Shown here piece by piece: positions 1-64,000 of a stretch of DNA of 64,000 nt. Position 1 is the stretch's first letter. Every line of letters begins with the position of its first letter. Under the pieces are notes generated by a model. That model was not told where the DNA came from, did not search any database, and saw only the letters and a program-made list of their open reading frames with translations. The position numbers and the translations under genes were made by a program. The stretch covers positions 3,264,001-3,328,000 of the forward strand of contig OY762911.1 of assembly GCA_963666565.1 (NCBI GenBank). The letters are read 5' to 3'. Origin of the DNA: Thermoanaerobaculia bacterium (lineage in GTDB: Bacteria > Acidobacteriota > Thermoanaerobaculia > Multivoradales > Multivoraceae).

Positions 1-83
1 CCAGCCTCGGCCAGCCGCCGTCCGAGCACGGGACCCACGCCGCGCGCGCGGGTTATCGGATCGCGCGGGTCCATGGGTCGGCT

Positions 84-1025
84 CTACTCCCCCACTTGAA
101 GAGTCGCCGTGCCTGGGTCGAGGCGGGCCCTGGCGCCGAGGGGAAGCGTGTGGTTCGGCGCCTCGTGGCCGGCCGGCAGCCCGGCGAACAGCGGCGCTCC
201 CAGGGCATCGGCGAAGTCGGTCAGGCTGGCGCGGGCGTCGCAGTTCGTGAAGTGGCCGGCGACCACGGCGCGGACGCCGGCCGCCTGGCCGGACGCGCGA
301 AGCTGGGTGAGCAGGCGGTCGATCCGGTACTCCGGCTCGTCGATGTCCTCCAGCATGAGAATCGAGTCCCGGAAGCTCGGCAGCAGCCCCGTCCCGACCG
401 TCGCCGCCAGCATGGTCAGGCAGCCGCCGAGCAACGGACCCTCGATCGGCGCCGGTCGGCCGGCCGACACGCCCGAAACGGCCTCCAGCGCCCAGGGCGG
501 CGGCCGCCGCCCCGCCAGCGCGTCCAGGAAGGAGTTCCGCTCCCCGGCCGACAGGCCCCGCGCGAAGTCCACGGCCATCGGACCGTGGAAGGCGACCGTG
601 CCCGTCCTGGCGACGAGTGCCAGCAGCAGTGGCGTCAGGTCCGAGTAGCCGACGTACGGACGCGGCCTGGCGGCCAGCAGATCCCAGTCCATCTGCCCGA
701 GAACCCGCGGGACGCCGTATCCCCCGCGTGCGAACACGATGGCGGCGATCGAGTCGTCGTCGGCCAGTTCATGGAAGGCGTCGAGCCGCTCGGCGTCCGC
801 TCCCGCGAACAGCGGCCGGCCGCCGAGGTGCGCGCCGGGCCTGAGGTTGGAGCCGAGGACGGTCCGGAAGCCGAGTTCCTCCAGCGCGGCGACGCCGGCC
901 GCCAGCCGGTCCGGGTCGATGCGGCCGGAGAGCGCGGCGATCCCCACCCGATCGCCGGGCTTCGCCGCGGGCGGACGTTCGGCGGCGACGGGGGAGAGCC
1001 CGCCAGGGCCAGATTGCAAGGTCAA
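84..1025 (-). CDS. ldcA: LD-carboxypeptidase (peptidase S66 family)
   Basis: Motifs ARGGYG, VGYSDLT (catalytic Ser), LEDIDE, AGHEAPNHTLPLG; exact start uncertain. Confidence 0.85.
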   Translation of the reverse strand: MTLQSGPGGLSPVAAERPPAAKPGDRVGIAALSGRIDPDRLAAGVAALEELGFRTVLGSNLRPGAHLGGRPLFAGADAERLDAFHELADDDSIAAIVFARGGYGVPRVLGQMDWDLLAARPRPYVGYSDLTPLLLALVARTGTVAFHGPMAVDFARGLSAGERNSFLDALAGRRPPPWALEAVSGVSAGRPAPIEGPLLGGCLTMLAATVGTGLLPSFRDSILMLEDIDEPEYRIDRLLTQLRASGQAAGVRAVVAGHFTNCDARASLTDFADALGAPLFAGLPAGHEAPNHTLPLGARARLDPGTATLQVGE

Positions 1026-1027
1026 GT

Positions 1028-1417
1028 GCCGGAGGACCTCGTAAGCCGGATTCTGTTCGTCCCGCTGCCCTGGGGCTTCGGGAGGCGGCCATTCATCTTT
1101 GCGACCTACCCGGAGTGCGCTCCGCGCCGCGAACGGCGCTTGTGCCGGGACGGACAGCCCGATCCGCTCTCCCTATTTGGTCTTGCTCCACATGGGGTTT
1201 GCCATCGCCTCGGACCGTCGCCGGCCGAGCGGTGCGCTCTTACCGCACCGTTTCACCCTTGCCCGCCCCGGCGCACCGGGACCGGCGGTCTGCTCTCTGC
1301 TGCACTTTCCGTCGCGTCGCCGCGCCTTGCCGTTAGCAAGCATGCCGTCCGTTGGAGTCCGGACTTTCCTCCCCCGGCGGATGGGCCACCGGGAGCGACC
1401 GCGTCCGGTCCTCCGGC
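1028..1417 (-). ncRNA. rnpB: RNase P RNA (type A, apparently lacking P18)
   Basis: Minus strand has GAGGAAAGTCCGGACTCC near the 5' end, GGAAAGTGCAGCAGAGAG, GGTGAAACGGTGCGGTAAGAGCGCACC, GGCAAACCCC, and ACAGAATCCGGCTTA near the 3' end; the ends GCCGGAGGACC/GGTCCTCCGGC pair as P1. Confidence 0.97.
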
Positions 1418-1424
1418 GCGGCGA

Positions 1425-1433
1425 AGCGTAGCA
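1425..1433 (-). promoter_or_regulatory. Extended -10 promoter of rnpB (TGCTACGCT)
   Basis: TGn-TACGCT about 7 nt upstream of the rnpB 5' end. Confidence 0.55.
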
Positions 1434-1453
1434 GGCGGAGCGACAGTGTTGCC

Positions 1454-1635
1454 GTCTCGGCTGGACGGACCGAAGGGAAGGGCGCCCGGCGGCCGCTCGC
1501 GCTCTCCAGGTGAAGGGGATTACGGCGCTCGCTTCGGTCGGCTGCGTTCCGCCGCGGCGTCGGACCAGGCGACGTCACGGGGAGTCACTTGCCTCCAGCC
1601 CGCCGGGCGCCCTTCCCTTCGGTCCTTGCCGAGAC
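1454..1635. repeat. 182-bp palindromic element (MITE-like or structured ncRNA candidate)
   Basis: Perfect 26-bp inverted repeat 1467-1492/1600-1625, outer GTCTCGGC/GCCGAGAC pair, and a self-complementary interior. Confidence 0.6.
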
Positions 1636-1660
1636 TGGACGTCGCGCACCCGGCGGGAGG

Positions 1661-3454
1661 CTACTCGGCTCTTGTCGCCTCGTAGACGGAGTGCCCGAGT
1701 TTCGGTCCGAGGACGTCGCTGAGTTGCCGCTCCGAAGCCTGGGCGACGCCGGCGTAGCTGCCGAAGCGACGCACCAGCAGCTTGCGGCGTTGCGGTCCGA
1801 TACCGGGAAGGTCGTCGAAGCGGCTGTGGAGGGTTCGCTTCGCCCGCCGCCGGCGGTGGCGGGAGACGGCGAAGCGGTGCGCTTCGTCCCGCACCTGCTG
1901 GAGCACGCGGAGGCCGGCGTGGCGCCGCTTCAGCTTCAGCGGCGCGGGCCGGGCCGGCAGGTAGAGCTCCTCCTCCCGCTTGGCGAGGCCGACCACCGGC
2001 GTTTCGTCGACGCCGAGCTCCATCAGCGCCTCCAGCGCCGCGTTCAACTGGCCGCGGCCGCCGTCGATCAGGATCAGGTCGGGCATCTCCCCGACCTCGT
2101 CCAGCACGCGCCGGTAGCGGCGGCTCACGGCCCGGTGGATGGAGGCGAAGTCGTCGGCCTCGGAGAGGCCGCGGATGTTGAAGCTGCGGTACTGGCCCTT
2201 GACCATCCGGCCGTCGCTCCAAACGACCAGCGAGGCGACGGTCTGGCTGCCGCCGAAGGTCGAGATGTCGAAGCCCTCGATCCGGCGCGGCGGATCGGCG
2301 AGGTCGAGCGCCTCCCGCAGCGCGTCGCCGGCCTCCCCGGCGGCCCCGGCGCCGCGGAAGCGGCGACGGAACGCCATCGCCGCGTTGCGGTTGGCGAGTT
2401 CGATGCGCCGGGCCTTCGGCCCGCGCGAGGGCATGCGGAGGTAGACCTTCGACTCCCGGCGGCCGCTCAGCCACTCGATCAGCGCCTCCTCGCCCTCGAT
2501 CGGCGCCGGCAGGTGAATCTCCTTGGGAATCAGCGTCGTCCGGTCGTAGAGCTGAGGCAGCAACTCGGACAGCAGGCGTTCGGCTGTGATCTTCGCCACG
2601 CCCTCCCAGAACAGCTCGCGCCGGTCCAGGACCTGGCCGCCGCGCATGACGAGGACGGCGACCGCCGCGTTGTCGCCGCTGACGTGCACGCCGAAGATGT
2701 CGACGTCCTCGCCGCGGGCGGAGCGGAGCTTGCGGCGCTGACTGACCTCGTCGATCTCGCGGATCGTGTCCCGCAGCCGGGCCGCCGCCTCGAACTCGAG
2801 CTCGTCCGCGCACTCCCGCATCCGGCCGCGCAGTCCCTTCACCAGTTCGTCGTTCCGGCCGGCCAGGAACAGGCGGGCCTTCTCGACCGCGCCGGCGTAC
2901 TCCTCGTCCGTGGTCAGTCCGTCCACGCAGGGACCGAGGCAGCGCTTCATGTCGTGGTAGAGGCAGGGGCGCGGCAGGCTGCCGTCGATGTCGATCCGGC
3001 AGACCCGGATGCCGAACAGCTTCTGGGTCAGCTTGATCGCCTTGCGCGCCAGCCCGGCCGGCAGGTACGGGCCGTAGTACTCCGCCCCGTCGCGGCCGAT
3101 GCGGCGGGTGAAGGCCAGCCGCGGATGCCCGTCGGCCAGGGTCAGCTTGAGGTACGGGTAGGTCTTGTCGTCCCGGAGGCGGATGTTGAAGCGGGGCTGG
3201 CGCCGCTTGATCCAGTTGTTCTCGAACAGCAGGGCCTGGGCCTCGGAGTCGGTGACGACGAACTCGACGTCGGCGGCGTCGTGGAGCATCAGCGCGATGC
3301 GCGGGTCGCCGGCCGGCTTGCGGTAGGCCGCGGCGCGGCGCTTGAGCGACTTCGCCTTGCCGACGTACAACGCCTCCCCCGCCTCCGACTTGAAGATGTA
3401 GATCCCCGGCTGGTCCGGCAGTTCCTCCAGCTTGAGCGAGAGGTCCGCGCGCAT
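1661..3454 (-). CDS. uvrC: Excinuclease ABC subunit C
   Basis: GIY-YIG N-terminus (PGIY..LYVGKAKSL), RIEGFDIS, DLILIDGGRGQL, RDEAHRFA, HhH PGIGP. Confidence 0.97.
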   Translation of the reverse strand: MRADLSLKLEELPDQPGIYIFKSEAGEALYVGKAKSLKRRAAAYRKPAGDPRIALMLHDAADVEFVVTDSEAQALLFENNWIKRRQPRFNIRLRDDKTYPYLKLTLADGHPRLAFTRRIGRDGAEYYGPYLPAGLARKAIKLTQKLFGIRVCRIDIDGSLPRPCLYHDMKRCLGPCVDGLTTDEEYAGAVEKARLFLAGRNDELVKGLRGRMRECADELEFEAAARLRDTIREIDEVSQRRKLRSARGEDVDIFGVHVSGDNAAVAVLVMRGGQVLDRRELFWEGVAKITAERLLSELLPQLYDRTTLIPKEIHLPAPIEGEEALIEWLSGRRESKVYLRMPSRGPKARRIELANRNAAMAFRRRFRGAGAAGEAGDALREALDLADPPRRIEGFDISTFGGSQTVASLVVWSDGRMVKGQYRSFNIRGLSEADDFASIHRAVSRRYRRVLDEVGEMPDLILIDGGRGQLNAALEALMELGVDETPVVGLAKREEELYLPARPAPLKLKRRHAGLRVLQQVRDEAHRFAVSRHRRRRAKRTLHSRFDDLPGIGPQRRKLLVRRFGSYAGVAQASERQLSDVLGPKLGHSVYEATRAE

Positions 3455-5493
3455 CAGCCCATCACCTTGAGTTCGCGGAGCTCCTTCAGCCGGTCCCGGA
3501 ACACCGCCGCCTGCTCGAACTCCAGCCGCCTCGACGCCTGCTTCATCGCCTTCTCCAGCCGCGCGATGCGCCGCTCCAGCGGCATCTCGGGAGCGTCCTC
3601 GCGCAGCAGATCCTCCGCTGCGGCCTCCGCCTCGGCGCCGGCCTTGTGCAGGTAGTCCAGGTTGCTCATCTGGACCAGCGGGCTGTGAACCTCCTTCAGG
3701 ATGGAGGCCGGCTCGATTCCGTTCCGCTCGTTGTAGCTCTCCTGGACCCGGCGCCGGCGCTCCGTCTCCACCACCGACCGGTCGATGGACTCGGTCCGCC
3801 GGTCGGCATAGAAGATCGCCCTGCCGTTCAAGTTGCGGGCCGCCCGGCCGGCGGTCTGGATCAGCGACACCTCGCTGCGCAGGAAGCCCTCCTTGTCCGC
3901 GTCCAGGATGGCGACGACGGAGACCTCGGGCAGGTCGAGGCCCTCGCGCAGCAGGTTGATCCCGACCAGGATGTCGAAGTCGCCCCGGCGCAGGGCGGTC
4001 GTGATCTCGACCCGCTCCAGGGTGTCGATGTCGCTGTGCAGGTAGCGCACCCGCAGGTCGAGTTCGGTCAGGTACTGGGTGAGCTCCTCCGCCATCCGCT
4101 TGGTCAGCGTGGTCACCAGGACCCGCTCGCCGCGGCCGATCGCGTCGCGGGCCTCGGCCACCAGGTCGTCGATCTGGTTCGCCGAGGGCCGCAACTCGAT
4201 CTTCGGGTCGAGCAGGCCGGTCGGCCGGATGATCTGCTCCACCACCACGCCGCCCGTCCGTTCCAGCTCGAACGGCCCGGGGGTCGCCGACACGTAGATG
4301 CGCTGGCCGCAGCGTTCCTCGAACTCGTCGAAGCGAAGCGGCCGGTTGTCGAGCGCGCTCGGGAGACGGAAGCCGAACTCGACGAGCGTCTCCTTGCGGG
4401 CCCGGTCGCCTCGGTACATGCCGCCGACCTGCGGGATCGTCTGGTGGCTCTCGTCGACGACGAGCAGGAAGTCCTCGGGCAGGTAGTCGAGGAAGGTCGG
4501 CGGCGCTTCGCCCGGCGCCCGGCCGGAGAGGTGGCGGGAGTAGTTCTCGATGCCGGCGCAGGCGCCGAGCTCGCGCAGCATTTCCAGGTCGTAGCGGGTA
4601 CGCTGCTCCAGCCGCTGCATCTCGAGCAGGCGGTTTTCCCGCTCCAGAACGGCGAGGTGCTCGCCGAGCTCGTCGCGGATCGACGCGATCGCCCGCCGCA
4701 TCCGTTCCTCCGGCGTCACGTAGTGGTTGCGCGGGAAGACCGGGATCCGGTCGACCTCTTCGAGGACCCGGCCGCTGACGACGTCGAACCGGCTGACGCG
4801 GTCGACCTCGTCGCCGAAGTACTCGACCCGGATGCCCCGGTCGTCGTAGGCCGGCAGGATCTCGAGCACGTCGCCGCGCACCCGGAAGCTGCCGTGGAAG
4901 AGGTCGAGCCGGGTGCGCTCGTACTGCATCTCGGCCAGACTGCGCTGGGCCCGCTCCAGCGGCAGTTCCGCGCCGCGCTCGAAGAACTGGAGCATCGAGA
5001 AGAACACGTCCGGCGCGCCCAGGCCGTAGATGCAGGAGACGGACGCCACGACCAGCACGTCGCGGCGCTCGAACAGGGAGACCGTGGCCCGCAGCCGCAG
5101 CCGGTCGATCTCGTCGTTGATGCTCGTCTCCTTCTCGATGTAGGTGTCGGACTGCGGGACGTAGGCCTCGGGCTGGTAGTAGTCGTAGTAGGAGACGAAG
5201 TACTCCACCGCGTTGTGCGGAAAGAAGCTCCTGAACTCCTGGTAGAGCTGGGCCGCCAGGGTCTTGTTGTGGGAGAGGACGAGCGTCGGCCGGTTGACCG
5301 CCTCGATCACCTTGGCCACGGTGTAGGTCTTGCCCGAGCCGGTGACCCCGAGCAGCACCTGCTCCGGAAGGCCCGTCCGCACGCCGTCGGCGAGTTCGGC
5401 GATCGCCGCCGGCTGGTCGCCCTGCGGGCGGAAGGGCGAGACCAGCTCGAACCGGCCTCCCCGTCCGGCCCCGGCTGCTCGCGCCGAGGGCAA
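3454..5493 (-). CDS. uvrB: Excinuclease ABC subunit B
   Basis: [42 protein letters not shown]-terminal UVR domain. Confidence 0.98.
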
Positions 5494-5494
5494 G

Positions 5495-5962
5495 TCAGCC
5501 CTCCGGATCGGCCGCCGCGACCCGTTCGAGGCGCTCGGTCAGGCGCTGCAGGTCCTCCCGGTCGAAGAGCCCGCGTTCGATCCGCCCGAGGGCGTCGGTG
5601 AGCGCCAATTGGAGCCGGCGGTTGTCGGCCGGCGTGGCGGCACGACTTCGATAGAGCTCGAGGACGGAATCGAACGCCTGCTCCAGGCGTTCCCTCTCCG
5701 CGTGCGACGCGTCCTCCGGCAGCTCGGCCACGATCCGCTCCCGGCCGAAGTCCAGGGCGAACTCCAGCAGCTCGTCGGCCTGGGAGATCAGGACGGCGAG
5801 GCCGACGACGACCAGGACCAGGATCAGGCCGCAGCCCGCAAGCCCGGCGACCAGGCAGCCCCGGCGCGTCCGCTTCGGATCGGAGGGCTTCGCCGTCGAC
5901 GGCTCGGGGAAGGGTTCCGGCAGCGGCGGCAGGCCGGTCGCCGGGTCGGCTTCGGGAGTCAT
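5495..5962 (-). CDS. Hypothetical single-TM membrane protein
   Basis: Pro-rich N-terminus, hydrophobic segment [24 protein letters not shown], helical C-terminus; abuts uvrB. Confidence 0.7.
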
Positions 5963-5988
5963 GGAACGGGCCGTATGATATTCGGGCG

Positions 5989-8469
5989 ATGAAGGCGGCG
6001 CGCAAAGCCTCGGAGACGTTGCGGAGCCGGTGCGTCAGGCACTGGCGCTGGCTCGTTCCGGTCGCCGCCGCCCCGGTGGCCGGCGTCCTGCTGGGCATCG
6101 GCGTGGCGGCGGCGATCGACCTGCCGCAGGTGGAGAGCGTGGCCGAGCTGACGCCGAGCCAGATTACCCGGCTCAGCGACCGCGACGGCGAGGCGTTCCG
6201 GAGCTACTCCGTCGAGAAGCGCATCCTGCTCGCCGAAGGAGAAGCGCCGGAGACCTTCACCCAGGTCCTGCTCGCCGCCGAGGACCGGAACTTCTACGCC
6301 CACGGCGGCTTCGACATCGTCGGCGTGTTCCGGGCCGTGGTTCAGAACTGGCGCCGGGGGGAGCGCTTCTCGGGCGCCTCGACGATCACCATGCAGGTGG
6401 CGCGGATGCTCTTCCTGGACCGGGCCAAGGTCTGGCGGCGGAAGATCCGGGAGACCCTGCTCGCCGTCGAACTCGAGAAGCGTCTCAGCAAGCAGCAGAT
6501 CCTCACGCTCTACTGCAACCTGACCTACTTCGGCCACGGCAACTACGGCGTGGAGTCCGCGTCCCGCTACTACTTCGGGAAGCCGTCGGCCGAATTGAGT
6601 CACGCCGAGTCCGCGACCCTGGTGGCGATCGTGCCGAGCCCGAGCGTCTGGACGCCCTACCTGCGGCCCGAGATCGTGCGCACCCGCCGCGACGCGATCC
6701 TGCGGATGCTCGGAGAGCGCGGCGTGCTGACGCGGGAAGAGGCGGACGAGGCGGCGGCCGGGCCGCTCGACGTCGTCACGCAGCGGGAACCGGCGCCGGT
6801 GGCCCCCTACTTCGCGGAGAAGGTGCGCGTCGACCTGTACGACGCCTACGGCCGGAAGGGACTCTACGAGCGCGGCCTGCAGGTGCGGACGACTCTCGAC
6901 CGGCGGATGCAGGCCGCGGCCCGGCAGGCGCTGCGCGGCGGGCTGACGAGGATCGACCGGCTGCGCGGCTTTCGCGGTCCGGTCGCCCGGGTGGAGGGCG
7001 ACGACCTGACGGCGCCCGACCTCGCCGAGTCGTTTGGCGGCGTGCTGGCCGAGTGGGTCGGCTTCGAGCCCGAAGCGGGCGCCTGGGCGCCGGGCCTCGT
7101 GCTCGAGAGCGGGCCGGAGACCGCGGAGATCCGGATCGGCGACCACCGCTTCGCGCTGGAACCGGCCGGATACCGGTGGACCCGGAGGAACTCCCCGCCG
7201 TTGCGGCGCGGCGACGTCGCGTGGTTCGAGCTGCGGGCCGGCGAGGACCCGCCGGCGGACGGGGACGAAGCCGGCGCGGCCCGGTTCGCGCTGGAGCTCG
7301 TCCAGGAACCGGCGATCGAGGGCGCGGTCCTGCTGCTCGAGTCGGCGACCGGCGCGGTGCGGGCGATGGTCGGCGGCTGGGACTACGACCGCAGCGAGTT
7401 CAACCGCGCCTTCCAGGCCCGGCGCCAGGTCGGGTCCCTGTTCAAGCCGCTCGTGTTCGGCGCCGCGTTCGAGCACGGATTCACTCCCGCCGACACCCTG
7501 TTCGACGCCCCTGCCGTCTTCGTCGGCACGGACAACCGGCTCGACTACAGTCCGCGCAACTTCTACCGGGAGTACCTGGGCATCCTGACCCTGCGCCGGG
7601 CCCTGGAACGGTCGGTCAACGTCACCTCGGTCAAGCTCCACGACATCGTCGGGGCGGAGCGGGTCGTCGACTTCGCCCACCGCACCGGGGTCCGCTCCCC
7701 GCTCCTGCCCTATCCGAGCCTCGCGCTGGGCGCCGCGGACCTGACCGTGATGGAGGTGGCGACCGCCTACGCCACGATCGCCAACCTGGGGGTCCACGTG
7801 GAACCGTACTTCGTGGACCGCGTCACGACCCGCGACGGCCGCGCACTCGACGCCCACGTGCCGCGGGCGGCGACCGTCGTCACGCCGGAGGTCGCCTACC
7901 TGCTCACCCACGTGCTCGCGGGCGTGGTCCAGCGCGGAACCGCGCAGTCCGCGCGGTCGCTCGGCCTGGCCGCGGTGGCCGGCAAGACCGGCACGACGGA
8001 CGGGTTCACGGACGCCTGGTTCGCCGGGTTCACGCCCAGATACACCCTGGTCGTGTGGGTCGGCTACGACCAGCAGCGGCGCATCGGCCGCAACATGACC
8101 GGCGCCGTGGCGGCGCTGCCGATCTGGAACGAGGTGCTCCGCCTGGGCGTCGAGGACGGCTGGATCGACCCGGCCCTCGCCTTCACGCGGCCCGAGCAGG
8201 TACGGCTCCGGCAGGTCGAGTACCGGTCCGGCCTGCTCCCCGCGCCGCGGCGGTCCGGCCAGCGCGTCATCGAGGAGGCCTTCATCGCCGGCACCGAGCC
8301 GGTGCTCACCTTCGATCCCGAGACCCGGGCCGTCTACGACCTGCCGTGGTACCAGCAGCGGGCGCTCTACGGCGAGCCGAAGGCGGGCGAGAACATGCCG
8401 GAAGACCTGGCCGACTGGCTGCCGGTCATGCAGGGCTGGCAGCGGGGCGACCGGGCCGACGGTTCCTGA
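5989..8469 (+). CDS. mrcA: Class A penicillin-binding protein (PBP1A family)
   Basis: Transglycosylase motifs AEDRNFYAH, GASTITMQ, RKIRE; transpeptidase SLFK, SVN, KTG. Confidence 0.92.
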   Translation: MKAARKASETLRSRCVRHWRWLVPVAAAPVAGVLLGIGVAAAIDLPQVESVAELTPSQITRLSDRDGEAFRSYSVEKRILLAEGEAPETFTQVLLAAEDRNFYAHGGFDIVGVFRAVVQNWRRGERFSGASTITMQVARMLFLDRAKVWRRKIRETLLAVELEKRLSKQQILTLYCNLTYFGHGNYGVESASRYYFGKPSAELSHAESATLVAIVPSPSVWTPYLRPEIVRTRRDAILRMLGERGVLTREEADEAAAGPLDVVTQREPAPVAPYFAEKVRVDLYDAYGRKGLYERGLQVRTTLDRRMQAAARQALRGGLTRIDRLRGFRGPVARVEGDDLTAPDLAESFGGVLAEWVGFEPEAGAWAPGLVLESGPETAEIRIGDHRFALEPAGYRWTRRNSPPLRRGDVAWFELRAGEDPPADGDEAGAARFALELVQEPAIEGAVLLLESATGAVRAMVGGWDYDRSEFNRAFQARRQVGSLFKPLVFGAAFEHGFTPADTLFDAPAVFVGTDNRLDYSPRNFYREYLGILTLRRALERSVNVTSVKLHDIVGAERVVDFAHRTGVRSPLLPYPSLALGAADLTVMEVATAYATIANLGVHVEPYFVDRVTTRDGRALDAHVPRAATVVTPEVAYLLTHVLAGVVQRGTAQSARSLGLAAVAGKTGTTDGFTDAWFAGFTPRYTLVVWVGYDQQRRIGRNMTGAVAALPIWNEVLRLGVEDGWIDPALAFTRPEQVRLRQVEYRSGLLPAPRRSGQRVIEEAFIAGTEPVLTFDPETRAVYDLPWYQQRALYGEPKAGENMPEDLADWLPVMQGWQRGDRADGS

Positions 8470-8551
8470 GCCCGGAGGGCCGGCGCCGGACCGAAGCGCC
8501 GGGCGCCTCGGCTTCCGAGCGACGCCTTCGGTACCATCGCCCGCCGGACCG

Positions 8552-11167
8552 ATGAAACGACCTGGCGCTTCAGACCCGGTTCTTCCGCGTTGGGTGCGCG
8601 TGGCGGCTCCGGCAGCCCGTCTCGGCCGCGCGATTCTGCCCCGGCGACCGCGCCGCGACGCGCCCAACGCAGCGCGCCTCGAAGCGCTCCATCTGACGGC
8701 CCTGTGGAGCATTGCCGTCGCCCACCCGATCTTCGACGTCGTGGGGCGCAGCCCGGAGTTCTTCGTCGCCCATGACGCCGGGGCGGCCGACCTGCTGGCG
8801 CTCGTGGCGTGCCTCTGCTTCGGCATTCCGGCAGGCTGCGTGCTCCTCGTTCATCTCGTTGGCCGTTTCCGCGGCTGGCGCTGGCGCCGACGGGCCGCCG
8901 CGACGGCCATCGGCGGCCTTGCCGGAGCGGTCGCCCTCGCGGCGTTCAAGCCCCTCGGCGGAGAGTCGTACGGCGTGTCCGCCGCCATCTTCCTCGTCAC
9001 GGCCTCCGCCGGCGCCGCCGCGTACCTGCGATTCCCGCCGGTCCGCTCGTTCGCCTCCTTTCTCGCGCCGGCGATCGTGGCCGTACCGGCCGCCTTTCTG
9101 CTGAGTCCCGGCGTCGGCCGCGTCCTGGCGCCCACCGACGAAGTCGGCGCGCTCGACGGCGTGTCGTTCGCCTCCACGCCGCCCGTGGTGGTTGTCGTCT
9201 TCGATCAGTTCCAGCTCGCGGCGTTGCTCGATTCCGCCGGCAACATCGACCGCGCGACCTTTCCGCACTTCGCCGCGCTGGCCGAGGACGCCACCTGGTT
9301 TCGGAACGCCACCGCCGTAGCCGAGATGACGATCCATGCCTTGCCGGCGGTCGTCACCGGGAGGTATCCGGCTCGCGGCCGCCTGCCGGTGGCCGCGGAC
9401 CATCCGGCCAACCTGTTCACGTTGCTGGGAAGCCGGTACCTCCTGCACGTCGAGGAGCCGTTGACCGAGCTGTGCCCGGAGTCGCTGTGCCCCGCTGAAC
9501 GCCCGTGGCTCGGCGGCCGGCTGTCGGGAGTGCTGCGAGACCTGGCGATCGTGTATCCGAGAGTGCTGCTGCCGGAGGCGCTGGTCGCGTTCCTCCCACC
9601 CGTGAACCAGACCTGGAACGACTTCGCCGTGATTGCCGCCGACGAGACGGTGCACGGCCGCTGGCTGACGGCGCGGGCCGAGGACCGCCGGGCGGCAGCC
9701 AACCGTTTCATCGAGTCGATCGCCGCAACCGGGCCGGCGCTGCACTTTCTCCACGTGCTTCTGCCGCACGAGCCCTGGACCTACCTGCCGACGGGGCAGC
9801 AGTTCACGTTTCAACGGCACAGTATCGGCCTGCGGAACGGCAAGTGGGTCGACGACGACTGGGCCGCCGCGCTCAACTACCAGCGCTACCTGCTCCAGGT
9901 GGGCTACGCCGATACCTTGCTCGGCAGGCTGGTTGCGCGCCTGCGCGAGGTCGGCATCTACGACGATGCGTTGATCGTCGTCACTGCCGACCACGGCGCC
10001 AGCATGCGGCCCGGCACGTCGTTTCGACGGCCGAACGAATCCACGTTCGAGGAGATCGCGGCCGTGCCGCTCTTCCTGAAGCGGCCCGGGCAGTCCCGGG
10101 GATCGGTGAGCGATGCCAACGTGGAGGTCGTCGACATCGTCCCGACGGTCGCCGCCGAGCTCGGCGCCGCGCTGCCGTGGACAGCCGACGGCACGAACGC
10201 CCTGGATGCCGCTCGGGCCCCGCGTCCGACGAAGACCATGTTCTACGACAGGGCGACCAAACGCATCGAGACTTCCGCCAATCTTCGTCGGGCCCTGATC
10301 GAGAGCGCCGCGCGGAAGTTCGGTTGGCTCGAAACAGGCAATCCCCTGGACGTTCCAACCCCGGAAGGCCGCTACGGGGATCTGATCGGCCGCGCAGTCG
10401 ATCCGCTGCGCGCCGCGCAGCCGGCGGCTGTCGACGTCATCGTCGATGCCCTGCCGCTGATCCAGGAAGCCGATCCGGATGCCGACTTCGTCCCCGCCCA
10501 CATCACGGGCGCCGTGGTCGGCAGCGGGGACGGTACGCCGGCGCCGGTGCTGGCCATCGCCCTGAACGGCGCCGTGGCCGCGGTGACCCGCCCGTTTCCG
10601 TTTCCGGTGGCGGGTCGTCGCGCCGCGTGGGAGGCGATCGTCGATCCGCGTCGGTTCGTTCCGGGCGCCAACACCCTGGAGGTGTTCGAAGTTCGCGAAC
10701 GGGGCGGCGACGGCGCGGTCGCGCTTGCCGCGGCCCATGGCGCCACGGCCGGCAGTCGCTGGCCGAACCTCGTTCGCGAAGAGCAGATTCAGGCCCTGGG
10801 CGGGCGGACTTCCGGTTTCCACGCCGTCGAGTGGATCGGCGACGCTCCCTTCCGCTGGACCGATGGCGATGCACGGCTGCGCGTGCCGTTCGATCCGCGG
10901 TCGCGGCCGACGGAACTGGTGGTGGAGGTCGTGATGACCGGCGGCGACAAACGGCTCCGGATAGCCGCCGCCGACTGCCTGCTCTTCGACCGGACCATCC
11001 GGGACCGCTGGAAGGCGTCGTTCGATCTCGGAGATTGCGCGCTCCCGCCGCCCAACGTGGAGATCTCGCTGCTTGGCGATGCGCGCGTTCCCGCGTCGGG
11101 CGACAACCGCAGCCTGGGCGTCGCGGTCGGCCGGGTCGAGATGCGCGCAGCGGTTCCCGATCCATAG
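8552..11167 (+). CDS. Membrane-anchored sulfatase-like/alkaline phosphatase superfamily hydrolase-transferase
   Basis: About 5 N-terminal TMs, then VVVVFDQ, HVLLPHEPW, YADTLLG, TADHG, AVPLFLK, DIVPTV; C-terminal FRWTDG beta-domain. Confidence 0.75.
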   Translation: MKRPGASDPVLPRWVRVAAPAARLGRAILPRRPRRDAPNAARLEALHLTALWSIAVAHPIFDVVGRSPEFFVAHDAGAADLLALVACLCFGIPAGCVLLVHLVGRFRGWRWRRRAAATAIGGLAGAVALAAFKPLGGESYGVSAAIFLVTASAGAAAYLRFPPVRSFASFLAPAIVAVPAAFLLSPGVGRVLAPTDEVGALDGVSFASTPPVVVVVFDQFQLAALLDSAGNIDRATFPHFAALAEDATWFRNATAVAEMTIHALPAVVTGRYPARGRLPVAADHPANLFTLLGSRYLLHVEEPLTELCPESLCPAERPWLGGRLSGVLRDLAIVYPRVLLPEALVAFLPPVNQTWNDFAVIAADETVHGRWLTARAEDRRAAANRFIESIAATGPALHFLHVLLPHEPWTYLPTGQQFTFQRHSIGLRNGKWVDDDWAAALNYQRYLLQVGYADTLLGRLVARLREVGIYDDALIVVTADHGASMRPGTSFRRPNESTFEEIAAVPLFLKRPGQSRGSVSDANVEVVDIVPTVAAELGAALPWTADGTNALDAARAPRPTKTMFYDRATKRIETSANLRRALIESAARKFGWLETGNPLDVPTPEGRYGDLIGRAVDPLRAAQPAAVDVIVDALPLIQEADPDADFVPAHITGAVVGSGDGTPAPVLAIALNGAVAAVTRPFPFPVAGRRAAWEAIVDPRRFVPGANTLEVFEVRERGGDGAVALAAAHGATAGSRWPNLVREEQIQALGGRTSGFHAVEWIGDAPFRWTDGDARLRVPFDPRSRPTELVVEVVMTGGDKRLRIAAADCLLFDRTIRDRWKASFDLGDCALPPPNVEISLLGDARVPASGDNRSLGVAVGRVEMRAAVPDP

Positions 11168-11258
11168 CAGTCGGCCGAGGCCGCGGCCCGAACCTGGCGA
11201 CGCGGGGCGGAAAGCCCCTTGACCCCGGTACGGATGCTCGGCCCGCGAGTACGGCGGG

Positions 11259-12506
11259 TCAGGCCGGGCTGCCGGGCCGCACGCCGATCAGGGCGTAGTC
11301 GCGGTAGCCGAACAGAAAGTCGTCGAGGTCGTCCCGCAGGCGATTCAGCCGGTCCGCGAGTTCCAGGCTCTGGCCGTCCAGTCCGTCGAGCGGGATCTCC
11401 GGCAGGCGCTCCTCCTCCGGGTAGGGCCGGAGGTCGAGCCGTTCGATTCCGGTGAAGCCCGCCTGCTCGTAGGAGGCCGCCAGCGCCTCGGGATGCACCG
11501 GTCTCCGGTGGGTCGGATCGAGCCAGAAGCTGCGCGCCGTGACCGCGACGGAGAGCGGGTTCGGCGTCTCGAGCACGAGAATCCCGCCCGGACGCAGAGC
11601 CGCCCAGGCGAGGCGCACCAGGCGGTCGACGTCCTCCGGCGCCATGTGCTCGATGACGTGGAAGGAGACGATGCCGCCCAGGGACGCCGGCTCGGTCCCG
11701 GCCAGCTCGGCCAGCGCGTCGTTCCGTTCGACGGCAAGGCCCCGCTCCAGGCAGCGGCGCACCATCGCCGAGGACGGGTCGACGCCGCGGCACTCAACGT
11801 CCTCCGCCTGCAGCAAGGCCAGCGCTTCGCCCCGGCCGCAACCCAGGTCGAGGACCGGCGCCGCCTGGCGGAGCCGCGGCAGGTAGACGCGGACGCGCTC
11901 CCGGATGTCCTCCTCGGCGCCACGGAACCGGTGCTCGAAGCCGATGTAGGAGACGTCCGCGTCGGCCTCCCGGAGCGTGGTCTCGCGCTCGCCGGTCCTG
12001 GCCAGGGCCGATCTCAGCAGGCCCGCCAGTTCGTCCGCCTCCCGCCGGTAGCGGTCGAGTTTCCGGTCGACCCGGCCGAACAGGGCGTCGTCGTGACGCA
12101 TGACTTCGTCGAGCCCCTGGCGCAGGAAGTTCTCCAGGTGCCGGGTGCGGTGGTCCAGGTCGCCGATGCGCTGCTCGAACATCCGCTCCACCCGCTCCTG
12201 GTGGTCTCTCCACTCCTGGAGATGGTGTTCGAAGACGTCGAGCAGGATCAGGTTGAAGACGCGCTGCCGTTCCCAGAGGTCGTTCTGCGGCAGCGAGACG
12301 AACGGCCGCAGCAGCCGCTTGAAGACGACAAGGAGACGTCCGGCCAGGCCGCGATGGCTGCGGATGGGGAACGGAACGTCCCGTTCCCAGAGATGGCGCC
12401 AGTCCGCCAGCCTGCGGGTCGGCCGTTCGCCCAGGAAATCGGCGATGTCCGGCGGAGCGCTCGCGCCGGAACTCTCGCTGTCGGCCTTGTGCGGGTCAGG
12501 TTTCAG
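11259..12506 (-). CDS. Class I SAM-dependent methyltransferase with N-terminal coiled coil (glycan-modifying type)
   Basis: VLDLGCGRGE, SFHVIEH, LRPGGILVLETPNP, DPTH; frame stays open and protein-like 105 codons upstream of the GTG at 12191, probable CTG start at 12506. Confidence 0.8.
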   Translation of the reverse strand: MKPDPHKADSESSGASAPPDIADFLGERPTRRLADWRHLWERDVPFPIRSHRGLAGRLLVVFKRLLRPFVSLPQNDLWERQRVFNLILLDVFEHHLQEWRDHQERVERMFEQRIGDLDHRTRHLENFLRQGLDEVMRHDDALFGRVDRKLDRYRREADELAGLLRSALARTGERETTLREADADVSYIGFEHRFRGAEEDIRERVRVYLPRLRQAAPVLDLGCGRGEALALLQAEDVECRGVDPSSAMVRRCLERGLAVERNDALAELAGTEPASLGGIVSFHVIEHMAPEDVDRLVRLAWAALRPGGILVLETPNPLSVAVTARSFWLDPTHRRPVHPEALAASYEQAGFTGIERLDLRPYPEEERLPEIPLDGLDGQSLELADRLNRLRDDLDDFLFGYRDYALIGVRPGSPA

Positions 12507-12942
12507 GCACGACCTCGATGGCGACTTCGGCGATGACCTCCGTGTGCAGGTCGACGCGCACCAGGTGGTCGCCCACGGTCTTGATGCCGCCGGTGAGATC
12601 GATCGTGCGGCGGTCCACCTGCACGCCGGCGGCGGCGAGCGCCTCGGTGACCTCCGTGGGCGTCACCGAGCCGTAGAGCGTTCCCGTCTCGCTGGCCCGC
12701 TTCGGGATCGTCAGCTTGACCGCGGCGAGTTCCGCCGCCACCTCGGCGGCGGCGGAACGCTCGGCCTCGTGGCGGGCGTCGAACTTCTTCCGCTGGGACT
12801 CGAACCAGAGCCGGTTCGCCTGGGTGGAAGGCGCCGCCAGTTCCCGCGGATAGAGGTAGTTGCGCGCATAGCCGGGCTTCACGTCGACCGCCTCGCCGCG
12901 CGCGCCCAGCCCTCTCATGTCTTGCAGCAGGATGACTTCCAT
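12496..12942 (-). CDS. rplI: 50S ribosomal protein L9
   Basis: MEVILL..LG..G..VDVKPGYARNYLYP; LYGSVT. Confidence 0.97.
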   Translation of the reverse strand: MEVILLQDMRGLGARGEAVDVKPGYARNYLYPRELAAPSTQANRLWFESQRKKFDARHEAERSAAAEVAAELAAVKLTIPKRASETGTLYGSVTPTEVTEALAAAGVQVDRRTIDLTGGIKTVGDHLVRVDLHTEVIAEVAIEVVPET

Positions 12943-12982
12943 CGCCTCGTTCCTCGCCGTCTCGGTCGCCGCCGCGCGGCGC

Positions 12983-13216
12983 TCAGTCCGTGGTGTAGGG
13001 AATCAGCGCCAGAAAGCGGGCCCGCCGGAGCGCCCGGGCGAGCATGCGCTGGTGGCGCGCCGAGTTGCCCGAGATCCTGCGGGGCAGGATCTTGGCGCGC
13101 TCCGGCACGAAGGACCGCAGCAGGGCCACGTCCTTGTAGTCGATGTACTCGATCCCGTCGGCGGTGAACTTGCACACCTTGCGGCGACGGAAGAAGGTTC
13201 TGCGCTTCTTCGGCAT
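12983..13216 (-). CDS. rpsR: 30S ribosomal protein S18
   Basis: [32 protein letters not shown]. Confidence 0.97.
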
Positions 13217-13220
13217 ATCT

Positions 13221-13607
13221 CTAGGCCCCTCCCGCCGCCTGGCCCGGCACGTTGCCCATGACCGTCGTCTGGACCGGCGCCTTGCCCTTGCTGGCGGCGC
13301 GCTTCAGGTCGAGGTCGGTCCGCACCGCCAGGTGGCGCAGGATCTTCTCGTTCTGGAGCATCCGCTGCCCGATCTCGGCGAGGCCGTTGTCGCCGCCGTC
13401 GGACTCCAGGTAGTAGATGTGGTAGCGGCCCTCGGTGAACTTCCGGATCGGGTAGGCCAGCCGCCGCTTGCCCCAGGACTCCTCCTGGGCGATCCGCAGC
13501 CTGCCGTCCGCCGTCAGCAGCTTGCCGAAGGCGTCGCTCAACTCCACGGCCTCTTCATCGGTGAGGCGCGGGTCGGCAATGAAGACGAGTTCGTATGTGC
13601 GAGTCAA
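13221..13607 (-). CDS. rpsF: 30S ribosomal protein S6
   Basis: [26 protein letters not shown]; TTG start with GAGG SD. Confidence 0.95.
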
Positions 13608-13761
13608 TCGTTGTTCCTCTTCGTGTGGGCGCCGGATCGCCCGACGATGGGCGTTTCGGCCGCGACGCTGGCGGCGCGTTCCCGCGCCGTCAGGGTGCGC
13701 CGGTCCGCGGACCGGAGCGAATCGGCGGCGGAATCTATCACGGTCGGTCGCCAGCCCTCCG

Positions 13762-15840
<2,079 letters not shown>

Positions 15841-15853
15841 TATCCGTTTCCTC

Positions 15854-16459
15854 TCATCCGTTGTACTCGTTCATCGTGACGTCGACGCCGCGGTCGACCC
15901 AACTCAGGACACAGTCGGCGGCCCGGCGCACCATCCGTTCCGCGGTCTCGACCTCGTCCGCCGCGAAGGGCGCGAGAACGAAGTCCGGGAGTTCTCCCCC
16001 GCGAGCGGCCGCGGCCGCCGACCTCGCCGCCTCGTCGTCCGGCGCGATGCCCAGCCGCAGCCGCGGCACCGCCGTGGTGCGGAGGTTCTCGACGATCGAT
16101 TCCATGCCGCGATGTCCGCCGGGACTCCCCTTGCCGCGAAGCCGGAGCCGCCCCAGGGGCAGATGGACTTCGTCGTAGACGACCAGGATACGTCCGGGAG
16201 CATAGCCATTCCGTTCGGAGAGGCAGCGCGCGCTGTAGCCGCTTCGGTTCATCCAGGTCTGCGGAAGGGCCAGGTCCAGCCGGTCGGTCGAGGCCCAGAG
16301 CGCTCCGCAGACCTCCAGGCGGGGGCGGACGCCCAGGCGCTTCGCCAACTCGCCGACCACCCGGAAACCGAGGTTGTGACGAGTGTCGGCGTAGCGCCCG
16401 CCCGGGTTGCCCAGACCGAGGACCAGGCGCGCCTCCTCGCCCTCGCTACTCGTCTCCAT
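15854..16459 (-). CDS. pth: Peptidyl-tRNA hydrolase
   Basis: [35 protein letters not shown]. Confidence 0.96.
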
Positions 16460-17114
16460 TCGCCGATTCGTCTTCGTCGCCGACCCGTTCGGGCTCCTCG
16501 CCGAAGGCCTCGAGCAGTTCGTCTTCCTCCGATTCCTCGACTTCCTCCTCGGCCAAGCGGGCGGCGGCGACCGACACGATCACCTTCGTCTCGTCCTCGT
16601 TGAGCGTCACCGCGTCGGGAAGCTGCAGCTCCCCCGCTTCGACGTGCTGGCCGATGTGCAGCGGCGAGACGTCGAGTTCGATCGAGACCGGGATGTCGCC
16701 GGGCAGGCAGACGACGGCCACTTCCCGCGAGATGAACTCGAGCAGTCCGCCCTCGTTGCGCACGCCCTCGGGCGTTCCGACGACTTCGACCGGCACCGAG
16801 ACCTGGACCTCCTGGTCCATCTTCACGCGCTGGAAGTCGATGTGGACGAGCGCGCCGGTCAGCGGGTTCCACTGCAGGTCGCGGATCATCGTGTGGCGCG
16901 TCTGCTCCGTGCCTTCGAGCTGGAGCAGGAAGACGGCGTTCTCGCCGCCCTCCCGGATCAGGCTCAGCACGCGCTTGCCGTCGACGCGGATGGCGGCCGC
17001 GTCGGCGCCGCCGCCGTAGACGACCGCGGGAATCTCGCCGGCCGCCCGCAGGCGCCGGTTCGCGTTCTTGCCGGTCTGCTCGCGCAGCCGGACGCTGACG
17101 GTGGGTTCGCTCAC
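16446..17114 (-). CDS. rplY: 50S ribosomal protein L25/Ctc
   Basis: GKNANRRLR..G.IPAVVYG, HIDFQRV, Ctc-type extension, acidic tail. Confidence 0.95.
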   Translation of the reverse strand: MSEPTVSVRLREQTGKNANRRLRAAGEIPAVVYGGGADAAAIRVDGKRVLSLIREGGENAVFLLQLEGTEQTRHTMIRDLQWNPLTGALVHIDFQRVKMDQEVQVSVPVEVVGTPEGVRNEGGLLEFISREVAVVCLPGDIPVSIELDVSPLHIGQHVEAGELQLPDAVTLNEDETKVIVSVAAARLAEEEVEESEEDELLEAFGEEPERVGDEDESANGDE

Positions 17115-17154
17115 TATCGAACTCCTGGGCTAGAGGGCAAAGGGGACGGACGGC

Positions 17155-18129
17155 TCAGACGAAGAGCGACGTCACGGAGCTGTTGTCGTGGATTCTGCGG
17201 ATGGCCTCCCCGAGCAGGGCGGCGACGCTGTGGGGTCGCAGCCTGGTGCTCCGGGCCAGCTTCTCTTCGAGCGGCGTCGTGTTCGTCACCAGGACGCCCT
17301 CGAGCTTCGACTCCTCGATCCGCTCGATGGCCGAGGCGGAGAGGACGCCGTGGATGCCCGCGGCGAAGATCCTCCGGGCGCCCTGTGCCGCCAGGGACTC
17401 GACCGAGTTGATCAGCGTGCCGGCGGTGTCGATGATGTCGTCGAGAATCAGCACGTCGCGTCCATCGACGTCGCCGATCACGTTCATCACCTCCGCCTGG
17501 TTCGCGGCCACCCGGCGCTTGTCGATGATCGCGAGTTCCGTTTGCAGCCGCTTGGCGATCGCCCGCGCCCGGGCCACCCCGCCGGCGTCCGGCGCGACGA
17601 TCATCAGGTCCTCGATGCCGAGCGCGCGGATGGCGTCCAGCAGGACCGGCGCGGCGAACAGGTGATCGACCGGGATGTCGAAGTAGCCCGAAATCTGCTG
17701 GGCGTGGACGTCCATCGTCAGCAGTCGGTCGGCGCCGGCGGCGGTCATCACGTCCGCCACCAGCTTGGCGGTGATCGGCACGCGGGGCTTGTCCTTCTTG
17801 TCCTGGCGGGCGTAGCCGTAGTACGGCAGGACCGCGGTGACGCGCGCCGCGGACGCCCGCTTCACCGCGTCCAGCATGATCAGCAGTTCGACGAAGTTGT
17901 CGTTGACCGGCGTGCAGGTCGGCTGGACGATGAAGACGTCGGCGCCGCGCACGTTCTCCTGGATCTGGCAGAAGATCTCGCCGTCGGCGAAGTTGTAGGC
18001 GGTCACCTGGCCCGGCGCCATCCCGAGGTAGTTGCAGATCTCGTTCGTCAGCGCGGGGTGGGCGCGGCCGCCGAAGACCTTGAGCTCGGTATACATGGCC
18101 CGTTCGACGTTGTTGGCGTGGACGGTCAC
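17155..18129 (-). CDS. prs: Ribose-phosphate pyrophosphokinase
   Basis: FADGEI, PYYGYARQDKK, PDAGGVARA, DDIIDTAGT; alternative start ATG at 18096. Confidence 0.97.
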   Translation of the reverse strand: MTVHANNVERAMYTELKVFGGRAHPALTNEICNYLGMAPGQVTAYNFADGEIFCQIQENVRGADVFIVQPTCTPVNDNFVELLIMLDAVKRASAARVTAVLPYYGYARQDKKDKPRVPITAKLVADVMTAAGADRLLTMDVHAQQISGYFDIPVDHLFAAPVLLDAIRALGIEDLMIVAPDAGGVARARAIAKRLQTELAIIDKRRVAANQAEVMNVIGDVDGRDVLILDDIIDTAGTLINSVESLAAQGARRIFAAGIHGVLSASAIERIEESKLEGVLVTNTTPLEEKLARSTRLRPHSVAALLGEAIRRIHDNSSVTSLFV

Positions 18130-18166
18130 TTCGACGAACCCGAGTCAGCGGTCCGGCGCGCGACCG

Positions 18167-18241
18167 TGGTTGGGGCGGGAGGATTCGAACCCCCGAATGC
18201 GAGATCCAAAGTCTCGTGCCTTACCACTTGGCGACGCCCCA
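18167..18241 (-). tRNA. tRNA-Gln (TTG)
   Basis: TGGGGCGTCGCCAAGTGGTAAGGCACGAGACTTTGGATCTCGCATTCGGGGGTTCGAATCCTCCCGCCCCAACCA; standard position between ispE and prs. Confidence 0.97.
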
Positions 18242-18317
18242 GACGGGCCGGCGGATTGTACATGAAGCGGCGGCGAGTTTCCGGGCCGGCGGCGAATCGG
18301 GAAAGCGAAGGGGCACT

Positions 18318-19292
18318 CTACGTCCGCTGGCCGCGCGAGCGCGGCAGCGTCCGCGTCCGGAACACCCGCGCGTCCATGCCCGCCAGCGCCCGTTCGGCGC
18401 CGGGCCACTCGCCGATCGCGAACACGGCGCCGCCGCTGCCCGACACCTGCGGACCGCCCAGCCGGCGGGTCCGCCCGCGCCGCTCCAGGGCGCGGAGCAG
18501 ACGGTCGACCTCCGGGTGAAGCCGGCGCACGACCGGCGCCAGGTCGTTGCCCAGCACCCAGCCGGCCGCGTCGCCGCGGCGCGACGGCGGCGGCAACGGC
18601 GGGCAGTCGCCCCACCGGGTGCGCGGATCTTCCGACCCCACCGGGTGCGCGGGTCTTCCGACCCGCTGGGTGCGCGGGTCTTCCGACCCGCTACCGCCGG
18701 CGGCGACGCGCGGCGCTGACGCCGGAGTCCATGCCCGGTAGACCTCGGCGGTCGACACCTCGACCGCGGGCACGGCGAGGAGGACCGGCGTCTCGGGAAG
18801 ATCGTCCAGGGGCGTCACCTTCTCGCCCCGGCCGGTGGCGAGCGCCGTTCCGCCGGCCAGGAAGAACGGGACGTCGGAACCGACCGCCGCCGCGACCGCC
18901 CGCAGCCGTTCCCGGTCGAGCGGGTTCCCCAGGAAGCGCTGGAGCAACACCAGCGAGGCCGCCGCGTCGCTGCTGCCTCCGCCGAGCCCGCTGCCCGCCG
19001 GTATCCGCTTCTCCAGTGCGAAGCGGACGCCGCGGGCCGGTTCCCCGACCGCGGTGAAGAAGGCGCGCGCCGCCCTCAGCACGAGGTTCGAGCCGTCGGC
19101 CGGAGCGCCGCCGCCCGGCACGTCGATCCGGAGCGGCGCGGCCCCGGCCGTCCGATGCAGGGTCAGACGGTCGCACAGACCGATCGTCTGCAGGACGGTC
19201 GAGACCTCGTGGAATCCGTCGGGCCGGCGGCCGTGGACCCGGAGGCTGAGGTTCACCTTGGCCGGGCAGGAGATCGCGATCCGCGAGGGCAT
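18318..19292 (-). CDS. ispE: 4-diphosphocytidyl-2-C-methyl-D-erythritol kinase, with in-frame repeat insertion
   Basis: PAKVNLSL, KRIPAGSGLGGGSSDAA, GSDVPFF, GRGE, NDL, SGSG; ATG at 19292 (the upstream part of the track ORF is spurious). Confidence 0.93.
   Translation of the reverse strand: MPSRIAISCPAKVNLSLRVHGRRPDGFHEVSTVLQTIGLCDRLTLHRTAGAAPLRIDVPGGGAPADGSNLVLRAARAFFTAVGEPARGVRFALEKRIPAGSGLGGGSSDAAASLVLLQRFLGNPLDRERLRAVAAAVGSDVPFFLAGGTALATGRGEKVTPLDDLPETPVLLAVPAVEVSTAEVYRAWTPASAPRVAAGGSGSEDPRTQRVGRPAHPVGSEDPRTRWGDCPPLPPPSRRGDAAGWVLGNDLAPVVRRLHPEVDRLLRALERRGRTRRLGGPQVSGSGGAVFAIGEWPGAERALAGMDARVFRTRTLPRSRGQRT
18610..18707. repeat. Three tandem 25-26-bp palindromic repeat units inside ispE
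   Basis: CCCCACCGGGTGCGCGGATCTTCCGA / CCCCACCGGGTGCGCGGGTCTTCCGA / CCCGCTGGGTGCGCGGGTCTTCCGA, followed by CCCGCTACCGCC. Confidence 0.9.
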
Positions 19293-20128
19293 CAGGCGTC
19301 CGGGCCGCAGCGTCCCGGCTGGAAGCCGCCGGGAACATCCGGCGGTGGAACCGGCCCGGTCAGCCCGGTCGCGGGACGCTGCTGGCGCCACCGGAGTTCG
19401 AGCCCGTCGTCGGACTCCACCAGCCGGGCCATGCCCTCGGCGTCCCGGGACCAGGAGGCCCGCTCCCGGCCGTCGCGCCACAGGGTCCAGCGGCTCGGCC
19501 CGCCGGCGGTGGACTCCGCCGTCCAGCGGCGCCCGCGGCGGTCCGCGAAGGCGAACTCGACCGGAGCGCCGCGCTCGCTGGCGGCGGTCGCCCTCTCCCA
19601 CGCTCCGGGGTCCGCCGGCGGCGCCGGCAGCCGCCGCATCAGCAGAGCCGCGACCGCGCCGGCCGGCACCGGACCCAGCGAGAGCGCGGGAACCTCGAGG
19701 TCTCCCGCGTAGCGGCAGAAGGTCCGTTCCCGCACCCAGAGAACGAGGGCGCTCCCGGCCTCCACGTTGAGGTCCCACCATCTTCGGCCGAGCCGGTCCG
19801 AGGCCGAGACGTGGAAGCGCTCCGGGTTCTCGAAGCGCAGGACGAGCCGGAGCGTGCCGTTGCCTTCCGGGCCGTCGTAGTGCATGCGGACGATGCGCTG
19901 GGTTCGCCACTCCGTCTCCGGAATCTCCCAGGGCGCCGCGACCGCCGGCAAGCCGCCGGCGCGGGCCGTTGGCCTGGCGTCGGCACGGGACGCTGCCTCG
20001 CCGCCCCTTCCGGGCGTCGCGCCTGCACCGGTGCTGGCGCAGCCCCAGTGCCAACAGGACAGACCGAGCAGAAGCAGCGGGAGCGACCGCCGCATGGGGA
20101 TCGGGAGCGCCCGGTCAGCGCCGGGCAA
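19292..20128 (-). CDS. Lipoprotein in the lolB position (LolB-like candidate)
   Basis: Signal peptide with lipobox-like WGC (start probably ATG 20095); located between a TPR gene and ispE. Confidence 0.6.
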   Translation of the reverse strand: MPGADRALPIPMRRSLPLLLLGLSCWHWGCASTGAGATPGRGGEAASRADARPTARAGGLPAVAAPWEIPETEWRTQRIVRMHYDGPEGNGTLRLVLRFENPERFHVSASDRLGRRWWDLNVEAGSALVLWVRERTFCRYAGDLEVPALSLGPVPAGAVAALLMRRLPAPPADPGAWERATAASERGAPVEFAFADRRGRRWTAESTAGGPSRWTLWRDGRERASWSRDAEGMARLVESDDGLELRWRQQRPATGLTGPVPPPDVPGGFQPGRCGPDA

Positions 20129-22241
20129 GCTCGCCCAGCTTGCGGCGCACGGACTCCACGTTCTCCTCGTCGTTGAGCGCCAGCGCCTCTTCGTAGGCGT
20201 CCCGGGCGCGTCGGTCGTCGCCGAGGGCGACGTAGACGTCGCCCAGGTGTTCGAGGATGGTCGAGTCTCGCGGCACGAGTTGGTTGGCCCGCTCCAGGTG
20301 GCGGCGGGCCTGCTCGAACTCGCCGAGCCGGAACAGCGCCCAGCCCAGGGAGTCGACGAAGGCGCCGTTGTTCGGGTCGAGATCGACGGCGCGCCGGATG
20401 AGGTCCAGCGCCTGCTCCAGGTTCTCGCCGTTGTCCGCCCACATGTAGCCCAGGTAGTTCATCGCGAGGCTGTTGTCCGGCTGGAGCTCGAGTACCGACT
20501 GGAACTGATCGGCCGCCTCGTCGTAGCGGCGGCTCCGTTCGTAGGCCTCGCCCAGTTGGAAGCGGAGCGCCGCGAGCAGCGCGTCCCGCTCCACGTCCAG
20601 TCCGGTCTCGGCGCCGGCGTCGACTCTCGACAGCGCACGATGGAGGAAGGGAATGGCCTCGGCGAACCGTGCCTGCGCGCGGCAGAAATCGGCCACCAGC
20701 ATGAGCCGCCGGACGTCGCCGTTCGCGGTCAGGTCCTCGTACACCCGCAGGGCGAGCCGGTCGGCGTCCAGGCTGAAGTAGATCCGGGCCTTCTTCTCGA
20801 TCGCCTGGAACTCCGGTTCGCCCTCGTCGCCCGCCCGGAACAACCGTTCGTTGGCGACGATCTCCCGTCGCAGCATCGCCATGGCCCGGCGCTTCCTGCC
20901 GGCCTCGGCCAGGAGTTCGGCCTGGCTCAGCACGAGTTCGATGGATTCCCCCGCCCGCGCCTCCTCGGCCCGCAGCGCCTCGAGCGCCCGGTCGGTCTCG
21001 CCCAACTGGCGGAGCGCCTCCACCACCAGGCTGAGGCCGAGGTCCGCCGCCTGGGCGCCCCGCTGGCCGTTCCGGTCGGCGCCGTCGACCATCGTCCGGC
21101 CGAGCTCCAGGATGCGCCGCCACTCGCCCTCCTGCATCAGCAGTCCGACCAGTTCCCGGACGATCCGCGGGTCGCCGCCCGACTCCCGGCGCAGGTCCTC
21201 GAGCAGTTCGATCGCCTCCGGCCTCTCGCCGGACTCGGCCAGGATCTTCGCCTCCAGCAGGCGGGCCGGAGGGCTCGCGCGGGCAACGCGAGGCAGCGCG
21301 TGCAGGCGCCGCAGCGCCTCCGCGAGATCGTCGTCCCGCTGGCGCGGGGTCCGTCCCCGAGCCACGCCCCGGTTGTAGAACTCCTCGACCAGGGCGCCGC
21401 GCAGCCGGATGTCCTCCGGGTTCTCGGCGATCCCCTCCTCGAGCAGCTCGATCGCTCTCGTGTGATTGCCCTGCCGGCTCTGTCGCAGAGCCGCCTCCAT
21501 CCTGCCCTCCTGCGAGAACTGGAGCATCTCGTCCAGGAGTTCCTGCGCCCGGTCGTCGCGGCCGGCGCGCCGGAAGGCATCCACCAGCATGCTCTGAAGC
21601 TGCCGGTTCCCGTTGTGGTAACTGACCAGTTCCTCGAGCACGGAGGCGGCTTCGTCGAACTCCTCCCGTCTCTCGCGGATCCGGTAGAGCAGGATCATTC
21701 CCTGCATGTCGCCCGGCGCCAGCTCGCGGAGTTTCTCCAGGGCCTCGAGCGCCCGGTCGATGCCGCGGTCGCCGCCGCCGGCGCGGGGTTCGACCTGGGC
21801 GAGCGCGTAGGCGCGGAGCACGTCGACGTCGTCGGGCGCGAGGCGGTAGGCGGCCGCGGCATGTTCGGCCGCGTCCTCGAAGCGGCCCTGTCCGGCCAGG
21901 AACTCGGCGAGGCCGAGGCGAAGGAACGGCGCCTCCGGATCGGCCGCCGCGGCGCGCTCGAACAGGTCGAGCGCCTCTTCCTCCCGGCCCGGTTCGGCGG
22001 CCGTCATCCTCGCCGCGGCAAAGAGATAGGGGCCGCTCTCGGACGCTGGCGCGCCACCGGCTGCGCGGGTCTTCCGACCCGCTTCCGCCGAAGGCGGCGA
22101 GGAAACGGGCGGCGCGCCGGCGGCTTCCTGCGCCGGCGCCGCCTCTACTCCGAAACAGCAAATGACGATCGCGGACACCGCCGTCGCGCCGCGCGGAGCG
22201 CGGACGATGGGCGATCGGCTGCCGGGGCGCGGGCGGAACAT
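20115..22241 (-). CDS. Tetratricopeptide repeat protein
   Basis: Multiple TPRs; C-terminal AMNYLGYMWAD..NL..AL.LIRRAV..DPNNGAFVDSLGWALF; start ATG 22241 or GTG 22283. Confidence 0.85.
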   Translation of the reverse strand: MFRPRPGSRSPIVRAPRGATAVSAIVICCFGVEAAPAQEAAGAPPVSSPPSAEAGRKTRAAGGAPASESGPYLFAAARMTAAEPGREEEALDLFERAAAADPEAPFLRLGLAEFLAGQGRFEDAAEHAAAAYRLAPDDVDVLRAYALAQVEPRAGGGDRGIDRALEALEKLRELAPGDMQGMILLYRIRERREEFDEAASVLEELVSYHNGNRQLQSMLVDAFRRAGRDDRAQELLDEMLQFSQEGRMEAALRQSRQGNHTRAIELLEEGIAENPEDIRLRGALVEEFYNRGVARGRTPRQRDDDLAEALRRLHALPRVARASPPARLLEAKILAESGERPEAIELLEDLRRESGGDPRIVRELVGLLMQEGEWRRILELGRTMVDGADRNGQRGAQAADLGLSLVVEALRQLGETDRALEALRAEEARAGESIELVLSQAELLAEAGRKRRAMAMLRREIVANERLFRAGDEGEPEFQAIEKKARIYFSLDADRLALRVYEDLTANGDVRRLMLVADFCRAQARFAEAIPFLHRALSRVDAGAETGLDVERDALLAALRFQLGEAYERSRRYDEAADQFQSVLELQPDNSLAMNYLGYMWADNGENLEQALDLIRRAVDLDPNNGAFVDSLGWALFRLGEFEQARRHLERANQLVPRDSTILEHLGDVYVALGDDRRARDAYEEALALNDEENVESVRRKLGELARR
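22054..22100. repeat. Copy of the GCGGGTC-GGAA-GACCCGC palindromic repeat inside the TPR gene N-terminus
   Basis: CCACCGGCTGCGCGGGTCTTCCGACCCGCTTCCGCCG matches the ispE units. Confidence 0.75.
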
Positions 22242-22389
22242 CGGACGCGAAGGGTAACACTCCCGCGGTCCCGCCTCGGGCACGCCGACCCCTTTACCGG
22301 CGCCGCCGGCCGGGCTAGAATCGGCGATTCACGCGCGAGCCGCGCGCCGATTCGCGGCGGCCGTCGGATTCAGGGAGGAGGCGCTGCAG

Positions 22390-22656
22390 ATGATCAAGGC
22401 GGACATCGTCAACCGGGTCGCCGAGAACTCCGATCTTCCCCGGGTCAAGGCGGCGCGAGCGGTCGACACGATCCTGGGCGCGATGAAGGACGCTCTCGGC
22501 GACGGCAGGCGCATCGAGCTGCGGGGCTTCGGCGTCTTCCAGGTGCGCGACCGGAAGCGCGGCGTCGGCCGCAATCCGAAGACCGGCGTCGAGGTGACGA
22601 TCTCGCCCGGCAAGACGGTCCGCTTCAAGCCCGGCAAGGAACTGAAGAACCTGTAG
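22390..22656 (+). CDS. HU/IHF family DNA-binding protein
   Basis: MIKADIV..IELRGFGVF.V..RK..VGRNPKTG..V.I......FKPGKELK. Confidence 0.93.
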   Translation: MIKADIVNRVAENSDLPRVKAARAVDTILGAMKDALGDGRRIELRGFGVFQVRDRKRGVGRNPKTGVEVTISPGKTVRFKPGKELKNL

Positions 22657-22698
22657 CCGCTGGGCGCGCGGGTCCTCCGAGCCGAAGCCGCCGGAGGC
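22657..22698. repeat. Degenerate copy of the palindromic repeat between convergent HU and dtd
   Basis: CCGCTGGGCGCGCGGGTCCTCCGAGCCGAAGCCGCCGGAGGC. Confidence 0.6.
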
Positions 22699-22721
22699 CG
22701 GCCGGATGCTCGCGCCGGCCG

Positions 22722-23201
22722 TCAACCGGGCGCCGCTCTGGCGGCGGGTTCCGCCGCCGGCTGACGAAAGTCCAGCACGAAGGTGACCGGTCCGTCGTTC
22801 ACCAGGTCCACCCGCATCCGCGCACCGAACCGTCCGCCCTCCACCTGAACGCCCGCGGCTTCGAGCAAACGGCGCAGTTCCCCGAGCAACGGCTCCGCCG
22901 CGTCCGGCGGCGCCGCCCGGTCGAAGGACGGGCGCCTCCCCTTGCGGGTCGAGGCGGCCAGGGTGAACTGCGACACGAGGAGGATCGCTCCGCCCGACTG
23001 GCGCACGTCGAGGTTCATCCGGCCCCGTTCGTCGTCGAAGAACCGGAGCCCGGCCAGCTTCGACGCGGCCGCCTTCGCCTGGTTCGGGCCGTCGCCGGAT
23101 TCCACGCCGGCCAGGACCAGCATGCCGGCGCCGATCCGGCCCACCGTCCGGCCGTCGACCGCGACCTCGGCCCTCGCCACCCGCTGCACGACCAGGCGCA
23201 T
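22722..23201 (-). CDS. dtd: D-aminoacyl-tRNA deacylase
   Basis: MRLVVQRV, SQFTL, KGRRPSF, FGARM.V.LVNDGPVT. Confidence 0.96.
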   Translation of the reverse strand: MRLVVQRVARAEVAVDGRTVGRIGAGMLVLAGVESGDGPNQAKAAASKLAGLRFFDDERGRMNLDVRQSGGAILLVSQFTLAASTRKGRRPSFDRAAPPDAAEPLLGELRRLLEAAGVQVEGGRFGARMRVDLVNDGPVTFVLDFRQPAAEPAARAAPG

Positions 23202-23372
23202 GTCCCGGACGATAGCTCCGATCGCCCGCCGGGGTTACGATGGACGGTCCAGGCCGGCGGCGCGCCCGGTCGCCGCGACGCGGTCCCGGGCGCTGGCGCC
23301 GGCCGGCGAATGCGAGCTACCAACAGCGGGGCGGCGCCGCGCCGCCCCGAGCCATCCTGAAAGGACGAATCC

Positions 23373-23813
23373 ATGTTGAACAAGGTGATCCTCATCGGCA
23401 ATCTCGGACGGGACCCGGAGGTCCGAACCACCCAATCCGGCCAGTCGGTCGCGAACTTCAGCGTCGCCACGACCCGCCGCTGGCGCGACCGCGACGGCAA
23501 CCGGCAGGAAGAGACGGAGTGGCACTACATCGTCTGCTGGGGCCGGCAGGCCGAGATCGCCGGCCAGTACCTGACCAGGGGCCGCCTGGTCTCGGTCGAG
23601 GGGCGGCTGCAGACCCGCTCCTGGGACGACCAGCAGACCGGCCAGAAGCGCTACCGCACGGAAGTCATCTGCGACAACTTCCAGATGCTGGGCGGCCGCG
23701 GCGACAGTTCGGGACAGGGCTATGGCGGACGCGGCCGGCAGGAGGCCGCCCAGCCGGCGCCGCAGGACCAGGGCTTCGACGCCGGCGAACAGGACGACGA
23801 CATCCCGTTCTAG
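23373..23813 (+). CDS. ssb: Single-stranded DNA-binding protein
   Basis: [30 protein letters not shown]-terminal DDDIPF. Confidence 0.97.
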
Positions 23814-24052
23814 GCGCCTGCGCCGCGGAACGCCGCGAAGCAAGTCTGAGGCGCAGGCGCCGCCGTGCGGACGGGATGGGCCGAAACACCGAGTCCGCGA
23901 GGGGTTTCGGGGCGCTAGGCGCCTGCGCCGCGGAACGCCGCGAAGCAAGTCTGAGGCGCAGGCGCCGCCGTGCGGACGGGATGGGCCGAAACACCGAGTC
24001 CGCGAGGGGTTTCGGGGCGCTAGGAGCTTGCGCCGCGCACCCGGCAGGCGAG

Positions 24053-24056
<4 letters not shown>
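23811..24056. repeat. Two identical 105-bp tandem units plus a partial third, delimited by CTAG
   Basis: Units start at 23811, 23916 and 24021 (partial); each has GGCGCCTGCGCC/GGCGCAGGCGCC and CCGAAAC/GTTTCGG hairpins. Confidence 0.92.
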
Positions 24057-26776
<2,720 letters not shown>

Positions 26777-26787
26777 GGACGGCCGCC

Positions 26788-26795
26788 AGTATAGT
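26788..26795. promoter_or_regulatory. Overlapping divergent -10 boxes (TATAGT on +, TATACT on -) between mutS and tsaB
   Basis: AGTATAGT in a 27-bp divergent gap; 8 nt to the tsaB ATG and 11 nt to the mutS GTG. Confidence 0.5.
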
Positions 26796-26803
26796 GAGCC
26801 GCG

Positions 26804-27526
26804 ATGCACTGGCAGAAGCCGCTGCTCGCGTTCGACACCGGTTCGCCCGTCGTCAGCGTGGCGCTCGCCCTGCCCGACCGGGTCGCCACCCTGACCGCGC
26901 CCCAGGGACGCTCGTCGCGCGAACTGATCGCGATGATCGACGAACTGCTGACCGGCGCGGGGCTCGATGTCCGGGAACTCGGCGGCATCGGCGCCGCCAG
27001 TGGGCCGGGCAGCTTCACCGGCCTGAGAGTCGGCCTCGCGACGGCCCTCGGCCTGCACCAGGCCGCCGGGGCGCCCGCGGGCGCCGTGTCCACGTTCGAG
27101 ATCCTGGCCGCGCACTACGCCGGGAACGCCGCCGAGCCGGCGCCGGCGGTCCGGGCGGCGGTCGACGCCCACCGGGACCGCTGGTTCGCGCAGGCGGTGC
27201 GCCTCGCGCCCGGCGGCGCGATCCGGGAGGAATCGCCGCCGGAAATCCTGAGCCGGGCCGACCTGGAAGCCAGCGACCTCCCCGTCGTCGGTCACGGAGT
27301 CGCTTCGCTGGCCGTTCCCGCCGGCGCGGTCGAGGCCGCGGATCTGGCCCCGACGCTGCTGCGGCGGATGGCGGACGGCGGACTGGCCTGGGACGCCTCG
27401 ACGCTCGTCGAGCCTCTCTACCTGCGGCCGCCGGCGACGAGCGCTCCCAGGCGGGCGCCGGGCAGCCCGCGTCCGGGCCGGCGCCGGGGCGCTGGACGAT
27501 CGCCGCTGGTGCGCGAGCCGGGCTGA
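26804..27526 (+). CDS. tsaB: tRNA threonylcarbamoyladenosine biosynthesis protein TsaB
   Basis: LLAFDTG, GPGSFTGLRVG, DAHR, EPLYLR. Confidence 0.9.
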   Translation: MHWQKPLLAFDTGSPVVSVALALPDRVATLTAPQGRSSRELIAMIDELLTGAGLDVRELGGIGAASGPGSFTGLRVGLATALGLHQAAGAPAGAVSTFEILAAHYAGNAAEPAPAVRAAVDAHRDRWFAQAVRLAPGGAIREESPPEILSRADLEASDLPVVGHGVASLAVPAGAVEAADLAPTLLRRMADGGLAWDASTLVEPLYLRPPATSAPRRAPGSPRPGRRRGAGRSPLVREPG

Positions 27527-27528
27527 GC

Positions 27529-27560
27529 CGGAAGCGGGTCGGAAGACCCGCGCACCCGGT
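27529..27560. repeat. Copy of the palindromic repeat downstream of tsaB
   Basis: CGGAAGCGGGTCGGAAGACCCGCGCACCCGGT, reverse complement of the ispE/TPR copies. Confidence 0.8.
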
Positions 27561-27629
27561 CCAAGCTGCTAATCTTCCAACGGCCATGCCGAAGGCCGCG
27601 GAACGACCACGGAAGGAGGCGCGCACCGA

Positions 27630-27857
27630 ATGAGCGATGACGCAGTCAAGGAAGAACTTCTGGCACAGGAGGGCGAGTTCAGGAAGCTCTACGAGGAGCA
27701 TCAGGCATGCGAGAGTCAACTGGAGGAACTCGTCGGCCGCCCCGTCCTCTCGCCGACGGACCACTCCGAGGCCAAGCGCATCAAGCTCCACAAGCTCGCT
27801 CTCAAGGACCGGATGGAGTCGATCATCCGGTCCCACGGCCTCCAGGCGGCCAGGTAG
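27630..27857 (+). CDS. Small coiled-coil protein (DUF465/YdcH-like)
   Basis: EFRKLYEEH..E..L......IKLHKLALKDRM pattern; AGGAGG SD. Confidence 0.75.
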   Translation: MSDDAVKEELLAQEGEFRKLYEEHQACESQLEELVGRPVLSPTDHSEAKRIKLHKLALKDRMESIIRSHGLQAAR

Positions 27858-27947
27858 GCGCGGCGCGGCCGCTCGCTCTCCCGCCGTCGCGTTCCCGCCC
27901 CTGCGAACCCCGATGGCGAGACCGTCAGCGGCGTCGCGCCTGAACGC

Positions 27948-28664
27948 ATGAGATTCGCCCGGGAGGCCTGGCCCTTCGTGCTGCCGTTCCTGGCCGCGGC
28001 GGCCGTGTTCTGGCCGCTGGGCTGGCAGGTCGCCGCAGGCGCGGCGGCGCTCCTCGGCGTCCTCGTGCTGCTCTTCTTCCGGGATCCCCGGCGCAACTAC
28101 GAGGGTCCCCCCGACGTCGTCCTTTCGCCCGCCGAGGGTACGGTCACCGCGGTGGAGGTGATCACCGACAGCGCCCTCGGCGAAGAGACGTGGCGGCGCA
28201 TCTCCATCTTCCTGTCCGTCTTCAACGTCCATACCCAGAAGACCCCGGTCGAGGGCGTGGTGATCGGCAGCATCGCGACGCCGGGAAAGAAGCTGCCGGC
28301 GTTCCGCAAGGAGGCGGGCGACGTGAACGAGAACCACCTCACGCTGCTGCGGAGGTCCCGGGGCGACCTGATCGCGGTGCGGCAGATCGCGGGCCTGGTG
28401 GCGAGGCGGGTCGTTTCCCAGCTCCGGGCCGGTCAGCGTGTGGTCCAGGGCGAACCGCTGGGCCTGATCAAGTTCGGCTCGCGGGTCGACGTGTTCGTGC
28501 CCCTCTCGTACGACCCCCTGGTCGAGAAGGGCCAGCGCGTGATCTCGGCCGAGACGCCGATCGCCATGCCGACCGATCCCTCGACTCCGCCGCCGGAGGA
28601 CTTCCCGGTCCGCAGGCCTGCGGTTCGGAAGGGGGACGGCGCTCCCGGGGAGGACGGCCGGTGA
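27948..28664 (+). CDS. psd: Phosphatidylserine decarboxylase proenzyme
   Basis: [37 protein letters not shown] cleavage motif. Confidence 0.93.
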
Positions 28665-29431
28665 ACTGGAAGAAGAGCAAGCCGAGGCCGCTGCGGGCGG
28701 GGGCCTACGTGATTCCCAGCCTGTTCACCACGGCGAACATGCTGCTGGGCTTCTATGCCCTGCTGGCCGGGCTCGAGGGACAGTTCCGGACCGCCGTGCT
28801 CATGCTGTTCGCCGCCGCCTGCCTGGACACCCTGGACGGACGGATCGCCCGCCTGACCGGCACCGCCAGCCCGTTCGGCCGCGAGTACGACTCGCTGGCC
28901 GACCTGGTGTCGTTCGGGCTCGCGCCGGCGCTGCTCTGCTACCTCTGGGGCCTCCACGAACTGGGCCGCGTCGGCTTCGCGGCGCCCGCGGTCTATCTCC
29001 TCTGCAACGCGGCCCGGCTCGCCCGCTTCAACGTCAGCCTCCGCCAGGCCGACCCGGCCTGGTTCGTCGGCCTGCCGGCGCCGGCCGCCGCCGGCGCCAT
29101 CGGTTCCATCCTCTTCTTCGTCGACACCCGCGGCGATTCGTTCGTGCTCCAGATCGTCGTCCTGTCGGCGCTTGTCGTCGTCGGCCTGCTTGCCGTCTCC
29201 ACGTTCCGCTACGTCAGCTTCAAGGAGATCGACTTCCGGCGCCGGCGGAGCTTCCGCGTCGTGCTGGTGATCGCCTCGATCGCGGTGCTCGCCCTGATCC
29301 ACATCGGCCTCTTCTTCCTGATCGGCGCCGCCAGCTACGCGCTGTCCGGGCCGACCGCGTGGGTCGTCCGCCGGCTGAAGCGGCGACGGCGGGCGATCCG
29401 CCTCCGCGCTGCTACGCTCCGCGGCCGATGA
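28661..29431 (+). CDS. pssA: CDP-diacylglycerol--serine O-phosphatidyltransferase
   Basis: [15 protein letters not shown]...[28 protein letters not shown]; GTGA overlap with psd. Confidence 0.92.
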
Positions 29432-30381
29432 CGACCGCTCCATCCGCTTCTCCGGACCGCCATCGGCTGACGATCCTCGGCTCCGGACCGGCCGGCCTCA
29501 CCGCCGCCCTCTACGCGGCGCGCGCCGACCTCTCGCCCCTGGTGCTGGAAGGCAGCCAGCCCGGCGGCCAGTTGACGATCACGACCGACGTCGAGAACTA
29601 CCCGGGGTTCCGGGACGGGATCATGGGCCCGGAGCTGATCGACCGGATGCGGGCGCAGGCGCAGCGTTTCGGGGCCGACGCCCGCTTCGAGACGGGTCTG
29701 GCCGTGGACCTGAGCGAGCGCCCGTTCCGGCTCGAGACGGACGGCGGCGAGTACCGGACGGACGCGCTGATCGTCGCCACCGGCGCCTCGGCCCGCCAAC
29801 TCGGCCTGCCCTCGGAGGCCGAGTTGATGGGCTACGGCGTCTCGGCCTGCGCCACCTGCGACGGATTCTTCTTCCGCGACAAGGAACTCGTCGTCGTCGG
29901 CGGCGGCGACACGGCGATGGAGGAAGCCACCTTCCTGACCAAGTTCGCGAGCAAGGTGACGATCGTCCATCGCCGCGGCGAGTTGCGGGCCTCGGTCATC
30001 ATGCGCGAGCGCGCGGCCGCGAACGAGAAGATCGAGTGGCGGTTCCACGCCACCGTCGAGGAGATCCACGGCACCCAGGCCGACGGCGTCCACGGCGTCC
30101 GCCTGCGCGACCCCCGCAGCGGCGAGGAATCGGACTTCCCCTGCCAGGGCGTCTTCATGGCGATCGGCCACAACCCGAACACCGAACTGTTCCGGGGCCT
30201 TCTGGACATGGACGACGTCGGATACCTCAAGGTCGCCCATCCCGGCACCGCCACCAACGTCGAGGGCGTGTTCGCCTGCGGCGACGTGATGGACCCGATC
30301 TACCGGCAGGCGGTCACCGCCGCCGGCACCGGCTGCCAGGCGGCGATCGACGCGGAACGCTGGCTGAGCGAGGCCCACTGA
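29428..30381 (+). CDS. trxB: Thioredoxin-disulfide reductase
   Basis: [52 protein letters not shown]. Confidence 0.97.
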
Positions 30382-30590
30382 CGGCCGAGGGGAGCACGCG
30401 GCGTCGCGGCGTTGGACGGCGGCCATCGCGGCCGGCGACCCCCGGCCGCCCGGGCACGGCCCCGCGGGCGTTGCCGCCGGCAGCCGCCGTCGAGGCCGGC
30501 GAGCCCCGGCAGGCGGAGACGCGCCGGTTCGCGTAGACTGCCCGCCGCCACCACCGAGAAGAACGGGACCGACGAGAACGGGGAACGCGG

Positions 30591-31703
30591 ATGACCGAAC
30601 GAAACCGCAGGGACTTCCTGGGCACGGCCGCTCTGGCCGGCGCCGGCGCCGTCGCCGCCTGCGGCGGGGCGGCAACGACCTCCGAGGGCGCTCCGGGCGT
30701 CGTCGCGAGGCCGCGCCTGACCTGGCGCCTGGCCTCCAGCTTCCCGCGCGGCCTGGACACCATCTTCGGCGCCTCGGAGGTCTTCGCCAGCCGGGTCGAG
30801 AGCCTGACCGAGGGCCGATTCCGGGTACGGCCCTACCCCGCCGGCGAGCTGGTCCCGGCCCTGGGCGTGCTCGACGCCGTCCAGCAAGGCACGATCGAAC
30901 TCGGCCACAGCGCGACCTACTACTACACCGGCAAGAACCCGGCGCTCGCCTTCGACACGGCGATGCCGTTCGGCCTGATGGCGCGCCAGCAGAACGCCTG
31001 GCTCTACCACGGCGGCGGCCTGGAACTGATGCGCGAGGTGTTCGCCGACTTCGACATCGTCAACTTCCCCTGCGGCAACACCGGCTGCCAGATGGGCGGC
31101 TGGTTCCGCCGCGAGGTGAACACGCTGGCCGAACTGCGCGGCATCAAGATGCGGATTCCCGGTCTCGGCGCCGAGGTTCTGAGCCGCCTCGGCGTCACCG
31201 TGCAGACCATCCCCGGCGGCGAGATCTACCCCGCGCTCGAGCGCGGCGTGGTCGACGCGGCCGAGTGGATCGGCCCCTACGACGACCTGAAGCTCGGCTT
31301 CCACCGGGTGGCGAAGAACTACTACTACCCCGGCTGGTGGGAGCCGGGGCCGACTCTGTCGCTCTACGTCAACCGCACCGCCTGGGACTCGCTTCCCGCC
31401 GAGTACCAGGCCGTCGTCGCCGCCGCCGCGGCCGAGACGAACATCGACATGACCGCCCGCTACGACGCCCAGAACCCGGGCGCCATGCAGGCCCTGGTAG
31501 AGGAAGGCGTCTCGCTGCGGCCGTTCTCGGACGAGATCATGACCGGCTGCCGCGACACCGCCTTCGAGCTGATGCACGAGAACGCCGCGGCCGACCCCGG
31601 CTACCGAAAGATCTTCGAGTCCTGGAACGAGGCCCGCGAGTCCTACTTCCGCTGGTTCAGCGCGGCGGAACAGACGTACGCCCGGTTCTCCTTCGGCGGT
31701 TGA
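30591..31703 (+). CDS. TRAP transporter substrate-binding protein (DctP/TakP-like), Tat-exported
   Basis: RRDFL Tat motif, GNTGCQMGGWF, KMRIPGLG, EWIGPYDD, YYPGWWEPG. Confidence 0.9.
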   Translation: MTERNRRDFLGTAALAGAGAVAACGGAATTSEGAPGVVARPRLTWRLASSFPRGLDTIFGASEVFASRVESLTEGRFRVRPYPAGELVPALGVLDAVQQGTIELGHSATYYYTGKNPALAFDTAMPFGLMARQQNAWLYHGGGLELMREVFADFDIVNFPCGNTGCQMGGWFRREVNTLAELRGIKMRIPGLGAEVLSRLGVTVQTIPGGEIYPALERGVVDAAEWIGPYDDLKLGFHRVAKNYYYPGWWEPGPTLSLYVNRTAWDSLPAEYQAVVAAAAAETNIDMTARYDAQNPGAMQALVEEGVSLRPFSDEIMTGCRDTAFELMHENAAADPGYRKIFESWNEARESYFRWFSAAEQTYARFSFGG

Positions 31704-31782
31704 TCAGTAGGCCGCCGGTTGGGCTGGCACACTGACCATGACACCGCGATTCGCCACGGAGTAACATCCCGCCAACCAAAGT

Positions 31783-33084
31783 GGCTCTTCAGGGTTTCGA
31801 GTGGAACGTGAGCGAATCGGGGTAGAGGTTCAGGCCGCCGAGATGGAAGTAGATGGCGTCGCGGAACCGGTCCCGATTCCGGTAGCCGCGGGCGGACTTC
31901 TTGAGCGACTGGATGACCGAGTTGATGCCTTCGAGGCGCGCGTTGGTGACGCCCCGCTCGATCGCGTTCAGCACGCCGTCGAGATGAGCCTTGATCATGC
32001 GGGCGACTTCCTTCATGGGCTCGAGACGGCTGCGGATCGCCCACGAGTACCAGCCGTCGAAGATCTCTCGCGCCTCGACGCGGTCCCGCGTCTCCCACAT
32101 CATCATCGCCACCTCCTTCAGGTGCCAGCAACGCGCCGTCTTCAAGGTCGCGTTCACCAAGGTCTTGAAGGAGGCCGCATGCCTCTCCGGCAACCGGTCG
32201 GGGTGGTACAGCCACATGTGCCGGGTGCCGGCCAGCCGGTCGTCCCCCCGGTTCTGCAGCTCTCGGTGCTCCGCCACCCGCACCCGGTTCACGGCGTCGC
32301 CCAGATGGGCCGCGACGTGGAACTTGTCGTACGCGAGCTTGGCGCCGCCGGCAGGCAGGCAGGACACCGTCGCCGAGATGTACGCCGGCCACATGTCCAT
32401 CGCCACCGTCTCGATCCGGGAGCGCTCCGCCTCCGACAACGACTCGTAGTACGAGGACAGAGCGTCCTTGCCCCGACCGTCCGCCACGTGATGCACCCGC
32501 GGCTCGCCCTCGATGTCAGCCACCACCGTCACGTACTCGTGGCGCTTCTGAAACGACGTCTCGTCCACGCCCAGAACCCTCGACGCCGGCGCCGGCCCGC
32601 GCCGCTCGAGCCCGCGCTTCACCGCACGCTCCATCACGCCGGATACCTGGTCCCAACTCAGGTCCAGAAGCCGAGCCACCGCCGAGACGCTCGCCGCACC
32701 CAGCCAGTCGATCACCAGCGCCTCGAACAACGCCGTGAACCGCGAGCCCGGGTCCGACCAGGGCACGCCGATCGTCAGCACTCCGTGCTCCGCGCAACGC
32801 ACCCTAGGCACGTCCGCGGTCAGGATCGTCCGGTACTGGCACGTCGGCAGATGCCGCCAGCGCCGACGACGCGCGTCGTGCCGGCTCGCCGAGCCGCCGC
32901 ACTTGGGACAACGGAACGACTCGCCCTGCCTGCGAGCCACCAACACCTCCACCTCGCCGGACTCAAGCCGCAGCTCGACGTCCGTCACCTCCCAGGGACT
33001 CTCGATGCCGAGAATCCGACCGTACAAGTCTGTGTTGCGCATCGCGCCACACTACGCGATCTCCACCATCAACCCGGAAGAGCC
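31783..33084 (-). mobile_element. ISL3-family insertion sequence (1302 bp) with 8-bp TSD ACCAAAGT
   Basis: Ends GGCTCTTC...GAAGAGCC; ACCAAAGT at 31775-31782 and 33085-33092. Confidence 0.95.
31789..33042 (-). CDS. ISL3-family transposase
   Basis: Zn finger CPKC..RWRHL..RVRC.EHG, GVDETS, AMDMW, DKFHV, TNARLEGINS. Confidence 0.95.
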   Translation of the reverse strand: MRNTDLYGRILGIESPWEVTDVELRLESGEVEVLVARRQGESFRCPKCGGSASRHDARRRRWRHLPTCQYRTILTADVPRVRCAEHGVLTIGVPWSDPGSRFTALFEALVIDWLGAASVSAVARLLDLSWDQVSGVMERAVKRGLERRGPAPASRVLGVDETSFQKRHEYVTVVADIEGEPRVHHVADGRGKDALSSYYESLSEAERSRIETVAMDMWPAYISATVSCLPAGGAKLAYDKFHVAAHLGDAVNRVRVAEHRELQNRGDDRLAGTRHMWLYHPDRLPERHAASFKTLVNATLKTARCWHLKEVAMMMWETRDRVEAREIFDGWYSWAIRSRLEPMKEVARMIKAHLDGVLNAIERGVTNARLEGINSVIQSLKKSARGYRNRDRFRDAIYFHLGGLNLYPDSLTFHSKP

Positions 33085-33099
33085 ACCAAAGTGAGCGAG

Positions 33100-34179
33100 A
33101 TGGGCAGGGGAACAGGGGCCGCTCGCCGGCCCTACACCGTAGGCGCGCTCTTCTGCGGCATGGGCGGCTTCGCTTCAGGTATGGACCGGGAGGGGTTCGA
33201 CCTGCGCTGGGCCAGCGACTCCGACGCGGCTGCTTGCGCCACGTTTCACCACCGCTTCCCTCACGTCCCCGTGCTCGAGAGGGATGTGGCGGATCTCTCC
33301 GTGGCAGCCGATCGCCTCGATCCTGTCGATGTCCTGACGGCGGGCTTTCCGTGCCAGAGCTTCTCGCAAGCGGGCGACCGTCGGGGCTTCGACGATCCGC
33401 GTGGCCGGACGTTCCTCGAGATCATCCGCCTTGTTGGTGAGTTCGCTGAGACTGAAAGGCCCCGACTACTCTTGTTGGAGAACGTCCCGCACCTTCTCCA
33501 CGGCGCCGGAGGCGCCTGGTTCGACAGGGTGCGGCGTGAGCTGAGGCGCGCCGGCTACTGGTTTCGGCAGTCCGCCTGCTGGGTGGCCAACGTGAAGGAC
33601 GAGACCGCCCTTCCTCAAGACCGCGAGCGCCTGTTCATGGTGGCCGCTTCCAGACACCACTTCAGTTTCAACCCGTTCAGGCCTCCGGCAGACCGTCCTG
33701 AGACCGCCCAGCCCAGATTGTCCGCGAAGCTGAATGGCAAGCACGGTCTGGACGAGTTCGTCGACCGGGGCCACCGCCGAGAACCCTCCGAGTACTTGTC
33801 CCCACACAACCGCTACTTCAAGATGATCGCCCGGAAGATGGAGACTGGCGACCACCGGAACATCTACCAACTCAGGCGCTCCTACGTGCGCGAGAAGAAA
33901 GACGGCCTCTGCCCCACGCTCACAGCCAACATGGGGATCGGCGGACACAACGTCCCCTTCATACGGGACGAATGGGGAATCCGCCGGCTCGGCGTGGATG
34001 AAGTCGCTCGCCTCCAGGGGTTCAGCGACCCCCACAGCCTGTTTCCGGCGGAGATCCCTGCCACGGAACGCTATCGTCTGCTCGGCAACGCGGTATGCGC
34101 TGACCTCGCCACGGTGGTCGCCGGGCGCTGCATCGATATCCTGGTTGAACACTCCATACGGCCCAGCGAGGGAGACTAG
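33100..34179 (+). CDS. DNA (cytosine-5)-methyltransferase
   Basis: Motifs I LFCGMGG, IV GFPCQSFS, VI ENV, VIII PQDRER, IX RLQGF, X GNAV; start ATG 33100 or GTG 33091. Confidence 0.95.
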   Translation: MGRGTGAARRPYTVGALFCGMGGFASGMDREGFDLRWASDSDAAACATFHHRFPHVPVLERDVADLSVAADRLDPVDVLTAGFPCQSFSQAGDRRGFDDPRGRTFLEIIRLVGEFAETERPRLLLLENVPHLLHGAGGAWFDRVRRELRRAGYWFRQSACWVANVKDETALPQDRERLFMVAASRHHFSFNPFRPPADRPETAQPRLSAKLNGKHGLDEFVDRGHRREPSEYLSPHNRYFKMIARKMETGDHRNIYQLRRSYVREKKDGLCPTLTANMGIGGHNVPFIRDEWGIRRLGVDEVARLQGFSDPHSLFPAEIPATERYRLLGNAVCADLATVVAGRCIDILVEHSIRPSEGD

Positions 34180-34180
34180 C

Positions 34181-36163
34181 GTGGCTGATGACATCGGTTG
34201 GCACTTTCCGCCCACCGGCGGCGGCCAAGAAGACGGCTACAATCACTCTGGGATGGCGCACTTTCGCGGCGCCCGGATCGGGAGCTTGGCTCGCGAGACC
34301 ATCCAGAACTCGCTCGACGCACATGACCAGGGGCCGAAGGCGGTCCATGTGGCTTTCGAGGTCCGTTCGCTCAGCGCGCAGGAGGACTCCTTCGGCCACG
34401 AGGGACTCCGACGGGCGATCGAGTCCTGCCGCGTCCGCGCCGAGGCGGACGAGGACGATGGTGCCGTCGGTGGGCTGACTCGCGCATTGGACCTTCTTGA
34501 AGCTGGCGACGTCGCCTATCTGCGGATCTCCGACCAGAACACGACCGGCCTCACGAACCGCCACTGGAAGGCCCTCGTCAAAGTACAAGGTCTCACCGTC
34601 AAGCAGCCTGGAAGCGATCCTCTCGGTTCGCACGGCATCGGGAAGTACGCCCCGTTTGCGGTTTCGTCGCTCCGTACAGTCTTCTACTGGACTGCCTTTC
34701 CCGAGGACGGCAAAGTTGTAGAGAAGCTGCAGGGAAAGTCCGTACTGATGACCCACGACGGGCCTGAGGGTCCGACCCAGGGAACGGGCTTCTACGGCTA
34801 CCGACACGGATGTCGAGAACTCGACCCGGACCGAATACCGCGCTGCTTCCGGGTCCTGGACAACACCGGGAAGCCACAATCAGGTACGAGCCTGTCCGTG
34901 TTGGGCTTCAGTGCTGATCCGGGCTGGCAGCGAGAGCTCGCAGGACGAGTGCTCGTCAGCTTCTTTCATGCCGTCAGCCACGGCAACCTTGAGACGACGA
35001 TCGAACCCGACGACGAGCTGCAGGAACGCGAGCTCTTGACGATCGACCGGTGCACGATCGGCGATTGGTTCGCCTACTTGGTCGATTCCGCTCGATCCGG
35101 CGACGCCGATCAAGAGCTGGAGGACTTGGCCGAAGCCCGGGCCTTCTGGACGCTGCCGGGCGAGCACGATCAGAAGTTCGAGAAACAGGATCAGGATCTG
35201 GGCCATTGCAAGCTCTACCTGCGCGTAGAGGAGGGCTTGCCAAGCAAGGTCGCACTTGTCCGTCGGTCGGGCATGTTGGTGACCTCGGACCAGAGGGGTC
35301 TGAAGCAGTTTCGCGGACTCGATGACTTCGCTGCCCTGTGCGTCTTCGAGGATCCCGAGGGCAACGAGCTCCTTCGGAAGATGGAGAACCCGCAGCACGA
35401 TCAGTTCGAGCCGGAGCGTCTACCCGACGAAGAGAAGGAGGTCGGCCGCAAGGCACTCAAGCGGGTCACGGACTGGATCAGAAGCAGCATCCGCGAGCAC
35501 GCCAAGCCGCCCGAGACCGCGGCAACGTCGGCCCTAAAGGAAGTGGCTGAACTCCTTCCCGATCCGTATGCGGAGGATGATCTGGGCGGGGGCGCGGCCG
35601 GCGACGGCATCGAGAAGTCCTTCGCGGACCGAATCGAGGAGCTGGCACTCAGGCCGATCAGACGCCGCCCCTCACGCGGCCTCTCCTCAGAAGCTACAGA
35701 AGTGGATGCCAACGCCGAAGGCGACGGCGATTTGGAAGGAGAGCAAGGCGGTCGGGGCGAGGGATCGAACCACGGTGGTGGCGGGGACGGACATGGTCGC
35801 GGAGAGGGCGAAGGCCGAGGTGGAACCGGCTCTCGGGGAGGCAGCGCGACCGCGAAGCTCGTGCCAGTGCATGGCGTTCGCATGCTGCCGCTGGAAGATC
35901 GTCACGAACTGGAGGTCAGCTTCACGAGTACGGAGTCCGGGCTCGTACAGCTCCAGGTCGAGGAAGCAGGAGACGCCTCGGCAATCCCCCACGCCAATCT
36001 GATCGCCTTCGACGAGCATGGCGACCGTATCGACCTGCAGTGCGTGGAGATTCGCGCTCGCCGTCGCTTCCGCCTTCGGATCCGATCCACTGAGCCCATC
36101 CATGACCGGGCATGGCGAGTGGCGCTCAGGCCAGCCGCCGGCGGGGAGTACTCAGGAGGATGA
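34181..36163 (+). CDS. GHKL (HATPase/MORC-like) ATPase-domain protein
   Basis: Bergerat-fold motifs RETIQNSLDA, ISDQNTTGL, GSHGIGK, later GT; Gly/acidic linker and C-terminal beta-rich domain. Confidence 0.75.
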   Translation: MADDIGWHFPPTGGGQEDGYNHSGMAHFRGARIGSLARETIQNSLDAHDQGPKAVHVAFEVRSLSAQEDSFGHEGLRRAIESCRVRAEADEDDGAVGGLTRALDLLEAGDVAYLRISDQNTTGLTNRHWKALVKVQGLTVKQPGSDPLGSHGIGKYAPFAVSSLRTVFYWTAFPEDGKVVEKLQGKSVLMTHDGPEGPTQGTGFYGYRHGCRELDPDRIPRCFRVLDNTGKPQSGTSLSVLGFSADPGWQRELAGRVLVSFFHAVSHGNLETTIEPDDELQERELLTIDRCTIGDWFAYLVDSARSGDADQELEDLAEARAFWTLPGEHDQKFEKQDQDLGHCKLYLRVEEGLPSKVALVRRSGMLVTSDQRGLKQFRGLDDFAALCVFEDPEGNELLRKMENPQHDQFEPERLPDEEKEVGRKALKRVTDWIRSSIREHAKPPETAATSALKEVAELLPDPYAEDDLGGGAAGDGIEKSFADRIEELALRPIRRRPSRGLSSEATEVDANAEGDGDLEGEQGGRGEGSNHGGGGDGHGRGEGEGRGGTGSRGGSATAKLVPVHGVRMLPLEDRHELEVSFTSTESGLVQLQVEEAGDASAIPHANLIAFDEHGDRIDLQCVEIRARRRFRLRIRSTEPIHDRAWRVALRPAAGGEYSGG

Positions 36164-37026
36164 AGTGGGATCCAGGCAAAGCGTTTCCGCATCCCGTTCT
36201 CCGACCCGACCGGCGGGACGAAGGCGACTACCCGACAGCCGAGTTTGAAGCCGACGTCGAAGCGGTCCGCGCCAAGGGAGCGATGGCTGTGGAGGTGTCC
36301 GTCGACTTTGAACTGTCCGACGCCGACCTCAGAAGCCTCGTTGGTCGAGGCGACGCAGAGTGCGTCCTTCTTGTCGAGGCACCTACAACTCGTTTCCGCC
36401 GTCTTCTCAGGGCGACCTGCTACCGCCTGCACGAGAGCTTCCGTGCGGGCGAGTTGAAGGGAAGAGTCGAATTCCGGCCGTTCCTGGTCTGCCTGCGGGA
36501 ACTGGTCGGCTTCAAGGCGGCAGGGTGGCACGCCGACTACGGCAAACGGTCTTTCGACCTCTATCCGGGGTCTGTGCTTGGCCAGGACGAGCCGCGTGCG
36601 TACTGGATCGACACGGAAGACGAGAAGCCGATCGGCTCGATCTTCAAGCACGTGGCGTCAAGCCGCCAAGCGGATGGAACTTGGGTTTGTGACTTGTCCG
36701 GGAACCAGGTCGCGGTTCAGATGTCCGAACGGGACCATGGCCGCTTTGAAGAGGCCGGTCGCCGGCGCCAGGACGACGCCGCATTCCTGATCAACAGCGT
36801 CTACCTCCCGGCCCTTGTCCACGTGCTCAGCGAGGCGGATCGGTCGGAGGACGAGTACTCCGGCTATCGCTGGTTCTCCACGCTCGACCAGAAGCTTGAA
36901 GAACTCGGTTGCCCCCCTCTTGGAAGGGTAGCCCCGGATCGCCTCGCCGATGCTCAGAAGCTGTTGGATTCACCCTTGGGGCGTCTCCCCCAGTTCGCGG
37001 ACCGCGACTCGGAACCGGCGGCATGA
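36160..37026 (+). CDS. Hypothetical protein (FPHPVL N-terminal motif) of the methylase operon
   Basis: 288-aa ORF with ATGA overlaps at both ends. Confidence 0.8.
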   Translation: MKWDPGKAFPHPVLRPDRRDEGDYPTAEFEADVEAVRAKGAMAVEVSVDFELSDADLRSLVGRGDAECVLLVEAPTTRFRRLLRATCYRLHESFRAGELKGRVEFRPFLVCLRELVGFKAAGWHADYGKRSFDLYPGSVLGQDEPRAYWIDTEDEKPIGSIFKHVASSRQADGTWVCDLSGNQVAVQMSERDHGRFEEAGRRRQDDAAFLINSVYLPALVHVLSEADRSEDEYSGYRWFSTLDQKLEELGCPPLGRVAPDRLADAQKLLDSPLGRLPQFADRDSEPAA

Positions 37027-37653
37027 CTCTCCACTACTACAGGCAGGCGATCGTCGACGACTACTTCGACCGCGTTGAGCTGAACCTCGACTGGTACTAC
37101 GAGCCGAACGGGGAAGCGCCAGAACCCCAGGAGACATACACGACCAGATCGGCGCCCATTGAAGCGCGTGATCTGTCGAGCCTCCTGAAGCCACAGGACG
37201 CGAAACCGTCGGAGACGGACGCCGGCAACGCCCTACTCGTCTACGAGGCGCTGAACGCGCTCAGTCCGCATCAGGCGACCGACGAGAGACTCTGGGCCTA
37301 CCTCTGCCACAACAGCTGCTCGGCCTACGTCGCGTGGCGGTGGTTGGGACACCGTCCCGACGCCACTGAGGTGGCGGCCAAGAAAGTGCGCAGTCACTTC
37401 TTCGCCCGCCGGAACGGCTCCAGATCTCTCGTCCGGGACAATGGCGTCTCCAGGCTTTGGTGGCTCGGCTACATCGCGCACCAGATCGACCCGGAACACC
37501 CCCGCAGGTTTCTGGAGATTCTGCTCCACAGGCAGGACGTACGTTCCGCGCTGATCGAGAGGCCCGCGGTGTCGATGAACCTGGAAGTCCTCAAGGCCAT
37601 CTACGGCGTGATGCGGAACCTGTCAACGAGTTTGACACAGGGGCTTCTCGGAT

Positions 37654-38652
37654 TTACTGAGCCATCTCCGATGCTTCGGGGCTCGGCTTGTTGATCCAGA
37701 CGGCCTGAGGCAGGGGTTGGTGCATCGGCTCGCCGCCGACGAATCGTTCCGGGTGGCGTCTCCAGGCGGCGCTCAGCGCTCGCTGGCGCTGTTCGATCGC
37801 GGCTTGCGCCCGGCCGTAGTGGACGGTCTCCGGAGTCAGCATGGCGATGCCGGCATGCCGGTGCTCGGTGTTGTACCAGGGGAAGAAGGACCTGCAGTAG
37901 CCGGTCGCCGCGTCCTGGTCGGGGAAGCGGTCGGGAAAGCCGGGGTGGTACTTCAGGGTCTTGAACTGGGCTTCGGAGAAGGGGTTGTCGTCGCTGACGC
38001 GAGGTCGGCCCAGGGATCGGTTCACGCCGAGGCGGGCGAGCAGTTGGGCGGTACCCTGGCTGGTCATGGGCGCGCCCCGGTCGGAGTGCAGGGTGAGCAC
38101 CGAGGGTTTCACGCCGTGCTTGAGGCAGGTCTCCTCGATGAGCCTCTGGGCGAGCGCGGCATTCTCGCGGTCGGCAACCATCCAGCCGACCGCGTAGCGG
38201 CTGAAAAGGTCGAGCAGGACGTAGAGGTAGTAGTAGCTCCAGGGCCGCGGGCCGAGCAGCCTGGTGATGTCCCACGACCACACCTGGTTGGGCGCGGTGG
38301 CGACCAACTCCGGCTTGGCGTAGGGCGGGTGGACCCGCTGGTTGCGACGGTCCTTCACCTCCCCGTTCGCGCCCAGGATGCGGTACATGGTGCGTTCCGA
38401 GCACAGGTACCGGCCCTCGTCCAGCAGCGTCGCCACCACCTCCGCCGGCGAGCGATCCACGAACCGGGGAGACGCGAGCGTCGCCTGGACCCGCTCCCGC
38501 TCGATCTCGCTCAGCGCCCGGGCGGGCGCGGGTCGGGGCAGCTGGCGCCCGGGAGCGGGCCTCGCCCTACGGTAGAACGTCGATCGCGACACGCCCAGCG
38601 CCCGGCACGCCGGCGCGACGCCGACCTTGCTTGCCAGGGACCGGGCCGCCAT
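37654..38652 (-). CDS. IS3-family transposase OrfB (rve/DDE)
   Basis: PNQVWSWDIT, LDLFSRY.VGW, HSDRG, DNPFSEAQFKTLK, WYNTEHRH. Confidence 0.92.
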   Translation of the reverse strand: MAARSLASKVGVAPACRALGVSRSTFYRRARPAPGRQLPRPAPARALSEIERERVQATLASPRFVDRSPAEVVATLLDEGRYLCSERTMYRILGANGEVKDRRNQRVHPPYAKPELVATAPNQVWSWDITRLLGPRPWSYYYLYVLLDLFSRYAVGWMVADRENAALAQRLIEETCLKHGVKPSVLTLHSDRGAPMTSQGTAQLLARLGVNRSLGRPRVSDDNPFSEAQFKTLKYHPGFPDRFPDQDAATGYCRSFFPWYNTEHRHAGIAMLTPETVHYGRAQAAIEQRQRALSAAWRRHPERFVGGEPMHQPLPQAVWINKPSPEASEMAQ

Positions 38653-39137
38653 CAGCAGTCCTTCCCGTCTTCGAGGCTGAATCCCAGCAGCCCTGCAACT
38701 TTTCCCTGCACGTCCAGGATCGTGTGGGCGGCGGCGAGCTCCCTCTCCAGCCGCTTCACCTTGGCCTCCAGCCGCTTCACCTTCGGCGCCAGAGGGTTGG
38801 CCTCGGTCGGCTTGCGGCCCCGCTTCTTCCGCCGCAGACCGGAAAGCGCGCCCTCGCGCCGCGCCTTGCGCCAGTTGGCCAAGTGCGAGCTGTACAGACC
38901 CTCTCGCCGAAGCAGCCGGCCCACTTCGCCGCGATCCGTGCATCGGTCCGCCTCCTCCAGAATCCGCAGACGGTACTCCGCCGTGAACTGCCGTCTGGTC
39001 GGCTTCGCCACGACCTCCGGGTCGGGAACACCCCCCGCGGGCGACGCGCCGGCCCCGGGGGCCTCGTCGCTCCGCTCCTCACCCCCCGGGGCCGGGAGCT
39101 CCGGGCCACCCCAACGTCTCTGCTCTCGTCTCGCCAT
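38652..39137 (-). CDS. IS3-family transposase OrfA (HTH)
   Basis: RRQFTAEYRLRILEEAD..GEVGRLLRREGLYSSHL..WR; TGATG junction with OrfB, upstream GGGAAAAG possible slippery site. Confidence 0.88.
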   Translation of the reverse strand: MARREQRRWGGPELPAPGGEERSDEAPGAGASPAGGVPDPEVVAKPTRRQFTAEYRLRILEEADRCTDRGEVGRLLRREGLYSSHLANWRKARREGALSGLRRKKRGRKPTEANPLAPKVKRLEAKVKRLERELAAAHTILDVQGKVAGLLGFSLEDGKDC

Positions 39138-39388
39138 CGATCCTCCTTGCCAACGTGTGCCCTCCACTATTCAACGGGATGCCCGCTGTGTCACGTACGT
39201 TGGCAGAGAGGGATGCAGGAGCACTGGCAACAGGAGACGAGAGGCCTGTTCGCGCGCGAGACCTTTCGCACCTGGATGGTCAACATCAACCGGCGCGGAG
39301 GCGTCGTTCTCCTCGACGCTCTTCCGGAACCTGCCTTGACGGCGCTTCTGCGCGACGAGGCCGCGCGGGCCTTGGAGGCGACTGCCGG

Positions 39389-39805
39389 TTGACCGACAAT
39401 CTGAGCCCGGCGGATCGTTCCAGGTGCATGGCGAGCATCCGCTCGCAGGGCATGAAGCCCGAGCGTGCGGTCCGCTCCATGGCGCATCGCCTCGGCTATC
39501 GCTTCCGCTTGCACCGCCGAGACCTGCCCGGCACACCCGACCTCGTCTTCCCGCGACACCGGGCGGTGGTGTTCGTCAACGGCTGTTTCTGGCACTGGCA
39601 CGCCGATCCCATGTGCCCGATTGCTGCGCTCCCGAAGTCCAACCTAGGGTACTGGAAGCCGAAGTTGACCCGTACGCGTTCTCGCGACAGTGAGAACGTG
39701 GCCAAGCTGGTCTGTCTCGGTTGGAGGGTCCTCACGATCTGGGAGTGTGAGCTGCGGGACCCGGAGACCGCGCTCGTGCGGCTTGACCGATTCCTCTCGA
39801 CCTGA
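39389..39805 (+). CDS. vsr: Very short patch repair endonuclease
   Basis: D.LS...RS.CM..I....KPE, GYRFRLH..DLPG.PD, FVNGCFWH, GWRVL.IWEC; TTG start overlapping the preceding stop. Confidence 0.93.
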   Translation: MTDNLSPADRSRCMASIRSQGMKPERAVRSMAHRLGYRFRLHRRDLPGTPDLVFPRHRAVVFVNGCFWHWHADPMCPIAALPKSNLGYWKPKLTRTRSRDSENVAKLVCLGWRVLTIWECELRDPETALVRLDRFLST

Positions 39806-40093
39806 GCCAGCGAATCGCCTGGAAGGGCCGGCGGCCGGTCTGCACGGACCGAGTGACCAAGGCCTTGCATGGAACTGGCCGCCAGAGCAGAGCTGGCCTG
39901 ACGGCCGGCGCGCGTTCCGGCCGCCTGCGGGGACGCCGGCGCACCCAGTATGCGGCCAGTTCCTTGCGCGACAGCGCAGCCTGACGGCTGCGAGTACTCC
40001 TATGCGCCGGCGATCCGAGACGTCTGCCGTCGCGATAGCGGCTTCTTCGAGGCCATGCCGGCGTCTCTGCGGCTGCGGGCCGCAGTGAGCGGG

Positions 40094-40303
40094 TCAGGAC
40101 CGTTCGAACTCCTCCCGGCTGATCCCGAGGTCTCGGAGGATCGCCCGCACAGTACCCGGCCGGAGGTCGCGGCTTCCCCAGTTCGGGATTGTCGTGCGAA
40201 GTCGCGTCGACGGTCGGATCCAGATCTCGTGGCTCCCACGTCCCCTGCGGTCGAACTCGCAGTCGAGACGCCGGAGCTTGCGCGTGAGTTCACGGTACCT
40301 CAA
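40094..40303 (-). CDS. hicA: HicA-family toxin (mRNA interferase)
   Basis: RGRGSHEIW..TTIP....L.PGTVRAILRDLGIS. Confidence 0.85.
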   Translation of the reverse strand: MRYRELTRKLRRLDCEFDRRGRGSHEIWIRPSTRLRTTIPNWGSRDLRPGTVRAILRDLGISREEFERS

Positions 40304-40563
40304 ACAGCGACCATTACCTCGCTGAATCCGCGGCGCTCGCCAAGTTCCACGGCGGCGGCAGCGACCTCGGGAGGAAGCGGATCGCCATGAGCGCGGTGAG
40401 ACTCGATGAACGCCGTCGTGACACTCTGCAGGTTCTCCAGCGCAAGGGCGGCGGTTTCACCCCAGGCCCGGCAGCCGGGCAGCACGGGTACCTCAGCAAG
40501 GTACATTCCCTCCGTGTCTTCCGACGGTTCCTTGAGGACGAATTCGAGCCTGTACAGCTTCAT
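40300..40563 (-). CDS. hicB: HicB-family antitoxin (short, no DNA-binding domain)
   Basis: YLAEVPVLPGC.AWGET...ALENL; GDPLP. Confidence 0.85.
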   Translation of the reverse strand: MKLYRLEFVLKEPSEDTEGMYLAEVPVLPGCRAWGETAALALENLQSVTTAFIESHRAHGDPLPPEVAAAAVELGERRGFSEVMVAV

Positions 40564-40581
40564 GGCGACAGTCGTGAACCG

Positions 40582-40839
40582 CTAGCTCGTGCCGAGTAGG
40601 TGGGACAGTTCCAGAACCGCCGCAAACTGCGCCGCGAGAAATGCCGCGACGCCGCCGTACAGCGTTCGCGTCATCCGCGCCTCGAGCTTCGCCAGGGCGG
40701 CGTCCAGGTCGGACCGCGTGACTAGGCCGTCCTCCGCCACGGCGTTGCGGATCGTTGCCGTCACGGCAGCGGCCTGCTTCGCATCCATGCCGGCGTCCTC
40801 CAGGCCGCGGGCCGCGGTGAGCGTGTCGAAGGTCGTCAT
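40582..40839 (-). CDS. Small coiled-coil/TM protein (DUF1640/CCDC90-like)
   Basis: FDTL..AR.LE.AG....QA.A, LVTRSDL, LEARM, C-terminal hydrophobic stretch. Confidence 0.7.
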   Translation of the reverse strand: MTTFDTLTAARGLEDAGMDAKQAAAVTATIRNAVAEDGLVTRSDLDAALAKLEARMTRTLYGGVAAFLAAQFAAVLELSHLLGTS

Positions 40840-40845
40840 GGGCTG

Positions 40846-41838
40846 TCAGTCTATCCGCTCGGCGCCCCGCTGTCCCCCGGCCGCATCGCGCCTGAACGCC
40901 AGCAGTTCGCCGTAGCGGCCGGCGGCGTCCGGGGGCTCCCGGCCGTTCTCCTCCCGCGCGGCGCGGAGCCAGTCTGCGCTGGCCTTCAGGCCGCCGAAGG
41001 TGAACAGGTGGATGCCGGCCAGCGTGGTTCCCGGATTCCCGGCGAGATGGCGGGCGAGCGGCGCCGCGACGACGTCGGGCGACCAGCGGCCGGTCAGCCG
41101 CATCGCGCCGGGCCGGCGGCGCAGGAAGCGCGCCGACGGGCCGATGCCGCAGCGCGCCGCATAGATCGTCAGCGTATGCAGCCGGGCCGGTCCCGGCACG
41201 CCGATGCGCACTGGCAGCGTGCATCCGGCGTCCTCGATGCGTGCCAGCCAGTTCAGGAACGGCGCCGGCGAGAATCCGAACTGGGTCACGACCCACATCC
41301 GCGTGCCGGTCGCGGCGGCGTACTCGATCTTGCGCGAGAGCGCGGAGTCGAGGCGCCCGCGGTCGACGAAGGGATGACCTTCCGGATGGGCCGCGATTCC
41401 CAGGCTGCGAAAGCCGCGCTCCGCCAGCAGGCCGGAGTCGAGGACCGCCAGAGCGTCGGGATACGGTCCGGCCGCTTCGGCGCGGTCGCCGGCCACGAGC
41501 AGCAGGGAGTCGACGCCGGCGCCGGCCAGTTCGGACAGCCGCGCGTCGAGCTCGGCGGCGCTTCGCAATTCCCTGGCGAGCAGGTGCGGCACGGGCTTCA
41601 TCCCGGCCGACAGGATCCGCTCGCACGCCGCGACCGTGTCCCGCCAGCGGCCCCTGGGCAGGAACGGCACGTAGACGCTGGCGCCCCGGGGAAGGTGGCG
41701 CGCCAGCGATTCGCCCACCGCGTGCGGCGGCACCTCGACCGACGCCCCGACCGCCAGGTCGCGCAGGGCGGACCGCTCGCCGTCCTCGTCCGGCGCCGCC
41801 ATCGACGGCGCGGGCCGCTCCGACGAACCGAACCGCAT
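40846..41838 (-). CDS. metF: Methylenetetrahydrofolate reductase
   Basis: PVPHL.AR, LLVAGD, AAHPEGHP, VTQFGF, GVPGP, HLFTFGG; start ATG 41838 or 41802. Confidence 0.85.
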   Translation of the reverse strand: MRFGSSERPAPSMAAPDEDGERSALRDLAVGASVEVPPHAVGESLARHLPRGASVYVPFLPRGRWRDTVAACERILSAGMKPVPHLLARELRSAAELDARLSELAGAGVDSLLLVAGDRAEAAGPYPDALAVLDSGLLAERGFRSLGIAAHPEGHPFVDRGRLDSALSRKIEYAAATGTRMWVVTQFGFSPAPFLNWLARIEDAGCTLPVRIGVPGPARLHTLTIYAARCGIGPSARFLRRRPGAMRLTGRWSPDVVAAPLARHLAGNPGTTLAGIHLFTFGGLKASADWLRAAREENGREPPDAAGRYGELLAFRRDAAGGQRGAERID

Positions 41839-41855
41839 TCCGCGCGCTCCCGGCC

Positions 41856-43160
41856 TCAGTCCGCCGCGTCCTCGCCGCGGGCGTGCGCCAGTTCGCGCGC
41901 ACTCGGGTTCACCGACTCGCGGAACGGCACCTCGCATACCCGCGCCGGGTCGGGCCGGCCCGGTTCCGTGGCGTACTCGTCGGGGAGTTGGACGAGGAGC
42001 TCCGTTCCAACCGCCGACTTCGCCACAGGCACGTAGCCCAGCGCGATGTTGCAGCCGAGCTCGGGTGCGTGCCACGGCGATGTCAGATAGCCGATCGGAT
42101 CGCCGCCGTCCGCGTCCGACACCAGCCAGAAGTCCGGCGCGTAGTCGTCGATCGGCTTGCCGCCCACGGTCATGCCGACCAGGAGCATCGAGAACGGCGG
42201 CCGCCCGGCCTCGATCTCCTCGCGCATCCGCTCCAGGGCCTCCCGGCCGATGTAGTCGCCCTCCTTCTTGCGGGGCACCTGGTAGGCCAGGTTGCACTGG
42301 AACGGCGTCGTCTCGTGGTCCATGTCCTGTCCCCAGGACAGGATGCCGGCCTGGATGCGCCGCTGGTGGCCCGGGGCGATGACCGTGAGCCGGTGGCGCT
42401 CGCCCGCCCGGAGCACCGCGTTCCACAGCGTCTCGGCGTGCAGCGTGGCGTCGCGCAGGTAGATCTCGTAGCCCTTCTCGCCGGAGAAGCCGGACTGCGA
42501 GATCACCACCCGGCAACCCTCGATCTCTGCCTCCAGCAGGCCGTAGTAGGGAATGTCCCGGATCCGCTCCCCGACCAGATCGACCATCAGCGCCAGCGAC
42601 TTCGGCCCCTGGATCTGCACCGGGCAGACGTCGATCTCGTCGATCTCCACGTCCATTTTCAGGCCGACATTCAGGCCCTGGAGCCAGAACAGGATGTCGG
42701 AGTCGGCCAGCGAGAACCAGAACTCGTCCTCCGACAGGCGCAACAGCACGGGGTCGTTGAGGATGCCGCCCTTCTCGTTGCACAGGATGACGTACCGGCC
42801 GCGCATCGGCAGAATCCGCGTCGCGTCGCGGGTGATGACGTAGTCGGTGAAGCGCTCGGCGTCCGGACCCGCGACCCGGATCTGGCGCTCCACCGCGACG
42901 TTCCACATCGTCACGTGCTTCGTCAGCGCCTCGTGCTCGGCGGCGGCGCCGCCGTCCTCCGGCCGGACGTAGCCGCGGGGATGGTAGATGCGGTTGTAGA
43001 CCGTGGCCCGCCAGCAACCGGCCTCGTGGGACAGGTGCCAGTAGGGAGATTTCCGCACGCGGGTCGAGATCAGCAGCTCGACCGGCGTCCGGCCGCTCTG
43101 GCGCAGGTTGATCGGGACGATCCGGTCGGACTGATCGACGCTTCCAGGCTGGCCGCTCAT
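41856..43160 (-). CDS. GcvT-family THF-dependent demethylase/aminomethyltransferase (DmdA-like)
   Basis: TVYNR.Y.P, WNVAVERQI, GGILNDPVLLRL, IQGPKS, SGFSGEKGYEIY, RRIQAGILSWG; GGGAGG SD. Confidence 0.85.
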   Translation of the reverse strand: MSGQPGSVDQSDRIVPINLRQSGRTPVELLISTRVRKSPYWHLSHEAGCWRATVYNRIYHPRGYVRPEDGGAAAEHEALTKHVTMWNVAVERQIRVAGPDAERFTDYVITRDATRILPMRGRYVILCNEKGGILNDPVLLRLSEDEFWFSLADSDILFWLQGLNVGLKMDVEIDEIDVCPVQIQGPKSLALMVDLVGERIRDIPYYGLLEAEIEGCRVVISQSGFSGEKGYEIYLRDATLHAETLWNAVLRAGERHRLTVIAPGHQRRIQAGILSWGQDMDHETTPFQCNLAYQVPRKKEGDYIGREALERMREEIEAGRPPFSMLLVGMTVGGKPIDDYAPDFWLVSDADGGDPIGYLTSPWHAPELGCNIALGYVPVAKSAVGTELLVQLPDEYATEPGRPDPARVCEVPFRESVNPSARELAHARGEDAAD

Positions 43161-43179
43161 TGCACCTCCCTTTTTCGTG

Positions 43180-43279
43180 CGTCCGGCGCGGCAGAAGGCG
43201 CCCGGAAGCTGGCGCTCGGTGCCGGATGCAAGCGAGGACGCCGGTGCACCCGGTTTCGGCCGCTTCTGCCGCGCGGGCG
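43180..43279. other. About 100-bp hairpin in the divergent intergenic region
   Basis: GCGCGGCAGAAG (43186-43197) pairs with CTTCTGCCGCGC (43263-43274), with further internal pairing. Confidence 0.5.
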
Positions 43280-43306
43280 TCTGGGCTACGATGACTCACA
43301 GGGACG

Positions 43307-45865
43307 ATGACCGCAAGTACCTCCGTGCCGCCGGCGCCGCCCCCGACCGTGGCGCCGCCCCAGCGAGCGACCATCGCCGTCATCGGCGCCGGCATCGTCG
43401 GCAACTTCCTCGTCCATCACCTGGCCGAGCTCGGCTGGCGCGACCTCGTGCTGATCGACAAGGGACCGCTGCCCAATCCGGGCGGCTCGACCGGCCACGC
43501 CTCGAACTTCATCTTCCCCACGGACCACAACCGCGAGATCGCGATGCTGACGCTGGAGAGCCAGCGCCAGTACGCGGCGCTCGGCGTCAACACCGCCTGC
43601 GGCGGCATCGAGGTGGCGCGCACCGAGGAGCGGATGGAGGAACTGCGCCGGCGAATGACCTCGGCGCGGACCTGGGGCATCGAGACGGAACTGCTGAACC
43701 CTGCGGAAGTCGTCGGGAAGGTGCCGTTCGTCAACGCCGACGTCGTCCTGGGCGGATTCTTCACCCCGAGCGCGTCCGTGGTCGACTCGGTGCGGGCCGG
43801 AACCCTCGCTCGCGAGCGGGCGCTGGCGAAGGGCGCGCTCACCGTGCTCGACGAGACCGAGGTGACCGGCATCGAGGTCGAGCGCCGCCCGTTCGCCCGG
43901 CCGCGGGTCCGCGCCGTCGCGACCGACCGCGGCACGATCGCGGCGGACCGGGTCGTCGTCGCCTGCGGCGTCTGGAGCCCGCGGATCGCCGCGATGGCCG
44001 GAGCGACGATTCCGCTCACCCCGGCGGTCCACCAGATGGCCGACTTCGGCCCGATCGATCTGCTGCACCGCACAGGGAACGAGATCGGCTATCCGATCGT
44101 GCGCGACATGGACACCTTCATGTACGAGCGCCAGGACCACGACGCGATGGAGGTCGGCTCTTACGCCCACCGGCCGATCCTGGTCCGGCCCGACGAGATC
44201 CCCTCGCTCGCCGAGGCGAAGCGCACGCCGACCGAGATGCCGTTCACCGCCGGCGACTTCGCGCCCCAGCTCGAGGAGGCGCGGCGGCTGATGGGCGGCC
44301 TGCTCGCCGACTCGGAGATGCGCTACTCGGTCAACGGGTTGCTGTCCCTGACGCCCGACGCGCAGCAGGTGCTGGGCGAGACAGCCGAGGTCGAGAATCT
44401 CTGGTCGGCGGCGGCGGTCTGGATCAAGGAGGGTCCCGGCAGCGCGCGGCTGATCGCCGAGTGGATCACCCACGGCTACCCGCGCCTGTGCGACCCGCAC
44501 GGGTCGGACGTGACCCGCTTCTACCCGCACGAGCGGACCGAGCGGCACGTCCGGCGGCGCTGCCGCGAGCACTTCAACAAGACCTACGGCATAGTCCATC
44601 CCCGCGAGCAGTGGGAGTCGGAGCGCGGCGTCCACCGGGCGCCGTTCCACGACCGCACCGCGGCTCTCGGCGCCGAGTACTACGAGGCGCGCGGCTGGGA
44701 GCGCCCCCAGTGGTACGCCTCGAACGAGGACCTGGTCGCCCGCTACGGGGTCGCCGACCGTCCCCACGAATGGGACCGCCGCTGGTGGTCGCCGATCGTC
44801 GACGCGGAGCACCTGCACCTGCGCGAGAAGGCCGGCATCGTCGACCTGAGCGCGTTCCAGGTGTTCGAGGTCTCCGGTCCGGGCGTCGTGCCCTACATCG
44901 AGCGGTTGACGGTCAACCGCTGCGACCGGCCGACGGGCAGTTCCATCTACACGCCGCTGCTGACGCCGGAGGGCGGCATCCGTGCCGACCTGACGATCCA
45001 GCGTCTGGCGGAGGACCGCTTTCGCGTCGTCACCGGCGCCTTCGACGGGGCGCGCGACCGCGTCTGGTTCGAGCGCCACCTCCCCGCCGACGGTTCGGTC
45101 CGGTTCGAGGACCGTTCGGCCGCCCTGTGCACGATCGGCGTCTGGGGTCCGCGCGCACGGGCGCTGCTTGAGAAGATCGCCGACATCCCGCTCTCGCGGG
45201 AAGCGTTCCCGTACAGCACGGGGCGCGAAGCCGTCCTGGACGGCGTGCCGGCGACGATGCTCCGCATCTCCTACGTCGGCGAAAGCGGCTGGGAGATCTA
45301 CGCTCCCGCGCCGTGCGGCGTCCGCCTCTGGGACGCGATCCGGGAGGCTGGCCGGGAGCTCGGCGCGCGGCCGGTCGGCATCGGCGTCTACGGCACGACC
45401 GGCCGTCTGGAGAAGGGCTACGCGCTGATGGGCGCGGACCTGACCTCGGAGTACACGCCGGTCGAGGCCGGCCTGGCCCGGCGCGGCGTCAAGAAGGCGG
45501 ACTTCATCGGCAAGGAGGCCTACCTCCGGGCGCGGGCCGAAGGGCCGGCGGCGAAGCTGTGCACGCTGACGATGGACGACCACGCCAGCGCGTCCGGGGT
45601 CCCCCGCTTCCCCACCGGCGGCGCCGAGCCGATCCTGACCCTCGACGGCGAACGGATCGTGGACGCCCACGGGCGGGAATCCCGAGTCACCTCCGCCGGC
45701 ATGGGGCCGTCGGTCGGCAAGTACATCCTGTTCGCCTACCTGCCGCTCGAGCACGCCGGGGCCGGAACCCGGCTGCAGGTCCTCTACATGAACGAGCCCT
45801 TCCCCGTCACCGTCGCCGCGGGTCCGGCCCTGTTCGATCCCGGCAACGCGCGGATGAAGGCGTAA
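43307..45865 (+). CDS. Dimethylglycine oxidase/dehydrogenase-like FAD-dependent oxidoreductase with GcvT domain
   Basis: IGAGIVG, GGSTGHA (covalent FAD His), GWERPQWY, RISYVGESGWEIY, RLEKGY. Confidence 0.88.
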   Translation: MTASTSVPPAPPPTVAPPQRATIAVIGAGIVGNFLVHHLAELGWRDLVLIDKGPLPNPGGSTGHASNFIFPTDHNREIAMLTLESQRQYAALGVNTACGGIEVARTEERMEELRRRMTSARTWGIETELLNPAEVVGKVPFVNADVVLGGFFTPSASVVDSVRAGTLARERALAKGALTVLDETEVTGIEVERRPFARPRVRAVATDRGTIAADRVVVACGVWSPRIAAMAGATIPLTPAVHQMADFGPIDLLHRTGNEIGYPIVRDMDTFMYERQDHDAMEVGSYAHRPILVRPDEIPSLAEAKRTPTEMPFTAGDFAPQLEEARRLMGGLLADSEMRYSVNGLLSLTPDAQQVLGETAEVENLWSAAAVWIKEGPGSARLIAEWITHGYPRLCDPHGSDVTRFYPHERTERHVRRRCREHFNKTYGIVHPREQWESERGVHRAPFHDRTAALGAEYYEARGWERPQWYASNEDLVARYGVADRPHEWDRRWWSPIVDAEHLHLREKAGIVDLSAFQVFEVSGPGVVPYIERLTVNRCDRPTGSSIYTPLLTPEGGIRADLTIQRLAEDRFRVVTGAFDGARDRVWFERHLPADGSVRFEDRSAALCTIGVWGPRARALLEKIADIPLSREAFPYSTGREAVLDGVPATMLRISYVGESGWEIYAPAPCGVRLWDAIREAGRELGARPVGIGVYGTTGRLEKGYALMGADLTSEYTPVEAGLARRGVKKADFIGKEAYLRARAEGPAAKLCTLTMDDHASASGVPRFPTGGAEPILTLDGERIVDAHGRESRVTSAGMGPSVGKYILFAYLPLEHAGAGTRLQVLYMNEPFPVTVAAGPALFDPGNARMKA

Positions 45866-45868
45866 CCG

Positions 45869-47184
<1,316 letters not shown>

Positions 47185-47188
<4 letters not shown>

Positions 47189-47769
47189 AGCAACCCCTCC
47201 TGCTGCAGATCCTCCTCCTCGGCGCCGGCCTTCAGTTCGCGCAGCCGCCGCCAGTTGCGCGCCGCCTCCGCCAGCCCCTGGAGGGCGAGCAGCGCGAACG
47301 CGACCAGCAGGACGCTCTTGATCGGATACCGCGGCAACCCTCCCGGATCGGACGACACCTCGAGCACCGCCCAGGAGTTCCGGACCGCCGGCCAGGACAT
47401 GACGAGCCCGAAGACCGCGAACGGAACCAGGAACAGCAGCGATCCCCAGAGGTCGATCCGCCGCCGCCAGCGCTCCGGCAGCCGGCTGAAGATCACGTCG
47501 ACGCGCACGTGGGCGCCCGTCAGCAGCGCGTACGCGGCGCCCAGCAGGAAGACCAGGCTGAACATGTACCACTGGAGTTCGAGGTAGGCGTTCGAGCTCA
47601 GGTTCCAGCCGGTGAAACGGCCCAGGTAGCGGACCACCGCGTTGTACGCTCCGACCGCGACCATGGCCAGCGTCAGCCAGGAAACCGCGACGCCGAGGCG
47701 TGTATTGAGACGATCGGTCCAGGCCACGAAACGTGCCAGGAAGCCGCCCGGGGTTGGTGCTGACGCCAT
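47185..47769 (-). CDS. TRAP transporter small permease (DctQ)
   Basis: ELQWYMF, GAAYAL..AHVRVD, SSDPGGL; ATG at 47769. Confidence 0.9.
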
Positions 47770-47892
47770 GAGCGCGGGCAGGCTACCAGTCCGCGCACCC
47801 GCGACGGCAGGGACTGCCGGCGCGGCGCGGAGACCGGAAGCGGGGCAGGCGCCGGGGACCGCGAGGCCTCCCGCGGCGCTGCCGGCCAGCGC

Positions 47893-49224
47893 GTGATCGC
47901 CGGTTCCGCGCCCGCAGGGGCGAGCCTGAGCCGCCGGTTCGCCCGGTTGACGGCGCTCAACGTGGCCTCCAACCTGACCGTTCCGCTCGCGGGCCTCGCC
48001 GACACCGTGATGCTGGGGCGGCTCGACGACGTCCGCTTCCTGGCCGGCGTCATCCTGGCGGCGCTGATCTTCGACTACCTCTACTTCGGCTGCGCGTTCC
48101 TGCGCATGAGCACGACCGGCATGACGGCGCAGTCCTGCGGCCGGGGAGATCCGCTGGAGATCGCGGCCCACCTCTACCGCGCCCTCCTGATCGCGGCCGT
48201 CCTGGGCGCCCTGGCGCTCCTGCTGCGGGATCCGATGGGCGACCTCGGCTTCCGTCTTCTCGCCGGCGAGCCGGAAGTGGAGAACGCGGGCCGCGAGTAC
48301 TTCGACGCCCGCATCTGGGGCGCGCCGGCGACGCTCGCCAACCTCGCGTTGACCGGCTGGTTCCTGGGCCGCGCGCAGGCGGCCCGCGCCCTGGCCGTCG
48401 TCGCGGCGGCGAACCTCGGCAACGTGGCGCTCAACTGGTGGTTCATCGTCCACCTCGGCTGGGCGGCCTTCGGAGCCGGCGTCGCCACCGCGGCCGCGCA
48501 GTGGCTGGGGGCACTCCTCGGGCTGGCGCTGGCCGTGGGCGCCGGCCTGCCGGCCGTCTCCTGGCGGCGGCTCCTGGACTCCGCCGAGCTGCGCCGCATC
48601 GTCGCGCTCAACGGCCACCTCGTGATCCGAACGCTGTTCCTGGTCACGGCCTTCGCCGCCTTCACGAACCTGAGCGCTCTCTTCGGCACCGCCAGGCTGG
48701 CCGCCAACGGCCTCGTCCTGCGCCTGCTGGGCGTGGCCTCCTACCTGATCGACGGCGCCGCGTTCGCCGGCGAAACCCTGGCGGGAGCGGCGTTCGGCGC
48801 CGGCGACCGCGCCGGACTGCGGCGGGTCCTCGTTCTCACCGTGCTCGTCGCCGAGGCGTGCGCGATCGTCTTCCTGCTTCCCGTCCTGATCCTGCCGGAG
48901 TCGATCTACGGCCTGCTCGCCGACTACCCGGACGTCGTCGACCTCGCGGCCGCCAGCAACGTGTGGCTGCTGCCGGTACTCCTCTTCGCCGCCCTCGCCT
49001 ACGCCTTCGACGGGTTCTTCCTGGGCCTGACGCGGGGCAGGCTGCTGAGCCGCGCGATGGCGGTCAGCCTGGCGGCGGGCTTCGCTCCCTTCGCCTGGGC
49101 GGCGGTCCACTTCCGGGACCAGCACCTCCTCTGGCTCGGCATGGTCGGCCTGATGGCGGCGAGGGCTGGAACGCTCGGCTACGCGGCGCGCCGGTACTTC
49201 ACGCCGGACCGCGGCGGCGCCTGA
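47893..49224 (+). CDS. MATE family efflux transporter (DinF-like)
   Basis: SNLTVPLAGLADT, FLRMSTTG.TAQ, RIWGAPA, DG.AFA.E, FDG.F.G. Confidence 0.88.
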   Translation: MIAGSAPAGASLSRRFARLTALNVASNLTVPLAGLADTVMLGRLDDVRFLAGVILAALIFDYLYFGCAFLRMSTTGMTAQSCGRGDPLEIAAHLYRALLIAAVLGALALLLRDPMGDLGFRLLAGEPEVENAGREYFDARIWGAPATLANLALTGWFLGRAQAARALAVVAAANLGNVALNWWFIVHLGWAAFGAGVATAAAQWLGALLGLALAVGAGLPAVSWRRLLDSAELRRIVALNGHLVIRTLFLVTAFAAFTNLSALFGTARLAANGLVLRLLGVASYLIDGAAFAGETLAGAAFGAGDRAGLRRVLVLTVLVAEACAIVFLLPVLILPESIYGLLADYPDVVDLAAASNVWLLPVLLFAALAYAFDGFFLGLTRGRLLSRAMAVSLAAGFAPFAWAAVHFRDQHLLWLGMVGLMAARAGTLGYAARRYFTPDRGGA

Positions 49225-49309
49225 GAAGAGAAGCCGCGGCAGCCGGGGCAGCGGCTACACTCCGGGCCGCCGGCACATCGTCCACCAGCCCCGGGGAGGC
49301 CGAACGCAC

Positions 49310-50095
49310 ATGGGAAAGCTCGAAGGAAAGACCGCCCTGGTAACCGGCGGCGGCACCGGCATCGGCCGGGCCACCGCGCTAATGTTCGCGCGCGAGGGCG
49401 CGTCGGTCGTCGTGTCCGGCCGTCGAATCGAGCCGCTGGAAGCGGTCGTCGCGGAGATCGAGGCGGCCGGCGGCGCCGCCTGGGCCCACTCCGCGGACAT
49501 GGAGGACCCGGAAGCCGTTCGGGGACTGGCCGCGGCCATCCTCGCACGCCACGACACGATCGACGTTCTGGTCCACAACGCCGGCCACAGCTCGAAGGTG
49601 CGCAGTACCCGCTACATCTCGCAGGAGGAGTGGGACAGCGTCATCGCGGTCAACGCCACCGGCCCCGCGATGCTGACCAAGGCCCTGCTGCCGGCGATGC
49701 TCGACCGCGGCGGCGCCACCGTCATCATGGTCTCCTCGATGGCGGCGATCCGGCCCGGCGTCATGGCGGGCACGGCCTACGGCGCGGCCAAGGCGGCTTC
49801 CCGGAACTACATCATGGGGCTCGGCGCCGAACTGCGCCAGCTCGGCATCCGCGCCACCAGCGTCCTTCCCGGCGAGGTCGACACGCCGATCCTCGACAAC
49901 CGGCCCCGGCCGCCGTCGGAAGAGGAACGGGCCGGGATGATGGCGTCCGAAGACATCGCCGAGGCGATCCTCACCGCGGCGGCTCTGCCCGAGCGCACCG
50001 TGATCGAGGAGATGACCCTGATGCCGACGAAGCTGCGCGACTACTCCGCCGACATCGCCGCGGCGCGGACTCTCGGCGCCCCCGAGGAGGGTTGA
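49310..50095 (+). CDS. Short-chain dehydrogenase/reductase
   Basis: TGGGTGIG, HNAG, YGAAK, PGEVDT. Confidence 0.9.
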   Translation: MGKLEGKTALVTGGGTGIGRATALMFAREGASVVVSGRRIEPLEAVVAEIEAAGGAAWAHSADMEDPEAVRGLAAAILARHDTIDVLVHNAGHSSKVRSTRYISQEEWDSVIAVNATGPAMLTKALLPAMLDRGGATVIMVSSMAAIRPGVMAGTAYGAAKAASRNYIMGLGAELRQLGIRATSVLPGEVDTPILDNRPRPPSEEERAGMMASEDIAEAILTAAALPERTVIEEMTLMPTKLRDYSADIAAARTLGAPEEG

Positions 50096-50171
50096 CCATG
50101 TCTGGGAAGCCGCGCAACGGCGCCGGCGCGGCGCTGCCAAGCGCTCCCGGCCCGCTGCAGGAGGATTGTCC

Positions 50172-50675
50172 ATGCCGACGATGACCCACGCCGAACGCGA
50201 CGCCTTCCTCGCCGAGCCCGGTATCCTGATGCGGATCGGCACCGTCTGCGACGACGGCCGGCCCCTGGTGACGCCGATCTGGTTCATCTTCGAGGAAGGC
50301 GCGATCTGGTTTACCCCTCGGGAGAACTCCGCCTGGTTCGCCAATCTGCGCCGCGATCCGCGAACCTGCCTCGCCATCGACGAACAGGACCTCCCCTACC
50401 GCAAGGTCCTGGTCGAGGGCGAGGCGGAACTCGTGCACGACATCGGCGTCGACGACGTCTGGCGCGACCGCTACCGCCGCATCGCCTGCCGCTACGTCCC
50501 GGAGGACGCCGCCGAGGACTACATCCAGGCAACGATCGACCAGCCGCGGGGCCTCTACCGGCTGCCCCTGGAGTCGGCCGCCGTCCGCACCTGGCGCATG
50601 CCGATCGACGACGAGGACCAGGCGGGCATCTGGCACCAGCGCTACTACCGTCCGGGGACGAAGCTCAGGCGCTGA
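50172..50675 (+). CDS. Pyridoxamine 5'-phosphate oxidase-family (PPOX) protein
   Basis: IGTV..DGRP.VTPIWF, NLRRDPR, V.VEG.AE; GAGGA SD. Confidence 0.8.
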   Translation: MPTMTHAERDAFLAEPGILMRIGTVCDDGRPLVTPIWFIFEEGAIWFTPRENSAWFANLRRDPRTCLAIDEQDLPYRKVLVEGEAELVHDIGVDDVWRDRYRRIACRYVPEDAAEDYIQATIDQPRGLYRLPLESAAVRTWRMPIDDEDQAGIWHQRYYRPGTKLRR

Positions 50676-50767
50676 TCTCCGCGGAGAGCACGCTAGACGG
50701 CCGCGGCTGGCTTCTCCTGCCCTCCGACCGCGCCGCCGAATCGCCGCGGCCTTCGGCCCGTCCGGCG

Positions 50768-51328
50768 TCATGCCGTCTCTTCGGACCTTTCCGGAACTCG
50801 TCGTTCGGTCAGTTCGCGAACCGCCGCCCAGACCAGGACGGCGATCGGCGCGGCGGCCAGCAACGCCGTCGCGAAGCGGCTCGCCGCGGTGTTCCACGGC
50901 AGCAGCAGCCAGTCGATCGCCGTGGGCGCAAGGAAGAGGAGGATCCGCCGGGGCCGGTCGAGCAGCCAGTCGCGGAACCGGCGAACGCGTGGAAGCACGG
51001 CCAGCCCCAGGGTGAAGCCGACGTAGAACCCGAAACAGCGGTGGCAGACCGCCAGCGGGTGGCCCGCCAGGTGAAAGCAGCGCTCGGCGATCTGGTGGCA
51101 GACCGGCGCGAAGATCTCGTAGAGCACCGGCCCCAGCCGCCCGCCGGGCGCGGCGGCGAGAGGCGCGGCGACGACCATGCCGATCGCCAGGCAACAAGCC
51201 GCGGCCACCGCCGCGGTCATCCGGCCAGTGGTCGCCAGCGCGGAGAGTACCGTTCCCGTCGAGCCCGGGCCCTCGGAAGCTGCGGCGAAGACGCTTCCGG
51301 GCGAGACTTCGGGACGCCGGCGGAGCAT
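50768..51328 (-). CDS. DUF2085-like membrane protein
   Basis: CHQ..ERCF...G.PLAVCHRCFGFY.G motif; start uncertain. Confidence 0.75.
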   Translation of the reverse strand: MLRRRPEVSPGSVFAAASEGPGSTGTVLSALATTGRMTAAVAAACCLAIGMVVAAPLAAAPGGRLGPVLYEIFAPVCHQIAERCFHLAGHPLAVCHRCFGFYVGFTLGLAVLPRVRRFRDWLLDRPRRILLFLAPTAIDWLLLPWNTAASRFATALLAAAPIAVLVWAAVRELTERRVPERSEETA

Positions 51329-51379
51329 TGCGAGTTAGTCTAGCGATTCCACCAGCCCCTGAGTTCAGAAGGAGCCTCC

Positions 51380-51856
51380 ATGTCCCAGAACCGCATCAAG
51401 GCCATCGCCATCGGCGGCGGCGCCGCCGGCATTGCCAGTCAGGTCCCGATTCTCAACATTCTCAACGTCCTGTGCTGCGCGCTGATCGTCGGTGGCGCGA
51501 TCCTCGCCGTCTACCTGGCGTTCCGGGGCGAGGACGCGACGGAGAGCCCGTACGGCGCCGGCGCCGGAATCGGCGCTCTGTCCGGCGTGGTCGCCGCGGT
51601 GGTCGGGACGATCGTCTCCATCCCCGTCACCCTGATCTTCGGCAACGTGGCGGCGGAGACGCTCCAGGAGCTTCTCGAGAACGACGGGATCCAGCTCGAA
51701 GGGGCGCCCAGGCAGATGATCGAGTCGTTCGCGGGTTCCGGCGATTCCATCGGCGCCCTGGCCCTGATGACCGGCCTGGTCTTCAGCCTGATCGTCAACA
51801 GCATCTTCGGCGCCCTCGGCGGCGTCCTCGGCGCGGCCTTCTTCCGCAAGAAGTAG
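51380..51856 (+). CDS. Hypothetical multi-TM membrane protein
   Basis: AAGGAG SD; Gly-rich hydrophobic helices, LCCAL, FGALGGVLGAAFF. Confidence 0.75.
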   Translation: MSQNRIKAIAIGGGAAGIASQVPILNILNVLCCALIVGGAILAVYLAFRGEDATESPYGAGAGIGALSGVVAAVVGTIVSIPVTLIFGNVAAETLQELLENDGIQLEGAPRQMIESFAGSGDSIGALALMTGLVFSLIVNSIFGALGGVLGAAFFRKK

Positions 51857-51951
51857 AGCCACAGGACCACCGCGACGGCGGGCCAGCCCGCCCGCGACTC
51901 GCCGCTCCGGCCTCCGCGGCATCGGTATGATCCCCTCGTGGGGATCGATCG

Positions 51952-53250
51952 GTGAGCGGCTGGAACTCGATTCCCGAACTGGGCGGCCTGATCGGCAAGG
52001 AGGTCCGGCTGCGCGGCTGGGTCGACGCCCGCCGTTCCAGTGGGCGGATCGGCTTCATCCAGCTCCGGGAGTCGGGCGCCACCGTCCAGCTCGTCGTCAG
52101 CCGCAAGCGGGTCGACGACGCCTCCTGGGACGTGCTCCAGCACGCCGGTCAGGAATCGACGATCGCGGTGACCGGCACGGCCGCGGCCGATCCCCGTTCG
52201 CCCGGGGGCGTGGAGGTGCAGGTGTCGTCGCTGGCCCTCGTTCACGCCGCGGAGGCGTACCCGATCACGCCCAAGGAGCACGGCACCGCGTTCCTGATGG
52301 ACCATCGCCACCTCTGGCTGCGCTCCAGCCGCCAGCGCGCGGTGCTGCGGATCCGCAGCGAGGTATGCCAGGCGATCCACGACTTCCACCGCGAACGCGG
52401 CTACTACCTGGTCGATTCGCCGATCCTGACGCCGGCCGCCTGCGAGGGCACGTCGACCCTGTTCGAGACGCCGTACTTCGATCATGGCAACGCGTACCTC
52501 AGCCAGTCCGGCCAGCTCTACCTGGAACCGGCTGCCGCCGCGCTCGGCAAGGTGTACTGCTTCGGCCCCACCTTCCGGGCCGAGAAGTCGAAGACGCGCC
52601 GCCACCTGATGGAGTTCTGGATGGTCGAGCCGGAGGCCGCTTTTCTCGACTTCGAGGGCCTGTGCGAACTCGCCGAGGACTTCGTCGTCTACCTGGCGGA
52701 GCGGGTCCTGGAGAACTGCGCCGACCCGCTCGCCGTCCTGGAGCGCGACGTCGCGAAGCTCGAAGCGATCCGCAAGCCCTTCCCCCGTCTGCGCTACGCC
52801 GAGGCGATCGAGCTGCTCCGCGGGCAGGGCTCGGAGATCGAGTTCGGCGAGGACTTCGGCGCGCCCGAGGAGACCGCGGTCGCCGAGCGGTTCGACCGGC
52901 CGGTCATGGTCACCCACTACCCGGCGTCGCTGAAGGCCTTCTACATGGAACCCGATCCGGACGATCCGTCGCTGGCTCTGGCGCTCGACGTGATCGCCCC
53001 GGAGGGCTACGGAGAGATCATCGGCGGCAGCCAGCGCATCCACGACCACGACCTGCTGCTCACCCGGCTCAGGGAGCACGACCTGCCGCTCGACGCCTTC
53101 CAGTGGTATCTGGACATCCGCCGCTGGGGCACCTTCGAGCACAGCGGCTTCGGCATGGGCGTCGAACGCTTCGTCGCCTGGATGGCCGGCGTGCCCCACC
53201 TGCGGGAGACGATCCCCTACCCGCGCACGATGGACCGGATCTACCCCTGA
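51952..53250 (+). CDS. asnS: Asparagine--tRNA ligase
   Basis: OB-fold N-terminus, YLSQSGQLY, FRAEKSKTRRHL.EFWM.E, GEIIGGSQR, GFGMGVER. Confidence 0.95.
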   Translation: MSGWNSIPELGGLIGKEVRLRGWVDARRSSGRIGFIQLRESGATVQLVVSRKRVDDASWDVLQHAGQESTIAVTGTAAADPRSPGGVEVQVSSLALVHAAEAYPITPKEHGTAFLMDHRHLWLRSSRQRAVLRIRSEVCQAIHDFHRERGYYLVDSPILTPAACEGTSTLFETPYFDHGNAYLSQSGQLYLEPAAAALGKVYCFGPTFRAEKSKTRRHLMEFWMVEPEAAFLDFEGLCELAEDFVVYLAERVLENCADPLAVLERDVAKLEAIRKPFPRLRYAEAIELLRGQGSEIEFGEDFGAPEETAVAERFDRPVMVTHYPASLKAFYMEPDPDDPSLALALDVIAPEGYGEIIGGSQRIHDHDLLLTRLREHDLPLDAFQWYLDIRRWGTFEHSGFGMGVERFVAWMAGVPHLRETIPYPRTMDRIYP

Positions 53251-54002
53251 GCGACCTGGACCAGCTCCAGGAGCGGCTCGGCTACCGCTTCAACGATCCA
53301 GCGCTGCTCCGGCTGGCCCTGACCCACACCTCCTTCGCCAACGAACGGGGACTCCCGGAGCAGAACGAACGCCTGGAGTTCCTGGGCGACTCGGTGCTCG
53401 GCACGATCGCCGCCGAGTGGCTCTTCAACCGCTGCCCGCGGGCGCCGGAAGGCGAGCTCACGCAGACGAAGGCTCACCTGGTCCAGGCCAGGGCCTTGGC
53501 CGAGCGCGCCCGGCAGCTCGAACTCGGACCGCTCCTGCGGCTGGGCCGCGGAGAGGATCGCTCCGGCGGACGGGAGAAGCAGTCCCTGCTGGCCTGCGCC
53601 CTGGAAGCCGTGATTGGCGCGGTGTTCGTGGACGGAGGCATGGAAGCCGCCCGCAGCACGGTGGCGCCCTGGCTCGAAGCCGGGGCGGCGGAGGCGATCG
53701 GCGCCGGGGACGCCAAGTCGGACCTGCAGGAGGTGCTCCAGGCGCAAGGTCTCGAACCCCCGGTCTACCGCCACGTCGGCCGCGAAGGACCCGACCACGA
53801 TCCGGCCTTCCACGTCGAGTGCTGGATCGAGGGTCGGTTCGCAGCCAGTGCTTCGGGGCGCTCGAAGAAGGCCGCGGAACGTAGCGCCGCGCGACGAGTT
53901 CTTCGCGACGCGGAACCGACCGACCGACCGGCTCCGCCATCCAGACGCGGCGGACGGCGAGCGGCCGACGGCACGGAGGGAACCCTGCTGGACGGCAGGT
54001 AA
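53247..54002 (+). CDS. rnc: Ribonuclease III
   Basis: LGYRF, ALTHTS, NERLEFLGDSVLG, EGEL, EAVIGAVF, dsRBD KSDLQE..GRSKKAAE; probable CTG start overlapping the asnS stop. Confidence 0.93.
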   Translation: MSDLDQLQERLGYRFNDPALLRLALTHTSFANERGLPEQNERLEFLGDSVLGTIAAEWLFNRCPRAPEGELTQTKAHLVQARALAERARQLELGPLLRLGRGEDRSGGREKQSLLACALEAVIGAVFVDGGMEAARSTVAPWLEAGAAEAIGAGDAKSDLQEVLQAQGLEPPVYRHVGREGPDHDPAFHVECWIEGRFAASASGRSKKAAERSAARRVLRDAEPTDRPAPPSRRGGRRAADGTEGTLLDGR

Positions 54003-54006
54003 CCGG

Positions 54007-54780
54007 ATGACCGACTTGGCGACTCTCTTCCAGCGCTGCTGGCGGGTTCCGTTGACTGCGGCGTCGTTTCTTCTCTTCGGCCTCGGCGGCCTCGTTCTGG
54101 GCGGCGTTTTCTTCCCCGCGATCCGTCTGCTCAGCCCGCGAGAAGCGACCGGTCGGCGTTGCCGCCGAGCCATTCAGGTGTCCTTCCGCCTGTTCCTGAA
54201 CTTCCTGTCCGCTCTGCGCCTCATGCGGTTCGAGTTTCTCGGAGAGGAGCGTCTGCTCCATCTTCGCGGTCGGCTGGTGGTTGCCAACCACCCTTCGCTG
54301 ATCGACGTCGTGGTTCTGATCTCCCGCCTCCCCGACGCGCGCTGCGTCGTCAAGCGGGCCGTGTGGCACAGCCCGTTTCTCGGCGCGGTCGTCCGCGTCG
54401 CCGGCTACGTGCCGAGCATGGATCCGCGAGACGTCGTCGACCGGACGGTCCGCCTTTTGCGCGCCGGAGAGACGGTCGTCCTCTTTCCGGAAGGGACCCG
54501 AACGAGACGGGACGAGCTGATCGCGGCGCAGCGCGGCGCGGCGTTGATTCTCCTGCGGTCGGACCGACCTGCACTGCCGGTCCGCTTGCGGGTTCGCCCG
54601 GCCGCCCTCGGTAAGACGGACTCTCTTGCGCGCCTTCCGCCGGAGGCGCTGCGCTTCACGATGAGCGTCGGCGAGGAGGTCCATCCGTCCTCCTTCGGAA
54701 CCCACGGCAGCGAGCGCGAGAAATCCCGGTCTGGAACCAGGATTCTGGAGCGGGCACTGGACTTGCCGCCCGGGATCTAG
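54007..54780 (+). CDS. Lysophospholipid acyltransferase family (aryl polyene ApeD-like)
   Basis: SFLLFGLGGLVL, ANHPSLIDVV, FPEGTR. Confidence 0.85.
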   Translation: MTDLATLFQRCWRVPLTAASFLLFGLGGLVLGGVFFPAIRLLSPREATGRRCRRAIQVSFRLFLNFLSALRLMRFEFLGEERLLHLRGRLVVANHPSLIDVVVLISRLPDARCVVKRAVWHSPFLGAVVRVAGYVPSMDPRDVVDRTVRLLRAGETVVLFPEGTRTRRDELIAAQRGAALILLRSDRPALPVRLRVRPAALGKTDSLARLPPEALRFTMSVGEEVHPSSFGTHGSEREKSRSGTRILERALDLPPGI

Positions 54781-54844
54781 CTGGACCCGAAGAAGGACGG
54801 CTGGTAAGGTTCAGCATCGCCTGATGAGGGAGCCGCAGGGAAAG

Positions 54845-55093
54845 ATGAAGCGCGACGAAATCCGGGCCAGACTGAGGGATCTTCTGGTCGAGATGTACGA
54901 ACTCGATCCCGCCGAACTCGTCCCCGACGCACGCCTTTACGAAGATCTGGGGCTTGACAGCATCGACGCGGTGGATCTGGCCGTCCGACTGAAGGACTTC
55001 ACGCAGGCCGACATCCCTCCGGAGCGGGTCAAGGAGATCCGTACGGTCGAGGACGTGGTCGACCTCGTAGCAGAACTGCTACAGGTCCGCTGA
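54845..55093 (+). CDS. Acyl carrier protein (ApeF-like)
   Basis: ARLYEDLGLDSIDAVDL; alternative start at 54824. Confidence 0.9.
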   Translation: MKRDEIRARLRDLLVEMYELDPAELVPDARLYEDLGLDSIDAVDLAVRLKDFTQADIPPERVKEIRTVEDVVDLVAELLQVR

Positions 55094-55094
55094 G

Positions 55095-55679
55095 GTGAAC
55101 GCTCTGGTCAGCGCGGTCGAACGTCTGGAGTCCGTCGAAGCCGCCCGGTTGCAGGCCGGAGAACTGCACGTCGTGCCAACGGAGGCTGGCTGGGAGGCTT
55201 TGGCGCACAAGGGCAAGCGGACGCTGATCCAGGAGCTGAGCGGCGTTCTCTCGTCCGGTGCAACCCCGGAAGGGGTACCTGAACGGTGGCGCTTCGTGCA
55301 CCGGCTGCCCTCCGCCGCGAAGGCCGATTCCAACCGGCCCCTCCACCCGGACTGGGAGGAACTCGAGCATACTGAGGCGACATGGCTCGGCGAAGCGACC
55401 GTGACCGGCGATCTGGCGGTCCTCGAGGGTCACTTCCCGAACGAGCCGGTCGTTCCCGGCCTCGCCCAGTTGCTGTGGGCGGACGCTCTTTCCCGTCGAG
55501 CTTTTCCCGACCACGCCGCGACTGCCGAGGTCCGCAACCTGAAATTCGCGAGGATCCTCGCGCCGGGCGTCAACTTTCGGATCGCACTCGTTCACCGGAT
55601 AGGGACGCGGTCGCAGGTCGCCTTCAGACTAACCTCCGACGCAGGCACGCACAGCAGCGGCGTGCTCATCGGCGCGTAA
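55095..55679 (+). CDS. Hot-dog dehydratase (ApeI-like) fused to an acyl-CoA ligase C-terminal remnant
   Basis: EGHFPNEPVVPGLAQL, NLKF.R.L.PG; N-terminal PERWRFVHRLP. Confidence 0.75.
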   Translation: MNALVSAVERLESVEAARLQAGELHVVPTEAGWEALAHKGKRTLIQELSGVLSSGATPEGVPERWRFVHRLPSAAKADSNRPLHPDWEELEHTEATWLGEATVTGDLAVLEGHFPNEPVVPGLAQLLWADALSRRAFPDHAATAEVRNLKFARILAPGVNFRIALVHRIGTRSQVAFRLTSDAGTHSSGVLIGA

Positions 55680-55697
55680 CGCCGTGCCAGGTTTGTC

Positions 55698-56162
55698 GTG
55701 ACGAATCCAGCCCCAGTCGTCCTGTCGACCGACGTCGAGGCGCTGCTGCCGCACGCCGCACCCATGATCCTCATCGATGGCGTCGCGCCCCAAGGATCCG
55801 AATCGACCCGAAGCGTGGTGCGCATCGGTGAAGACTCCATGTTCTACGAAGAACCGCACGGCGTGCCATCGTACTTCGGCATCGAGTACATCGCCCAGAC
55901 GGTCGCGGCTCACGCCGGGCTCCGCGCCCTTCGGGAAGGAGAACCCGTGCGGGTGGGTTTCCTCCTCGGCACGAGACGGTACAGGTGTGCCGAGACCTGG
56001 TTTCGCCTCGGTGCCAATCTGACCATCGTAGTCTCTACCGTCCTGGAGATGGCGGATCTCTCGAAGTTCCGAGGCGTCATCTCGGACCAGCTCCGGGGCG
56101 AGATAGCCGACTGCGCCGTGACCGTGTACCTGCGACCCGGCAGCGGGCCAGCACTGACATGA
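55698..56162 (+). CDS. Hot-dog dehydratase subunit (ApeP-like)
   Basis: LLPHAAPMILID, GIEYIAQ.VAA.AG, GFLLGTR. Confidence 0.85.
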   Translation: MTNPAPVVLSTDVEALLPHAAPMILIDGVAPQGSESTRSVVRIGEDSMFYEEPHGVPSYFGIEYIAQTVAAHAGLRALREGEPVRVGFLLGTRRYRCAETWFRLGANLTIVVSTVLEMADLSKFRGVISDQLRGEIADCAVTVYLRPGSGPALT

Positions 56163-56881
56163 CCGGGCGCCGGCGAGTTCTTGTGACGGGAGCATCCCGG
56201 GGCATCGGCCGCGCGGTCGCCCTGGCCCTCGCCGAGGAGGGCTTCGAAGTGGCCTGCAACGCGCGAGGCGACGTCGAAGAGGTCGTCGACGAGATCCGTT
56301 CGCGCGGCGGCGCCGCCAGCGCGCTCCCTGGCGACGTTTCGAACCGCGAAGCCATTCGCTCCGCCCTCGACCGGGACATGGAAAGCCGGGGCGCGTTCTA
56401 CGGTATCGTCTGCAACGCTGGCGGCCACGCCGACGCCGCGTTCCCCGCGCTGACGGAGACGGAGTGGGACGATGTCCTGCGTACCAACCTGGACTCCTTC
56501 TTCAACGTAGTCCAGCCGTGCGTGATGCCGATGATCCGCTTGCGCGACGGAGGTCGCATCGTCGCCATGTCGTCGGTCTCCGGCATCGCCGGCAACCGTG
56601 GGCAGGTCAACTACAGCGCCGCCAAGGCTGGGCTGATCGGCGCCGTGAAGGCGTTGGCCATCGAACTCGGCAAGCGGAAGATCACGGTGAACTGCGTCGC
56701 TCCGGGTATCGTCGGAACCGACATCACCCGGAGCATGTCCGACAAGCTCGTCGAGCGGCTCGTGCCGCTTCGACGACCAGGAACGCCCGAGGAAGTCGCC
56801 AGCCTGGTCAGGTACCTGTTCTCCGACCTTGCCGCCTACGTGACCCGACAGGTCCTGTCGGTCAACGGGGGCATGATCTAG
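56159..56881 (+). CDS. 3-oxoacyl-ACP reductase (ApeQ/FabG-like)
   Basis: TGASRGIG, DAAFPAL, GNRGQVNYSAAKAG, VTRQVLSVNGGM. Confidence 0.92.
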   Translation: MTGRRRVLVTGASRGIGRAVALALAEEGFEVACNARGDVEEVVDEIRSRGGAASALPGDVSNREAIRSALDRDMESRGAFYGIVCNAGGHADAAFPALTETEWDDVLRTNLDSFFNVVQPCVMPMIRLRDGGRIVAMSSVSGIAGNRGQVNYSAAKAGLIGAVKALAIELGKRKITVNCVAPGIVGTDITRSMSDKLVERLVPLRRPGTPEEVASLVRYLFSDLAAYVTRQVLSVNGGMI

Positions 56882-56940
56882 CAACGTCGACTCATGTTCT
56901 GTCTCCTCTTCCACCTCCCCGACACGGGAACGCCGCACGG

Positions 56941-58200
56941 ATGAGCAGGCGAGTCGTCGTGACCGGCGTCGCCGGCATTTCGCCGATCGGCACCGATTGG
57001 GCGTCGGTGCGGAACCGCCTGTTGGCTGGAGAGGGTGGCGTCGAACGGATGGGCGAGTGGAGCCGCGTCAAGGGGTTGCGGTCGTGGCTCGGCGCCCCAG
57101 CCGATTTCGAGACGCCCCTCCGCTGGCCGCGCAAGATGCGGCGATCCATGGGCCGCGTGTCCGCCATGGCTGTCCGGGCGACGGAACTTGCACTTGAACA
57201 AGCGGGCCTTCGAGACGATCCCGTCCTGCAATCCGGTCGGGTCGGAGTCGCGTACGGCTCCTCAAGCGGTTCCACCGACAGCTTGCGGGAGGTCGGCCGG
57301 TTTCTCGCGACCGGGTCGACCGAGGGGGTTACCTCGAACGTCTACGTCAAGATGATGCCGCATACGACGACCGCAGCGATCGGCATGTTCTTCGGCCTCA
57401 CCGGGCGTCTTCTGCCCTCCTCCTCCGCCTGCACCTCGGGAAGCCTGTCGCTCGGCATGGCGTACGAGTCGATCAGGCACGGCTACCAGGACGCGATGGT
57501 CGCCGGCGGCGCGGACGAACTCGACCTTCCGGCGGTGGCGACCTTCGACACGCTGTACGCGACGAGCCGCCGAAATCAAACACCGTCGCAAACTCCGAGA
57601 CCCTTCGACTCCGACCGCGACGGCCTCGTGGTTGGTGAAGGCGCCGGCACGTTCGTGCTTGAGAGCAGGCGCCATGCTCTCGCCCGCGGCGCGACGATCC
57701 TGGCCGAGCTCGTCGGCTTCGGCGCCAACTCCGACGGCGCTCATCCAACCCAACCCGCTCAACGAACCATGGCCGAAGCTATGCGTTTGGCTCTCGCAGA
57801 CGCCGGTCTGGGCGCGGATCGAATCGGCTACGTGAGCGCCCACGGCACCGCCACCGAACTGGGGGACATCGCGGAGAGCCAAGCCACGCTGGAGGTGTTC
57901 CGTCGTCCCGTGCCGATCAGCTCGCTAAAGAGCTACATCGGTCACACCTTGGGAGCGTGTGGCAGTCTGGAGGCATGGATGAGCCTTGAGATGCTAGGGG
58001 AAAGTTGGGCAGCTCCGACGATCAACCTGGAGAATCCCGACCCGCGCTGCGCCAAACTCGGCTACGTCGTCGGCGAACCGGTGCACCTCGAGACCGACTA
58101 TCTGATGACCAACAACTTCGCCTTCGGCGGCGTGAACACTTCACTCGTGTTCAGGCTGCCCCCAAGAGAAGGAACCACTACTCGTGAAACAGACGCCTGA
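56941..58200 (+). CDS. Beta-ketoacyl-ACP synthase (ApeR/FabF-like)
   Basis: SSACTSGS (Cys), HGTAT, GHTLGA, NNFAFGG. Confidence 0.92.
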   Translation: MSRRVVVTGVAGISPIGTDWASVRNRLLAGEGGVERMGEWSRVKGLRSWLGAPADFETPLRWPRKMRRSMGRVSAMAVRATELALEQAGLRDDPVLQSGRVGVAYGSSSGSTDSLREVGRFLATGSTEGVTSNVYVKMMPHTTTAAIGMFFGLTGRLLPSSSACTSGSLSLGMAYESIRHGYQDAMVAGGADELDLPAVATFDTLYATSRRNQTPSQTPRPFDSDRDGLVVGEGAGTFVLESRRHALARGATILAELVGFGANSDGAHPTQPAQRTMAEAMRLALADAGLGADRIGYVSAHGTATELGDIAESQATLEVFRRPVPISSLKSYIGHTLGACGSLEAWMSLEMLGESWAAPTINLENPDPRCAKLGYVVGEPVHLETDYLMTNNFAFGGVNTSLVFRLPPREGTTTRETDA

Positions 58201-58459
58201 GCAGAGCCGGATGGCCGTCCTCATCGTCGAGGCCCTGAACCTGGAGGACGTCGATCCCGGCGCTATCGACCCGAACGAGTTGATGTTCGGCGACGAGGGT
58301 CTCGCTCTCGACTCCATCGACGCTCTGGAGATCGCCGTCGCGATCGCGGAGGAGTTCGCGGTCCACTTCAGCGCCAAGGAGGAGACGACTCGGGAAGCGT
58401 TTGCCACCTTGGGAAACCTGACGGACTTCGTCATGAAGGAAGTGAATGGCCGAATGTGA
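58184..58459 (+). CDS. Acyl carrier protein (xanthomonadin/ApeE-like)
   Basis: LIVEALNLED, FGDEGLALDSIDALEI. Confidence 0.88.
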   Translation: MKQTPEQSRMAVLIVEALNLEDVDPGAIDPNELMFGDEGLALDSIDALEIAVAIAEEFAVHFSAKEETTREAFATLGNLTDFVMKEVNGRM

Positions 58460-59798
58460 GGCGCTGTCGACGGCGCCTCTGGTCGACCGTTCGGGAGAGG
58501 CGCCATGGGCACACGCCGCCGACCGTCCGATCGCTGTCTCGCGGTTTGCCCGAGACGCGCTGTTGTGCGCACGGAATCTTCCGGACCGCCCTTGGCTGAT
58601 CAACGTCTGCTCCGACCGCTACCTCTTCGGGGTCGCGTTCTTCGCCGCGCTCCTTGGAGGCCGCGTCAACCTCCTGCCGTCACAGCGAAGTTCTGAAGCC
58701 CTGAACGCGCTGCGCCGGAGGTACCCGGACAGCGCGATCGTCGCGGACGACACGGCGGCCGTCCCAGCCCCCTCCTCCAACTCCGCGGACCCGATGCCGG
58801 CTCTCCCCGAGATCGACACGGCGCAGCTTGCCGCCATCGTCTTCACTTCGGGAAGCACCGGCGCTCCGAACCCGCATCCGAAAACCTGGGGCCTGCTCAG
58901 CGACTTCCGCGCCATCCACTGGCGCAGGTTGACCCGAGCTTTGGAGGAAGCCGGGACTCCTGCCGGCGAGGTCGCGATGGTGTCGACAGTTCCTCCGTGG
59001 CACCTCTACGGACTTGAGTGGACGCTGCTGCTGCCCAGCGTCGCTCCCGTCTCGATGCACTGTGAACGTGCATTCTTTCCCAAAGACGTGGTCGACACCC
59101 TGGGCTCTTCAAGCGCCCCCACCGTCCTGGTAACCACGCCAACGCACCTGCGGGCGCTGCTCAAGGCTCCTTCTCCCGCTCGCCCGGTGAGCGTTACCAT
59201 CTGCGCGACCGCCCCCCTCGATCCGAACCTCGCAGCCCAAGCGGAGAGACGCCTCGGCACACGCATTCTCGAACTCTACGGTTGCAGCGAAGTGGGCACA
59301 TTGGCATCGCGCCGGCCCACCGAAGGAACCGAATGGAGCTTCTTCGACTACTTTCAATTGGCTTTCTCCGAAGGCGGCCTGACGGTAAGGGCGCCCCGAC
59401 TGGAGGCTTCCGTCGACCTCGATGATCGCTTCGAGCGCCTTGCGGATGGACGGTTCAGGTTCCTCGGAAGGTCTACGGACATCGTGAAGATTGGCGGAAA
59501 GCGGGAATCTCTCACGAACCTGAACGCGGTCCTGCTGGAGATCCCTGGAGTACAGGACGGCGTGATCTTCCAGCCCCGGCGCGTCCGCGAGACATCGAGA
59601 CGCCTCGCTGCCCTCGTGGTAGCGCCGGACCTCGCCCCTCTGGACATCCGAAGGGCCATGGCGAACCGTTTCGATCCCGCCTTCGTGCCGCGACCGATCC
59701 GGATCGTGGAGGCGGTTCCTCGCAATCGTACCGGCAAGATGCCCCTGGGGAAGCTGACCAGCATGCTGGACGCCCGCGCCGCACCGCTCGATGACTGA
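58446..59798 (+). CDS. Aryl-AMP/ACP ligase (xanthomonadin XanA2-like)
   Basis: NVCSDRYLF, FTSGSTG.P.PHPK, STVPP.HLYGLE, YGCSE.G, GR..DIVKIGGKR.SL, PRNRTGK. Confidence 0.8.
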   Translation: MAECEALSTAPLVDRSGEAPWAHAADRPIAVSRFARDALLCARNLPDRPWLINVCSDRYLFGVAFFAALLGGRVNLLPSQRSSEALNALRRRYPDSAIVADDTAAVPAPSSNSADPMPALPEIDTAQLAAIVFTSGSTGAPNPHPKTWGLLSDFRAIHWRRLTRALEEAGTPAGEVAMVSTVPPWHLYGLEWTLLLPSVAPVSMHCERAFFPKDVVDTLGSSSAPTVLVTTPTHLRALLKAPSPARPVSVTICATAPLDPNLAAQAERRLGTRILELYGCSEVGTLASRRPTEGTEWSFFDYFQLAFSEGGLTVRAPRLEASVDLDDRFERLADGRFRFLGRSTDIVKIGGKRESLTNLNAVLLEIPGVQDGVIFQPRRVRETSRRLAALVVAPDLAPLDIRRAMANRFDPAFVPRPIRIVEAVPRNRTGKMPLGKLTSMLDARAAPLDD

Positions 59799-60732
59799 TA
59801 CAGCCCACTGGCAAGCCCGTTCCGAAGCAGGAAACCGGCTCGCCATTCGCGCCGCAGTATGGGTAGCCCGAACCCTTGGCCGCAGGGCCATCCACCTGCT
59901 TCTCTTACCGACGGTCCTGTACTTCTATCTGGTGCGGGAGCCGGAGCGCAGGGCCTCCCGAGAGTTCCTGACTCGCGCCTTGAGGCGTCCGGTGCGCGAA
60001 ACCGACGTTCTGCGGCACTTCCTCAGTTTCGCCCGAGTAGCGGCAGATCGCTTCTTCACACTCAGCCGCAGTCCGGATGCGAGAGAAGTCAGGTTCGTGC
60101 GCGACGAGAGAATCCAACAGGTAGTGAAGAAGAACGATGCGGGGATCTTCGTCACCGCTCACTTCGGTTCGTTCGACGCTCCCAGGCTGGTTGACGCGGA
60201 CCGTCGTGAGTTCGGGATTCGCATCGTCCTGGACAAGGGCGTCAACTCCCGTTTTCTCTCCGTCATGGAGGAGGTCGATCCGACAATGGCGAAGCGCATC
60301 ATCGACTCGGAACAAGGCGCGGCGGCGCTTGGCGTCTCCATCGCGGAAGCGCTTCGAAGAGGCCATTGGGTGGGGTTCATGGCGGATCGTTTTCGGCACG
60401 GAGACCGGACGCTTTCGATTCCCTTCCTCGGCGCCCGGGCGGCCTTCCCGCTCGGCCCGTACCTCGTCGCCTGCGCGTTCAAGGCGCCGATCATCTGCGT
60501 GTTTTGCCGCCTGGACCCGCCCGGGTATGAGGTCCACTGCGAGGTTCTGTGGACCGGCGGCCACGTACCTCGATCGCAACGCGCCGGGAAGGTCGCAGCG
60601 CTGGCCCGGGGATACGCGAAGAGACTTGAGCGGCATGTCCGTGCGGCGCCTTTCTCCTGGTTCAACTTCTTCGACTTCTGGGCGCAGCATGCGACAGAGG
60701 CGCAACAGTCCACCAGCCGCACGAGGGCCTGA
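59791..60732 (+). CDS. LpxL/HtrB-family acyltransferase
   Basis: W...E.G, ASREFL.R, AHFGSFD, MADR, WFNFFDFW. Confidence 0.85.
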   Translation: MTDTAHWQARSEAGNRLAIRAAVWVARTLGRRAIHLLLLPTVLYFYLVREPERRASREFLTRALRRPVRETDVLRHFLSFARVAADRFFTLSRSPDAREVRFVRDERIQQVVKKNDAGIFVTAHFGSFDAPRLVDADRREFGIRIVLDKGVNSRFLSVMEEVDPTMAKRIIDSEQGAAALGVSIAEALRRGHWVGFMADRFRHGDRTLSIPFLGARAAFPLGPYLVACAFKAPIICVFCRLDPPGYEVHCEVLWTGGHVPRSQRAGKVAALARGYAKRLERHVRAAPFSWFNFFDFWAQHATEAQQSTSRTRA

Positions 60733-61387
60733 CCCGTCCCGGTTCGGGTGGGCGAGCGTCGCCGCTCTTGCCCTCTCGGCTGCACTCCCCGCCGCGGCGG
60801 ACGAGGCGGCCTGGAAGCGGCTCGCGGACCTGGAGTTTCCGCGGGAGGAACGCGTCGCCTTCGTCGAGCGGCATCTGAATCGACTCTTGCGGGCGCCGGC
60901 CGAACAGCACGGCGAACTCTGGCTTACGAGCGACGGCGTCGCGGTCATGCGGGTGCATACCCCGCGCCTCGAGGAACGCAGGATCGAGGGCGACCGGCTG
61001 GTCCTGCGTCGTCCGCACCAGCGGCGAGCCGAGGCTGAGGAGCAAGAAGCCGCACTTGCCAGCGGAACCGAGCGGCGGCGCAGGCTCAACCGCGGGCGAG
61101 GCGCCCACCTCATGCTGGCGATCATCCTCGACGTGCTCTCCGGCGACCTCTCGGAACTCCGGCAGAGGTTCGACTCCTCGTCGACCTCGCTCGACGACTC
61201 CGCCGAAGGCCACGACTGGGAGATCGAGCTGGTCCCGCGCGATCCCGGGCTCCGCGGCGAACTCGTGGCTGTACGCCTTCGCGGCGCGGGCCAGCGCCTC
61301 GGCTTCCTGTACCTGAGCCGCGGGACCAGGAACTGGCGGGAGATCCGGCTTCTCTTTCCATCCCGAGGCGACGAGAGAATCGACTGA
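60689..61387 (+). CDS. LolA-like periplasmic carrier protein
   Basis: Signal-like VAALALSAALPAAA; F.E.....LL..P....G.L, LSGD...L...F, WEIELVP; start inferred at ATG 60689. Confidence 0.65.
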   Translation: MRQRRNSPPAARGPDPSRFGWASVAALALSAALPAAADEAAWKRLADLEFPREERVAFVERHLNRLLRAPAEQHGELWLTSDGVAVMRVHTPRLEERRIEGDRLVLRRPHQRRAEAEEQEAALASGTERRRRLNRGRGAHLMLAIILDVLSGDLSELRQRFDSSSTSLDDSAEGHDWEIELVPRDPGLRGELVAVRLRGAGQRLGFLYLSRGTRNWREIRLLFPSRGDERID

Positions 61388-61389
61388 TC

Positions 61390-63621
61390 TTGACTCTGGG
61401 CAGACGCACCGCTGGCCTCCTGATCGTTGCTGCGACGATCGCCGGCGCGACGGCGCTCGACATCTCCGTCGGCTACGATCTCGCCTCTTTCCTGCCGGAA
61501 CCCACCGATCCGGCCCAGCGGCTGCTGGTGGAACGCCTGGGCCGGGTCTCCGGCGCCGACGCGGTCTACGTAGTTCTGCCGGAGGCGTCGGAGACGGCGG
61601 CCGACGGCGTTGCGGCCGATCTGCGGGCCCTGCCGCTGGCACGCCGTGTCCTTCCAGAGGCAGAAGTGCTCGAACCGGATCTCATTCCGCTCCCGATCTG
61701 GCGCAAACGCCTGCTGCTCCAAGACCTTCCCGCTGGCGAGGACGCCTGGCGCGCGGTTCTGGAGGCCCGGCTGGCCGACTCGACGCTGGCCGAGTCGGAT
61801 TCGGCGCTGGAGCTGATTGCCGCCGATCCGTTGCTGGCGAGCGTTTCGGCTCTCGAACGGATGGCCCCTGCCCGGCAGACGTTCGGAAACGGCGACAGGC
61901 GGTATCTCCTGGTACTCCCGGCGGCCGCCATGTTCGACATCGGCACGCACGCCGAACTGCTCGGGGACGTGAGGCGGACCCTGGCCGGACGCGGATTCGA
62001 CGACGCCCGGCTCTACGGCAGCGGCGTCTACAGCGTCGATCTGCAGGCCAGGACGCGGCGGGAGGCGAAGCTGTTCAGTTCGCTCGCCGCGGTCGCGTTG
62101 GCGCTTCTTCTGTTGTGGCACTTCCGGGCGCCCGCCACAGTCGTCGCCGCCGGCGCGCCCATGCTCGCGGGCGCGGCCGCGGGGCTCGGCGTGTCCTCGC
62201 TCCTCTACGAACAGGTTCACTCGATCGCGCTCGCCTTCGGCTTCACTCTTCTAGGCGTCGCAGTCGACTACCCCCTGCACGCTCTCAGCCACCGGTCGAA
62301 CCCGGGCGCCGTCTGGCCTACTCTTCGCCTTGGGGTGGGCAGTACGCTGATCGCCTATTCCGTCTTCCTCGTGGGCGGCGCCCCAGGTCTTCAGCAGCTC
62401 GGCGCGTTCGCTCTCTCGGGCCTCGCGGCCGCCGCCCTGGCAACAGCCTGGTTGACGGCGAGATCCGGCAGCGCGGCGTCTCCGACGATAGCGATCGGCT
62501 CGGCGCCCGCCAGAGACACGGCGCTGCGCCCCTGGCCCTGGGTCGTCGTCGTCGCGGCCGCCGCGATCCCGCTGGCCACGCACGGCCCGTTCCTGGACGA
62601 CCTCGACGCGCTGACGCCCGTGCCCAAGGAAACGCTGGCCGCCGACGCCGAACTTCGGCGCCAACTGGGGGCGCACGACATGCGCCATGTCGCGGCGAGC
62701 CGCGCTCCGGACCTCGAGGACGCACTTCTGCTCACGGAAGCCGTGTCGGCACGTCTCGACGACGCCGTGCTGGCTGGTGAACTGGAGGCCCACCGGAGCA
62801 TTTCGCCGTTGCTCCCCAGCCGATCGCGCCAGAGCCAGCGAATGGACCAAGTCCGCCGGTTCCTTGCCGATGGCGGAGTGTACTCAAGCGCCTTCGTACA
62901 CGCCGCGGACGAGCTGTCCTTCGCAGAAGACGCCTTCCGGCCCTTCCATGAGGATGCCGTCGGCTTTGGACGAACCGCGGATTGGCTCTCGATCGACGAT
63001 CTGCAGGACCACCCGGAACTCGCCTCGCTGACCGGACTGCACGTCCTGGAAACGACCGACGGCTGGATCAGCCTCACGTTCCTGAGCGGCATCGCAGACG
63101 CCGACGCGGTGGCCGACAGGCTCGACGGCCTGGACGGAGTTCAAGTCGTCGACCTCGTCGAGGCCTCACGCACACTGGTGGTGGACCTTCGGAACCGAAT
63201 CGCCGTCCTCCTCGCAGCCGCGCTCTTCGCCGCCGGCTGCGCGCTCTGGCTGCTGACCCGGGACTTGCGCCGTTCGGTCTGGCTGCTCGGGAACGTCGCC
63301 GCCGCACTGTCGGCCGCGGCATGTCTCGGGATGTGGCTGCGCGGCGGCCTCTCGCCCTTCGACCTGATGGCGCTGGCACTGGTAGCTGGGTTGGGGCTGG
63401 ACTACGGCCTGTTTCACAGCCGAACGCCGGCCGACCCGACAGACGCCCGCGAAACGGGCGCCGCCGTACTGATCTGCGCGCTCTCGAGCTTCGTCGTCTT
63501 CGGGCTCCTGGCTTTCTCCAGGATTCCTGTACTCGCGGGGATCGGCCAGACAGTCGCGACCGGAGTGACTGCGGCGTACCTGCTGACTCGTTTCGGCCGC
63601 TATCCGAAGCCCGGAACCTGA
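61390..63621 (+). CDS. MMPL/RND-like exporter (xanthomonadin exporter type)
   Basis: DLASFLP, FGFTLLGVAVDYPLH, GLGLDYGLF, FGLLAFS.IP.L; two TM bundles. Confidence 0.85.
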   Translation: MTLGRRTAGLLIVAATIAGATALDISVGYDLASFLPEPTDPAQRLLVERLGRVSGADAVYVVLPEASETAADGVAADLRALPLARRVLPEAEVLEPDLIPLPIWRKRLLLQDLPAGEDAWRAVLEARLADSTLAESDSALELIAADPLLASVSALERMAPARQTFGNGDRRYLLVLPAAAMFDIGTHAELLGDVRRTLAGRGFDDARLYGSGVYSVDLQARTRREAKLFSSLAAVALALLLLWHFRAPATVVAAGAPMLAGAAAGLGVSSLLYEQVHSIALAFGFTLLGVAVDYPLHALSHRSNPGAVWPTLRLGVGSTLIAYSVFLVGGAPGLQQLGAFALSGLAAAALATAWLTARSGSAASPTIAIGSAPARDTALRPWPWVVVVAAAAIPLATHGPFLDDLDALTPVPKETLAADAELRRQLGAHDMRHVAASRAPDLEDALLLTEAVSARLDDAVLAGELEAHRSISPLLPSRSRQSQRMDQVRRFLADGGVYSSAFVHAADELSFAEDAFRPFHEDAVGFGRTADWLSIDDLQDHPELASLTGLHVLETTDGWISLTFLSGIADADAVADRLDGLDGVQVVDLVEASRTLVVDLRNRIAVLLAAALFAAGCALWLLTRDLRRSVWLLGNVAAALSAAACLGMWLRGGLSPFDLMALALVAGLGLDYGLFHSRTPADPTDARETGAAVLICALSSFVVFGLLAFSRIPVLAGIGQTVATGVTAAYLLTRFGRYPKPGT

Positions 63622-64000
63622 CCGAGCGAGCGTCGCACGAGACGGTCTCCATCGTCCGCCAAGATGCAACGGATACCGGTCGCCGCCGCTTGCAGCCGTT
63701 CGAGGTTGACCGTCAAGCGCGCCTCGTCCCCGCACGGATCGCCCTCCAGCAGGTCGGTCTGCAGCTCGTGGAACAGAGGCACGGCGTGGTGGTCGAAGAA
63801 ACCGCCCTCGCCGCCGACCCGGCCGGCGTTCGCCGCACGGCGGCGAAACAGCTTCTGAACGCCCGAGTGCAGGGCCGCGGCCTGCAGAAACAGGCTCTCG
63901 TTGCGCTGCATGAACTCCAGATCGGTCAACCTGCCCGAGAAGAACAGCTTGGCCGGAATCGACCAGTAGAACGCGTAGTCCCAAAGCGTCTTCGCCACGA
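63600..64000 (-). CDS. C-terminus of a probable FAD-dependent halogenase/oxidoreductase (xanthomonadin type), truncated by the window edge
   Basis: KTLWDYAFYW....LFF.GRLTD and LFHEL...L resemble C-termini of xanthomonadin-cluster halogenases; catalytic N-terminus not visible. Confidence 0.55.
   Translation of the reverse strand, partial: VAKTLWDYAFYWSIPAKLFFSGRLTDLEFMQRNESLFLQAAALHSGVQKLFRRRAANAGRVGGEGGFFDHHAVPLFHELQTDLLEGDPCGDEARLTVNLERLQAAATGIRCILADDGDRLVRRSLGQVPGFG

Follow-up and report, generated by a model that had tools for sequence, protein, structure and literature searches.

A horizontally mobile five-gene cassette with a C5 methylase, a GHL-type ATPase and Vsr, decayed in a Thermoanaerobaculia genome

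The five genes, two insertion sequences and their island

The window, a 64,000-nucleotide stretch of contig OY762911.1 from a Thermoanaerobaculia bacterium, carries five co-oriented genes on the + strand (33091-39805), positioned and joined as an earlier sequence-only reading had described. The first, M (33091-34179), encodes a 362-aa C5 cytosine DNA methyltransferase that matches PF00145 (E = 3.4e-49), TIGR00675 (2e-50) and the PADLOC model MTase_II (6e-64); its translation shows the motifs FCGMGG, GFPCQ, ENV, QxRxR and GNAV. A 1-nt gap separates the M stop at 34179 from the GTG start of A (34181-36163), which encodes a 660-aa predicted GHL-type (Bergerat-fold) ATPase with transducer. An ATGA overlap at 36160-36163 leads into B (36160-37026, 288 aa), and a further overlap at 37023-37026 into C. 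The stop of C in turn overlaps, as TTGA at 39389-39392, the start of V (39389-39805), which encodes the 138-aa very-short-patch repair endonuclease Vsr (TIGR00632 1.5e-40; PF03852 1.7e-25). The TIGR00632 score of Vsr is 138.2 bits against a curated cut-off of 97.85, and M likewise passes curated cut-offs.

Gene C had been read as a DUF6339-like protein. Its DUF6339 identity stands (1.5e-34), but it does not form a single open frame from 37023 to 39392, being split after 37614 by an insertion: the 5′ part, which runs through codon 197 and one base into codon 198, occupies 37023-37614, and the 3′ part (the last 58 codons and the stop) lies at 39212-39392. The inserted DNA is a 1,597-bp IS3-family element on the − strand (37615-39211; Pfam rve 4.8e-22, HTH_Tnp_1 1.6e-5), with orfA at 38652-39167 and orfB at 37654-38943, both on the − strand, and it is flanked by a 5-bp target duplication, GATGC, at 37610-37614 and 39212-39216. 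The DNA alignment to the intact C genes of two related loci (L007 and L010) is lost past the GATGC copy at 37610-37614; with the insertion and a single copy of the duplication taken out, the halves are in frame and give 255 aa in total, as in L007. Depth over the element is 5-8 times that of its flanks, which indicates that the element is multicopy.

An ISL3-family insertion sequence (31784-33085, − strand; transposase ORF 31789-33042, Pfam DDE_Tnp_ISL3 2.3e-69) abuts the M start codon with its right end. Terminal inverted repeats were found at 31765-31805 and 33062-33102, and an 8-bp target duplication, CCAAAGTG, at 31776-31783 and 33086-33093. Homology to L007 picks up again directly past this element, and the X1 contig (33006-37642) spans its junction with M with 0 differences. 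Most likely, the five-gene system is inactive in this genome, with C split by the IS3-family element and M cut from its upstream region by the ISL3 element; the window's copy is broken and therefore uninformative about activity.

G+C content is 0.64 over 33-38 kb against 0.70-0.73 in the surroundings. This dip, the ISL3 and IS3-type elements and hicAB together bear out the earlier description of a less GC-skewed island with IS elements and hicBA. The toxin-antitoxin pair (40094-40563, − strand) consists of hicA (40094-40303; HicA_toxin 1.4e-17) and a hicB-like gene (40300-40563; HicB_lk_antitox 5e-4, under Pfam's cut-off), and lies on the same island, outside the cassette. By comparison with congeners, the island measures about 10 kb and extends approximately from 31700 to 41850. 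It is absent from three of 12 congeners (G397 C9, G206 C3 and G411 C360), in which dctP and a GCV_T-type gene stand 6-17 bp apart; the same genes flank the island here (Pfam DctP 7e-60, GCV_T 2e-40). The island is mobile. The family is also rare: five of 401 genomes in a sample of the phylum match at E ≤ 1e-20, two of them with a divergent paralogue type.

Conservation of the cassette and settings of the A-B-C triad

The conservation set comprised 75 fetched related loci (L007-L081) from many phyla, in which the order M-A-B-C was found again. A methylase matching the M profile was present in 71 of them; of the remaining four, two are short contigs and two have a 5′-truncated A. A, B and C were detected in 75, 72 and 73 loci, respectively, and a Vsr gene in 51, usually directly 3′ of C. 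Co-occurrence with dcm and vsr, put forward earlier as a check on the locus, was strong by these counts. With gene starts chosen by script, overlapping or abutting starts were seen in 36 of 39 M/A pairs, 41 of 49 A/B pairs and 43 of 63 B/C pairs. No further gene family recurs in the flanks of the 75 loci, where the largest cluster reached 6/75. The five genes form a conserved cassette, and their arrangement is far beyond chance. Decay of the cassette is frequent, A being fragmentary in 23 of the 75 loci, and on an informal reading the M and A profile scores drop together across loci. Five whole genomes have M-A-B-C with no Vsr alongside; three of these have no vsr anywhere, which ties the cassette to the methylase rather than to Vsr.

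The A-B-C triad was also found in other settings. On the conjugative Lactococcus lactis plasmid pS127 it lies between an AlwI R-M system and AbiGI/GII, and no C5-MTase was found within 6 kb of it there. A Ligilactobacillus megaplasmid has the triad embedded between hsdS-hsdM and an MmeI-like methylase; further copies occur next to a Sau3AI-type R-M system on a Priestia plasmid, on an archaeal (Halobaculum) plasmid, and in a temperate phage of Clostridium innocuum, where the integrase is some 0.9 kb away and a C5-MTase is nearby. Every inspected plasmid, phage or archaeal example had a DNA methyltransferase within a few kb, and the methylase classes found with the triad were C5, D12 N6, HsdM and MmeI-like. 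An IS- and TA-bounded island of low G+C, patchy presence, plasmid and phage copies and decay are traits that defence or mobile genes typically show. What the window holds is thus a horizontally mobile cassette of five genes (M, A, B, C and V) in a state of decay.

Predicted folds and relation to known systems

In the predicted model of A, the ATPase and transducer (residues ∼10-448) are followed by a Gly/Arg-rich linker of low confidence (446-557) and a β-rich C-terminal domain (∼560-655). All four Bergerat motifs are invariant among 20 sequences (E39/N43/D46, D118/G123, G149/G152/G154 and G201-T202-G203). At E ≤ 0.001 Foldseek returned 180 matches in the PDB, the foremost being TRAP1/Hsp90, Topo VI-B and ParE with E ∼1e-6. 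VIA comparisons of residues ∼10-448 gave Z scores of 12-14.3, specifically 14.3 for Topo VI-B (291 aligned residues, rmsd 5.1), 13.8 for Hsc82, 13.5 for MORC3 and 13.0 for GyrB. As modelled, A has the fold of a GHL ATPase plus transducer, and the fold and the four motifs uphold the GHKL ATPase call made from the sequence. A matched no Pfam model, those for GHKL included, even at E ≤ 1, and no NCBIfam family; in PADLOC-DB, PDC-M33A was the sole model matched at E ≤ 0.1. A search for longer fused forms of A found none, which is weak evidence.

B had no Pfam or NCBIfam family and no sequence relative in the PDB. In a 30-sequence alignment M1, P12, G137, W238 and P272 alone were invariant, and no conserved acidic, His or Lys residues of catalytic type were found. 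The model of C is confident and helical (pLDDT 91.8) and matched no PDB or viral structure. A fold search for a cryptic nuclease had been suggested; run on the models of A and C, it placed A among GHL ATPases and gave no match for C. Neither a nuclease nor a helicase nor a methyl-reading domain could be recognised in any of the three proteins. Helicase, Z1, HNH and McrBC genes are missing from the cassette and its conserved flanks, as the sequence-only reading had said.

That reading had also held that the locus matches no named system, a claim that fell. A, B and C match the PADLOC-DB models PDC-M33A, PDC-M33B and PDC-M33C nearly full length (2.2e-92, 3.7e-40 and 1.2e-33), and A-B-C is already catalogued as the PADLOC candidate anti-phage system PDC-M33. 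This candidate (models PDLC04582-04587) is one of 145 'guilt-by-embedding' candidates, the PDCs, which were defined purely through embedding in BREX, DISARM or Type I R-M loci; GHKL, Vsr, DUF6339 and cytosine each have 0 occurrences in the main text of the preprint (10.1101/2024.01.29.577857). Two other PDCs showed no defence when assayed in a native host (PMC12409345). PDC-M33 itself is defined only as three HMM families. Here the three genes are adjacent and co-oriented and, unlike in that definition, framed by a C5-MTase and Vsr, as they are in most of the 75 loci; the window's copy differs further in that C is split by an IS.

Nor is the theme of GHKL ATPase, methylase and Vsr new: a 2008 study predicted operons that join MutL/MORC-like GHKL ATPases to cytosine methylases and Vsr (Iyer, Abhiman and Aravind, PMC2292703). 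Like the MORC/paraMORC operons described there, the cassette combines a GHKL plus S5-type ATPase with a cytosine methylase and a Vsr-superfamily endonuclease, and its distribution is sporadic and laterally mobile. The ExxxH described for paraMORC2 at the C-terminal end of the S5 domain has a counterpart, compared by description, in the invariant E402-x3-H406 of A. In contrast, the 2008 account gives those operons SFII helicases and HNH, RE-fold or EcoRII-like nucleases, of which the cassette has none; their ATPases differ from A in its lack of a Pfam GHKL match, and partners such as B and C are absent from the operon descriptions consulted.

The layout of A, with GHL ATPase, transducer, flexible linker and C-terminal domain, resembles MutL, and so do the genetic link to Dcm and Vsr and the proposed use of a methyl mark to distinguish DNA strands or molecules, as by MutL with Vsr or MutH. 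Unlike MutL, A has no MutS partner and no MutL_C domain by Pfam search, and unlike MutL/Vsr repair the triad is mobile, dispensable and present in genomes without any vsr. Anti-phage activity has been shown for the GHL/GHKL ATPases Tiamat (10.64898/2026.09.30.754977) and VcSduA, a GHKL-Shedu protein (PMC12137116). Both share with A an N-terminal GHKL ATPase presumed to control an effector, rarity and association with defence loci, but each is one polypeptide carrying a fused PD-(D/E)xK nuclease, which A lacks. A purely functional analogy may also be drawn with Type III R-M and BREX/DISARM, in which one operon holds a methyltransferase and ATP-using partners without their own sequence-recognition domain, although A, B and C have no homology to Res, PglZ, BrxC or Drm in PADLOC.

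A putative restriction-like arm and its alternatives

We propose that A-B-C is probably a restriction-like arm guarded by the methylase M. M would mark the host's own DNA with 5-methylcytosine, and Vsr would fix the T:G mismatches that arise from deaminated 5mC. A, B and C together would form an ATP-driven clamp on DNA without M's mark. Such a clamp would be the restriction-like arm in a self/non-self system that works by methylation. As neither a sequence-reading nor a nuclease domain is recognisable in A-B-C, target recognition is perhaps supplied by M, which may play the part of Mod in Type III systems. Damage could come from an unrecognised cleaving site, from a recruited nuclease, or from a block that involves no cleavage. 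Against the proposal stand the lack of any recognised nuclease, helicase or methyl-reading domain in the triad, the missing Pfam GHKL match of A, and the two PDCs that gave no defence. Since the triad accompanies different methylase classes, that it reads its neighbour's mark is something we infer.

The triad might instead be a self-contained defence or abortive-infection module that travels in R-M loci and senses something else, or DNA modified in another way, rather than the mark of the neighbouring methylase. We regard this as rather unlikely. The definition of the PDCs by embedding alone would suit such a module, as would the range of methylases beside the triad (C5, D12-N6, HsdM and MmeI-type), the pS127 copy and the lack of a recognised methyl-reading domain. 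In the window's clade, however, M heads the cassette, overlapping or abutting A in nearly all (36/39) measurable pairs; an M-profile methylase accompanies almost every locus, the M and A scores fall in parallel on our informal reading, and all inspected plasmid, phage and archaeal examples keep a methyltransferase close by.

An improbable alternative is that A-B-C serves repair rather than defence, aiding Vsr or a mismatch-repair-like process at T:G mismatches in M sites. The MutL-like layout of A, with its long disordered linker and small C-terminal domain, fits this idea, and the triad lies between dcm and vsr, with Vsr mostly right after C; moreover, very-short-patch repair in E. coli involves MutL together with Vsr, and a recruitment of some RM-type GHKL proteins to repair has been considered possible (both PMC2292703). 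Yet 24 of the 75 loci have no Vsr, the three genomes above lack vsr altogether, and the triad also accompanies N6-adenine methylases, for which deamination repair has no relevance. Its rare, patchy and often pseudogenised occurrence, on plasmids and a prophage near Abi and R-M genes, likewise speaks against a repair role, and no MutL_C or MutS-like domain was found.

That the cassette is no immune system at all, but a selfish addiction module, or else a MORC-like device for epigenetic control or chromosome organisation with a 5mC signal, is very improbable: selfish elements would fit its mobility and decay too, and the ATPase modules of eukaryotic MORC and SMCHD1, reported to act on chromatin that is methylated or silenced (PMC2292703; 10.64898/2026.09.30.754977), are among A's structural matches (Z 12.4-13.5), but the GHL subfamilies all tie in Z, so that this resemblance is unspecific, the plasmid neighbours are defence genes, and no regulator or chromatin-type domain was found.

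Two further observations, on relatives of the triad proteins, favour the restriction-like arm. The genome also carries a paralogous A′/B′ pair with a PAPS-reductase-like gene and a PbeA helicase, from which the A/B pair seems to be reused by modification-based systems. DUF6339 occurs in one MAG as a fusion with topoisomerase-type DNA-binding zinc ribbons, in keeping with a role in association with DNA.

Gene content and catalogue status of the cassette

The cassette comprises five plus-strand genes: M, for a C5 cytosine DNA methyltransferase (33091-34179, 362 aa); A, for a predicted GHL-type ATPase (34181-36163, 660 aa); B, for a 288-aa protein (36160-37026); C, for a DUF6339 protein, which starts at 37023 and is split by an IS element; and V, for Vsr (39389-39805, 138 aa). 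A sequence-only reading had described five tightly coupled genes at these positions. Their order, their strand and all of the junctions (a 1-nt gap, two ATGA overlaps and a TTGA overlap) were found as it had them; an IS3-family insert splits C. The stretch of lower G+C that it had seen around the cassette is also present (0.64 over 33-38 kb compared with ~70-73% in the window).

Profile searches agreed with the proposed identities of M, V and C. M matches PF00145 (3.4e-49 over residues 17-347) and TIGR00675 (2e-50), and the PC, ENV and QxRxR motifs can be read in its translation, as for the C5 methyltransferase of a Type II restriction-modification (R-M) system. V scores 138.2 bits against the Vsr model TIGR00632 (E 1.5e-40; curated cut-off 97.85), and C scores 119.7 bits against DUF6339 (PF19866, 1.5e-34; Pfam gathering score 23.2); plasmid homologues of C are annotated 'DUF6339 family protein'. 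A and B have no Pfam or NCBIfam match. The original observation is confirmed, and its interpretation is in part borne out.

The claim that the system is undescribed did not survive a PADLOC-DB run, in which the A-B-C triad matches the candidate PDC-M33. A matches PDC-M33A at 2.2e-92 (residues 5-603 to model positions 3-572 of 627), B matches PDC-M33B at 3.7e-40 (residues 7-273 to 6-272 of 289), and the 5′ part of C matches PDC-M33C at 1.2e-33 (model positions 1-196 of 247). The three genes are neighbours with stop/start overlaps, which is the adjacency that PDC-M33 calls for, C being IS-interrupted. The system belongs to a family already catalogued as a candidate, and its general theme was predicted in 2008. 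'PDC' abbreviates 'phage defence candidate'; according to the accessible text of the source paper, its 145 single- and multi-gene candidates were derived from genes found inside BREX, DISARM and Type I R-M loci and are termed untested (10.1101/2024.01.29.577857). GHKL, Vsr, DUF6339 and cytosine do not occur in the main text of that paper, the supplementary tables of which may define PDC-M33. As far as the available portions of two further reports go, seven PDCs and one HEC were tried as candidate systems in E. coli, where four of the eight were protective (10.1101/2024.09.26.614923), and two PDCs gave no defence in a native host (PMC12409345). Our literature searches found no paper naming 'PDC-M33' or 'DUF6339', and a search on GHKL/Vsr/cytosine methyltransferase defence had no title about this system among those listed.

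Predicted properties of the A, B and C proteins

The proposal that A is a GHKL ATPase gained support from both its motifs and its predicted fold. Bergerat motifs I-IV are ExxxNxxD, DxxxxG, GxxGxG and a GT-containing motif; all four are invariant in A among 20 aligned sequences (E39/N43/D46, D118/G123, G149/G152/G154 and G201-T202-G203). The AlphaFold2 model of A has a mean pLDDT of 66, being good over residues 250-440 and 560-655 and poor over 1-31, 130-165, 187-212 and the linker 446-557, with the N-terminal part of moderate confidence only. With this model, Foldseek returned 180 PDB chains at E<=0.001, the best of them TRAP1/Hsp90, Topo VI-B and ParE (E ~1e-6, probability 1.0). A structural second look gave Z scores of 14.3 for Topo VI-B (291 residues aligned, rmsd 5.1), 13.8 for Hsc82, 13.5 for MORC3, 13.0 for GyrB, 12.5 for SMCHD1 and 12.4 for MORC2, with 265-297 residues aligned over model residues ~10-448; these scores are effectively tied, so that no GHL subfamily can be named. 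On the invariant motifs and the fold matches, A is predicted to be a GHL-type ATPase with a transducer (S5-like) domain. The Pfam GHKL models (HATPase_c, HATPase_c_3) gave no match to A at E<=0.1, nor to 20 family members at E<=1.

The transducer is followed by a long Gly/Arg-rich linker and a small beta-rich C-terminal domain (~560-655). This layout is like that of MutL (GHL ATPase-transducer, linker, small C-terminal domain); however, Pfam did not detect the MutL C-terminal dimerisation/endonuclease domain in A, and neither MutL_C nor any other Pfam domain was found in 20 A family members at E<=1. Eleven glycines of the linker are invariant in the alignment, distant relatives included; such strong conservation suggests that the linker is functional, perhaps in nucleic-acid binding, and not a mere spacer. 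Residues ~516-555 (window 35726-35845) belong to this Gly/Arg-rich, 'disordered' linker. In a PDB sequence search, the profile of A matched nothing but Gly-rich low-complexity sequence, namely the RGG-type tails of eukaryotic ribosomal protein uS5. No longer (fused) forms of A were found, an absence that carries little weight.

Outside the ATPase motifs, the invariant residues of the transducer are D337, H342-C343, C387, E396 and E402-N403-P404-x-H406. E402 and H406 (MENPxHD) sit where the well-modelled middle domain ends; compared by description only, an ExxxH motif occupies the equivalent place in paraMORC2 (PMC2292703, accessible part). In the tentative reading of the cassette given below, the invariant H342-C343/C387/E402-x3-H406 cluster would be one candidate for a cryptic nuclease site. 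When A(1-448), B and C were predicted as a complex, B as a partner scored 0.75, compared with 0.65 when A was replaced, a pair of values that speaks neither for nor against binding.

Among 30 sequences of B the only invariants are M1, P12, G137, W238 and P272, none of the acidic, His or Lys positions being conserved. A PDB profile search with B by sequence gave nothing below E 1, and two B sequences retrieved only 'hypothetical protein' clusters from the ESM Atlas, none of them named. In C, W91, Y102 and L145-W146-W147 are invariant across 28 aligned sequences, and H96, R106, R138, R144, E179 and R180 nearly so. The model of an intact relative of C (pLDDT 91.8, pTM 0.89) is almost all helical. 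Its best Foldseek matches had E 0.41 (PDB) and 1.1 (BFVD), a wide structural search reached at best Z 6.6 over 84 residues, which is inside the noise stated for helical proteins, and a C profile searched against PDB sequences gave nothing below E 1. A HEPN identity for C was rejected, as the Rx6H-like pattern (R89...H96) is not kept in three of the 28 sequences and no HEPN structure came up in the PDB or wide structural search.

In a Saccharibacteria MAG (L075:2879-4396), C reaches 506 aa and has two topoisomerase-I-type C4 zinc ribbons at its end (Pfam 1.5e-16), a fusion that fits a DNA-associated role. When longer relatives of C were sought, one metagenomic protein with B then C in one frame (P0126, 541 aa) came up and was rejected as a natural fusion; it is a single sequence in which the end of the B part is off the family consensus, and therefore looks like a frameshift read-through.

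Pfam, NCBIfam and PADLOC recognised no nuclease, helicase or methyl-binding domain in A, B or C, which, together with the lack of any extra recurrent flank gene, agrees with the earlier remark that no helicase gene is present. A cryptic nuclease fold, which that reading had proposed to seek in structures, did not appear in the C model by Foldseek or the wide search, and the A model has a GHL ATPase fold. Unlike Type II R-M systems, the cassette has no recognisable restriction endonuclease gene in the A, B and C families, the C model or the flanks of 75 related loci.

Distribution and possible function of the cassette

Relatives of A numbered 494 at E<=1e-5 among 8,000 candidates scored; the 120 among the matches listed are all unnamed or 'hypothetical' and have no Pfam domain. 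A scan of one genome per species yielded 75 distinct loci (L007-L081), mostly from MAGs (Dehalococcoidia, Acidobacteriota-type, Alpha- and Gammaproteobacteria, Poribacteria, Entotheonella, Spirochaetia, Patescibacteria), with isolates of Paenibacillus, Myxococcus, Bradyrhizobium, Granulicatella and Hydrosulfovibrio. Iterated profile searches over all ORFs found M near-full in 58 loci, fragmentary in 13 and absent from 4; the corresponding counts were 52, 23 and 0 for A, 66, 6 and 3 for B, 69, 4 and 2 for C, and 48, 3 and 24 for V, a few of the 'fragmentary' calls being contig-end cuts or the effect of divergence, where the profile had been made from the truncated C. M is missing from two contigs whose sequence begins <130 nt from A and from two loci in which A is 5′-truncated. 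M, A, B and C are near-full together in 40 loci, 24 of which also have V. The expected co-occurrence of the middle genes with dcm and vsr thus held, with M, near-full or fragmentary, in 71 and V in 51 of the 75 loci.

The genes are also tightly spaced. M and A overlap or abut in 36 of 39 pairs and lie within 20 nt in all 39; for A/B these figures are 41 and 47 of 49, for B/C 43 and 61 of 63, and for C/V 12 and 35 of 37. Gaps were scored only for whole, co-oriented genes and depend on how the script set the starts, which was to take whichever start codon lay closest to the profile start. The flanks hold no other recurrent gene family (largest cluster 6 of 75 loci), so the unit is M-A-B-C, usually with V, and nothing else. 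Decay is common among the relatives (L008, L020, L021, L034, L043 and others), as the 23 fragmentary A genes also illustrate, and several loci have a 1.2-1.6-kb gap between pieces of A or B that looks like an insertion. One locus carries a second B-C pair upstream of the cassette (L052 3879-5500), and a Paenibacillus locus a second methylase and a second A-like gene downstream of the first (L067 5958-11780).

More distant triads, with 25-31% identity to A, reside on mobile elements. On a conjugative L. lactis plasmid the triad has an AlwI-type R-M system (two D12 methylases) on one side and AbiGI/AbiGII on the other; an N6-methylase fragment comes next, and there is no C5-MTase within 6 kb; on a Ligilactobacillus salivarius megaplasmid it lies between hsdS-hsdM and an MmeI-like methylase plus DEAD-box helicase. 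It adjoins a Sau3AI/MutH-type endonuclease and dcm on a Priestia plasmid, is near dcm-vsr on a Deinococcus plasmid, and in a temperate Clostridium innocuum phage is ~0.9 kb from the integrase and upstream of a C5-MTase and an AAA_5 gene. On an archaeal Halobaculum plasmid (L088) it adjoins a second, Pfam-recognisable GHKL ATPase (HATPase_c_3, 2.6e-19) with dcm, a DNA cytosine methyltransferase gene (11122-14200, minus strand), so that two GHKL-methylase systems are neighbours there. The family thus ranges over many bacterial phyla, an archaeon, plasmids and a temperate phage, almost always with an adjacent DNA methyltransferase.

M and A are tightly coupled, and a methyltransferase is almost always present; these features, together with the mobile, patchy, often decayed distribution and the R-M/Abi neighbours, favour a restriction-like arm. 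We therefore consider it reasonably probable that the cassette is a restriction-like system guarded by M: A-B-C would form the restriction-like arm, its danger to the host would be offset by M, and V would be the usual companion of a 5mC methylase. The several methylase classes found beside the triad, and the L. lactis plasmid in particular, could instead mean that A-B-C is a module of its own that simply happens to lie within R-M loci, which we judge unlikely in view of the operon structure of the main clade. The main alternative that uses the same parts, with A-B-C as a repair accessory for Vsr, recalls E. coli MutL, which works with Vsr (PMC2292703, in the part available); it is more doubtful still, as V is missing from 24 of the 75 loci, three of five whole genomes with M-A-B-C and no adjacent V have no vsr anywhere, and some triads accompany adenine methylases. 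Non-immune roles for the cassette are very improbable.

Beyond the reading of the cassette as M-guarded and restriction-like, we tentatively suggest that M-A-B-C is a distinct form of methylation-based immunity. M would read the sequence, a MutL/MORC-type GHL clamp would take the role that a helicase/translocase has in Type I/III systems, and B and C would complete the effector, which would act through either a cryptic nuclease site or a non-cutting block. Few GHL ATPases have a proven anti-phage role, according to the accessible text of 10.64898/2026.09.30.754977, and the PDC-M33-type family is one candidate. If the cassette restricts DNA, it would show an ATP-driven clamp coupled in a new way to a methyl mark, reveal what DUF6339 and a protein with no assigned family do, and provide a prokaryotic context for MORC-type ATPases, which are methylation-responsive in eukaryotes. 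New here are the five-gene framing of the triad with Dcm and Vsr, the model-based, fold-level proof of A as a GHL ATPase, the lack of a recognisable nuclease in the cassette, a confidently predicted DUF6339 fold without known match, and the exact decay anatomy of the window copy.

The same genome holds a paralogous pair, A′/B′ (G000:C1:4177452-4180156; PDC-M33A 8e-19, PDC-M33B 1e-6). The gene upstream is PAPS-reductase-like and has weak matches to SspD and BrxP; beyond the pair, past an intervening unassigned stretch, come a 796-aa protein that carries a sigma-70 region-4 HTH, and a PbeA helicase (9e-150). PADLOC matched this divergent locus (G000:C1:4176117-4185521, equal to L082 8118-17522) to none of its complete systems, and the locus may itself constitute a modification-based system. 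With such partners, the A/B pair seems to be used by more than one kind of modification-based system and may serve generally as a reader-engine for DNA modifications of different kinds. Two loci in other genomes (L005, L006) resemble the A′/B′ locus.

State of the window copy and its island

The window copy is broken and belongs to a decaying island gene set; for this genome alone, it is a modest finding. Aligned with two close relatives that have an intact C (L007, L010), homology stops after GATGC at 37610-37614 and restarts at a second GATGC at 39212-39216. The 1,597-bp insert (37615-39211) encodes IS3-type orfA and orfB on the minus strand (rve 4.8e-22). The two halves of C are in frame and, when joined, would give 255 codons, the same as an intact relative. 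An ISL3-family element (31784-33085; transposase 2.3e-69) is flanked by an 8-bp target duplication, CCAAAGTG, and the GTG start of M lies inside the right-hand copy.

Contigs from three public runs are consistent with the damaged state. One 4,637-nt contig spans 33006-37642 with 0 differences, crossing the ISL3/M junction; unique contigs end 27-28 nt within the IS3 ends, and contig depth is raised several-fold over both IS elements. As the runs may include the genome's own source sample, this agreement is not independent proof. No contig linked 37614 to 39212, as an IS-free allele would, which does not prove this allele absent, because contigs can lose rare variants. A contig joint 33084->39880 was disregarded, having 28 letters only on one side, within repeats. 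Run X5, a small share of which aligned with 5-10% difference, represents a relative and is uninformative on this strain.

The family is rare: PDC-M33A matches at E<=1e-20 occur in five of 401 genomes sampled across the phylum, and two of these five are of the divergent paralogue type. The genes flanking the island, dctP on the left and a GCV_T-type gene on the right (both identified by Pfam), are 6-17 bp apart in three of 12 congeners, which marks the ~10 kb between them here (~31.70-41.85 kb) as inserted in this lineage. This segment contains the two IS elements, the cassette, a multicopy repeat, hicAB and an MTHFR-like ORF. Short multicopy stretches at 39789-40095 (after vsr) and 40620-40850 (after hicAB), where contig depth is ~8x the flanking value, could be MITE- or REP-like; the latter stretch matches several places in this and related genomes.
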